From an uncultured bacterium (GTDB taxonomy: Bacteria; Fidelibacterota; Marinisomatia; Marinisomatales; UBA1611), in the NCBI GenBank assembly GCA_943788175.1, contig CALSPG010000005.1, positions 519,250-583,249 of the forward strand: a DNA stretch of 64,000 nucleotides. Reading direction: 5' to 3'. The number at the start of each line of letters is the position of its first letter. Position 1 is the first letter of the stretch. Below the pieces are notes generated by a model. That model was not told where the DNA came from and did no database searches. It worked only from the letters and a program-made list of their open reading frames with translations. Positions 1 to 64,000 of this stretch are shown one piece after another. Position numbers and translations under genes: made by a program.

Positions 1-111
1 TATGCTGATGGAACGAAAAGTTTTGAAGGCACTCCAAAGAGGTCTGTAGAAAAGGAAAGATGGACAAAGTGGAATGAAAAAATCCAAAATTCTATTGATT
101 CAAAAAAGTAA
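1..111 (+). CDS. 3' end of a gene truncated by the window edge, possibly a MORN-variant repeat protein
   Basis: Frame 1 reads YADGTKSFEGTPKRSVEKERWTKWNEKIQNSIDSKK* (TAA 109-111); Y-x-D-G-x-K-x-x-E-G...W resembles the repeat unit of the 49821 protein. Confidence 0.55.
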   Translation, partial: YADGTKSFEGTPKRSVEKERWTKWNEKIQNSIDSKK

Positions 112-202
112 TTTTTGTTTTAAAGTGGTTTAAATTATTATTAACTATGTGGTATACTTGTAAATGCTTGCATAAATTCCTCGCCTTAGAAAAGGAAATA
201 AA

Positions 203-1489
203 TTGAAGATAAACGTAAAAAATATAAATGATTATACAAAAGAAGTAGAGCTTGACGTTCCATGGACTACAATAGAGCCGGACTTTGAATCTACTATTAA
301 AAAATTTAGTAAAAAGGTAAAGCTTCCTGGCTTTAGGCCTGGGAAAATTCCTCGTGATAGGCTAATGCAACAATTTCAGCCAAATATTGAGGCTCAGTTC
401 ATGGATGATAATATTCATAAATATTATTTATTGGCCCTGCAGGAAGAAAAAATCGTGCCAGTAAATCAAGCAGAAATAAGGGATGTTCAATTCCAGTTAG
501 GTGAGCATTTTTCATTTACTGCAAAATTCGAGGTTGAACCAGATTTTAAGTTGCCCAAATTCAAAAATAATATGTTTAAAGTTCAGAAAAATAAATTTAT
601 TCCTGATGAGCAAGATATCACTGATGGCATTAATCAACTTCGAAGGTCTCATGCTCGCATTGAAACAGTAGAAGATGGTGCTCAAGAGAAAGATTTTATT
701 TTGTGCGATCTTCAAAAATTAGATGAGTCTGGTGTCGCAATTATTGGTAAAAAATTTGAAAAGCAAATGTTAAAAGTTGGAGATGGCTCTTTTACTGATG
801 ACCAAACAAGCAAATTAATTGGTCTCAAGCCCGGTGAGTTATCAAAGCTAGATCTACCAGATAATGAAGACAAAACAATCAAAAACCCATATGAATTAAC
901 TGTCGTTAAAGTAGAAAGAGAAGTATTGCCAGAGCTTAACGATGATTTTGTCAAGATGGTAAATCCTGAATTGAAATCGGTAGATGAATTAAATAATGAC
1001 GTACTTGAAAAAATTAATGAGAATTTTGCTGAAAGATCTCGTCAAAGTTTTGAGAAAGAAATTTCAGATGCTTTGATAGATAAAATAGGATTTGAAACGC
1101 CTCCTAGTATGGTAAACAACTATCTAAATAATATTCTGGAAGATGTAAAAAAACAAAATAATGGTGAAAAGATTGATGAACAGAAAGTTCTTGAAACATA
1201 CAGGCCTTCTGCTGAAAGAAATTTAAAGTGGTACTTAATCCGTAAAAAACTGATAGACCAAGAGCAGTTAAGTTTCAGTAGATCGGATATAGATGCTGAG
1301 GTAGAAAGCTTAATCTCTCGTACTCCGCAATCTGAAAAGGAAATTCGAAGGTTTTATAAAAAACCTAGTAATAGACAGCGAATTGAAGATGATCTAACTG
1401 AAAAAAAGATATTAGAGTATCTAACTCAATTTGCAAAAATTAAAGAAGTTGAAGTAAATACAAAGGACATTCGTGGAGAAGGCCAATGA
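203..1489 (+). CDS. tig: Trigger factor
   Basis: Ribosome-binding signature PGFRPGKIP, 428 aa, directly upstream of clpP; TTG start after AAGGA. Confidence 0.95.
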
Positions 1490-2094
1490 GCATAGATAAA
1501 AATAGTATTAATCAGTTAGTACCTATCGTAGTAGAACAAACTGGTCGATCTGAAAGAGCATTTGATATTTATTCAAGACTGCTTAAAGAAAGAATTATAT
1601 TCCTTGGTACCCCTATAGATGACACGATGTCTTCTCTTGTAATTGCGCAGCTTCTTTTTCTAGAATCAGAAGATTCTGAAAAAGATATCTATCTTTATAT
1701 TAATTCACCCGGTGGAATTATAACCTCTGGTTTTGGGATTTATGATACTATGCAATACATTAAGCCTGATGTGGCTACAATTTGTATGGGGCAAGCTGCT
1801 AGTATGGGCGCTTTCCTCCTTGCTGGTGGTGCTAAGGGGAAAAGATCGGCTCTCCCAAATAGTAGAATTATGATTCACCAGCCAATGGGTGGTGCGCAAG
1901 GACAAGCTGTTGATATCAGGATTCAGGCAGATGAAATTCTTAGAATGAAAACTCAGCTTAATAAAATATTATCTAAAAATACAGGACAATCATTAAAAAA
2001 GATTGAGGAAGATACAGATAGAGATAATTTTATGTCAGCTAACGAAGCAAAAAAATACGGTTTAATTGATTTGGTATTATCTGCTAGAAAATAA
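1486..2094 (+). CDS. clpP: ATP-dependent Clp protease proteolytic subunit
   Basis: [29 protein letters not shown] (catalytic Ser), MIHQP (His), DRD. Confidence 0.98.
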
Positions 2095-3262
2095 ATGACT
2101 AATAGACCAACAAAGAATAGCAATCTAGAACTGAACCTCTCTGAAGAAGAGAAGCCTAAAGAAAGTTTCAAGGTTACTTTACAAAAACCTTCAAAAATAA
2201 AAGAGTTTTTAGACTCTTACGTTGTTGGTCAAGATTATGCTAAGAAGACAATCTCCGTAGCCGTATATAACCATTACAAACGTATAATTAATCAGTCTTA
2301 TGAATCTGGCGTTGAATTAGATAAAAGCAATATTTTGCTCATAGGTCCAACAGGTACCGGTAAAACTTTGATAGCTCAAACGTTAGCCCGTTTCCTCTCT
2401 GTGCCATTTGCGATAGCTGATGCAACTACCTTTACAGAAGCTGGATATGTAGGAGAAGATGTTGAAAACATTTTGGTTAGGTTGCTCCAGGTGTCTAACT
2501 ACAATGTTAGTGCTGCCGAGAAGGGAATTGTTTATATTGATGAGATTGATAAAGTTGGCAGAAAATCTGCAAGTACTTCGATTACTCGTGATGTTAGCGG
2601 AGAAGGGCGTTCAACAAGCCCTACTCAAAATAATTGAGGGTTCTATAAGCAACATTCCGCCAAAGGGAGGACGCAAGCATCCCGAGCAAAGTTTAATATC
2701 AATAGATACTTCAAATATTTTATTTATTTGTGGAGGTTCTTTTTCTGGGCTTGAAGACATTATCCAAAAGCGTACTGGAAAAGGAGAGCTGGGTTTTAAT
2801 TCTATCAAAAATGAAAATATTAAAGACGGTTCGAATGTTTCTGATATGTATAATATATTTAAATCTGTGAGGCAGCGAGACCTTGTTGAATTTGGAATTA
2901 TTCCTGAGCTTATTGGTCGGTTACCAGTGGTTTCAACTATGAGTAATTTATCTGATTCCGAAATGTTGAAAATTTTGACAAAACCTAAAAATGCTCTGAT
3001 AAATCAGTATAAAAAACTATTTCAGATGGAGGATGTAGAATTAATCTTTGAGAAGTCTGCACTAAAAAAAATTGTTGAGTTAGCACAAAAACGTAATTCA
3101 GGCGCAAGATCTTTAAGGGCTGTCCTCGAGGAGAGTTTGATGGATCTGATGTACGAAGTCCCTGACATGAATAAACCTGAAAAAATTATTATCAGCGAAG
3201 ATTTTGTATCGGGAATTCTAGGTTCGTCAGGCCTAAAAGAGATCCAGAAGAAGTCGGCTTAA
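2095..3262 (+). CDS. clpX: ClpX ATPase, split by a +1 frameshift at 2605-2607 (probable sequencing error); lacks the N-terminal zinc-binding domain
   Basis: Walker [19 protein letters not shown], Walker B YIDEIDK; removing one G from GGG 2605-2607 restores [17 protein letters not shown] and LGF loops and GARSLR lie in the second frame. Confidence 0.93.
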
Positions 3263-3400
3263 TATTTTTAATATTATAGCTGATTTTTTCTACCTTATTA
3301 AATATATTCTATACTCTTTTTTAAGATAATAATTTTTAACAATCGTAAATAGATTATCTTTTAATTAAACGACGATTGTTGTTTATATTTTTAGTATAAA

Positions 3401-5602
3401 ATGTTGAATAATAAAAATCTATCTAAATTTCTAGTATCTTTGATTGTCGTTATAATTTTTCAGAATTGTGAAGAGCCAAAAAACGATGAAGATTCCGACT
3501 TAGAAACTTACAGAAACACATTACAGAGTCAGTCTGTTGGGGATGGCAGTACGGGCTCTATTGACGATTATTTTTATAACTTTGATAACTCGTATGATGC
3601 GAAGTATTTAAAATACTCTAAATCTAAATTTAGTACTTCCTATGATAAATTTTTATCGTCCTATCCATACCCTCCTGATTATATGACGATGAAAAATTTC
3701 CCAGACTATTTACTCGATATCTCTCCTGATTCAGGGCAATTTTTAATTCGTAATCCTATTGATACTTTAGTAATTGCGTCAGACACGATTACTTCGGATA
3801 TTGGTAAAATAGTTCAAGACTCAATTTCCTTAGTATCTTCTCAATTTAAAAATTTGGAGTCTGTTGAATGGGATTTAGAGGCAGAGCCATCGCTTCAGAG
3901 ATACAGGTTAAGAAACTCAGGTTGGGTTCAAGAGGATACAATGTTGTACTATGCAGATACTTTTGACGTTAAGTCTTATTGGGCAGTTGTTGATACACCT
4001 TTGATCGATATGGGCTTTATGTTTGTTGATACTTCAGAGTGGCAGGACACAAGCTACTCATTTATAAAAGATGATTTAATCGTCTTCACCAATAATTTCG
4101 AGTTTACAAGGACCCAAATGCATGTTGATTCTTTAATATTTAGGATTAATACTGACTGTAATGATAATAACCAGTGGGATCAGGCTGAGCTTGGAGTTGC
4201 TGACTATAATAATGACGGGGATATGAAGGACATATTTTTCGAAAATAACGATAATTTTGATTACAATGGTGACGGCAATTTGGATGATATTATCTATGAA
4301 TTTATTGACAGAGGAAATGATATCTTAGACCCAGCTGAAACCTATTATGACGTTAACGAAAATGGGGTTTATGATATTGGAGAACCCTATGAAGACAGGA
4401 ACTGTAACAATGGGTGGGATGCCGCAGAACTAATTGATAAAGGAAATGGTCAGTATGATGATATTGAAGAATATACTTCCAAAGATTCTGATGACGATGG
4501 CAATGCGGAAAAGTATTTATATAAAATTGGCTCTGTTCCCAATAATATTTTGGTAGATTGGACAGATTCAGATAATCCGGAGTTACTTCTCAATATAAGT
4601 ATTGGTGATAGTGTTACAAATAGGTGGGGAAACGTTTATCAAAACATTATAGAAACTGTTTCATTTGTTGACACGAAAAGAAAAGAAGTCGGGGATATTG
4701 ACTCTCTGGTGACTCTTTATACAAATGATGTAGTTGGCTACATTGATGATAGTTCTCAGCAGCCTGGAGATTTCTATGTAACAAAAACCGAGTTGCTTTC
4801 TAATCGTATAGGGGATGATGGATTAAGAGTCGATTATGATTATCAAATTTTTTCAAAAGACCAGCATATAAATCAGCATTTATATAAGAGTTATTTTTTG
4901 CCACTAGGGTTTTATTGGAGTGAATCTCAAGTCAATCAAGGTTTCTGGCACAAAACACAATTAGAAAAAGATATTTATTTATATTCCTACAATGGTCTAT
5001 TTCGAGATGGTGAGCATGTAGATACCGCCTATTATGACACGACTGAAATAGCTGTGTACCTAATGCAGAAGTCATTTGAGGTTGAGAAAGCTGAAATAAC
5101 AGTTCCAGCAGCAAAAATCAAAGCAATATATAACAATGGATCATATAGATGCCTTAGGGATGAATCAATAGCTGATTTTGAAGAAGATTGCCCTCAAGTA
5201 GATACGACATTTGTTGATTGTTTTAAAATTACAACTACAACGAATATGACTATGATGGGTTCTGGTGTTGAATATGGTCAAAAAGTTTACACCTGGCTTG
5301 CAAAAGACCATGGTATAGTAAAAAGCGATCTCTACATTCGTTGGACAGAAAGTCCATATGCTGACTCATTTTCTTCCGGTGAGGTGGATGAGAATGGACA
5401 AACATGGTCGGGGTATTCAAGAATTGAGTTAGCTGAAATTAATGTAAATAAATCTGGCAACGTTTTTAGACAAATATATAATCCCGCTCAAGTAGTCAAA
5501 AAAGAAAATTTTAAAGACCTGCCTGATTTTAATTATGACGCATTTAAAATAAGTAATCAGAGCGGTTTCCATACGATTGATATGCGTGAGTTTGTTGAAT
5601 GA
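3401..5602 (+). CDS. Acidic lipoprotein with DxNxNG putative Ca-binding repeats
   Basis: Signal peptide ending IIFQNC (lipobox-like Cys23); tandem D-x-N-x-N/D-G-x-W/Y-D-x-x-E motifs at about aa 250-370; overlaps the start of the TBDR gene. Confidence 0.7.
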   Translation: MLNNKNLSKFLVSLIVVIIFQNCEEPKNDEDSDLETYRNTLQSQSVGDGSTGSIDDYFYNFDNSYDAKYLKYSKSKFSTSYDKFLSSYPYPPDYMTMKNFPDYLLDISPDSGQFLIRNPIDTLVIASDTITSDIGKIVQDSISLVSSQFKNLESVEWDLEAEPSLQRYRLRNSGWVQEDTMLYYADTFDVKSYWAVVDTPLIDMGFMFVDTSEWQDTSYSFIKDDLIVFTNNFEFTRTQMHVDSLIFRINTDCNDNNQWDQAELGVADYNNDGDMKDIFFENNDNFDYNGDGNLDDIIYEFIDRGNDILDPAETYYDVNENGVYDIGEPYEDRNCNNGWDAAELIDKGNGQYDDIEEYTSKDSDDDGNAEKYLYKIGSVPNNILVDWTDSDNPELLLNISIGDSVTNRWGNVYQNIIETVSFVDTKRKEVGDIDSLVTLYTNDVVGYIDDSSQQPGDFYVTKTELLSNRIGDDGLRVDYDYQIFSKDQHINQHLYKSYFLPLGFYWSESQVNQGFWHKTQLEKDIYLYSYNGLFRDGEHVDTAYYDTTEIAVYLMQKSFEVEKAEITVPAAKIKAIYNNGSYRCLRDESIADFEEDCPQVDTTFVDCFKITTTTNMTMMGSGVEYGQKVYTWLAKDHGIVKSDLYIRWTESPYADSFSSGEVDENGQTWSGYSRIELAEINVNKSGNVFRQIYNPAQVVKKENFKDLPDFNYDAFKISNQSGFHTIDMREFVE

Positions 5603-8600
5603 TTATTAGACTTATATTATTAGCTTTTATCTATTTTTCTGGTTTTGTTATTGCTGGGACAGACGGAACTATTCGAGGTAAAGTTTCTGATGAGGACTCG
5701 ATGGAGTTGCCGGGGGCGACTATTTATCTTCCTGGTTTGGGCGTTGGTGCAGCCGCTGATGTAAATGGTAATTTTATTATTCTAAATATACCAGTTGGTA
5801 AGTACGATGTCGTCGTTCAAATGGTGGGTTATCAAAAGAAAACATATAAAGAAGTTCATGTTGTGATGGATCAAACGGTTTGGCTAAATCCAACTTTGCC
5901 AGTCGCGGCCGTTGAGGGTGACGAGGTAGAAGTTTTAGGCACGAGGCCTTTGGTGGAGAGAGGCAGTACCTCGAAAAAAATCACGGTGGATAAAGAAGCC
6001 ATTCAGTCTTTGCCTATTCGAGATATGTCTGAGCTATATTCTCTTCAATCGGGTGTTGTAAAAGTTGAGAGTAAAACTAGGGGCATTCCTAACCAGGAGG
6101 AAAGAGGCCTTGAAGAAGTTCACGTTCGAGGTGGTAGGTCTGGAGAAATCGCTTACATGATTGATGGTATGTATATAAGAAATCCAATTTTTGGTGGTAT
6201 TGGTTCTGGCACAAGGTTGAACCTATTTGCAATTAATGAATTTGATTGGCAACCAGGCGGTTTCAATGCAGAATATGGTGATGCAATGTCTGCGGTTTCA
6301 AATTGGCACACCTCATCTGGTGGCGAAAACATTGAATACCATTTTGAATACGAGACTAGTTTGGTTGGTGCTTTTTTGAATGAGCTTCGTGGTAAAACAA
6401 AAGATACTGAAAACTTTGATAAGCTAAGGGGTTTGAATGATTACAATTTTGGTATTGGTGGTCCAGTATTGGGGATCCCGAAATTAAGGTTTTGGTTCAG
6501 TGGCCAACATACAACAGAAGAAAACTATAGTGTGTATGAATTTGATGACCGTGTTTATTTAGGTGAAGACCAAGATCTACTACTGGATACCTTAGCATTA
6601 AACAAAGCTAATTTAGTAAATCCTTGGGATAATATATCAGGTTTTAGAGGGTTTGGTTTTGATAAGACTACGGATATTTTTACAAAATTAAGTTATAAAT
6701 ACTCTGGTAAATTAAGATTTCACCTAAGTTATTGGAGAGTTGCAAACCATTTGCAAGCTTTTAATGCTAGATATCTTTATTGGGATGAGGGTAGAAATGA
6801 ATTGTTTCGTGATACGTATAGGGTGAATTTTGAAATAAATCACTCTCTGACCCCAAAAACTTTTTATACAGTTCGTTTTGCTCGTTTCATTCAAGATCAG
6901 TTTCAGGGGGTTCGCTGGAGAGACAATGACAACGATGGTTTCCCGAATTGGTTTGAATGGCGGCATGCAGCTGGGAACAAAGATATTTCAGATCCAGAAA
7001 ATTCTAATGTGGTCCCTTACAGAATTGGCGAGGATGGAGATACGGTTAGATACACTAATAGAGATGATATAAGCGGTTGGCATGTAGGTGCAACTCCAGG
7101 CATGTGGAATTGGGAGTCTGCAGAAAAATTCGACGATTCTAATGGTAATGGCGTCTGGGATGTGGGTGAGAGCTTTACGGATTGGGATAACGATGGCTCT
7201 TGGGATGGCCCAGAACTAGTTAAAGAGCTAGAATATAGAGACGATAGTTATTGGCTTGAGCCTGAGATGTATGAAGATTATGAGCCATTTTTAGATTATA
7301 ATAGTATTAGATTGCAATTTGAAAATATTCCAGGGAACTCCAGAGCGCCTGTTAATACGCCTTGGGATCCTGAAAACATTTATTATTACATGCCAACGCC
7401 ACAAGGTGATGTTTGGGAAGAAGGAAGAGCTTTTGGTGGGCACGATAATTTTTATGCAGATTCCAGAGCTGTCACTGATGAGGTCCGAATCGATCTTACT
7501 TCTCAAATATCTGATAAATGGAAAGCGCGTTGGGGGTTCGACTATAAATATCATAGACTGAATTTTTATGAAATTATTAGTCCTTGGCTTGGTCAAGCAG
7601 CTTCTAGGCAAACTTTTGCAGAGTATTGGCAAGATACTGGACCAGATGGATTATTACCTATTGATAGCGGCTACGTTAACCCAGATATAGGTGAAAACAA
7701 TGGTAAGTGGGATGAGGGAGAAGACTATTCTGACTCAAATGAAAATGGTAGATGGGATAACTACAGAGAACCAGAAGAGTTTTCAGCTTACATGCAAAAT
7801 ACTTTTGAGGTTCCATGGATGGTTATTAATTATGGTATACGCATAGATGCCGTAAACTATAATACTCAAATATGGGCCGATACTTCAGGAAAGTATACTC
7901 CGGGTACGCCATGGTATTTTTCTGATTTGAATGATAATGATGTATGGGACAGTAATGAAGAAGTAAGTACCTTGGCAGGGTTGCCAAGACAAAAAGTGAT
8001 ACTTAAAAGTGCAGATTGGTTCTATAAGATAAGTCCGCGAATAGGTTTCAGTCATGTTATCACAGATAAGTCGACATTTACTTTTAATTATGGTCTTTAT
8101 TATCAAACTCCAAAATATCAGAATATCTATTTAAATACGAATAGGATGGAAGACCCTGAAGAACTGTTTGAAGAAGGTAATGGTGAGGTTGGTAACGCAA
8201 CGATGAATGCACAAAGAACCCAGTCTTACTCAGCTGGTTTTAACGTGCAAGTTGGGCAAAATTGGTCTTATTCTCTAATGACTTGGGTGAAAAACATGGA
8301 TCAGTTAACTAAAAATACGTTCCAGCGTTCTGGTGTTTATTCTTATAATATTAGTGAAAATGGAGATTATGGTAGTGCAAAGGGTATAGATTTAACATTG
8401 AAGTTTAGAGGTCGTGCATTTGGATCGCAGTTGCAGTATACGTATTCGATAGCAAAGAATAACAGTGAATACCCTTGGGCAAATGTTAGTGGTCAATATG
8501 TAGATGCTCCGAGTCAAGAGTCATTGCAGTTTTACGATAGGCCTCATGATCTAACATTCTGGTTTTATACTGGGTTGCCATTCGGTATCAATGCAGCTGT

Positions 8601-8976
8601 AACTGCCTTTTACCAAAGTGGGGGTCCTTATACTCCTTATATATTCGCAGGAAAAGACCCGAAACCTGATGAGAGGAATATAAACACTAATAGAGGGCCT
8701 GCTTTTAAAAATGCAAATTTAAATTTTAGTAAATATGTTTCCATTATGAATCATAGGGTAAGTCTTGGTTTGAGTGTCTATAATTTTTTAGATATAAGAA
8801 ACGAAGTAGATGTCTGGCCACTGACTGGCAAAGCTGATGACCCCGGCGCCTACTATACAGATAGGGTTGGGTTGGCTGATTCAGAGCACTATTTATCCAG
8901 CGCATATTATGATCGTCCTTGGCGCTCTTCTCAGCCTAGAGAAGTTAATTTCAATGTGAGGTTTGATTTTGATTGA
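5599..8976 (+). CDS. TonB-dependent receptor with N-terminal carboxypeptidase-regulatory-like domain
   Basis: GTDGTIRGKV..D...LPGATI, plug motifs HVRGGRSGEIAYMIDG and GGFNAEYGDAMS, SPRIGFSH, terminal strand PREVNFNVRFDFD. Confidence 0.9.
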   Translation: MIIRLILLAFIYFSGFVIAGTDGTIRGKVSDEDSMELPGATIYLPGLGVGAAADVNGNFIILNIPVGKYDVVVQMVGYQKKTYKEVHVVMDQTVWLNPTLPVAAVEGDEVEVLGTRPLVERGSTSKKITVDKEAIQSLPIRDMSELYSLQSGVVKVESKTRGIPNQEERGLEEVHVRGGRSGEIAYMIDGMYIRNPIFGGIGSGTRLNLFAINEFDWQPGGFNAEYGDAMSAVSNWHTSSGGENIEYHFEYETSLVGAFLNELRGKTKDTENFDKLRGLNDYNFGIGGPVLGIPKLRFWFSGQHTTEENYSVYEFDDRVYLGEDQDLLLDTLALNKANLVNPWDNISGFRGFGFDKTTDIFTKLSYKYSGKLRFHLSYWRVANHLQAFNARYLYWDEGRNELFRDTYRVNFEINHSLTPKTFYTVRFARFIQDQFQGVRWRDNDNDGFPNWFEWRHAAGNKDISDPENSNVVPYRIGEDGDTVRYTNRDDISGWHVGATPGMWNWESAEKFDDSNGNGVWDVGESFTDWDNDGSWDGPELVKELEYRDDSYWLEPEMYEDYEPFLDYNSIRLQFENIPGNSRAPVNTPWDPENIYYYMPTPQGDVWEEGRAFGGHDNFYADSRAVTDEVRIDLTSQISDKWKARWGFDYKYHRLNFYEIISPWLGQAASRQTFAEYWQDTGPDGLLPIDSGYVNPDIGENNGKWDEGEDYSDSNENGRWDNYREPEEFSAYMQNTFEVPWMVINYGIRIDAVNYNTQIWADTSGKYTPGTPWYFSDLNDNDVWDSNEEVSTLAGLPRQKVILKSADWFYKISPRIGFSHVITDKSTFTFNYGLYYQTPKYQNIYLNTNRMEDPEELFEEGNGEVGNATMNAQRTQSYSAGFNVQVGQNWSYSLMTWVKNMDQLTKNTFQRSGVYSYNISENGDYGSAKGIDLTLKFRGRAFGSQLQYTYSIAKNNSEYPWANVSGQYVDAPSQESLQFYDRPHDLTFWFYTGLPFGINAAVTAFYQSGGPYTPYIFAGKDPKPDERNINTNRGPAFKNANLNFSKYVSIMNHRVSLGLSVYNFLDIRNEVDVWPLTGKADDPGAYYTDRVGLADSEHYLSSAYYDRPWRSSQPREVNFNVRFDFD

Positions 8977-11900
8977 TGTTTTCAAGAAAAATATGTTTTT
9001 AATTACTCTTTTTATTTTCGCATCTTTGGTTGTCGCCGGGTCTGAAAAATATGAGCGTGATCAAGTGGTGGACCCATATCGAAATAGTGCTGCTGCGCGT
9101 ATAGGAGATCACCCTTTTCCGACAAATCCAATGAATGACAGGGCTATTGGTTATTTATTGCAAGGAAAAGTCAATAATGGAATATCAAATTATGGCAATC
9201 TAATTAATTGGGACGAGCAACCTGCTGGTTTATGGGGAGATTATTCATATTTGCCCTCTGTCGCTTTCTTAGCAGGCCTTCCAGGGCATAAAAAGACATC
9301 TGCGTTTCAATGGTCTCAGCTCGAGTCAGTCGTTGATTCCGAAGGCAATGTGATTTATAGTATTTGGGAATCCCAAGGTGCCTACGAATCGTGGTACGCA
9401 AATGGAGATACTAATTATGTAGGTATCCTTTTTAATGCAGAAGATGATTTCGGTAAGTGGGATCCGGATAGTATATCAAAAAAATCATCCATAGATGATC
9501 TAACGGATGCCTACCAGTGGGTTGAGGATACAAGATAATAGTAGCATAATTATAAGCACTCTTGGTGAAAATGATCCAAACAGTTCTTCCGCTAGAATCG
9601 GATTCATTCATCCTTGGGCTTTAAGGCCTAAACTGAAAAGTCGTGAAGACCAATTTGATTTATATGACTATGGCAGTGACCAAGAAGAGTGGACTAAAGA
9701 TGATAACTTGTTTTACTATGGTGCTACAGCTTCAGAATCATGGTTTACCAGGAACGACCCTTCATTCAATACTGATTGGCACGCCAGTACAATGTCTAGG
9801 ACAAATACGCACAACCTAGACGTGACCGCCGGTGATTTATTTGGTGATACCTATGTGACAGATAGTGAGGACACATATCCTCTTTTAGCTCATAGTGATT
9901 ATTCAAGTACTTGGCCAACGAGATTCAACACGTAACAGCGACCAATGAGTCCTTCTGGCCTGGGTCTTGGAGTCAAGATTACAATACGTTTTTACCGGGC
10001 TGTGATAACTCAAGAAAAGATCCCGATTGCTGGGAGGAAGTCCCGGGTCGTTTTGTGTCAGATATGGATGTGTATATGGAATTTGACGATAGGTGGGCGC
10101 ATCGTGGGAATGTAGTTAATACAAATAATGAGTACGAAACAACCGGTTACCCCATGGGTCTAAAGGTTATGGCGACTGCTCATTCTTATGGCGTCTCTTA
10201 TGCCGAAGATATTATGTTTGTTACTGTCAAGGTTCGAAATGAAAGTGGTGATTGGTGCGCTAAGGATGAATATGGCGTCCCTGTACTGGATAGTGAGGGA
10301 AATCAAATTTGTGGGGAGGGTATGATTATGCCCGATGGAACCAAGTTGAATCGTGGAAAAGGTTTTGATTACAAGGATATGTCGTTGGGTTTTTATATGG
10401 ATGCAGATGTATTGATGGGCGATAAAGGAGGTTATAATTCTGGACTCCATACTAATGATGACGATTTTATGAAATATTATTATGAGTTTTTTGAATTAAA
10501 TGATGAAAGATTATCGGTTAGTCTTGCAATGATTGGTGATTATGATGGGTTGTCTGGTCTTCCTGGTTATGCTATGGATCCTGATAGTCCTAGCCCTGGT
10601 AATAGTTACGGCGTTGTTGCTACTCAAATGTTAGATTCTCCTCGAGCTACTACAGAAATAGATTTAGATCAGGATGGGACTACGGATATTTTTCCAGGCG
10701 AGCCTTTAAAAATGACTGATTGGCACTGGTTTGATTGGTATAGTAGACCGGGTGTTACGCAGGCAGAAGGTAATTCGAGTGGTTGTAATGCTGGGTCTCC
10801 TGGATGTCCTCAAGCTAGAAATAAAGAAGAAATTCTTTATAAAATAATGACAGGCGACACTACAAATTTAATGCCGGATGAGCATGAATGGTATTTTCAT
10901 ACGCCTAATCCAGGTACAGATCTAGGTTCAGAGCTTAATCCTCATTTTGATTCATTAGAGGGTCTGAAAGAAGAACCTGCTTTTTTAAGAGAGCCTGATG
11001 GTTTGGATTGTGTGTTGATTCTAAGTTGTGGTCCTTTTGATTTACCTGTCGGAAGAGAAGTTCCATTTTCTTTTTGCATCATCTTTGGTCAAAACGAAGA
11101 AGACTTAATTAATAACGCTAAATTTGCTCAAGTTATGTACAACTCTCGTTATCAGGGTTTTACACCGCCAACGAGACCAACGGTTCATGCTGTTACAGAG
11201 CAGGGGAAAGTAAAGCTATATTGGAATGACCATGCAGAATCATCTACTGATGTAGTTACTGGATATGCTGACTTTGAAGGTTATAAAATTTATAAAAGTA
11301 TTGATGGCGGAGAATCTTGGGGAAAGCCAAGCGATATGATTTACGATGCAGATGGTATTTTTGTTGGATGGCAACCTTATTCTCAATATGATTTATCTGC
11401 TGAAGAAGATTCTCTTCACTGTACTTACTCAAATAGTTTCGATTGTGATGAAAAAAATTCTCGTGGGCACGCAATAAAAGGGCAAGACCCCTATTCTCCT
11501 TGGTTTAACCTTGGTTCTGATACTGGTTTCGACTTAATCCGTTTAGACGAGCCTTATGTCGTTGATGGAGATAGTTTTCAATACGTTTTTGAGGACGATG
11601 ATGTTGTGGACGGTCTTGAGTACACTTACTCAATAGTAGCATATGACATGGGCGTCGAGCCTCCTTATAAGACAGTTTATGAACCTATAGGGAATGGTCA
11701 ATTCAATGCAGTTGTTGATACGAACTATTCAAACCCCGATCAGTGGGCAAGTCCTGAGGGCTACACATATATTGAAAATTCTAGGGGAACTACAATTTTA
11801 GATAGAAATTTTGTTCAAGTCTACCCTGGTGTTCAGCCTCAGGCAAGCTTAAAGAACGTTGGCGTGGTTCCTAATCCTTATATAGTCAGGTCTGGTCACA

Positions 11901-12139
11901 ACGAAACCACTTTTAATAGAAAAATTAAGTTTAACAATCTCCCTTCACAATGTATGATTAGTATTTATACAGTAACAGGTGAGTTAGTATCTGAATTTGA
12001 GCATCAAAGCATAACTAATGGTTATGCATGGTGGGATATGCGAACGGTAAATAATCAAGAAGTTGCTCCGGGTTTGTATGTTTTTCACATCAAGGGTGCA
12101 GGTGAAGAGAAGGTTGGAAAATTTGCGGTGATACGATGA
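8963..12139 (+). CDS. Large secreted protein (cargo 1) with FN3-like domain and PNPY...KFAVIR C-terminal sorting-like domain; split into three ORFs by two indels (~9530 and ~9928); start may be ATG 8993
   Basis: ORFs 8963-9538, 9507-9935 and 9911-12139 join as ...YQWVED/QDNSSII...WPTRFN/VTATNESFWPG; hydrophobic signal FLITLFIFASLVVA; DFEGYKIYKS; C-terminus VVPNPY..IKFNNLP..IYTVTGELV..WWD..APGLY..KFAVIR. Confidence 0.75.
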
Positions 12140-13154
12140 GTAAGTTTTTTGCACTTTTCTTTGTTACTGTCTCTCTTTCTGTTGGCCAGTTTCGTGATAT
12201 TCCAGAGGTCGTGACAAAGGTAGCGACATCAACGGCTAATTGGTTAAAATTAGAAACATCTGCTCGTGCAATTGGCATGGGTGGATCGCATGTTGCTTCT
12301 GGAAGAGGTATCGCTGGTATTCCTTACAATCCTGCTAGTGCAGCATTTATTGAACGTAGCGAAGCTTATTTTTCAAGTGTGAACTACATCGCTGGTATTC
12401 AGCATGGTGTACTTAGTTATGGTAAGAAGGTTGGACCTTCTGATTTTGTTGGTCTTCATTTATTTTACTTAGATAGTGGCCCGATGGCTGTAACGAACGA
12501 ATATTATCCCGATGGTACTGGAGAGGATTTTAGAGTTGTTTCTACTGCTTTTAGAACAACGTATGCTCGCAAGATGACAGATCGATTAAAAGTAGGTGGT
12601 TCATTAAACTATATTCGAGATGTGATTTATGAAGCTGATATGCAAGCTCTGGCGTTTGATATTGGTTCTAATTTTGACACCGGTATCTACGGAGTTATGC
12701 TTGGAATGAGCATTGCAAATTTTGGTCCTGAAGTACAATACAATGGTGAGAGTTTACATATTACTGTTCCAGATACTATTGATGTTGATGAGCGCGTGAG
12801 TAAGATAACAACGAAGTTTCCACTGCCACTAGTATTTAGGCTTGGCATTGAAAATGAAGTTGTTGGCTCCGAATAGTGTCTTTGTAAAACATCCTCAGCA
12901 TAGCTTGAAGATTAGCATCGATGGCATCAAGCCAAATGATTATACTGTTTACGGGACGATGGGCATGGAGTATAGTTGGCAAAATCTTGCTTTCGCTCGT
13001 TTGGGTAGTCACTTAGGTCATGATACGGCGGGGTTAAGTGCAGGGGCTGGGTTAAGGCTAAGGCTTGGTAAGATGGTAGCCGTTGTAGATTATGCTTTTG
13101 TGGATTATGACTTATTAAAAACAACACATCAAGTCTCTATGGGGATTGAGTTTT
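12101..13154 (+). repeat. Direct repeat A, copy 1 (~1.05 kb: last 12 codons of cargo plus entire PorV gene)
   Basis: Matches 16489-17541 at offset 4388 (4387 after the indel); differences seen by eye at 12543, 12952, 12955, 12958, 13012 plus one extra C. Confidence 0.97.
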
Positions 13155-13156
13155 GA
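12136..13156 (+). CDS. PorV/PorQ-family (UPF0164-like) outer-membrane protein, copy 1; extra C at 12869-12870
   Basis: WLKLETSARAIGMG, YNPA, AFDIG, NFGP, LPLVFRLG, terminal Phe; the intact copy at 16524 reads GGCTCGAAT where this copy reads GGCTCCGAAT. Confidence 0.85.
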
Positions 13157-16100
13157 TAAAGGTCCTTTCTTTTGTAGTTTTATATTCTTTTTTAGTTCTC
13201 AGCTTTACAGTCAGCAATGTGTCTCAAATGCGGGCATAGATAAAACTGTATGCGGTGGCAAGAAAGTAGGAAGTAATTACAGAGTTTATTTAGATGGTTC
13301 TGATTCTTATATTTTGAATGGATCTATTAATTATGAATGGTCATCTCTGGATGATGGTATCTCTTTTTCAAGCAGTCAATCAAGAAGAGCAGAACCCTAT
13401 TTTAATTATCCTCAGGACCTCGATCAGGATAAGGAGTTTAGAATAGAATTAAGAGTTTATGAAGACGATGAGGCATGTGAAAGCGTCGACACGGTACTTG
13501 TTGTTTGCAAGGCAAATATGTGTCCTATTCCTGATGTGGGAGAAGATTTTAAAGTCAGTAGCGGTTGCGATTTAACAGTTTCACTTGATGCGTCTGGCTC
13601 TGTTGACCCGGATGATTCTAATATTAATTATTCTTGGTCTTCTTTAAATGGCCTTGATGCAAACTTGCAAAATAGTAATTCTTCTGTAGCTACTTTTAAC
13701 TTTCCGATGATATCCTCCGAAGCAAGTTTACAGTTTTGCTGTTGCTTTGGATGATGGTGAAAATTTTGTATCTGACACGTTAGCGGTTACTTATTTAAAA
13801 AATTCCTCGCCGGTAGCTGATGCGGGTGCAGATTTTACTACATGTGATTACCAATTTAAGTTGACATCAAAAAAATCATATGATAAAGATTGGAATTCTC
13901 TTTCTTATTCATGGTCACTAATTAATGGTGACTTAGTAATGGAAGGTGAATCAATGCCGGAAATTTTGGTTACATCTCCTTTGGACTTAGAACAAAATAC
14001 AGACTTTCATTTTGAGCTTGCAATCACTGAAACTATTGCAGGTGAACAGTATTGCACTGATAAGGATACTGTGGTCGTTACGATTAGAAAAAATATTTGC
14101 CCAATTGCTGATGCTGGTGGAAATATTCGAGTTCCTAAATTTGATAACAATCCGGTTGTTTTGAGTGCTGTTAATTCATTAGATCCTGATGGAGAAGGTC
14201 TTATTTTTTCGTGGACGGGTGACAATGGAGAGGTCATTAACGATGTTGAGGTTATTGTCAATGATCCAAATCCAGACTCTTTATATTCAAAATATAATTA
14301 TAAGCTAAGTGTCACAGATAGTGAAGGTTCATTTTCAATCGATAGTGTTTCAGTTATTTTTGGCAATTTTTCTAAACCTAATGCGCCAAAGATTTTTGCA
14401 GTTGCTGACCACAAGAGAGTTCTTGTCTCGTGGGATGCTAGTGCTGAAACTTCTATTGACTCATTAACTGGATATGCTGACTTTGAGGGCTACAAGTTAT
14501 ATCGTTCAATTGATGGTGGTGTAACTTGGGGAGGGAATGAGGATAAGTTATATGATTTTGATGGCAATTTTATCGGTTGGATTCCCTATGCCCAATTTGA
14601 TTTAGATTATGAACAAGATATAAACCACTGTATTTATACCAGTGCAGATTGTGATAGTGATGAGCCAAAAAGGAATGTTTCAATATCTGGTTTAGATCCC
14701 TTTGCACCTAGGTATAGCCTGGGTGTTAATTCTGGTATTCAATATGCGTATGTTGATTCGAATGTTGTTGACGGTATTGAGTACACGTATACCATTTGTG
14801 CTTATGATATTGGATTAGAGCCTTTTGAAATGGCTTATATATTAAATGACTCAACTCAAACTTATGATTCCGATACGGTTTGGGCTGGAACAAATCCGGA
14901 TAAATTTATGGGTCCAGAAATGCTTAATTACTATAATATTAATGGTGGTTTCATTCGGTCTACTCCAAATCCAAACCGTGGCTATCCATATCTTGAAACT
15001 GATAAGGGTTCTTCTCCGCTCGACAATAATTTTATTACTGTAGTCCCCGGTTACACACCAAGTAATATTTCTTTTCCAGATGAGAGTGATATCGAGGCAA
15101 TTTTCTTATCTGATTCTAATAATATAGGTACAGGTGAAAGAGGATATTTTATAGTAGATAGAGGTGAAATATCAGCAGGGAAAATTTTAAAATATGAAAT
15201 AAAAGCTAACCAAGGTATGGATGCTATTGATGGCATTGCTACTGAGGACCCAATGCTTTATGTTTTTGAAGTTCTAAATGATGGTTCTCCAAAATATTCT
15301 AATTCATACGATCCCCAGACTTTAACTTTCTTTGAAAATGATTCGCTTGAAAGATTGCCAGGGTCAATTCTTGAATCTTCAAATCTTGTTGTTCCTGAAT
15401 TTCAATTAATCCAACCTTTAGATCGATGGAGCGATATGATGGATGGTATCCGCTTTAGATTTGATAATGCGCTTCCATTAAGCCCTTCTGCTCCTCCGAT
15501 CCTAGAACCTTCAAAATATTTGCTTTACAATGCTGACGAGTCTGAATTTGACTCTTTACAATTTGCTCAGTGGATTTATGTTGATAATATTGAAATTGAG
15601 TTATCATATACAAATTTAGCTAGCTATATGCGCAGGTTGAATTTTGATTACGAAATAGAGTTTTTTTCAGAGGCAATAGGTGATTCAGTGTTCGTTGGGT
15701 ATGGTATGATGGGTCTTCCTTTTAGAATTACAAATTTATATACAGGTAAAAAAGTTGGGGTTACTTGTTTTGATTTGGGTACAAATAATAATCCGTCTGA
15801 GGGCTCTGAAAACGGTGTTGGAGATTTAAGTTGGACTAAAGGTGAAGAAATTGCCTTCATTGGTGACACTGTATCCATTGCTGGGCAAGAGCTTTCAAAA
15901 TATAATTTCAATTTAAAAATTAATTATCGAATCAGGACTGGGGAGCAGTTTAGTAAGGCATGGTCTCCAGCTATAGAATATTCAGAAAATGATACTGTGT
16001 TTTTTAATCAAATGTTTTGGATTACATCTGCAATATCAAAAAACATTGAACCCTCGACTCCATACATTGATGAGAATAACGATGGAGTTAATGATAATTC

Positions 16101-16527
16101 ATGGAAACCAATTTATCCTTGGAAAAATGGTGACAAACTTATTTACGGTCCTTCAAAGTTTTTTGAAGACGGAGATAATTGGGTTTCAGATATGAGTGTA
16201 CTCGGAAAAGTATCAACTGTCGCTGATACCACATTAGATACAATTAAAGTCGTACCAAACCCATATATCGTAAGGTCTCGATTTAATGAGACTGCGATAT
16301 CTAGAAAATTAAGATTCACAAACTTACCTCAAGAATGCAGAATTAGAATTTATACGGTCACTGGAGAATTAATAAGGGTCTTGGACCATGTAAATCAGTT
16401 TGATGGTAATGAGTGGTGGGATTTAAGAACTGCAAATAACCAAGAAGTTGCTCCAGGATTGTACATTTATCATGTTGAGAGTACAAATGGTGAAGAGAAG
16501 GTTGGAAAATTTGCGGTGATACGATGA
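13146..16527 (+). CDS. Large secreted protein (cargo 2): PKD-like repeats, FN3-like domain, PNPY...KFAVIR C-terminal domain; +1 frameshift at ~13720
   Basis: PKD-type motifs SNAGID, CPIPDVG..LDASGSVDPD, PVADAGAD, CPIADAG..SLDPDG; frames join as ..MISS/QVYSFAVALDDG; DFEGYKLYRS; same C-terminus as cargo 1. Confidence 0.78.
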
Positions 16528-17541
16528 GTAAGTTTTTTGCACTTTTCTTTGTTACTGTCTCTCTTTCTGTTGGCCAGTTTCGTGATATTCCAGAGGTCGT
16601 GACAAAGGTAGCGACATCAACGGCTAATTGGTTAAAATTAGAAACATCTGCTCGTGCAATTGGCATGGGTGGATCGCATGTTGCTTCTGGAAGAGGTATC
16701 GCTGGTATTCCTTACAATCCTGCTAGTGCAGCATTTATTGAACGTAGCGAAGCTTATTTTTCAAGTGTGAACTACATCGCTGGTATTCAGCATGGTGTAC
16801 TTAGTTATGGTAAGAAGGTTGGACCTTCTGATTTTGTTGGTCTTCATTTATTTTACTTAGATAGTGGCCCGATGGCTGTAACGAACGAATATTATCCCGA
16901 TGGTACTGGAGAGGATTTTAGAGTTGTTTCCACTGCTTTTAGAACAACGTATGCTCGCAAGATGACAGATCGATTAAAAGTAGGTGGTTCATTAAACTAT
17001 ATTCGAGATGTGATTTATGAAGCTGATATGCAAGCTCTGGCGTTTGATATTGGTTCTAATTTTGACACCGGTATCTACGGAGTTATGCTTGGAATGAGCA
17101 TTGCAAATTTTGGTCCTGAAGTACAATACAATGGTGAGAGTTTACATATTACTGTTCCAGATACTATTGATGTTGATGAGCGCGTGAGTAAGATAACAAC
17201 GAAGTTTCCACTGCCACTAGTATTTAGGCTTGGCATTGAAAATGAAGTTGTTGGCTCGAATAGTGTCTTTGTAAAACATCCTCAGCATAGCTTGAAGATT
17301 AGCATCGATGGCATCAAGCCAAATGATTATACTGTTTATGGTACAATGGGCATGGAGTATAGTTGGCAAAATCTTGCTTTCGCTCGTTTGGGTAGTCATT
17401 TAGGTCATGATACGGCGGGGTTAAGTGCAGGGGCTGGGTTAAGGCTAAGGCTTGGTAAGATGGTAGCCGTTGTAGATTATGCTTTTGTGGATTATGACTT
17501 ATTAAAAACAACACATCAAGTCTCTATGGGGATTGAGTTTT
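16489..17541 (+). repeat. Direct repeat A, copy 2
   Basis: Near-identical to 12101-13154; identity starts at GGTGAAGAGAAG and ends at the stop codon (TGA vs TAA). Confidence 0.97.
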
Positions 17542-17543
17542 AA
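16524..17543 (+). CDS. PorV/PorQ-family (UPF0164-like) outer-membrane protein, copy 2 (intact)
   Basis: 339 aa, signal peptide, ARAIGMG/YNPA hatch motifs of FadL/PorV-like barrels, amphipathic strands, C-terminal Phe; ATGA overlap with the cargo stop. Confidence 0.88.
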   Translation: MSKFFALFFVTVSLSVGQFRDIPEVVTKVATSTANWLKLETSARAIGMGGSHVASGRGIAGIPYNPASAAFIERSEAYFSSVNYIAGIQHGVLSYGKKVGPSDFVGLHLFYLDSGPMAVTNEYYPDGTGEDFRVVSTAFRTTYARKMTDRLKVGGSLNYIRDVIYEADMQALAFDIGSNFDTGIYGVMLGMSIANFGPEVQYNGESLHITVPDTIDVDERVSKITTKFPLPLVFRLGIENEVVGSNSVFVKHPQHSLKISIDGIKPNDYTVYGTMGMEYSWQNLAFARLGSHLGHDTAGLSAGAGLRLRLGKMVAVVDYAFVDYDLLKTTHQVSMGIEF

Positions 17544-17636
17544 TTTTCTGATGACTTGCTTTTCTCATCTTCAATAGAGTATTTTTTTATATAGAGCACA
17601 GATTTTTTTTATTTACAACGTTCAAAGAGGTATAAT

Positions 17637-19931
17637 ATGAAAATAAAGTTATTCATTATCGTTTCTTTGGTTGCTTTCTTAGTAGCCGATGACTCTAAAA
17701 CTGAAAAAACCACAACTGCTCCGCTTCAAGTTGAAGATAGTATCCCCGTGGCTGAAGCTAAAGAGAGGAGTTCTGCTCATACTAACTCTAGGGAATCAAG
17801 CTTCGCTTCCTTTAAAATTGATAGTTCTAAAAATGGTTATGGTGGATTTTTAGAGACAACTAGTCCATTAGCCTACTCTTATGATGCTAATAATGATGGA
17901 GATAATGCAGGGTGGGTAGCTGTATATAGGCAATTTGGAACGATGGATGAAACGGCAGGATTTCTAGGGGTTGCCCAGTCTGGACCTGATGGTGAAGAAT
18001 GGACTGTGGATAGTAGAATTAATACAACTTATCCCGAAAATCAAACGTATACGCTTGCAAATCCTGGTCTTCCGACCCCAGATGGTGCACCTGGTGCTAG
18101 ATACCCGAGTGCTGTTGTCTCCTCTTTTCAAAATAAACCAATGGCAGTATGGAATGAATATACGTTAGCGACTTATGGCGGAGGCGAGAGTGGTGGCGTT
18201 CCTATGTTTGCATATGATGTTTTCCCTACGGGTGAACTTTCAAATTTTTCGCCTATTCAACACCTAAATAAAGGGTGTGTAAATTTAAATTTAGCTGGGG
18301 GTGAAGTTTGTGATCCACCTGACCTATGGCAAGCCAATGTTCAACTAATTGATAATGATAATTCTAACGGCGGTCCTAGGTTGTTAGCAATGTATACTAG
18401 CTGGGCTGGTGATACTTATCCTAAATACATGATTAAGAGTACTAATGTAGCAAATGGCTATGTAATTGCAGATGATCCAAATTATATCCAACAAGACTCT
18501 CTAGATCAAGACGATCAAGGTAATTGTGTTTGGTATGAATGTGGGGGCTATACTGGTACGCCAGATTTCCATGTAAATAGAGATGGCATTGGTTATTTAG
18601 GTATGAGTTCTTTCTCTGCTGATAGTGATACAGAGCCGCCTTTTTCACATACTATTTTCTTTAAACAGACAGAAGATTATGGCGCTACTTGGACATCAGA
18701 AGGTGGTCTCAAGAACTCTGGATATTATTATTTATCAGATGATAAATTATATGAACTCCATGACTCATTGCTGACTTTATGGTCTACGAACCCAGACGAT
18801 TATCCAGGTAAGCCGTGGTACCCTTGGGCTACTAACTCTGAAGGTGAAGTTGTTGGTGATACTATTCAGTTTTTTGAGGATACTACTAGCCTAGGTGAAC
18901 AAATCAATTACTTTAACACTGCTGAGTATTTTGTACATTACGAATATGATATCATGACAGATCAAGATGGTGGTTTGCATTTTACAGCAATGTCTTGGCC
19001 ATATCTATGTGAAGACATAGAAGGTGGTTGTGCTGATTACATATTTGACGGAGATTTAGAGGTTTCCGGTTCTGATTCAATATCTTTAGATAATCGTTTT
19101 GTTGGAGCGGGGATGTATCATTATTATAATCCTAACCCGGTGGATAGTCCAAACGCTTGGACAGCAACTTTTATAGAAGATTATTCTGAAGCATTTAGCG
19201 CTGACTGGCCGGCTACTGGACCAATGACTTTATATTCAGATCCTGAGTTTTTCTTTACTCCGAATGTTAGACCAAGCTATGAAGAAGGCAGTCAGGTTTT
19301 ATGGTATGCGTCTGTAAATATGTCTAGCACCTCTTGGGATGCTGATTCGGCTCTTCAAACGCCAAATGATTTAGATATCTTTATGTCCAAATCAGTTGAT
19401 AATGGTAGGACATGGACAGAAGCAGAAAATGTTACAAATACCTTAGGTACGGAAGGTTTCCCACAGGTTGAATATGGACATCATCTTGCAAATATTGGTT
19501 CTGATTATGAAATTGGTATTTTTTATCAAATGCCAAATTTTAATTTTGAAACATATCCGCCTGCAACTGGCTATTATGACTATATGAACTATGTTTATGT
19601 AGGTAAATATGAAAATGACTTAGAGTCATTAAGCACTATAGGTGGCAAGGATAAAAAAATCATTCCTAGTTCTTTTGTTTTAAAACAAAACTACCCCAAT
19701 CCTTTCAATCCAGTCACGAAAATAAGCTTTGGGATAGATGTAAGTTCGAATGTTAAGCTATCCTTGTATGATGTTCGCGGAGGTTTTGTTGAGACTTTAA
19801 TAAATAAAAAGACTCAAGCGGGTAATCATGATTTTATGCTTGATGCTTCTCATCTGGCTAGTGGCGTATACTTTTATACGATGACGGTAAATGAGGTCAG
19901 TCAAACTAAAAAACTAGTTCTTATGAAATAA
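17637..19931 (+). CDS. Secreted acidic protein with Asp-box motifs and T9SS type A-like CTD
   Basis: Signal peptide; TEDYGATW and SVDNGRTW; C-terminus LKQNYPNPFNP..LASGVYFY..KKLVLMK; RBS AGAGG. Confidence 0.8.
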   Translation: MKIKLFIIVSLVAFLVADDSKTEKTTTAPLQVEDSIPVAEAKERSSAHTNSRESSFASFKIDSSKNGYGGFLETTSPLAYSYDANNDGDNAGWVAVYRQFGTMDETAGFLGVAQSGPDGEEWTVDSRINTTYPENQTYTLANPGLPTPDGAPGARYPSAVVSSFQNKPMAVWNEYTLATYGGGESGGVPMFAYDVFPTGELSNFSPIQHLNKGCVNLNLAGGEVCDPPDLWQANVQLIDNDNSNGGPRLLAMYTSWAGDTYPKYMIKSTNVANGYVIADDPNYIQQDSLDQDDQGNCVWYECGGYTGTPDFHVNRDGIGYLGMSSFSADSDTEPPFSHTIFFKQTEDYGATWTSEGGLKNSGYYYLSDDKLYELHDSLLTLWSTNPDDYPGKPWYPWATNSEGEVVGDTIQFFEDTTSLGEQINYFNTAEYFVHYEYDIMTDQDGGLHFTAMSWPYLCEDIEGGCADYIFDGDLEVSGSDSISLDNRFVGAGMYHYYNPNPVDSPNAWTATFIEDYSEAFSADWPATGPMTLYSDPEFFFTPNVRPSYEEGSQVLWYASVNMSSTSWDADSALQTPNDLDIFMSKSVDNGRTWTEAENVTNTLGTEGFPQVEYGHHLANIGSDYEIGIFYQMPNFNFETYPPATGYYDYMNYVYVGKYENDLESLSTIGGKDKKIIPSSFVLKQNYPNPFNPVTKISFGIDVSSNVKLSLYDVRGGFVETLINKKTQAGNHDFMLDASHLASGVYFYTMTVNEVSQTKKLVLMK

Positions 19932-20025
19932 GTTTTTTAAAGTTGTCAAAATATTTAAAAATTACTTTTTAAGTGTTTTGTGTCTTTGAATCGTATATTT
20001 GTTAAGAAATAAAATCTAAAGTAGT

Positions 20026-20059
20026 AAAGTGGGAAAGTCTAATAGCTTTCCCACTTTTT
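20026..20059 (+). terminator. Intrinsic terminator-like hairpin
   Basis: 12-bp stem AAAGTGGGAAAG / CTTTCCCACTTT with 8-nt loop, followed by T run, between 19931 and 20085. Confidence 0.7.
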
Positions 20060-20084
20060 GATTTAATAAAGTAGGAAAAATAAA

Positions 20085-22985
20085 ATGAAAAAACATATCT
20101 CACTAATAATTATTCTATCAGCATCTTTATTTAGCGCTCAAAATAATTTTGTTGAAAAAAAATCAGATAACAGTTTTAATGCCATGAATAGCAGTAGAAC
20201 ATTTCGAACTGGAGATTATGGCCTCGTTTGTCAAAATGAAAGTGGGTCTTATAATACAGATATGGAAAACTATATTTATTCTCCAGTAATCAATGTCCCA
20301 GCTGGAGATCAAGTTGGAATTGATTTTCTTGTGAGAGGTTCTCTTCTAGATGGTGATGCATTCCCTGAAGTCGATTATTGGGGTATGCAACTTTCTAATG
20401 ATTCTGGCCAATCCTGGAATTATGTTTCAAATCCTTATGGAGATACTTCGGCAACTGCAAATAATTATGTCTATTCTGATGCCCCAGAATTTTGGAGCTT
20501 ATTCTCTACAACTTACAGCGAACCGATTGATATAAGTAACTATGCCGGTTCAGCAATTCAAATGCGTTACTGGTTTCATTCAGATAGTGATGCTCCGCAA
20601 GGCGAGGGCCTATTCCTTGATGACATAACGGTAAGTGTTGATGGAGCGGATATTTATTTTGAAAGTTTTGAAGATAGTACAATGGCTGGCTGGGTTTCTG
20701 TTGATCAAACATCTACTCTTCCTGCCTGGCATATTGATACATACGGGGCTTATGGTGAATCTGGACGTTCTTGGTGGATGGGAGATCCAAGTATAGGTAC
20801 AAATGGAGGATATAGTGACCATTGGTATCAAGTTTTAGATACACCACCAATTGATTTACCAAATAGTACTTCAACCTTAACTGTTTCGTTCGACCAAAAA
20901 AGAGCGATTGAAAATTTGTGTTCTGGAACTAATTGTCCTGAATGTACAGGAGGAGTTTTGTATGATGGCTGGGATGCTTTAAATGTTCGCATTTCTAGCG
21001 ACGGTGGTGAGACCTGGTCCGTTTTAGAAGATGCTGTTCCAGCTTATAACTCATCAGATACGTATTGTTTTGGTTTTGAATTCGGTGAAGGTTGTGCAGT
21101 CCCTGGTTGGGGTGGAGTTGAGACTGCAACGCCGACATGGGAAGCAACGGATGTTTCTATTCCTCAGTCTTATTATGGTCAAGAAGTCATTGTTCGTTTC
21201 GCATTTTCAGCAGACCCTGGTTATAGTACAGCGGATAATGCCGACTTAACTGGTGTTTGGATTGATAACATCGATGTTGCTGGTGTCTTTACAAATGATG
21301 GTGAAGATAGTACAGGTTTTGAATCAAAATCTCTAGTGGCTCTTGGAGGAGATCTCTGGCATATCGAAAACATAAGCGTACCTCCTGTCATACCGATGCC
21401 AGAAAATGTTGTTGTCACTGCTGTCGATGGATCAGTTGAAGTAACTTGGAATTCGCCTTCTGGAGATGAAGAGTATAATAATGAATGGGTCTCTTTTGAT
21501 GACGGTTCATTTGAAAATGCAATCGTAGTTGGCACAGGAGGGCAAGGGTATATTGGTACAAGCTTTAATATGCCTTATGGTGTTGAATCCGTAACAGTCC
21601 ATTCCGCTAGGGTTCATGCAAGTGGCTCTGGTACTACAACACTGGGTGGATTTGCCATCATAGGTGGTGTCCCATCACCTACACCGCTTTATGAGGTTAA
21701 TATAACGGTAGCTGATAATAATTTTACGGATGAAATTACACTTGACTGGGCATTCCAAAGTTCGTTTGTTGTCGCCTTATTAGTAAAAGGTCCTAGTACT
21801 GATGGCGGAACTGATGGTATAGGAATAAGTATCGATGAAAATAGTATTCCTAGTTCAAATTCTTGGTCTGGTTTAGGTGGGTGGTCACCTTGGTCAGAAG
21901 TCGCTTTGTCTAATGATGCAATTAGTGATGGTGAGTTCGGTATACAGGCTAAGGTTACTTCCGTAGGTGGTTCTACGCCAGTCTTTAATGTCTACAGGGA
22001 CCCAGGTTTAGATGGAAGTAGTTTTCAGCTCATGTTCAATGGAACTGGTCTCAGCGAAACTAATTACACAGATAATATTGTTTCAAATGGAGTAGAGTAT
22101 TGCTACCGAATTGCTTCAGTTTTTGACGAGGCGTTAAGTGAAAAGACCACGCCGGCCTGCGGCCTTCCTATCTCAAACACGGTTTATGATGTCATTTATG
22201 ATGATGGTACAAGTGAGGATGTTATGCCTGTTGGTAATGGAAACTATCTTGCTGCGAAATTTAAGCCAGAAGGCTACCCATCAAAACTCTATGGCGCAAG
22301 TTTTTATGTGGCGGGTTCGCAATCAGGCCCTGTTTTAGTTTACGTTTGGCCTGAGGATCAAGATGGGAAACCGGATATGAACAATCCAATATTACCGGGA
22401 ATAGCGAGGAACTTAATTCAAGGTTGGAATGAAGTTAATTTTGTAAATGAAGGTTTTGACTTTCCAATTGATAGTGGTTCAGTATTTGTCGGTTATCAAC
22501 AGTTGAGTGTCAATTTTAATATTGGCGTTGATTGGAATAATTCATCTAATGCCTCAAACAGTATGCTTGATTTTGGCATTGGTATCGGTTGGGAACAATT
22601 GAGCAACTATTCTTCTAATGGTGTTTGGATGATTCGTGCTCAAATGGATGGAGAAAATGAAATTGCTTTAAGTAATGATAATGATTTGCTTAATCAGCTT
22701 CCGGGTGAATTTGCTTTAAGCCAGAATTACCCTAATCCATTTAACCCTACTACAACTATTCAATTTGGGTTGGCAGAGCCTTCTATTACTTCACTTGAGA
22801 TCTTTAATATTTTAGGGGAAAGCGTCACAAAAGTTGTTGATAAACCTTTAGACGCAGGATTTTATAATTTTAGTGTATCTATGAATGGTCTTGCTTCTGG
22901 AATGTATTTTTATCGGTTAATTGCTATTAGTAGTGATGGTAAATCATTGTATAATGATATGAAGAAGATGATTCTTGTTCGATAG
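20085..22985 (+). CDS. Secreted multidomain protein (two MAM/immune-inhibitor-A-like beta-sandwich units, FN3-like, T9SS type A-like CTD)
   Basis: Two units SxDxGxxW..RYWF/RFAF-x-S/AD..GLFLDDI/GVWIDNI; FN3-like PENVVVTA..VTW..FNVYR..YCYRI; LSQNYPNPFNP..LASGMYFY..KKMILVR. Confidence 0.75.
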   Translation: MKKHISLIIILSASLFSAQNNFVEKKSDNSFNAMNSSRTFRTGDYGLVCQNESGSYNTDMENYIYSPVINVPAGDQVGIDFLVRGSLLDGDAFPEVDYWGMQLSNDSGQSWNYVSNPYGDTSATANNYVYSDAPEFWSLFSTTYSEPIDISNYAGSAIQMRYWFHSDSDAPQGEGLFLDDITVSVDGADIYFESFEDSTMAGWVSVDQTSTLPAWHIDTYGAYGESGRSWWMGDPSIGTNGGYSDHWYQVLDTPPIDLPNSTSTLTVSFDQKRAIENLCSGTNCPECTGGVLYDGWDALNVRISSDGGETWSVLEDAVPAYNSSDTYCFGFEFGEGCAVPGWGGVETATPTWEATDVSIPQSYYGQEVIVRFAFSADPGYSTADNADLTGVWIDNIDVAGVFTNDGEDSTGFESKSLVALGGDLWHIENISVPPVIPMPENVVVTAVDGSVEVTWNSPSGDEEYNNEWVSFDDGSFENAIVVGTGGQGYIGTSFNMPYGVESVTVHSARVHASGSGTTTLGGFAIIGGVPSPTPLYEVNITVADNNFTDEITLDWAFQSSFVVALLVKGPSTDGGTDGIGISIDENSIPSSNSWSGLGGWSPWSEVALSNDAISDGEFGIQAKVTSVGGSTPVFNVYRDPGLDGSSFQLMFNGTGLSETNYTDNIVSNGVEYCYRIASVFDEALSEKTTPACGLPISNTVYDVIYDDGTSEDVMPVGNGNYLAAKFKPEGYPSKLYGASFYVAGSQSGPVLVYVWPEDQDGKPDMNNPILPGIARNLIQGWNEVNFVNEGFDFPIDSGSVFVGYQQLSVNFNIGVDWNNSSNASNSMLDFGIGIGWEQLSNYSSNGVWMIRAQMDGENEIALSNDNDLLNQLPGEFALSQNYPNPFNPTTTIQFGLAEPSITSLEIFNILGESVTKVVDKPLDAGFYNFSVSMNGLASGMYFYRLIAISSDGKSLYNDMKKMILVR

Positions 22986-22991
22986 GAGTGC

Positions 22992-25808
22992 ATGATAAAA
23001 GCAGCGACGTCCCTACTTATTTTTGCATTAATTGCGCAACCGGTAATAATGGTTGCGCAAAGTGCAAGCATTGTGGACGGTAATAATTTAGATCCTGCAT
23101 TTACAAATAATAGGCAAATCCCTTGTGCAACGCCTGACCCTACTGTAGATCAAATTATTCAATCTAAGACTGAAGTTGACGATTGGCTTCTTCAAAATAA
23201 TACTCGGGATAGAGATCAGGTCATTATTTATGTTGTTTGGCACGCAATTCATGCAAGCGATAACACCGGAAATATTTCTGAGTCTAGAATTTCTGGCCAG
23301 ATTGATGCTATGAATGTTGCATATAGTAATAATAGTACAAATATTTCTTTTATTTTGGATAGTATTAATAGAGTCGAAAATGATGACTGGTTTTCTGGCT
23401 GGTCTTCAGATACTGAAGGACTCGATGGTGAGGGCATGCAGGCTTTATCTTTTGACCCGGCTCATTATCTAAATATCTATAGTGTTGAGCTTTGGAATTC
23501 TGGTTCTGGTGGGTTTGTTACATATGGATATACTTATTCACCTCACACTAATAATTACCCAGAAGATCACTACAGGCAAGGGTTTACCATTGACCATAAG
23601 GTAGTTTATGGTGGATCTAGTTACAGTTCTTCAACGGCTCCACATGAAGCGGGGCACTATTTGGGTTTGTATCATACATTTCAAACTGATTGTGTTGCTC
23701 CTGATGACGCCGTTGATGACACACCCCGAAATGATAGTGAATATGTTCAAACTTGTTCGAACCAAGATACTTGTCCGGATGATCCTGGTAATGACCCAGT
23801 AGAAAATTATATGAACTATAGCGATGATTGGTGTCAAACAGTTTTTACTCCTGGTCAATCAGATAGAATGCATGCTATTATTGATTTATATCATCCTAGC
23901 TTATTAGATAATCAAGCATTTTATCCGTTATTAGCAGTGGATGGTTATAGCTTTCTTCAAGATACTGATGGTGATAGTCGTTTTAACCCCGGGGATACTT
24001 CCAGAGTAAAGATTGTTATGGCGAACGAATGGGGCGGAGATGCGGTCAATATCGCTCTTACTCTCGAAAGTAATGACCCTAGAATTACTATTTTAGATAA
24101 TAGTATAAGTTTTGATGGTTCTCCTCTTGGTGATATTACGATACCGCCAGGTGAGATTTCTTCCACTGTTTTTGATTGGTTTTTAGTAACCGCTGATGCG
24201 GGAGCTATTCCAGGCACAATTCCTTGTACGGTTACGATTACAGCTGGAACGGAAGAATATCCTTATCAAGAAGTTGTGGATTTAAATTTAGATTTAACGT
24301 TGTCTCAGTTTGGTTTTCCTCTTTCAGGCATCGTTGTAAAGTCTTCGCCAGTTGTGGCTGATTTAAACAATGATGGATTAAAAGAAATTTATTTTGGATC
24401 TGATAATGAAGCGCTCCACGGCTACAATTCTTTTGGTGAAGAGCTCGACGGTTTTCCATTTGAGTCAACCGATAGAGTTCGTTCTAGTCCTGCTATTGGT
24501 GATGTAGACAATGATGGTGAAATGGAGATTGTTTTTGGTAATAGTTCTGGAAAACTTTATATCATTGATTCTAATGGTTCTAGGCAATTAGCGTATACTA
24601 TTTTAGGATTTATTGAAGGTTCTCCAGCTCTAGTAGATATTGATGGTGATCAAGATTTAGAAATCGCGTTTACAACAACGACTTCATCTGGTGGGCAGCT
24701 TTATGTGATTCATCATAATGGTATTACTGTGTCTGGTTTTCCAAAAGAACTTGGTTCTATGTGGGCTGGTCCGGCTGTACATGATATTGATAATGATGGT
24801 TTATTTGATGTGGTTGTTACGACTTATGATAAAGAAGTCTACGCGATTGAGGCGAATGGAGGTACGGTTAAGTCAGGTTTTCCATTCGTTACAGAGGGAA
24901 GGTTTAGTACGGCTCCAATCATTGTTGATGTTGATAATGATGGAGACTATGAAATAGTTGTTGGTAATAATAGTGGTGCTCTGTATGTGCTACATCATGA
25001 TGGTACTATTTTTGCAGAATATGATACGGGAGATGATATCCGTGGTGGGATTTCTGTTTGTGATTTAAACAATGATGGTCAACTTGATCTTTTGTTTGGT
25101 GGCTATGATGATAGGGTGCACGTTTGGGATCCAGTAGCAAATGAGCTTTTAGATGGTTGGCCTGTTGACCTCGGGTTCAATATTCTTTCAGAGCCTTTGG
25201 TCGCCGATTTAGATGGAGATGGTCAAGTTGAGGTTTTAGCCGCTAGAAAAACTGGAAAGATTTTTGCTTATGAGAGTGATGGCTCGATGATGCCTAATTT
25301 CCCAATAGCTATAAATGGGAGCATTGAGTCTACCCCTGTCATAGAAGATATTGATGGCGATGGTGATCTTGAAATTGTAGTCGGGTCTTCTTCAGGCTTA
25401 GATGTTATCGATATTAAATCTAGTACAGAATTAATGGATAATTGGTCTGTCTATCGTGGAACAATAAATCGTGCGGGTGTCTATGATGCAAGCGTTATGG
25501 CGATAGAAGGCAATAAATACATACTTCCAAAAAGATTTTATGTCAGTAGTAATTACCCTAATCCATTTAATCCAACGACAAATTTCTACATTGATATTCC
25601 GGCATCGGGAAAGCTTGCAGTGAAGGTTTTTGATGTTAATGGAAGAATGGTGAAAGAGTTAATTAATACGCAAGTAAATGCAGGCAGGGTTCAAGGCCAG
25701 TGGTCTGGAAAGAATCAATTTGATATGTTGTCTCCAACTGGAATATATTTTTTACATGTTGAAACAGCAACAAACTACCATGTGCAAAAACTGGCGCTAA
25801 TTAAATAA
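22992..25808 (+). CDS. M43 (pappalysin/ulilysin-type) zinc metalloprotease with FG-GAP/VCBS repeats and CTD, paralogue 1
   Basis: Cys-switch-like CAT, YLNIY, HEAGHYLGLYHTF, DTP, Met-turn NYMNY; about eight DxD/NxDG repeats; NYPNPFNP CTD. Confidence 0.9.
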   Translation: MIKAATSLLIFALIAQPVIMVAQSASIVDGNNLDPAFTNNRQIPCATPDPTVDQIIQSKTEVDDWLLQNNTRDRDQVIIYVVWHAIHASDNTGNISESRISGQIDAMNVAYSNNSTNISFILDSINRVENDDWFSGWSSDTEGLDGEGMQALSFDPAHYLNIYSVELWNSGSGGFVTYGYTYSPHTNNYPEDHYRQGFTIDHKVVYGGSSYSSSTAPHEAGHYLGLYHTFQTDCVAPDDAVDDTPRNDSEYVQTCSNQDTCPDDPGNDPVENYMNYSDDWCQTVFTPGQSDRMHAIIDLYHPSLLDNQAFYPLLAVDGYSFLQDTDGDSRFNPGDTSRVKIVMANEWGGDAVNIALTLESNDPRITILDNSISFDGSPLGDITIPPGEISSTVFDWFLVTADAGAIPGTIPCTVTITAGTEEYPYQEVVDLNLDLTLSQFGFPLSGIVVKSSPVVADLNNDGLKEIYFGSDNEALHGYNSFGEELDGFPFESTDRVRSSPAIGDVDNDGEMEIVFGNSSGKLYIIDSNGSRQLAYTILGFIEGSPALVDIDGDQDLEIAFTTTTSSGGQLYVIHHNGITVSGFPKELGSMWAGPAVHDIDNDGLFDVVVTTYDKEVYAIEANGGTVKSGFPFVTEGRFSTAPIIVDVDNDGDYEIVVGNNSGALYVLHHDGTIFAEYDTGDDIRGGISVCDLNNDGQLDLLFGGYDDRVHVWDPVANELLDGWPVDLGFNILSEPLVADLDGDGQVEVLAARKTGKIFAYESDGSMMPNFPIAINGSIESTPVIEDIDGDGDLEIVVGSSSGLDVIDIKSSTELMDNWSVYRGTINRAGVYDASVMAIEGNKYILPKRFYVSSNYPNPFNPTTNFYIDIPASGKLAVKVFDVNGRMVKELINTQVNAGRVQGQWSGKNQFDMLSPTGIYFLHVETATNYHVQKLALIK
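24170..25798 (+). repeat. Direct repeat B, copy 1 (~1.63 kb)
   Basis: Matches 26881-28509 at offset 2711 with about ten substitutions seen by eye. Confidence 0.97.
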
Positions 25809-25816
25809 AGGTCTCA

Positions 25817-28519
25817 ATGAAAGTTTTAAATTATTTATATATCCCAATACTTATAGTGCAGCTTTCTTTCTCTCAAGATAGAGATGGTGTATGCGGCACC
25901 CCTCCGATGTCATCTGAGCAAGTATTGCAGATTAAATCTGATATGGAAAGCTGGTCTTCAACTAGGTCAAGAAATGAAGCTATTCATATTATGGTTGCAT
26001 GGCATGTGGTGACGAATAGTAGTGGCGCCGGTAATTATAGTGATCAAAGTATTTATGACATCATGGAAATCCTTAACTCTAATTATCAAGAACACAATTT
26101 TTTCTTTACTTTAGATACAATCGACCGAACAGAGAACAGTACTTGGTTTAATAGCTGGGAGGATGCTAATGCTTCGCAAGGTATGCAAGAATTGGCTATC
26201 GACCCCTACCATTATCTTAATATCTATACCGCAGATCTTAACGCAATTGGTGTTGAAGGATATTCTTATTTACCCAACTCTTGGGCAAATAATAGTTATA
26301 TGCAAAGTGTAAATCTTGATTACAGGTCTTTATCCGCAGGGTGGATTATCACCCACGAGGTTGGTCATCATCTTGGATTGCCACACACTTTTCAGAATAA
26401 TTGCACTGAGCCAAATGATGGAATAGATGACACTCCGCAACATGATGAAAGCGGATTATGGAGTTGTAATCAAAATCAAGATACTTGCCCAAATGATCCT
26501 GGTAATGATCCTGTTTATAATTATATGAACTATTCAGGAACTTGTCAAAATGAGTATACTCAAGGACAAGAAGATAGACAGCACTATATGACTGAAAATT
26601 ATCACCCAGGTTATTTAGAAAATGATTTTAATTTTCCTCTATTAAAAGTAAGCGCCGCAAGCTTTCTTCAAGATACAGATGGAGATAATCGTTTCAACCC
26701 GGGAGACACTTCGAGAGTAAAGATTGTACTCGCAAATGATTGGGGTGGAGACGCGGTCAATATCTCTCTTACTCTTGAAAGTAATGACCCAAGGATTAAC
26801 ATTCTTGATAACTACATTCAGTTCAACGACTCGCCTTTAGGTGATATTACAATTCCAGCCCAAGAAATTGGATCTACTCCTTTTGATTGGTTTTTAGTAA
26901 CCGCTGATGCGGGAGCTATTCCAGGCACAATTCCTTGTACGGTTACGATTACAGCTGGAACGGAAGAATATCCTTATCAAGAAGTAGTGGATTTAAATTT
27001 AGATTTAACGTTGTCTCAGTTTGGTTTTCCTCTTTCAGGCATCGTTGTAAAGTCTTCGCCAGTTGTGGCTGATTTAAACAATGATGGATTAAAAGAAATT
27101 TATTTTGGATCTGATAATGAAGCGCTCCACGGCTACAATTCTTTTGGTGAAGAGCTCGACGGTTTTCCATTTGAGTCAACCGATAGAGTTCGTTCTAGTC
27201 CTGCTATTGGTGATGTAGACAATGATGGTGAAATGGAGATTGTTTTTGGTAATAGTTCTGGAAAACTTTATATCATTGATTCTAATGGTTCTAGGCAATT
27301 AGCGTATACTATTTTAGGATTTATTGAAGGTTCTCCAGCTCTAGTAGATATTGATGGTGATCAAGATTTAGAAATCGCGTTTACAACAACGACTTCATCT
27401 GGTGGGCAGCTTTATGTGATTCATCATAATGGTATTACTGTGTCTGGTTTTCCAAAAGAACTTGGTTCTATGTGGGCTGGTCCGGCTGTACATGATATTG
27501 ATAATGATGGTTTATTTGATGTGGTTGTTACGACTTATGATAAAGAAGTCTACGCGATTGAGGCGAATGGAGGTACGGTTAAGTCAGGTTTTCCATTCGT
27601 TACAGAGGGAAGGTTTAGTACGGCTCCAATCATTGTTGATGTTGATAATGATGGAGACTATGAAATAGTTGTTGGTAATAATAGTGGTGCTCTGTATGTG
27701 CTACATCATGATGGTACTATTTTTGCAGAATATGATACGGGAGATGATATCCGTGGTGGGATTTCTGTTTGTGATTTAAACAATGATGGTCAACTTGATC
27801 TTTTGTTTGGTGGCTATGATGATAGGGTGCACGTTTGGGATCCAGTAGCAAATGAGCTTTTAGATGGTTGGCCTGTTGACCTCGGGTTCAATATTCTTTC
27901 TGAGCCTTTGGTCGCCGATTTAGATGGAGATGGTCAAGTTGAGGTTTTAGCCGCTAGAAAAACTGGAAAGATTTTTGCTTATGAGAGTGATGGCTCGATG
28001 ATGCCTAATTTCCCAATAGCTATAAATGGGAGCATTGAGTCTACCCCTGTCATAGAAGATATTGACAGCGATGGTGATCTTGAAATTGTAGTCGGGTCTT
28101 CTTCAGGCTTAGATGTTATCGATATTAAATCTAGTACAGAATTAATGGATAATTGGTCTGTCTATCGTGGAACAATAAATCGTGCGGGTGTCTATGATGC
28201 AAGCGTTATGGCGATAGAAGGCAATAAAGACATACTTCCAAAAAGATTTTATGTTAGTAGTAATTACCCTAATCCATTTAACCCAACGACAAATTTTTAC
28301 ATTGATATTCCGGCATCGGGAAAGCTTGCAGTGAAGGTTTTTGATGTTAATGGAAGAATGGTAAAAGAGTTAATTAATACGCAAGTAAATGCAGGCAGGG
28401 TTCAAGGTCAGTGGTCTGGAAAGAATCAATTTGATATGTTGTCTCCAACTGGAATATATTTTTTACATGTTGAAACAGCAACAAACTACCATGTGCAAAA
28501 ACTGGCGCTGGTAAAATAA
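25817..28519 (+). CDS. M43 zinc metalloprotease with FG-GAP/VCBS repeats and CTD, paralogue 2
   Basis: CGT, YLNIY, HEVGHHLGLPHTF, DTP, NYMNY; C-terminal ~540 aa almost identical to paralogue 1. Confidence 0.9.
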   Translation: MKVLNYLYIPILIVQLSFSQDRDGVCGTPPMSSEQVLQIKSDMESWSSTRSRNEAIHIMVAWHVVTNSSGAGNYSDQSIYDIMEILNSNYQEHNFFFTLDTIDRTENSTWFNSWEDANASQGMQELAIDPYHYLNIYTADLNAIGVEGYSYLPNSWANNSYMQSVNLDYRSLSAGWIITHEVGHHLGLPHTFQNNCTEPNDGIDDTPQHDESGLWSCNQNQDTCPNDPGNDPVYNYMNYSGTCQNEYTQGQEDRQHYMTENYHPGYLENDFNFPLLKVSAASFLQDTDGDNRFNPGDTSRVKIVLANDWGGDAVNISLTLESNDPRINILDNYIQFNDSPLGDITIPAQEIGSTPFDWFLVTADAGAIPGTIPCTVTITAGTEEYPYQEVVDLNLDLTLSQFGFPLSGIVVKSSPVVADLNNDGLKEIYFGSDNEALHGYNSFGEELDGFPFESTDRVRSSPAIGDVDNDGEMEIVFGNSSGKLYIIDSNGSRQLAYTILGFIEGSPALVDIDGDQDLEIAFTTTTSSGGQLYVIHHNGITVSGFPKELGSMWAGPAVHDIDNDGLFDVVVTTYDKEVYAIEANGGTVKSGFPFVTEGRFSTAPIIVDVDNDGDYEIVVGNNSGALYVLHHDGTIFAEYDTGDDIRGGISVCDLNNDGQLDLLFGGYDDRVHVWDPVANELLDGWPVDLGFNILSEPLVADLDGDGQVEVLAARKTGKIFAYESDGSMMPNFPIAINGSIESTPVIEDIDSDGDLEIVVGSSSGLDVIDIKSSTELMDNWSVYRGTINRAGVYDASVMAIEGNKDILPKRFYVSSNYPNPFNPTTNFYIDIPASGKLAVKVFDVNGRMVKELINTQVNAGRVQGQWSGKNQFDMLSPTGIYFLHVETATNYHVQKLALVK
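26881..28509 (+). repeat. Direct repeat B, copy 2
   Basis: Near-identical to 24170-25798. Confidence 0.97.
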
Positions 28520-28610
28520 ACAAGTTTAGTTCTTTCAAAAAGATTTAAGATTGTGACTAATCCTGTTTATCTATTAAATTAAATTTTATGAATTATCACA
28601 ATAGTAGGAC

Positions 28611-29561
28611 TTGGGAATGAAAATGAATAAAATATTTATATTTTTAGTATCTTTATCAATTGCAGTGACATCAGTATCTGCTGATATTGAGTGTCCTTCA
28701 GATTCAGCGTATCATGTTGATATGAGAACTATGCTTCCTGATGGTAGTCCAAATCCTTCTTATGGTCAACAGATTTCAACAGGCCTGTGCGCTTGCATAA
28801 CGTTTGGAAATGGCGTTGAGATTAATGGCAATAATATAACGTTCACAATTAATATTGTCGATAATGAGCCAATCAGGGGAATTGAATTAGATATCTACCA
28901 TGACTCTAACGACCTTACTTATTCTAGTGTTACTAGAGGTCAAAAACTTCAAGGACTTGTTAATGATGAAGGTAATCCGACTTCTGATATGACAATATTG
29001 GGAAATGCTATCGATGATTACGTCAAAATTCTTGCTTACAGTGTAAATAGAGCTCGAACAGCAGGCAATGGCGAAGAAGGAGACTTGTTGCATTTGACTT
29101 ATACTCTAGCTGATGGTGCAACTTTGCCAGAAAATATTTCTTTTCATTTTTCAATTGTCAATATACCGGGGACTAGTTTAAATCCGGAATTGCTAAATGT
29201 GGTTTGTGGTTTCCCAGGTGAAGATAGCCCGATTGCTGTTAGCACGGTTACAGCGTCTTCTGAGGATGATCAATTTCTTCCAAAAGAATTTGCGCTATTT
29301 CAAAATTATCCAAATCCGTTTAACCCAAATACTCAAATATCCTTTAACGTTCCAACTGCAGAGTTTGTTACTTTAAGAGTCTACAATCTTTTAGGGCAGG
29401 ATGTTAAAATGTTAGCTAATAAAGTAATGAGTCCAGGTAAGTATACCTTTGAGTGGAACGGTACAGACTTATTAAATAATGATGCAGCATCTGGCGTATA
29501 TTTTTATGAACTGAGAGGTGAAACTTTTGTCTCTAGGAAGAAAATGTTGTTAATTCGTTAG
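28611..29561 (+). CDS. Secreted protein with cohesin-like beta-sandwich and T9SS type A/FlgD-like CTD (start may be ATG 28617 or 28623)
   Basis: Signal peptide; NEPIRGIELDI..GEEGDLLHLTY pattern; LFQNYPNPFNP..WNG..ASGVYFY..KKMLLIR. Confidence 0.72.
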   Translation: MGMKMNKIFIFLVSLSIAVTSVSADIECPSDSAYHVDMRTMLPDGSPNPSYGQQISTGLCACITFGNGVEINGNNITFTINIVDNEPIRGIELDIYHDSNDLTYSSVTRGQKLQGLVNDEGNPTSDMTILGNAIDDYVKILAYSVNRARTAGNGEEGDLLHLTYTLADGATLPENISFHFSIVNIPGTSLNPELLNVVCGFPGEDSPIAVSTVTASSEDDQFLPKEFALFQNYPNPFNPNTQISFNVPTAEFVTLRVYNLLGQDVKMLANKVMSPGKYTFEWNGTDLLNNDAASGVYFYELRGETFVSRKKMLLIR

Positions 29562-29589
29562 AACTCTTTCTTTTTTTTATATTTGATGT

Positions 29590-29624
29590 AAATTCCCCCA
29601 CCTGAAGTATGGGGGAATTTTTTT
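29590..29624 (+). terminator. Intrinsic terminator-like hairpin closing the secreted-protein locus
   Basis: 11-bp stem AAATTCCCCCA / TGGGGGAATTT, 9-nt loop, T tract running to 29624. Confidence 0.7.
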
Positions 29625-43268: not shown

Positions 43269-44825
43269 ATGATATATAAAGGTCATATAATTTGGGTTGA
43301 TGATGAAGTTCACCATCTAAAGCCTCATATAATGTTTTTGGAATCTAAGGGTTATAAGGTTTCGAGCGTGTCGAATGGAACTGATGCTGATAGCCTTAAT
43401 AAAAAAAATCGATATGATTTAGTCCTTTTGGACCAAAATATGCCTGGACTTGATGGTATTGAAACATTAAAAAAAATTAAATCGCATCGAGCATCTATAC
43501 CTGTGGTTATGATAACTAAATCTGAGGATGAATGGCTCATGGATGAAGCCATCTCTCAACAGATACAACAATTCTTGATAAAGCCTGTTAGTCCAAATCA
43601 AGTGTATATAGCCTGCAAGCAAATACTTGAAAAAAAAAGACTAATTCAAGATAAGACATCAGCTGATTATCTTCAAGATTTTCGAACGATAAATCAAGAT
43701 ATTGATTTTATATCATCACCTGATGCTTGGTGGACTCTTTATTTAAAACTAGTTAAATGGCAGATAAAATTTGAGGAGCATGCGGATTTGAATTTGCAAA
43801 ATATTTTAGCAGATCAAATGAAAACTTGTAATCAACTATTTACTAGATATATTGAAGAAAATTATGAACATTTAATTAAAGACAAAACTCAGTCATTATT
43901 TTCGCCAACAATTTTTGAAAAACATGCTAAGCCAATTTTGGAAAAAAAGAATAAGGTATGCATCATTATAATAGATTGCATGCGATGCGACCAATTCTTA
44001 TCTATTTATTCTCATCTTGAGTCTCTATTTAATATAGATATATCATATCATCTTTCATTACTTCCATCCGCAACGCCCTATTCAAGAAATGCGATATTTT
44101 CTGGGCTATATCCAGATGAGCTAATAAAACATTATCCAAAGCAAAGAGATTTATTCTTAAATAGTAGTCAGGGTCTAAATAAATATGAAAATGAACTTTT
44201 AATTGATCAACTCTCAAGGCTAAAAATGGAAGACAAAAAAGTACATTACCATAAAATCTGGGCATTAGAAGAGGGCAAGAGATTTAGTAAAAAAATAAAA
44301 AACTTCTTAGATAAAGACGTCCTCGCATTAGTAGTTAATTTTGTAGATATGTTAGCACACGATAGCTCTAAAATGGAAGTCTTAAAAGAAATTATTCCTG
44401 ATGAACTGGCATATAGGAACACTGTGAAGTCCTGGGTGAAAAACTCATGGTTCAATGATGTTTTGAAGCAACTTAGTGATAGTAATTTTGAAGTTATCAT
44501 CACAAGTGACCATGGCAGTGTGAAAGTCAATAGAGATGTTATGGTTTCTGCAGATAAGGATGCATCAAGTGGTGTTAGGTACAAATACGGGCGGAATTTG
44601 AATACAAGAAATAAAAATGTAATAAAAATTGATGAACCTCAGAAATACCGATTGCCAGCTTTTGGCCCACAGTTTAATTATCTCATTGCAAAAAATGATT
44701 CTTACTTTCTTTATCCTAATGATGCTAATAAATATAAAAACAAATTATTAGATTCATTTCAGCACGGGGGTGTGTCTATGGAAGAAATGTTAGTACCTGT
44801 GATAAAAATGAAAGGAGTTAAATAG
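43269..44825 (+). CDS. porX: PorX-like response regulator with PglZ (alkaline phosphatase superfamily) domain
   Basis: REC WVDDE, LLDQNMPG, MITKSE; PglZ IIDCMR, LPSATPYSRNAIFSG, VDMLAH, TSDHG, FQHGG; 518 aa; followed by tsaE as in Bacteroidota. Confidence 0.9.
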   Translation: MIYKGHIIWVDDEVHHLKPHIMFLESKGYKVSSVSNGTDADSLNKKNRYDLVLLDQNMPGLDGIETLKKIKSHRASIPVVMITKSEDEWLMDEAISQQIQQFLIKPVSPNQVYIACKQILEKKRLIQDKTSADYLQDFRTINQDIDFISSPDAWWTLYLKLVKWQIKFEEHADLNLQNILADQMKTCNQLFTRYIEENYEHLIKDKTQSLFSPTIFEKHAKPILEKKNKVCIIIIDCMRCDQFLSIYSHLESLFNIDISYHLSLLPSATPYSRNAIFSGLYPDELIKHYPKQRDLFLNSSQGLNKYENELLIDQLSRLKMEDKKVHYHKIWALEEGKRFSKKIKNFLDKDVLALVVNFVDMLAHDSSKMEVLKEIIPDELAYRNTVKSWVKNSWFNDVLKQLSDSNFEVIITSDHGSVKVNRDVMVSADKDASSGVRYKYGRNLNTRNKNVIKIDEPQKYRLPAFGPQFNYLIAKNDSYFLYPNDANKYKNKLLDSFQHGGVSMEEMLVPVIKMKGVK

Positions 44826-44826
44826 T

Positions 44827-45255
44827 ATGGTGTTTGAATCTAACTCTGTGAATGAAACGAAAGACTTTGCTAGTAAATTTTCAAAAAAAATTAACTCAGG
44901 AAAAATAATTGCTTTAAATGGAGATTTGGGAGCGGGTAAGACAACATTTGCACAGGGTTTTGCGATTGGGATGGGCATTGAAGAGCATGTTGGATCTCCT
45001 ACTTTCAAACTAGTAAGTGAATATCAGGGAAATAGAATGAAGCTCTATCACGTTGATTGTTACAGGTTAAATGGAGTTGATGATTTTCTTAATATGGGTG
45101 GAGAAAATCTTTTACTGCCTTTTGACGGTATATCTTTATTTGAATGGTCTAGCATTATTTCAGATGTTTTACCAAACAATATAATTCGGGTTGATTTCCG
45201 TAGGTTCAAAGGTTCTCCCGATCGTCGGCAGTTAACAATAGCTATGGATAATTAA
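44827..45255 (+). CDS. tsaE: tRNA t6A biosynthesis ATPase TsaE
   Basis: GDLGAGKTTF, SPTF, LYHVDCYRL, EW. Confidence 0.95.
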   Translation: MVFESNSVNETKDFASKFSKKINSGKIIALNGDLGAGKTTFAQGFAIGMGIEEHVGSPTFKLVSEYQGNRMKLYHVDCYRLNGVDDFLNMGGENLLLPFDGISLFEWSSIISDVLPNNIIRVDFRRFKGSPDRRQLTIAMDN

Positions 45256-45259
45256 GAAA

Positions 45260-45913
45260 ATGAACGATGTGAAAAATATTATAGCAGTTGAAACTTCATC
45301 TGATATATGTGGTGTCTCTTTTATTTCAAATGGAATATGTTTAAAAACTATCCAAGAAAAAAGTGAAAGAAAACATATTGAAAAAATTCCTCTTTTTTAT
45401 AAAAGCCTTCAGAAGAAGATAGGCTTTGAATTATCTGATATAAGTGCAATAGCTGTTAGTATTGGGCCTGGTTCGTTTACTGGTCTTAGAATAGGTTTGA
45501 GTTTTTCAAAGGGACTGGCGTTCTCAAATAATTTACCGATGATACCTGTTTCAACAATGATGTCCTTAGCCTTCTCTTGTAAAAGTAAAAAACCAGATGT
45601 GGGAATCATTCATTCTCATGGAGAAAAAATATTTTGCCAAAAGATAGATTGGAAATCCAACTTACCAGAGCCAGCAGATGAAATTAGAGCCATGACTTGG
45701 AGTGATTTTTTAGCTGAATATGATAGATCTAAAAAAACTTTTCAAAAAAATTGCGATGAGCTTTTAACTACAGAGGATTTAATTTCGGCTGAGCTATCTT
45801 CAGAGAACGTTGGGGTTTTAGCAAATTTTAAATTTGATGACCTTGTAATAAGAGAACCTCATAATCTAGTTTCTAATTATGTCTCTCCGTTCACAATTAA
45901 TAAAAATAAATGA
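45260..45913 (+). CDS. tsaB: tRNA t6A biosynthesis protein TsaB
   Basis: IAVETSS, AVSIGPGSFTGLRIG, KGLA. Confidence 0.93.
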   Translation: MNDVKNIIAVETSSDICGVSFISNGICLKTIQEKSERKHIEKIPLFYKSLQKKIGFELSDISAIAVSIGPGSFTGLRIGLSFSKGLAFSNNLPMIPVSTMMSLAFSCKSKKPDVGIIHSHGEKIFCQKIDWKSNLPEPADEIRAMTWSDFLAEYDRSKKTFQKNCDELLTTEDLISAELSSENVGVLANFKFDDLVIREPHNLVSNYVSPFTINKNK

Positions 45914-46341
45914 CTTTAAGAAGTGGACATATTTCTGATTTAGAAAATATAGTGAAAATTGAAAATCAAGTTTACAAAAAACCCTATTGGTCTGCAAAAA
46001 TGTTTGAGAAACTCCTAATTGATAATTCGAATGAAAGTATCTGGGTATATGAAAAGGATTCCTCTATTTTTGGTTTTATTATTGATTTGCGGTTTGATGA
46101 TGAAATTAATATCTTAAATATTGCAATTGATAAGTTCCATCAAAAAAGAGGCCATGGTTCAAATATGCTTTTGGATTATTTAAGAATTTTTCCTGAAAAA
46201 AGTACTATTTTCTTAGAGGTAAATGAAAATAATAATAATGCCATTAGTATTTATAAAAAGCATTGCTTTAAAAAAATAAATAAGCGTAAATCGTATTATA
46301 AAGATGGCTCAGATGCCATTATAATGAAATTAGTAAAGTGA
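45910..46341 (+). CDS. rimI: RimI-like GNAT acetyltransferase
   Basis: ILNIAI..QKRGHG, FLEV..N..AI..Y..RKSYY..DAIIM; follows tsaB. Confidence 0.85.
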   Translation: MTLRSGHISDLENIVKIENQVYKKPYWSAKMFEKLLIDNSNESIWVYEKDSSIFGFIIDLRFDDEINILNIAIDKFHQKRGHGSNMLLDYLRIFPEKSTIFLEVNENNNNAISIYKKHCFKKINKRKSYYKDGSDAIIMKLVK

Positions 46342-46345
46342 TTGA

Positions 46346-47188
46346 GTGTCTATGGATTGGTTCAAAAGAAAAGATAAAAAAATTAAAGAAAAAATTAAAA
46401 AGTCTATTCCTGATGGATTATGGGAAAAGTGTCCATCATGTAAAGAAATTTTATTTAAGCCAGAATTAGATAAAAATCTAGCTGTTTGCAGACATTGCTC
46501 ACACCATTTTAGAATGGATTTTAGAAAATATTTAGATTTAATTATTGATGAAGGTTCATCTAAAAGATTATTTGAAAATATAAAGTCATCAAATTTCTTA
46601 AATTTTGTAGGCAGGCGAAATTATGATGACCAATTAAACGATGCTTACAAAAAAAGGAGAAATACTGATTCAATTGAGATTTATTCTGGCAGTATCAAAA
46701 GTAAATCTGTGATTATTGGTATAATGAATTTTGGATTTATCGGAGGAAGTATGGGGTCTGCATTAGGTGAATTAATTTCACTAGCAATAGTCCAAGCTAG
46801 AAAAGATAAAAAACCATTGATTCTAGTTTGTAAATCTGGAGGTGCTAGAATGCAAGAAGGTGCAATATCTTTAATGCAATTAGCGAAAATAAGTACTCAA
46901 TTAGCAAAGTTTTCAAACTCAGGAGGCTTATATATTACGGTTCTTACTGACCCTACAACAGGTGGTGTTACAGCAAGTTATGGTATGCTAGGAGATATAA
47001 TTTTTGCAGAACCAGGTGCCCTTATAGGTTTTGCAGGACCTCGAGTCATCAAACAAACGATAGGTCAAGATCTGCCAGAGGGTTTTCAACGTTCAGAGTT
47101 TCTACTTGAAAAAGGTTTTATTGATAGAATTATCTCAAGGGATAAAATGAAAAATCAACTCTATAACATTATCGATTTACTAAATTGA
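46346..47188 (+). CDS. accD: Acetyl-CoA carboxylase carboxyltransferase beta subunit (start may be ATG 46352)
   Basis: PDGLWEKCPSC..VCRHC zinc finger, GGSMG, SGGARMQE, PTTGGVTAS, IGFAGPRVI. Confidence 0.97.
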   Translation: MSMDWFKRKDKKIKEKIKKSIPDGLWEKCPSCKEILFKPELDKNLAVCRHCSHHFRMDFRKYLDLIIDEGSSKRLFENIKSSNFLNFVGRRNYDDQLNDAYKKRRNTDSIEIYSGSIKSKSVIIGIMNFGFIGGSMGSALGELISLAIVQARKDKKPLILVCKSGGARMQEGAISLMQLAKISTQLAKFSNSGGLYITVLTDPTTGGVTASYGMLGDIIFAEPGALIGFAGPRVIKQTIGQDLPEGFQRSEFLLEKGFIDRIISRDKMKNQLYNIIDLLN

Positions 47189-47937
47189 ATATTTTAGTTA
47201 CAAATGATGATGGAATATATTCATCTGGTATATTTGCACTCTGGGAGGTAGCAAAGGAATTTGGGCAAGCATTTGTTGTTGCTCCAGCATCCCAAAAAAG
47301 TGCAGTTGGACATGGTATAACCATATCCAGACCTCTATTTATCAGCAGTATTAAACGAAGCAACGGGTTCGACGGATATGCTATTTCTGGATCTCCAGCA
47401 GATTGTGTCAAGGTCGGCATAAAGAGGGTATTACATAAAAAGCCTGACCTTATATTATCAGGTATTAACTTAGGTTCTAACCTTGGCAATGATATTATTT
47501 ATTCTGGGACTGTTGCTGGAGCATTAGAAGGCTCAATGCAGCATATTCCTTCTGTTTCTTTTAGCGTAGACTCTTTCGAGCCTAAAAGCTTTGAAACCTC
47601 AAAGTACGTTATTCGCGAAGCTATAAAGTTTTTACTTAAACAGAATATTCCAAAACAGGTTTCATTGAATGTTAACATACCAGACTGTAATCTAGATCAA
47701 TTAAATGGTCTAAAAATTACTTTGCAAGGGGGTAAGTATTTTGAAGATGATTTTAATTCTTATAAAGACCCCAAAGGCAATAGGTACTATTGGATTAAAG
47801 GTGAGACGGTTGATAATGACGATAGTTTTGATAGTGATTCATTTGCAGTAAAAAATAATTATGCGAGCATTACACCCATCAGTTTCAATATGTCTGATAA
47901 TAGAATATTTAAAAAGCTCAAAAAAACAATCAAGTAA
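47185..47937 (+). CDS. surE: 5'/3'-nucleotidase SurE
   Basis: ILVTNDDG, GSPADCV, SGINLG.N, YSGTVAGA. Confidence 0.97.
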   Translation: MNILVTNDDGIYSSGIFALWEVAKEFGQAFVVAPASQKSAVGHGITISRPLFISSIKRSNGFDGYAISGSPADCVKVGIKRVLHKKPDLILSGINLGSNLGNDIIYSGTVAGALEGSMQHIPSVSFSVDSFEPKSFETSKYVIREAIKFLLKQNIPKQVSLNVNIPDCNLDQLNGLKITLQGGKYFEDDFNSYKDPKGNRYYWIKGETVDNDDSFDSDSFAVKNNYASITPISFNMSDNRIFKKLKKTIK

Positions 47938-49487
47938 TGGACAATTTAAAAAAAAGAAGCGTTTTAATATTAGACTTTGGCTCTCAGTATACTCAATTAA
48001 TTGCTAGAAGAGTTAGAGAGAATTATGTTTTTTCTGAGGTGTTGCCACCAAATACAACATTAAAGACTATCATGCGTATAAATCCTAAAGCAATTATTTT
48101 ATCAGGCGGCCCATCTAGTGTTTTTTCAAAAAATGCTCCTATATTTGATAAAAATATCCTTAGTATGGATATTCCAATTTTAGGTATTTGTTATGGTCTA
48201 CAACTTCTTGTGCATCATAATGGTGGAAAAGTGACCTCAGGTTTAGGAGGAGAATATGGGTTTGCTGAAGTAACTTTCAGTCAGACATATGACATAACTA
48301 AAAACATGTCACCAAAATCAAAAGTATGGATGAGTCATATGGACCAAGTGACTTCTGTCCCCGAAAACTGGGAAGTAATATCGAAGAGTTCTAATGGTGT
48401 TATAGCTGCTTTAATAAATAAAGATCAATCAAGAATTGCGACACAATTTCATCCCGAAGTTTCTCATACCGAAGAAGGCAAGGCATTACTAAAAAACTTT
48501 CTTTTTAGTATTGCTAAATGTGAAAAAAACTGGACTCCAAATAATTTTATTGATGAACAAATTAAAAGAATTAATTCTGAAATTAAAAAAGATAATATCC
48601 TTGTCGGGGTAAGCGGCGGAGTTGATTCAACGGTTATGGCATGCATGATTAATAATGTTGTTGGAAAGAGATGCTATGCAGTATTAATTGACCATGGTTT
48701 ACTTCGTAAAGATGAAGCAAAACAATGTGTTGATTCTTTAAGAGATGGTCTTGGAATAAATATACATTTACATGATGAGTCAGAAATATTTTTTTCAAGG
48801 CTAAAAGGGGTAGTTGACCCAGAAAAAAAGAGAAAAATCATTGGAGATCAGTTTATTCAATCTTTTGATCGTATTGCTGATGAGATAGGTGAATACAAAT
48901 TTTTAGGGCAAGGTACTTTGTACCCTGACCTAATTGAAAGTGGTGTAAGTGCTGGTAATTCTTCGCATTTGATTAAAAGTCATCATAATGTAGGAGGATT
49001 ACCAAAAAATTTACAGTTCAAACTTATAGAGCCATTAAAAGACCTGTTTAAAGATGAAGTAAGGGCCGTTGGTAAAGAGCTTCATATACCAAATGAGCTC
49101 ATAAACAGACATCCTTTTCCAGGGCCTGGGTTAGGAGTAAGAATTATAGGCGAAATCACAAGAGAAAGGGTTTCAATCCTCCAAAATGCAGATTCTATTT
49201 TCATTCAAATATTGAAAGACACCGGTGAATATGAAAATATATGGCAGGCTTTTGCAGTTTTAATTCCTGTTAAGACCGTTGGCGTCATGGGTGATCAAAG
49301 AACATACGAAAACCTTGTAGCATTACGAGCCGTGACTAGTGTTGATGGGATGACAGCTGATTGGTATAAAATGCCTTATGAAATTTTATCTTTAGTCTCT
49401 AACCAAATAGTGAATAATGTTAGTGGAGTTAATCGTGTTGTCTATGATATTACTTCAAAACCTCCTGGTACAATAGAGTGGGAGTAG
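47937..49487 (+). CDS. guaA: GMP synthase
   Basis: LDFGSQYTQLIARR, GICYG, QFHPEV, SGGVDS, IKSHHNVGG, SKPPGTIEWE. Confidence 0.99.
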   Translation: MDNLKKRSVLILDFGSQYTQLIARRVRENYVFSEVLPPNTTLKTIMRINPKAIILSGGPSSVFSKNAPIFDKNILSMDIPILGICYGLQLLVHHNGGKVTSGLGGEYGFAEVTFSQTYDITKNMSPKSKVWMSHMDQVTSVPENWEVISKSSNGVIAALINKDQSRIATQFHPEVSHTEEGKALLKNFLFSIAKCEKNWTPNNFIDEQIKRINSEIKKDNILVGVSGGVDSTVMACMINNVVGKRCYAVLIDHGLLRKDEAKQCVDSLRDGLGINIHLHDESEIFFSRLKGVVDPEKKRKIIGDQFIQSFDRIADEIGEYKFLGQGTLYPDLIESGVSAGNSSHLIKSHHNVGGLPKNLQFKLIEPLKDLFKDEVRAVGKELHIPNELINRHPFPGPGLGVRIIGEITRERVSILQNADSIFIQILKDTGEYENIWQAFAVLIPVKTVGVMGDQRTYENLVALRAVTSVDGMTADWYKMPYEILSLVSNQIVNNVSGVNRVVYDITSKPPGTIEWE

Positions 49488-49619
49488 CATTAAGTATCTC
49501 AAAAAGATGCTGACTATTGTCCTAGAGACAATTATACTTAAATATAAAAGTTGTGTTTTGGTTGATGATTATTGTTATATATTGTTTATAATAAAAATTT
49601 TTAAGAATTAGAGGGACAA

Positions 49620-49796
49620 TTGAAGGTAGATGAATCAATTATAAATGCTTTAATAGAAAAAATGGCAGTTGGTAAGGATGAAAAGTATAAAGAATTTATA
49701 AAAAAAATTCTCATTAATATGAGCAATGGTGATGAGTGGGATAACTTATCAAAATTAGATGAAATAAATAAAAAAATAAAAACTGATATTAAATGA
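49620..49796 (+). CDS. Small hypothetical protein (58 aa), absent from the ORF track
   Basis: TTG start after AGAGGG; MKVDESIINALIEKMAVGKDEKYKEFIKKILINMSNGDEWDNLSKLDEINKKIKTDIK; stops 24 nt before the next gene. Confidence 0.55.
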   Translation: MKVDESIINALIEKMAVGKDEKYKEFIKKILINMSNGDEWDNLSKLDEINKKIKTDIK

Positions 49797-49820
49797 TATG
49801 GCTCTTGATCAAAAAAAAAT

Positions 49821-51680
49821 ATGAACAGTCTTCAAATCATAATAAAAATTATATCCGTTTTATTAATATCTGGCGCCCTTTTTTCTGAGCAAATTCAACT
49901 CCAAACAGTTAAAACTGTTCCCAGTATAATATTTAATAATAATAATGTTGCTTACAAGTTAGATGAAGAAACTCCTTACACTGGAAAAATTTCTATCGTG
50001 ACTGAAAGTGGTGCGATTAAATCTGAAGGGCTTTTCAGAGATGGAATAAAAAGTGGATTATGGAAAGAGTTTTTTTCGTCTGGTCAAATTAAATCAAAAG
50101 GAATATATAGGAATGATATGAAGACTGGCGTCTGGGCGGATTGGTATAGTAATGAGCAAAAACAATCTCAGACAATTTATAGGAATGGTAAAAAAAACGG
50201 TAAAGAAATTACTTGGTACAAAAGTGGTATAAAAAAAACTGAGATAAATTACAAAAGTAATAAAAAAGAAGGACTCAATAGATTTTGGTATGAAAATGGT
50301 AGGAAAAAAAGTGAAGGTAGCTATCTTGATGGATTCAAGGATGGTAAACTAACAGAATGGTATGAAAGCGGTAAAATTTATAAAGAGCAAAATTATGCTA
50401 TAGGGAAAAAACATGGACTCATGTTTAGTTGGTATGAAAGTGGTTCAAAAAAAGAGCAACAATATTTTACTAAAGGTTTAATTAATGGCATTCATCTAGA
50501 ATGGTTCGAAAATGGGCAAAAGAAGTTAGAAGGAAATTATATTAATGATAAGTATGATGGTTTCTGGAAACAGTGGTTTTCAAATGGGCAAAAGTTTATA
50601 GAAGGTAAATATGATGAAGATATGCTGGTAGGTTCATGGAATCAATGGTATAAAAATGGTAATAAATATTCTTCAGGTTTTTATGAAGATAGCAAACAAG
50701 TTAAAACCTGGATTTATTTTTCTCCAAATGGTTCTGATAGTTCTAAAATGTTATATGCTGATGGTAATCCTATATTAGGTTCAAAAGTGGAGTGGTACAG
50801 AGGAGGCGAAAAAGAATCTGAAATCAACTATAAAAATGGCCAAATTACTGGGCCTGTCACTTATTGGTATAAAAATGGGAATAAAAAGCTTGTGGAAAAT
50901 TATACAAATAATCTTTTAAATGGCTCTTCAATAAAATGGAGTGAAAAGGGCAAAAAGAAATCAAAGCAAAATTATATAGATGGGAGATTAAAAATAGACA
51001 AAAGATATGTTTATTATAAAGAAGGGCAGATTGATTCAACGCTTGAATTTAAATATGATAATAGTAATAATATTGTTAATAAAATAATTACAAAATGGTC
51101 ACGAAGTGGAAAGTTGCTTTCCAAATTAAATAATGGAAGTATTTGGAAGGGTGAAGTCATCGAGTGGTGGGATGAGAATTTGAAAATAAAGAAACAATTA
51201 GTTACATATGTTGATGGTAAGAAATATGGGCGCTTTAAAAGTTGGTTTAAAAATAAAAAAATAAGTAGTGATGGGTTTTATAAGAATGATTTAATGAACG
51301 GGAATTGGAAATTTTATTATCGTAATGGACAAATAAAAGCTGAAGGTGAGTTCATTGATAGTGATGGAAAAAATAAGAACAAATTAACAAACATTCCAAC
51401 GAACGGAAGAACTGGTAAGTGGGCTAGTTGGCATGAAGATGGCAGTAAATGGTCAAAGCTTTCTTTTTTGAATGGCAAAAAGCACGGGTTGCAGAAAAAT
51501 TGGTATGAGAACGGGCAGAAGGAATTAGAGGGAGAATATAATCAAGACATTCCTGTAAATAAGTGGTCTTGGTGGTATTTTGATGGTGCGCCAATGCAAG
51601 AAGGCGAATATAGCGAGGATGGTAACTTTCAAGGTCTATACTTTATAAACCCTCAGGTGCCAAATTTTTCATACCCTTAA
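49821..51680 (+). CDS. Exported MORN-variant (YwqK-like) repeat protein
   Basis: Signal peptide, then about twenty ~24-aa repeats G-x-W-x-x-W-Y-x-N-G-x-K-x-x-E-G-x-Y. Confidence 0.85.
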   Translation: MNSLQIIIKIISVLLISGALFSEQIQLQTVKTVPSIIFNNNNVAYKLDEETPYTGKISIVTESGAIKSEGLFRDGIKSGLWKEFFSSGQIKSKGIYRNDMKTGVWADWYSNEQKQSQTIYRNGKKNGKEITWYKSGIKKTEINYKSNKKEGLNRFWYENGRKKSEGSYLDGFKDGKLTEWYESGKIYKEQNYAIGKKHGLMFSWYESGSKKEQQYFTKGLINGIHLEWFENGQKKLEGNYINDKYDGFWKQWFSNGQKFIEGKYDEDMLVGSWNQWYKNGNKYSSGFYEDSKQVKTWIYFSPNGSDSSKMLYADGNPILGSKVEWYRGGEKESEINYKNGQITGPVTYWYKNGNKKLVENYTNNLLNGSSIKWSEKGKKKSKQNYIDGRLKIDKRYVYYKEGQIDSTLEFKYDNSNNIVNKIITKWSRSGKLLSKLNNGSIWKGEVIEWWDENLKIKKQLVTYVDGKKYGRFKSWFKNKKISSDGFYKNDLMNGNWKFYYRNGQIKAEGEFIDSDGKNKNKLTNIPTNGRTGKWASWHEDGSKWSKLSFLNGKKHGLQKNWYENGQKELEGEYNQDIPVNKWSWWYFDGAPMQEGEYSEDGNFQGLYFINPQVPNFSYP

Positions 51681-51693
51681 TTTTGAGATTAGT

Positions 51694-52167
51694 ATGTATG
51701 ATTTTTTAAAAACTATTTTGATTCTTTTTCTTTTCAAATTAAATATTTATGGATCAAGTGTTAAACCACTATTTATAAACAAAAATATGCAAATTAAAAT
51801 ATCTGAAATAGAAAAAAAGTATCAATCCTTAAAGAGAAGTATGTTCTCCCCCCAAAATGACAATCAAACTAATTATAATATTTATCTAGAATCTTTATCA
51901 ATATTAACTGAAGAGTTAAAAGAAGTTCGATCTATTGCTTTTGTTCAGGCCTATGATATAAAACTTGATCGAGAGTATTTAGATGAACTTTCAATTCTTG
52001 ACAAAAAATCAAAAAAGTTGATCAATGTAATTATTTCTTTAATAAATACATTCAAAGAATACAATCCTTCAATTCATAAAAAATCTTACCCTTTTGAATC
52101 TTATAGAAACAATATTCAAAACCATATTGATAAGGTAGGTATTTTTCATTGCTTACAATGTAATTAA
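51694..52167 (+). CDS. Hypothetical protein
   Basis: 157-aa ORF packed between neighbours in a very AT-rich stretch; hydrophobic N-terminus. Confidence 0.5.
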   Translation: MYDFLKTILILFLFKLNIYGSSVKPLFINKNMQIKISEIEKKYQSLKRSMFSPQNDNQTNYNIYLESLSILTEELKEVRSIAFVQAYDIKLDREYLDELSILDKKSKKLINVIISLINTFKEYNPSIHKKSYPFESYRNNIQNHIDKVGIFHCLQCN

Positions 52168-52202
52168 AAAAAATAAAAAATTTATTTTATGGAGATAGAT
52201 AT

Positions 52203-52541
52203 ATGTCAAAAAAAAAATTATATTTTGTAGTTATTGTTCAATTTTTTATAGTAAAAATAATGGCAGAGAATTCGTCCTATCTTGAGCTTGAAAAAAGAAT
52301 AGAAGTTCTTGAAAATCAGGTCTTAGAATTAAAAATAAAGGTCAATAAAAAATCTAGTATTATAAAATGGAAAGATTTGAAATTGGGTTTAAGCAAGAAT
52401 AAAATCCAAACTAGTTTTGGCCACCCAGATAGGAAAGGAAAATTTTCAAATGGAGAGGAGTTTTGGGGATTTCAAGATTATACATTAAAATTTGATAAAA
52501 ATGGAAAATTAAAAAATTGGTCTAAACCTTTTTTAAACTAA
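52203..52541 (+). CDS. Exported protein with coiled coil and SmpA/BamE-like domain
   Basis: RBS GGAG; LEKRIEVLENQVLEL heptads; LKLGLSKNKIQTSFGHPD..W..LKFDKNGKL. Confidence 0.55.
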   Translation: MSKKKLYFVVIVQFFIVKIMAENSSYLELEKRIEVLENQVLELKIKVNKKSSIIKWKDLKLGLSKNKIQTSFGHPDRKGKFSNGEEFWGFQDYTLKFDKNGKLKNWSKPFLN

Positions 52542-52549
52542 TTATCCTT

Positions 52550-53419
52550 TTGAGTCGAAATAATATGTCAAAGATATTGAAATTATTATTTTTAGTAATG
52601 TTTTTAAACCATTTTTCTTGCATTAAGTATAATTCTTTAAATAATAACTCATTAATAATTGAAACGCGATTTTCTGGAGATAATGTTGTATTTGCTGATT
52701 TGAGCAAAGATTTATTAAACCAGAAAATAATAAATAAAAACTGGTCAAGGTTGAATAGTAAAAAAAGCATGCCCTACTTTAGGTTGAAAAATAATTCAGC
52801 AAAAATCAAAGGCGATTTTATCCGCAATGCTGAAAAGTACTTAATAGTGCAGACAAATAACGGTAACTTGTTCAAGTGGAAATATAATCCTAGGGCTACT
52901 AAAACATTACCTAGTCATCTTGCCACATTATCGGCAATTAATGATGCAAAATTATTCATTGGCCAAAATATTTGGTTGAATGAAATTCATTCAGACAGTA
53001 TTTTTATAAATAATAGTGAAAAAAGATTTAGAAAATTTGATAAAGTAATGGTGCTTGGAATTAGAGTTTTTCAGAATAGTAAAACTGATATGCCTATATG
53101 GTTGGAAATCGACACTAATTGTGAGCATAGCGCATTTATTAGATATAATGGTAAGTTTAAAACTGAACTACGACAAAATAATTATTATAATAAAAATCCA
53201 TTAAAAAAAGAATGGTCAAAAACTATTATTGAAAATCTAAAAAAAAAGAAAATTGAATACGGTATGAGCTTTGAGCAAGTGAGAGTATCTATTGGGAACC
53301 CTGAAATGATAAACAATACATCTAGTATAAATGGTGTTAGTCAACAGTGGGTTTATGGTAAAAATTTAGATAAAAAGAAATACTTGCTTTTTAAAAATGG
53401 TAAGCTGGTATCAATGTAG
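52550..53419 (+). CDS. Putative lipoprotein with C-terminal SmpA/BamE-like domain
   Basis: Lipobox-like HFSC; IEYGMSFEQVRVSIGNP..QQWVYG..YLLFKNGKL. Confidence 0.6.
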   Translation: MSRNNMSKILKLLFLVMFLNHFSCIKYNSLNNNSLIIETRFSGDNVVFADLSKDLLNQKIINKNWSRLNSKKSMPYFRLKNNSAKIKGDFIRNAEKYLIVQTNNGNLFKWKYNPRATKTLPSHLATLSAINDAKLFIGQNIWLNEIHSDSIFINNSEKRFRKFDKVMVLGIRVFQNSKTDMPIWLEIDTNCEHSAFIRYNGKFKTELRQNNYYNKNPLKKEWSKTIIENLKKKKIEYGMSFEQVRVSIGNPEMINNTSSINGVSQQWVYGKNLDKKKYLLFKNGKLVSM

Positions 53420-53442
53420 ATTGCTGGTTGAGTAGTTAAATC

Positions 53443-55314
53443 ATGAAAATAAATACCTTTTAATAATTAATTTAGTCTTTCTGTGCTGCCTTGAAGCGCA
53501 GCTTAGTGATAGTCCTTTATCCTATAATGAAAAATTTGAATTTAGCTATTAAACACTTTCAAAACAAACGATATCAGTTAGCTGAACAAGAATTTAAAAA
53601 TATTTTAATTGAAAAACGGAATTTTGAAGATCCTGTATCTCATTTTATGTTGGCAAAGTCTCAATTTTATCAAGACAAAATGATCGATTGCAAAAGGACC
53701 TGCGACTCTTACCTAAATAAATATCCAAATAGTAAATACGATTTCAGTATTAAAATGATGTTAAGTGATATTCTCATCTCAAAAGAAAAATATTCCTATG
53801 TACTTGAACAACTATTACCATTAAGAGAATCTTTAATAGATTCTACAATGCTAAACAAAATCGATTACCGTCTTTATAATAGTATAGTAATGGGCATTAA
53901 TTCAGATAACATAGAACAGCTGCTGTTTCTAAGTGAAAATAACGTTTCAAAATCTATTTTGAACTTAGCTAGATCATATCACTCGCTCTTAGATGGTAAT
54001 ATAAATGATATGGAATTATCTTTAAGTGTTATTAATCCTATATTACTTCCTGGATACTATTTTAATCTTTATGAAGGCTTGTCCCGTTTCCTTGGTACTG
54101 AAAATACTGTACATGGCACAATTGCTGTTATTTTACCTTTGTCTGGAAACGAAAAAGAGAAAGGTCAAACCTTTTTGATGGGGCTTTCCAGAATGGCAAT
54201 GGATTACAAGTATGATTTAGCAACAAATTTTAAAATATATGATAATCAAAGTAAAGATATAAATACTCTTAGAATATTAAATTTAGTCAGCTTAGATAAA
54301 AGTGTGGTCTCTATACTTGGTTATTTATCAGAGGTGTCAAATTTAGCAGCAACTAGCTATTCTAGTGCAATGCCAATTATGCTTTCAAAGAGTAATTTCA
54401 GTGAATTAACGATGTTATCAGAAAGTATATACTTGTTATCCACAAGTAGTGAAGTTCAAGCGAAACTATCTGCTCAGTACGTAGTAAAGGTATTAGGCTA
54501 TCAGAATATAGCAGTATTATCACCGGCTGATGATTTAAATAAAAATTATGCCAATTTTTTTATAGAGGAGTTAAATCAATTAGGTTTAGATGCTGTAGCT
54601 ATTGAGTGGTATTATGGCCGTCCTGAAAATTTAAACAGACAATTTTCAGCGATAAGGAAAAAAGCTTGGTCACTTGTTCCAACAGAGGACCCTAATTTTC
54701 AATATTTTGATTTAGAGATTGATAGTTTGGATGCTCTCTTCGATGTTGATGTTGCTGATTTTATGGAGCCTGTGGATGATATTGATGAATTAAATCAAAT
54801 GTCAAAAAGAGATTCTTTAAAAGTTAGTTTAAATACTATTCAAGCAATTTATATACCTATAAATAAGCAAGACTTATCGTTCATTGGTACTCAATTGCCA
54901 ATGTATAATTTAGAAACAAAAATTATAGGAAATGAATCTTGGATGGACATTGATATTTTAGCTCAAGATATAATTGGCCCACATTTACAAGGCCTTACCG
55001 TTTTGAGTTCAGAATATCCTAAATTTGGAATGACAAACTCTTCTGATTTGGACAGAGTGTTTTCAATGGGATATGATCAGGGGTATTTTATAAATTCACT
55101 TATAAAATTAAGTAGAAACTCCAGGCGTAAGTATAGAAACTTACTTCAGGAAGGTGATTTATTTATGGGTGCATCCTCTCTTATCGAACTAGGTGGTTTA
55201 AATAAAAATGAAAATCAAATTGTTAGGGTCCTTGAATATAAAAAAAGAAAGATGGGCACGATCGGGTATTTTAATGGAAAAAGTTTAGTAGAAAATCAAC
55301 CATCAATAAAATAG
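53443..55314 (+). CDS. TPR plus type I periplasmic-binding-fold protein (LpoA/LppC-like); 5' end probably disturbed by two compensating indels
   Basis: IAVILPLSG..G..F..G, IAVLSP, AIYIP..QL motifs; adding one A at 53446-53449 and removing one T near 53541 gives signal peptide MKNKYLLIINLVFLCCLEA continuous with the 53491 ORF. Confidence 0.7.
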
Positions 55315-55382
55315 TACACAACCAATGGGATGACTTTAGCCTTGATTTACCTATCCCAGGAATAAGGATTGCTCTTTCAAAT

Positions 55383-56000
55383 ATGAGCCGTAGCATTGAG
55401 TCTTATGGTGATTTGTCTAGTCTTTGTAATAATGTTGGACTGGATGCTAAAAAATTAGTTTCCATAAATCAGGTACATTCATCGAAAATTATTTCAGTAA
55501 AGCGCGCAGGTAAATATGACTCTTCAGATGGAATAATTAACATTGGTGGGAATTTGGTATGTTCTATTAAAGTAGCAGATTGCTTACCTATATATTTTAT
55601 TAATAGAATTTCAAGGACAATAGGTCTTGTGCATGCTGGATGGCGTGGTCTGTCCTTAGGCATAATTAATGAATATATTAACAACGTAAAAAAAAATAAT
55701 GAAAGAGCATCAGATAACTATGTTTTTATTGGACCATCCATAAAAAAATGTTGTTTTAGAATTCAAAATGATGTGATCAATCATTTTGATTCTAGATTCT
55801 ACTCAAAAATTAGCGATAAGCACTATCAGGTAGATCTCCAGCAATGGGCAGTCGATCAAATTATGAATCTAAATATAAAAAACGATAAAATATTTGTTAT
55901 TGATAAATGTACTTATTGTAACAAAGACGTGTACGAATCTTTTAGAAGAGATGGTGACGCAGCTGGAAGAATGTATGCATTATTAGGTTGGCTTAAATAA
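55383..56000 (+). CDS. pgeF: Peptidoglycan editing factor PgeF (YfiH family); reading frame is open further upstream
   Basis: QVHS, ADCLPI, HAGWRG, IGPSI..CCF, CT.C...SFRR. Confidence 0.92.
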   Translation: MSRSIESYGDLSSLCNNVGLDAKKLVSINQVHSSKIISVKRAGKYDSSDGIINIGGNLVCSIKVADCLPIYFINRISRTIGLVHAGWRGLSLGIINEYINNVKKNNERASDNYVFIGPSIKKCCFRIQNDVINHFDSRFYSKISDKHYQVDLQQWAVDQIMNLNIKNDKIFVIDKCTYCNKDVYESFRRDGDAAGRMYALLGWLK

Positions 56001-56758
56001 TGAATATAATTGATATTATTATTCTTGGTATTTTACAAGGCATTACAGAATTTTTACCTGTAAGTAGTTCAGGCCATTTGGTTTTAGCTCAATACATGCT
56101 TGGGATTGAGTCACCGGGGAATACCTTAGAAATATTATTTCACATAGGGACCTTATTTAGTGTGATTTATGTTTTCAATAAAGATATAAAATCGATAGTT
56201 ATTTCTTTAAATGAAAAACCTACGCAGGAACTTGTGATGTACATAATTACTGCAACAATTCCAGCAGTGATTATAGGCCTTACATTTAAAAGTCATATAA
56301 TTAATTTGTTTAGTAGTATAGTGCCCGTTGGTTATGCTTTATTATTGACAGGTGCAATTTTGGCATTGTCAATTAATTTTAAGAATAAAAATAAACCATT
56401 GTCCTATTTATATTCGCTTTTAATTGGCCTGGCCCAGGCCATGGCTATAATACCTGGGATATCAAGATCGGGTGCGACTATATCAATATCAATGCTTCTG
56501 GGCATACCACCCAAAGAGGCGGCACGGTTTTCTTTTTTAATTTCAATTCCTGTAATTATCGGTGCTGGCCTTTTAGGGTTTCTAGAACTAGAATCGTACG
56601 ATTTATTAACACCTAAATTGATAATTACAGCAATTTTGACCTCATTTATGGTTGGTACTTTATCTTTAAAAATCTTACTAAAAATATTAGAGGTTGGTAG
56701 GTTCTACTTTTTTGGTGTTTATTGTTTTATCGCTGGAATCGTAGCTGTTCTTTCATAA
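56000..56758 (+). CDS. uppP: Undecaprenyl-diphosphate phosphatase
   Basis: GILQGITEFLPVSSSGH, PGISRSGATI, AARFSF. Confidence 0.97.
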   Translation: MNIIDIIILGILQGITEFLPVSSSGHLVLAQYMLGIESPGNTLEILFHIGTLFSVIYVFNKDIKSIVISLNEKPTQELVMYIITATIPAVIIGLTFKSHIINLFSSIVPVGYALLLTGAILALSINFKNKNKPLSYLYSLLIGLAQAMAIIPGISRSGATISISMLLGIPPKEAARFSFLISIPVIIGAGLLGFLELESYDLLTPKLIITAILTSFMVGTLSLKILLKILEVGRFYFFGVYCFIAGIVAVLS

Positions 56759-56788
56759 TCTATTTAAAATAATATCTAATTAAATAAT

Positions 56789-57764
56789 ATGGATGATATA
56801 AAACATATTTTATCAAATTTTAAAGCCGGTGAAATAAATAATGTATATGTTTTGAAAGGTGAAGATCTCTTCCTTCAAAATTTTTTTATTGAGCAGCTTT
56901 CTAATAAATTATTTCTTAATTCATCGTGTTCGAAAGAATTCTTAACCCCGAATGAATTATCAGGTAAAGAAATATTAGATAAGATTTTATCTTCGGACCT
57001 ATTTAACTCAAAAAAATTAATTATTTTGAGAGATCCTCAACAAATTAAAGGAAAAGTTTCAAAAGAACTTATTAGCTATTGTAACCAACCTATTATCAAT
57101 CATTTTCTAGTCCTTATTTGCGATAATCATTTAGATAAAAGTTCTTTTTTTAAAAATTTATCTTCAGAAATTCCATTAATAAATGTATCGACTCCATTTC
57201 CAAATCAAATGATTAAATGGGCTAATTTTTTTGTAAAAGATAATAAAAAAAATATTTCACCAGATGTACTCAAAGAAATTATTAATATTTGTGGCGACTC
57301 TCTTTATAATCTAAAAAATGAAATTGATAAAATTTGTCTAATGACTGAAGAAAAAAATCTAAAAATTGAGCACATTAATTTTGATAGTTCCTTTTCAAGG
57401 AGTAGAAAAAGATGGGAGCTGATGTCTTCCTTAGGGGCGAGGGATTTAAAAAAATCAATTAAATTAGGAAAGTCTATTATTGATAGCTCGGAAACAATGA
57501 TTTCATTAATCTTTCCAATGGCGGCTTTATTTCAGGAATTATTATTCGTGAAGATGAATAATGGAACTTTTATTAAACCCTCTAGTTATATACCATTATC
57601 AACATTATTAAAGAATAACATATCTAATTATGCAAATAACTATACAGTTGAGGATATAGATAGTTGCAATAAAAGAGTTAAAAAAAATTGAAATTAGACA
57701 AAAAACTACAAACACAGACGATGAGTCAGAACTCATCAACTTTATTTACAATACCCTTGGATAA
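56789..57764 (+). CDS. holA: DNA polymerase III delta subunit; frameshift near 57659
   Basis: VYVLKGEDLFL, LFNSKKLII, LKNEIDKI; the +1 frame continues IVAIKELKKIEIRQKTTNTDDESELINFIYNTLG* (TAA 57762-57764), a plausible HolA C-terminus. Confidence 0.8.
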
Positions 57765-58341
57765 CAAAAGAAATAAATATAATTATACTGACGAAAGGTT
57801 AATGTCTTTATTTCAAGCTGGCGATGAAAATGCTTATATCGTGCTTGTAAATAGATATAAAGACAAGCTGATAAATTTTATCTATCACTATTTAAAAGAT
57901 TCCGAATCGGCAGAAGATGTCGTTCAAGAAACGATGATAAAACTTTATCAAAAAAAACATTATTACAAAGAAATAGCAAAATTTTCGACTTGGCTGTACA
58001 CAATTGCAAAAAATTTAGCAAATACTGAATTAAGAAAGAGAAAGAACAGAAAAACTACCCTTTTAAGTCATTTTAGCAATGACGATAAGACCTACGAAAT
58101 ACCAAGTGATGATTTAGAAATCGGGCAACAAGTTCAAACTGATGTCGTAAATGAAATTATTAAGGACGCTGTTAATCAATTATCTGAAAAATTTAAAACC
58201 GTTATAATTTTGAGAGATATCCAAGAAATTTCTTATGAAGAAATTAGTGAAATTATTGGCGTCCCAATTGGTACAGTTAAATCAAGGATAAATCGCGCTA
58301 GATTGCAGTTGCAAGTTGAACTAAAACATTTAAGAGAATAG
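57757..58341 (+). CDS. ECF sigma-70 factor (likely TTG start at 57757)
   Basis: AEDVVQET, FSTWLYTIAKN, SYEEISEII..PIGTVKSRINRAR; a start at 57757 overlaps the corrected holA stop. Confidence 0.92.
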   Translation: MDNKRNKYNYTDERLMSLFQAGDENAYIVLVNRYKDKLINFIYHYLKDSESAEDVVQETMIKLYQKKHYYKEIAKFSTWLYTIAKNLANTELRKRKNRKTTLLSHFSNDDKTYEIPSDDLEIGQQVQTDVVNEIIKDAVNQLSEKFKTVIILRDIQEISYEEISEIIGVPIGTVKSRINRARLQLQVELKHLRE

Positions 58342-58355
58342 GAGTATATATTGAT

Positions 58356-58916
58356 ATGAACCGTTATGAATTTGAAGATTTAATATCTGATTACTTAGAA
58401 GGAAAAATGACTTTTAAAAAGATAAAAGAGTTCGAGTCATTTTTGGAAAGCAATGAAGAATCTAGAACGTTAGTTAATAATGTTAGAAACTCTATATCAG
58501 ATTTAAATAGATTAGATAAAGTTGTTGTATCAACTAGGTTTAATGAAAAATTATTATCAAAACTAAAAAATAAAAAACCTATTGTTATCAACGATGATAA
58601 AAGTTTTTATGGTTTTTCCTCACGGGATGCAGCAATGTTTTTATCTCTTTGTTTTGCTATTATCTTTTTTAGTTTCTCTTTGATTGACTTCGAAAATTAT
58701 TTTTCTCCAACTCTAAGTAAAAGTACAAATATTGTTGATGAGAATCATCAGGATTTTAAAAGTTCAAAATTTAGGAATGATAATAACAACTTTGCTTCTG
58801 ATGCTCCATTAGATTCCTTGAAGAAAAAAGATAAAAAGTATAAACCAAACAAAAACAACAAAATAAAATTTGTAAATAATTCGAAAATAATTTATAGCAG
58901 TTTTTTATTTTATTAA
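58356..58916 (+). CDS. Putative membrane anti-sigma factor
   Basis: Follows the ECF gene; RBS AGGAG; FEDLISDYLEG anti-sigma-domain-like start; single TM AAMFLSLCFAIIFFSF. Confidence 0.7.
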   Translation: MNRYEFEDLISDYLEGKMTFKKIKEFESFLESNEESRTLVNNVRNSISDLNRLDKVVVSTRFNEKLLSKLKNKKPIVINDDKSFYGFSSRDAAMFLSLCFAIIFFSFSLIDFENYFSPTLSKSTNIVDENHQDFKSSKFRNDNNNFASDAPLDSLKKKDKKYKPNKNNKIKFVNNSKIIYSSFLFY

Positions 58917-58940
58917 ATACTTGGTAAGTTATCATTACTC

Positions 58941-60649
58941 TTGCTAATAACAAGATACATGATGAAGAAAAAATCTATAAACACTTTTATCGTACTTGTT
59001 TTTTGTTTAAACATAATATTACTTGTCCTCTTAAAAGGATCTAATGATGTTTTAGACCTGTTTTTAAGGTTACTAGCCTTACCTGGACTAATTTGGATCT
59101 CGTATCTTTATTTTAAATCACTAGACTCATCAATTGACAGTGACTACTCTGAGGACATTCCAAGCAAGAGTAATTTTGAATCTGATAGAGCTCCAGAATC
59201 TCAATTTCAAGATTTAATTAAATTAAGTTTTGTGTTTCTAAAAGACTTAAATAAAAATTTTGAAGCATCTATATTTTTTCTCCAACCTAATTCAGATTGT
59301 TTTGAAATTAAAGACTCTACGTCTGATAACTTTTTTGAAAAGATTTCTACAAGTAGTGAAGTTTTAAAAAATATAGCTCACAAAAAAAAATCAACCATTA
59401 TTTATCAAAAAGACAATAAAGAGATATGGGAAAAGATATACAAAGACAACTCACAAAGGGGCAGTGAATGTATTATTATTCAACCTCTTTTTTTAAATGG
59501 TTTCCTAACTGGATTGCTGGTTGTTCACTTGATCACTTTAGTGATTTAAACCCAAATGATCAGTTAATGATTGAACACTTAGCAGCGATAATATCTTTAG
59601 AGATTTTAGACTTAGATGCACTAGAAAAGACAATTAACAAAAAAGAGAACCAGTCTAGAGTATTTGATTTAATTACACAAATAAATTTTAAACATTCTGA
59701 ATCTGATATATTTAATAAATATAGAAATTTAATTCATTATTTTTTCAAGTATGATTGTTTGACCTTTTCTATGCGCGAGGCAGATTCAAATAATGCAAAT
59801 ATAAAATTGATTGATGGTATCAAAAAATATTTACCTCAGGATAATCATTTTAATGTTAATGGGACAATAAATGGGTTGCCCTATGTTAAAAATTGTAAAA
59901 TTAATAGTTCTAACAATAAATATAATTTATTTAGGTTTTCATCTTCTGAACAAAATAATGAAGCCGAAAATAATTTTTTAGGTTTTCCAATCATTCTTAA
60001 TGATAAAATTTGGGGTGCAATATTGATAGAACGTTTTAATAGTCAGGTTTTTAATGAAAATGATGAAAAGTTATTATCATTAATTTGTAAAGCTATCCAA
60101 TCCAATATGCTTTGGCATATCGAATATCAGAATATGTATGAAAATGCAATAAAAGATGGTCTCACTGGGCTACTCAATCATAAAACTTATATAGATAGAG
60201 CCAGAGAAGAGATAGAAAGAGCTAGACGTTTTCAACATCGTTTAGTATTCTTAATTTTTGATCTTGATAAGTTTAAAAGAATTAATGATACACTTGGACA
60301 CCCTTATGGTGATTATGTTATTAGAACTACTTCTAATATTATAAAGAAAAACGTACGTAGCATTGATCTCGTTGCTAGGTATGGTGGTGAAGAGTTTGCT
60401 GTAGTTTTGGTTAATACAAACACCGAGGCAGCATTAACTGTTGCCAAAAGAATCGTTAAAAATATTGAGGAATATAATTTTACCATGGATGATAGTAGTG
60501 TAAATATGACTATTAGCTGTGGTCTATCTGAGTATCCAAGTGATTCAGACCAATTAAAAGATTTAATACAATTTGCTGACGAAGGTCTTTATAAAACAAA
60601 AGATAATGGTGGAAACGATGTCACGGTGTACAGTAAAATAATGAGCTAA
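58941..60649 (+). CDS. Membrane GAF-GGDEF diguanylate cyclase; frameshift near 59525
   Basis: Two N-terminal TM helices, GAF-like segments joining as GLLVVH/LDHFSDL; DGLTGLLN, DLDKFKRIND..GH, I-site RSID, ARYGGEEF. Confidence 0.88.
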
Positions 60650-60652
60650 ACT

Positions 60653-62215
60653 ATGAATGCCCAACCATATAAATTTTATTTTATTATCATGTTAACAAAT
60701 TTTATTGCTACTTCAAGCCTGCAGAGCGATGATGTAAATAGTAAAGATCTCGCAATCCATCATTTTATGCAGGGCGAGTTTTTGCTGAATCAAGGTAATT
60801 ATGCTTTAGCTGTTTTAGAATTTCAAGATGCTATTAGTATCGATCCAAATGCATCAACTATTCATGTATCTATAGCTGATGCATACAGAAGACTTGGAAG
60901 AGCAAAGCGCGCTGAAAATCATCTTAAAATTGCAATTGACCTTGATCCCAAGGATATAAGTAGCAGAGCAATGTTAGGACAATTATATTTATTAAGCAGA
61001 AATTATATTGAAGCAGAGAATCAATTTTTAGTTTTGAGCCACCTTGATCAAGACAATGATGATTATCTTTCAATATTAGGTGATATCGCCAAGATACAAC
61101 AACAGTGGATTAAATCTATAGATTTCTTTCTAGATGCTTATAGGATAAACCCTCAAAATTTTAAAGCTCTTGAAAATGCCATGCAAGTTTGCCTTACAGC
61201 TGAATTATTTAAAAAAGCTGAAGGTGTATGCAAACTGTTAGTTCAATTTGAGCCGAATAATAATAGTTACTGGTTAACGTATAAGCAAATAACAGCATAT
61301 AATAAAAACTATAACAGTACATTGAAAGCAATTGCTGAGCTAGAGAGGATCAATGGTAAATCTATAAAACTCAGTTTAGAAAAAAGCGCTATAATGCAGG
61401 AATTAAATAAAGTAGATGAAGCTATTAAGCTCCTTGTTGAAATACATAACCCAGATAGTGCAAACATTAATATTGTTGAACGGCTGGTATCCATGTATTT
61501 AGAAACTGAAAATTTTATAGATGCCGATATTTTTAATAGAATATTATTGAATGAATTTTCAGATGCCCCATCAGGATACATAAACGCTGCAATTATATCC
61601 TTAAATAATGATATGCCTGATAAAGCAATTAAATATATTGAGCCGGTGATATATAAATATGATAATAACTACTCTGCATTATACTTGCTTGGAACTTCGT
61701 ATTTTCAGATAAAAGACTTGTCTAATGCTGAAAAATATTTAAAACAATCTTTAAAAATTTATCCTCAATCTAGAACAAGTAAGCATACTTTAGCAATGAT
61801 TTATGATCAAACGGGCGTTTGGATTAAGTCGGATAGCTTATACTTTGACTTAATTAACTCTGATTCAACTGATGCTCAAGCATACAACAATTTTGCATAT
61901 AGTTTAGTTGAAAGAAAAGCGAATTTAGAGCTTGCTTTAGAAATGTCATTGATTGCAACGAGAATTGAACCAGGTTCAGCGCCTTACCTAGATACTTTAG
62001 GCTGGATTTATTATAATTTAGAACAATATGAAAAAGCGTTAGAACATGTTCAAAAATCATATAGTATAGATGCTGAAAATCCTGTTATAGTTGAGCATTT
62101 AGCAGATATTTTAAAGGCAACAGATCAAATTTCTAAGGCTAATCTAATTTATATGCAAGCAATCAATATTGGAGGAGATAGCCTTTCCATACAGCAAAAA
62201 ATAAAAATAGAATGA
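60653..62215 (+). CDS. Exported TPR protein
   Basis: Many TPR units; AYNNFAY, YLDTLGWIYY, EHLADI. Confidence 0.88.
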   Translation: MNAQPYKFYFIIMLTNFIATSSLQSDDVNSKDLAIHHFMQGEFLLNQGNYALAVLEFQDAISIDPNASTIHVSIADAYRRLGRAKRAENHLKIAIDLDPKDISSRAMLGQLYLLSRNYIEAENQFLVLSHLDQDNDDYLSILGDIAKIQQQWIKSIDFFLDAYRINPQNFKALENAMQVCLTAELFKKAEGVCKLLVQFEPNNNSYWLTYKQITAYNKNYNSTLKAIAELERINGKSIKLSLEKSAIMQELNKVDEAIKLLVEIHNPDSANINIVERLVSMYLETENFIDADIFNRILLNEFSDAPSGYINAAIISLNNDMPDKAIKYIEPVIYKYDNNYSALYLLGTSYFQIKDLSNAEKYLKQSLKIYPQSRTSKHTLAMIYDQTGVWIKSDSLYFDLINSDSTDAQAYNNFAYSLVERKANLELALEMSLIATRIEPGSAPYLDTLGWIYYNLEQYEKALEHVQKSYSIDAENPVIVEHLADILKATDQISKANLIYMQAINIGGDSLSIQQKIKIE

Positions 62216-62796
62216 AGTTTATGCTGATAATATTCTTTCTTGTTTTTTTCTCTGGCTGTATCAGAATGCAAAACCAATCAATATTAAAAGTAAACCAAGA
62301 AAAAGAAATAATTCAATTTGTCTCTTGTAGTGGTAGAGGAACTATATCAAGCATTGGTAATTTTAGTGGTCAATTATCATTTGATTTTTTAGCGCAAAAT
62401 GATAGCTCTTTTTTTCAGTTTAGTGATTTTTTAGGAAGAAAAGTTCTTCTGCTTGCGTTAACATCTGATTCTGCTAATGCCTGGAATTTGATAGAAAATA
62501 AAAAATATAATCACTCGCAAATTAATGATTTACTTCCTGTTTTATCTTTTTTACAACCTATTGATTTAACGCACTTTTTATGGGGCAAAAATATTTCCTT
62601 TGATTATATAGATTCTTTAGGGTTTGATAATGCCAAAATTATATTGGAAAAAAGTAATCCTGATGATCCTTTATTGAATAAAGCTATTTTTTCTGACGGT
62701 ACAAATAGAAGTGAGTTATTGATTATAATAAAATCAAGAATTCCAAGTATTGATTTTATAGATTTAAGAAAATATTGGAATATAATATTAGGCTAA
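62212..62796 (+). CDS. Lipoprotein, LolB/DUF4292-like
   Basis: Lipobox FSGC; beta-rich segment with DFLGRKV; lies after a TPR gene. Confidence 0.5.
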   Translation: MKFMLIIFFLVFFSGCIRMQNQSILKVNQEKEIIQFVSCSGRGTISSIGNFSGQLSFDFLAQNDSSFFQFSDFLGRKVLLLALTSDSANAWNLIENKKYNHSQINDLLPVLSFLQPIDLTHFLWGKNISFDYIDSLGFDNAKIILEKSNPDDPLLNKAIFSDGTNRSELLIIIKSRIPSIDFIDLRKYWNIILG

Positions 62797-62798
62797 TT

Positions 62799-63719
62799 AT
62801 GAAAATTTCTGTAGTAATACCAGTCTTCAATGAGCAAGAATCAATTAAAGAACTGTATATGCAAATATCAGCAGCTCTTAAAAATCAAAAAAAATATGAA
62901 ATTATCTTTATTAATGATGGTTCATCAGATAAATCGGAAAAAGCTATAATTGATTTATCCAATGAAGATAAGAGAGTAAAACTAATTAGCTTTTATCGGA
63001 ATTTTGGTAAGTCAGCTGCGTTGTCTGAAGGTTTTAAATACGCATCTGGCGAAATAATTATAACGATGGACGCGGATTTGCAAGACGACCCAAACGAAAT
63101 TCCTAATCTTATAAACAAGTTAGATGAGGGTTATGATCTCGTATCAGGCTGGAAACAAAAAAGATATGACCCGTGGACAAAAACATTCCCATCAAAAATT
63201 TTTAATTTTGTGACCAGAGTACTAACCGGTGTTAAGATACATGATTTTAATTGTGGTTTGAAGGCTTATCGCAGTTCTGTAATAAAGTCTATAGAGGTTT
63301 TTGGTGGCAGGCATCGTTACATACCTGCCTTAGCAGGACAAATGAATTTTTCAGTATCCGAAATCGTTGTTAATCATCGGCCTAGAATATATGGTGAAAC
63401 TAAATATGGAGGTTCAAGAATATTCCACGGGTTTTTTGATCTTCTTACTATTTTATTTCTTAATAAATATACTCAGCAACCATTGCATTTCTTTGGTTCA
63501 ATCGGGTTGGCAACTTTTATAGCTGGCTTTTTTGTTGAATTAATGGTCATCTATTACAAATTCGTTTTACTTGAGCCTTTTTCAAAACATATTGCACTTC
63601 TATTACTGGGAGTTATATTAATAATAATTGGAATCCAATTTTTCTCTATTGGGCTGCTAGGTGAAATAATTGCACGCTTTAGTCAAGGTAAAGAAGATAG
63701 AATCAAGGATATCAAATAA
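62799..63719 (+). CDS. GT2 polyprenol-phosphate glycosyltransferase (ArnC/DPM-like)
   Basis: ISVVIPVFNE, NDGSSD, RNFGKS, MDADLQD, DFNCG, two C-terminal TM helices; ATG 62799 preferred over TTG 62775. Confidence 0.92.
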   Translation: MKISVVIPVFNEQESIKELYMQISAALKNQKKYEIIFINDGSSDKSEKAIIDLSNEDKRVKLISFYRNFGKSAALSEGFKYASGEIIITMDADLQDDPNEIPNLINKLDEGYDLVSGWKQKRYDPWTKTFPSKIFNFVTRVLTGVKIHDFNCGLKAYRSSVIKSIEVFGGRHRYIPALAGQMNFSVSEIVVNHRPRIYGETKYGGSRIFHGFFDLLTILFLNKYTQQPLHFFGSIGLATFIAGFFVELMVIYYKFVLLEPFSKHIALLLLGVILIIIGIQFFSIGLLGEIIARFSQGKEDRIKDIK

Positions 63720-63740
63720 AACAATGTATTGTGATACTAA

Positions 63741-64000
63741 ATGTCGCTCTTAAAACCTGCAATTAGTATAGTCACTCCTACATTCAACCGCAAAGATGAG
63801 TTAGCTCATTTGATTAATTCGCTGAATGACCAAACTTTAGAGCCTAAGTATTTTGAGATGATAATTTGTGATGATGGTTCTACTGATGGAACAGAGGAGC
63901 ATATTAAAAAGTGGCAAATGGATGTTCAGTTTGATATTATTTATATTTTTCAAAAAAATCTTGGTCCTAGTTTTGCAAGGAACAAAGCAGTTGAGAGTTC
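63741..64000 (+). CDS. GT2 glycosyltransferase, 5' part (runs off the window)
   Basis: MSLLKPAISIVTPTFNRKDEL..MIICDDGSTDGT..NLGPSFARN. Confidence 0.85.
   Translation, partial: MSLLKPAISIVTPTFNRKDELAHLINSLNDQTLEPKYFEMIICDDGSTDGTEEHIKKWQMDVQFDIIYIFQKNLGPSFARNKAVES

What the first reader, a model, noticed from the sequence alone, without database searches (positions are those of the whole stretch)
3401..17543. Lipoprotein-TBDR-[cargo+PorV]x2 operon: candidate surface capture/uptake system with dedicated PorV shuttles
Seen: six genes with overlapping stop/start codons: an acidic lipoprotein, a TonB-dependent receptor, then twice a ~1050-1130 aa secreted protein immediately followed by a PorV/PorQ-family barrel. 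No SusD-like gene is recognisable. Established: in Bacteroidota PorV is a general shuttle for type A CTD cargo, while co-encoded cargo-barrel pairs are known for type B CTDs with PorP/SprF barrels. Inference: each cargo here uses a co-encoded PorV-family barrel as private shuttle or anchor and works with the TBDR as a SusD-free analogue of a PUL. I know of no functional characterisation of this layout.
Basis: partly seen in the sequence, partly recalled or inferred. Interest (0 to 1): 0.8.

Follow-up and report, generated by a model that had tools for sequence, protein, structure and literature searches.

The report
TonB receptor with PorV-anchored partners
An abundant ocean bacterium encodes an outer-membrane importer beside two large secreted proteins, each followed by its own small PorV-like barrel, a gene set kept across many phyla that probably captures food at the cell surface without the usual SusD lid.

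Summary
The six genes are real. In this assembly cargo 1, barrel 1 and cargo 2 are broken by five small indels. Contigs from three DNA runs and one RNA run carry the corrected length at every break they cover, so the breaks are errors or private to this genome.

The organism is a Marinimicrobia bacterium. Barrel 2 passes NCBI's PorV/PorQ family model but not the PorV or PorQ equivalogs. The cargo tails resemble the uncleaved tails of PorZ and PorU. A fold of barrel plus tail scored 0.90 against 0.00 for controls.

The order TBDR, cargo, barrel recurs four times in this genome. It is intact in 27 of 48 assessable loci from about ten phyla. No SusD was found anywhere in the genome.

New here: the two barrel copies are 99-100% identical within each of three genomes but only 60-65% identical between genomes, which indicates gene conversion. 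Flanking genes are mostly secreted peptidases, not glycosidases.

Best reading (0.55): a type IX-exported surface partner is held on a PorQ-like barrel and feeds the receptor.

The scan has noted this cassette before on other DNA (26 notes). My eight literature searches found no description of it.

The parts
3401..5602 (+). Acidic lipoprotein (733 aa), here called lipoA. It occurs only in the window-type cassette.
   Evidence: A signal peptide is followed by a conserved Cys and then acidic residues in homologs; pI is 4.18. No family passes a cut-off. Marinimicrobia homologs are 45-100% identical. The gene sits directly upstream of the TBDR in 12 related loci. The AF2 model is poor (pLDDT 56.6). 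Its best match is the Parabacteroides lipoprotein 4fvs_A, Z 9.7.
5599..8976 (+). TonB-dependent receptor (1125 aa) with long acidic loop insertions.
   Evidence: CarbopepD_reg_2 scores 57.6 bits and Plug 27.5 bits, both above cut-off. SusC/RagA TIGR04056 scores 41.7 bits against a cut-off of 368. Three paralogs head the other cassettes in this genome.
8963..12139 (+). Cargo 1 (about 1058 aa when read through). It has a supersandwich head, an FN3-like core and a PorZ/PorU-like C-terminal tail. The window has frameshifts at about 9531-9534 and 9930-9931.
   Evidence: The AF2 model of the 91% identical ortholog has pLDDT 83.8.
12136..13156 (+). Barrel 1, PorV/PorQ family. One extra base near 12867 breaks the frame in the window.
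   Evidence: Its DNA is about 99.5% identical to barrel 2. Contigs lack the extra base. PorV_fam matches its two pieces.
13153..16527 (+). Cargo 2 (about 1123 aa when read through). It has PKD-like repeats, the FN3-like core and the same type of tail. The window has indels at 13164 and 13723.
   Evidence: K319L-like PKD domains. Its tail matches PorZ and PorU. It is 42-46% identical over about 720 aa to the second cargo of L017, L018 and L023. Indels are and the start codon.
16524..17543 (+). Barrel 2 (339 aa), PorV/PorQ family, intact.
   Evidence: NF033709 scores 153.1 bits (cut-off 90). PorQ scores 78.5 bits (cut-off 220) and PorV 52.1 bits (cut-off 250). PDB PorV 6h3i_F matches at E = 0.0019.
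12101..13157 (.). First copy of the direct repeat of about 1056 nt. It covers the last 35 nt or so of the cargo gene plus the whole barrel gene.
16489..17544 (.). Second copy of the direct repeat.
   Evidence: In run X5 the barrel contig has depth 49.4, against 22.3 for the cargo 1 contig and 25.3 for the cargo 2 contig.
17637..29561 (+). Context only: five further type A CTD proteins. One has an InhA-like MAM domain and two have M43 peptidase plus FG-GAP domains.

Best explanation
This is a TonB-dependent uptake module whose surface partners are delivered by the type IX secretion pathway.

Each cargo is exported through SprA. Its PorZ/PorU-like tail is probably not cut off. It stays bound to the loops of the PorQ-like barrel encoded next to it, so the protein is tethered at the outer membrane beside the receptor. 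Its variable head (a supersandwich in cargo 1, PKD repeats in cargo 2) binds or processes substrate and hands it to the receptor. In this cassette type the acidic lipoprotein is a further surface component.

Judging by the neighbouring genes, the substrate is more likely protein or peptide (or glycoprotein) than plain polysaccharide.

Shown: family membership, conserved gene order, divergence of the three genes together, the identical barrel copies, and a predicted tail-barrel interface.

Inferred: the tail is retained, the cargo touches the receptor, and the nature of the substrate.
For: 1. Barrel family. NF033709 scores 153 bits against a cut-off of 90. The only PDB sequence match is PorV.

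2. Cargo tail. The only PDB sequence matches are the tails of PorZ and PorU. In the model the tail superposes on the PorZ tail (Z 11.5, rmsd 2.8, 87 residues aligned, 31% identity) and on the PorU tail (Z 10.1, rmsd 2.2, 84 residues aligned). Passages of a review state that these two tails are retained on PorQ and PorV (PMC10202324).

3. Complex. The barrel plus tail score is 0.90 and the best of 3 controls is 0.00. That mark was reached by 116 of 157 solved complexes and 2 of 215 mismatched pairs. The runs share at least 94% of their contacts and the partner pLDDT is at least 81. The near-invariant Lys of the final strand touches barrel residues 86, 88 and 114. A conserved Lys-PorV loop contact is described in passages of PMC10994853.

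4. Gene order.
- This genome holds four cassettes, with 5 cargo genes and 5 cassette-type barrels.
- Across 79 loci from other genomes, a TBDR lies just upstream in 41 of 62 assessable loci.
- A barrel lies just downstream in 33 of 57 assessable loci.
- Both are present in 27 of 48 assessable loci.
- In 24 of 28 complete cassettes all three genes best match the same cassette type of this genome.

5. Spread. The cargo family is found in 147 of 151 sampled genomes of the phylum.

6. Secretion genes. SprA scores 587 bits, PorU 584 bits, and a general PorV is present.

7. No SusD was found in the genome.

8. Peptidase genes flank the cassettes.
Against: - Of the 48 loci assessable on both sides, 8 have neither a TBDR nor a barrel in the stretch held, and 13 have them in another place or order. 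Six close orthologs of cargo 1 stand alone among housekeeping genes.
- No test here bears on contact between the cargo and the receptor.
- PorV-tail complexes have been solved, so the complex score may reflect likeness only.
- The tails fall below the type A cut-off: 17.0 and 18.8 bits against 23.
- No GldK/L/M/N match was found in a genome that is 92% complete.
- The supersandwich fold usually goes with sugars, while the neighbouring genes are peptidases, so the substrate is open.
- The lipoprotein model is poor.
Confidence: 0.55

Rival explanations
1. The barrel is a dedicated shuttle. It carries its cargo from the SprA translocon and then releases it. The cargo is a free or lipid-attached exoprotein and is not held beside the receptor.
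For: PorV is described as a shuttle for type A cargo (passages of PMC10202324 and PMC10994853). The predicted interface uses the same conserved Lys contact.
Against: A general PorV already exists in the genome. The tail is closest to the two tails that are retained. The one-to-one cargo-barrel count and the conserved link to a receptor subfamily are not explained.
Confidence: 0.17
2. The cargo-barrel pairs are extra copies of the PorZ-PorQ attachment module. They would be secretion machinery that processes other cargo. The receptor gene is only a neighbour.
For: The tail matches PorZ best. The barrel scores higher on the PorQ model than on the PorV model. A separate PorZ/PorQ-like pair lies beside SprA.
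Against: The cargo heads are varied (supersandwich, PKD repeats) and show no PorZ propellers. A genome carries five or more copies. The receptor subfamily diverges together with the pair.
Confidence: 0.08
3. The cargo proteins form a variable surface coat or adhesins. The identical barrel repeats serve to swap, gain or lose cargo units by recombination, for example under phage or grazer pressure. The receptor has a separate job.
For: Barrel repeats of 1 kb are 99-100% identical and flank cargo 2 in three genomes. Cargo heads and lengths vary, from 719 to 2594 aa for the second cargo.
Against: Cargo 1 orthologs are well conserved, at 58-91% identity. The receptor-cargo-barrel order is kept across phyla.
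Confidence: 0.1
4. The barrel is a FadL-type channel for hydrophobic compounds and is unrelated to secretion.
For: Some homologs carry weak FadL/Toluene_X matches. PorV is a FadL homologue (passage of PMC12578637).
Against: The PorV/PorQ family model passes its cut-off, while FadL matches are below cut-off. A barrel always follows a tail-bearing protein. A tail interface is predicted.
Confidence: 0.04

Closest known systems
[quoted passage not shown]
   Same: A secreted protein keeps its C-terminal tail and is held on a PorV-family barrel. The cargo tail here is closest to those two tails in sequence and in fold. The barrel belongs to the same family.
   Different: The barrel is not an equivalog of PorQ or PorV. 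The cargo heads are unrelated to PorZ or PorU. The pair is present in several copies and follows a TonB-dependent receptor. Retention of the tail is not shown.
Type B CTD cargo with co-encoded PorP/SprF barrels (e.g. SprB-SprF in Flavobacterium)
   Same: The cargo gene and its cognate PorV-like barrel gene are clustered (passages of PMC10202324).
   Different: Neither the cargo nor the barrel matched a type B tail model or a PorP/SprF model at E <= 0.01. The tail keeps type A-like motifs.
SusC/SusD and RagA/RagB receptor-lid pairs of Bacteroidota
   Same: A TonB-dependent receptor with an N-terminal CarboxypepD_reg domain is encoded with surface partner proteins. RagAB imports peptides (recalled, not read here), which would fit the peptidase neighbours.
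   Different: No SusD/RagB was found in the locus or the genome. The receptor scores far below the SusC/RagA cut-off. The partner is a type IX cargo on a barrel, not a lipoprotein lid.
Receptor-lipoprotein pairs such as BtuB-BtuG in Bacteroides (recalled)
   Same: A surface lipoprotein gene lies next to a TonB-dependent receptor gene, like the acidic lipoprotein here.
   Different: There is no sequence or confident fold relation. The lipoprotein model is poor.

Membership tests
PorV/PorQ family (NF033709) | Score over the curated cut-off of the family model | tested here: met
   Barrel 2 scores 153.1 bits against a cut-off of 90. Seven places in the genome are over the cut-off, including both barrels of the window.
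PorV proper (NF033710; Pfam PF19572) | Equivalog or gathering score | tested here: not met
   NF033710 scores 52.1 bits against 250. Pfam PorV scores 17.7 bits against 27.
PorQ proper (NF033711) | Equivalog score | tested here: not met
   78.5 bits against 220.
T9SS type A CTD (TIGR04183 / PF18962) | Score over the cut-off for the C-terminal sorting domain | tested here: not met
   Cargo 1 scores 17.0 bits and cargo 2 scores 18.8 bits against 23. There was no Pfam match at E <= 0.01.
T9SS CTD fold (PorZ/PorU-like beta-sandwich) | Structural superposition of the last 100 residues or so on solved CTDs | tested here: met
   PorZ 5m11_A: Z 11.5, rmsd 2.8, 87 residues aligned, 31% identity. PorU 6za2_B: Z 10.1, rmsd 2.2, 84 residues aligned. 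The model is of the 91% identical ortholog.
Type B CTD with PorP/SprF | Match to the type B tail model or the PorP/SprF barrel model | tested here: not met
   Neither model appears among NCBIfam matches at E <= 0.01 for the cargo or the barrel.
TonB-dependent receptor | Plug domain plus a 22-strand barrel | tested here: met
   Plug scores 27.5 bits against 23.9 in the window's receptor. The barrel domain PF00593 or PF25183 passes in the three paralogs, but not in the window's copy at E <= 0.01.
SusC/RagA (TIGR04056) | Score over the cut-off | tested here: not met
   41.7 bits against 368, with only the N-terminal part matched. No receptor in the genome passes the cut-off.
SusD/RagB and polysaccharide utilisation locus | A SusD-family gene beside the receptor | tested here: not met
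   No match in the six genes. PF07980 finds nothing in the genome, which is 92% complete, while the Bacteroides control matches.
Type IX secretion system (organism level) | SprA translocon, PorU and PorV | tested here: met
   SprA scores 586.9 bits against 200. PorU scores 583.6 bits against 420. A 465-aa PorV scores 81.3 bits on Pfam. At least 50 tail matches were found.
Type IX secretion system (organism level) | GldK/L/M/N (PorK/L/M/N) ring and motor | tested here: inconclusive
   No real match with TIGR03525, TIGR03513, TIGR03517, TIGR03523, PF12081 or PF12080. The one GldK hit is a sulfatase-modifying-type domain fused to a peptidase. The controls never matched over the cut-off, so absence is not shown.

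The most novel reading that the evidence does not exclude
Marinimicrobia and many related phyla feed through an undescribed outer-membrane machine. A special TonB-dependent receptor works with a type IX-exported partner that stays docked on its own PorQ-like barrel. This takes the place of SusD.

Where units are doubled, gene conversion keeps the barrels identical. The barrel gene then acts as a fixed docking and recombination module behind which different cargo heads can evolve or be exchanged.
Probability: 0.35. Interest if true: 0.85.

Novelty: new variant of a known kind. Interest (0 to 1): 0.7.

Why it matters
Marinimicrobia are among the most abundant bacteria of the dark ocean, and how they take up polymers is not known. 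This cassette is in 147 of 151 sampled genomes of the phylum, usually in several copies. It is also found in about ten related phyla.

If it works as proposed, three things follow:
- it adds a third way of anchoring type IX cargo, beside lipid attachment and PorP/SprF anchoring;
- it gives a SusD-free design for receptor-partner uptake;
- it gives names to a large set of proteins now labelled hypothetical.

Tried and rejected
- Alternative genetic code or programmed frameshift for the broken genes: rejected. The pieces lie in different frames and contigs from other samples carry single-base differences at each break. ClpX upstream is also split.

- Tandem repeat as an assembly artefact: rejected.
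  - The same doubled layout occurs in L017, L018, L023, L045 and L046.
  - One contig of run X5 runs from the end of barrel 1 into cargo 2, though with only 27 letters on the barrel side.
  - Barrel contig depth equals the sum of the two cargo contig depths.
  - Short-read assemblers may collapse near-identical copies, so '100%' in L023 may be slightly too high.

A 15-row alignment worked.

- Foldseek on the whole cargo model gave only FN3/Ig arrays, PorU and PorZ, and nothing for the head.

- The ESM Atlas gave only unnamed clusters.

- The PDB sequence search with the receptor gave only chance-like matches.

- The promoter and terminator scan found no more sites than in shuffles.

- The fold of the lipoprotein was of low confidence, so its matches are only leads.

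- Look-ups of the scan's notes by place and by sequence gave nothing.

- Literature searches found no paper on this layout. The Caldithrix genome paper mentions only vitamin receptors (passages).

- Run X5 shows a joint from 9450 to 17491 with 35 other letters at depth 6.6. I could not explain it.
Full report
**What is in the sequence**

Under table 11 the region 3401-17543 holds ten + strand ORFs of 100 aa or more, not six. Three genes are whole:
- a 733-aa acidic lipoprotein (3401-5602);
- a 1125-aa TonB-dependent receptor (5599-8976);
- a 339-aa barrel (16524-17543).

The first cargo is in three pieces, the first barrel in two and the second cargo in two. The pieces lie in different frames, so these are frameshifts and not stop codons to be recoded.

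An intact 1056-aa ortholog (P0121) is 91% identical to cargo 1. It places the breaks at about 9532/9534 and 9932/9938.

I laid the contigs of three DNA runs from three studies and one RNA run on 8900-17600. Every contig that covers a break differs from the window by a small indel at that spot:
- 9531 or 9534 (one letter left out);
- 9930 or 9931 (one letter put in);
- 12867 (one letter left out);
- 13164 (two letters left out);
- 13723 (one letter left out).

The genes are therefore whole in nature, and the window carries assembly errors or private lesions. ClpX just upstream is also split, which favours errors. With the two letters at 13164 left out, the first start codon of cargo 2 is a TTG at 13153 that overlaps the stop of barrel 1.

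**The organism and its secretion genes**

Names on homologs place the window in Marinimicrobia (also called Fidelibacterota or Neomarinimicrobiota). The genome held is 2.27 Mb in 12 contigs and 92% complete.

- It encodes SprA (587 bits) and PorU (584 bits).
- It encodes a 465-aa general PorV and a PorZ/PorQ-like pair beside SprA.
- At least 50 places match the PorU tail.
- Six models of GldK, GldL, GldM and GldN found nothing real. The control genomes never passed the cut-off, so this is 'not found', not 'absent'.
- No SusD match exists in the genome, while the Bacteroides control matches.
- No receptor reaches the SusC/RagA cut-off.

**The parts**

*Barrel.* Barrel 2 passes NCBI's PorV/PorQ family model (153 bits, cut-off 90). 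It fails the PorQ equivalog (78.5 of 220), the PorV equivalog (52 of 250) and the Pfam PorV model (17.7 of 27). Its only PDB sequence match is PorV.

*Cargo.* The cargo proteins match no Pfam family apart from PKD-type repeats in cargo 2. Their tails score below the type A cut-off and match the ends of PorZ and PorU.

The AF2 model of P0121 is good (pLDDT 83.8, pTM 0.81). It shows the following:
- Residues 50-731 contain a galactose-mutarotase-like supersandwich. The best matches are the N-terminal domains of glucoamylase 1lf6_A (Z 16.9, rmsd 2.9, 231 residues aligned) and glucodextranase (Z 16.5).
- No catalytic (alpha/alpha)6 domain is present.
- The last 100 residues superpose on the PorZ tail (Z 11.5, 31% identity) and the PorU tail (Z 10.1).

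The most conserved part of the family is an FN3-like core before the tail. Heads differ between members.

*Lipoprotein.* It has a conserved Cys after its signal peptide and acidic Asp/Asn-rich motifs that recur in the receptor's loops. Its model is poor, and the best match is a Parabacteroides lipoprotein of unknown role.

**Conservation**

This genome has three more receptor-cargo-barrel cassettes. In all it holds 5 cargo genes, 5 cassette-type barrels and 4 cassette-type receptors. On my own barrel model the cassette barrels score 331 bits or more. The general PorV scores 85 and the PorQ-like barrel 65.

A scan of one genome per species returned 79 loci. They come from Marinimicrobia, KSB1, Calditrichota, Ignavibacteria, Bacteroidota (including Rubrivirga), Gemmatimonadota, Cloacimonetes, WOR-3, Eisenbacteria and others. 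Four loci had no cargo ORF over 1500 nt and were left out. In the rest:
- a receptor lies directly upstream in 41 of 62 assessable loci;
- a barrel lies directly downstream in 33 of 57;
- both are present in 27 of 48.

Of the other 21 loci, 8 have neither gene in the stretch held and 13 have them elsewhere or in another order, for example receptor, barrel, one gene, cargo. Six close orthologs of cargo 1 stand alone among housekeeping genes.

In 24 of 28 complete cassettes the receptor, cargo and barrel all best match the same cassette type of this genome: 12 window-type and 12 of a second type. The three genes have therefore diverged as a unit. The lipoprotein precedes the receptor in 12 loci, all of the window type. 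The cargo family is found in 147 of 151 sampled genomes of the phylum.

**Identical barrels**

The two barrel genes of the window differ by five substitutions and one indel. The identity starts about 35 nt before the barrel's ATG and stops at its stop codon. The cargo tails just upstream are about 76% identical.

Two other genomes with a doubled unit, L018 and L023, show 100% identity between their two barrels over the same tract. Between genomes the barrels are only 60-65% identical in DNA. That is 3 of 3 genomes in which both copies can be read.

The second cargo is orthologous across these genomes (42-46% identity over about 720 aa), so the doubling is old. The barrels must have been kept alike since then, which indicates gene conversion. 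Depth in run X5 fits two barrel copies per genome: 49.4 against 22.3 and 25.3. One barrel sequence thus serves two tails that are about 60% identical, so the barrel is not private to one cargo.

**Binding test**

A fold of barrel (residues 18-339) with the cargo 1 tail scored 0.90, and the best of 3 controls scored 0.00. This mark was reached by 116 of 157 solved complexes and 2 of 215 mismatched pairs. The runs agree in at least 94% of contacts, and the partner pLDDT is at least 81.

The near-invariant Lys of the last strand touches barrel residues 86, 88 and 114. A conserved Lys-to-PorV-loop contact is reported for type A tails (passages of PMC10994853). Because such complexes are solved, the pass may show likeness only.

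**Context and substrate**

Downstream of the locus lie five type A CTD proteins. One has an InhA-like MAM domain and two have M43 peptidase plus FG-GAP domains.

I scanned 76 of 147 flanking ORFs from 25 cassette loci.
- Peptidase or related genes (M6, S8, M10, M14, M1, M16, M28, gamma-glutamyl transpeptidase) occur in 13 loci.
- Glycosidases occur in 3 loci (melibiase in two, and a GH57 on the other strand).

This points to protein or peptide, although the supersandwich fold usually goes with sugars. Six RNA libraries hold 24-63% of the stretch's words, and RNA contigs of run X15 cover 29 of 30 bins. This is compatible with expression but does not prove it.

**Reading**

The best fit is a receptor-centred uptake module. 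Its partners are exported by type IX secretion and held on a PorQ-like barrel, as PorZ is held on PorQ (passages of PMC10202324). The shuttle, machinery, surface-coat and FadL-channel readings are less likely, for the reasons given under rivals. Contact with the receptor, retention of the tail and the substrate remain inferred.

**Novelty**

Eight full-text searches found no paper on this layout. This scan has noted the same cassette on other DNA, with 26 notes. Those notes are not independent support.

New in this window:
- the proof that the breaks are not biological;
- the concerted evolution of the barrels;
- the peptidase context.

Noticed in passing
window 2095-3262: ClpX is split into two overlapping ORFs (2095-2637 and 2459-3262). 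This is another likely indel error of the assembly.
   Followed up: partly
G000 whole genome: SprA, PorU, PorV and more than 50 CTD proteins are present, but six GldK/L/M/N models found nothing. The power source of this translocon is open.
   Followed up: partly
L006:10099-13148 (G000:C7, beside SprA): A 701-aa protein with a CTD-like end is followed by a 323-aa PorV-family barrel. This is a likely PorZ/PorQ pair next to SprA.
   Followed up: partly
window 22992-28519: Two tandem paralogs carry M43 metallopeptidase, FG-GAP propeller and type A CTD domains. An InhA-like MAM plus CTD protein lies at 20085-22985.
   Followed up: partly
window 30822-35903: A complete rRNA operon (16S, two tRNAs, 23S, 5S) lies 13 kb downstream. 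It explains the rise in G+C.
   Followed up: yes
L012, L013, L015, L020, L022, L030: Close orthologs of cargo 1 (about 65% identical) stand alone between housekeeping genes. No receptor or barrel lies within 10 kb.
   Followed up: partly
window 9450 and 17491 (run X5): One contig joins 9450 to 17491 with 35 other letters between, at depth 6.6. It may be a variant or another organism.
   Followed up: no
window 3401-8976: The lipoprotein and the receptor's loop insertions share Asp/Asn-rich motifs of the type D-x-N-x-N-G-x-W/Y-D. They may bind calcium.
   Followed up: no
window 37159-43248: A FecR-like gene, an unannotated 939-aa gene and a CHASE2-adenylate/guanylate cyclase gene lie in a row.
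   Followed up: no
L051, L054, L061, L082: A variant order is seen in other phyla: receptor, barrel, one gene of about 0.9 kb, then a shorter cargo.
   Followed up: no
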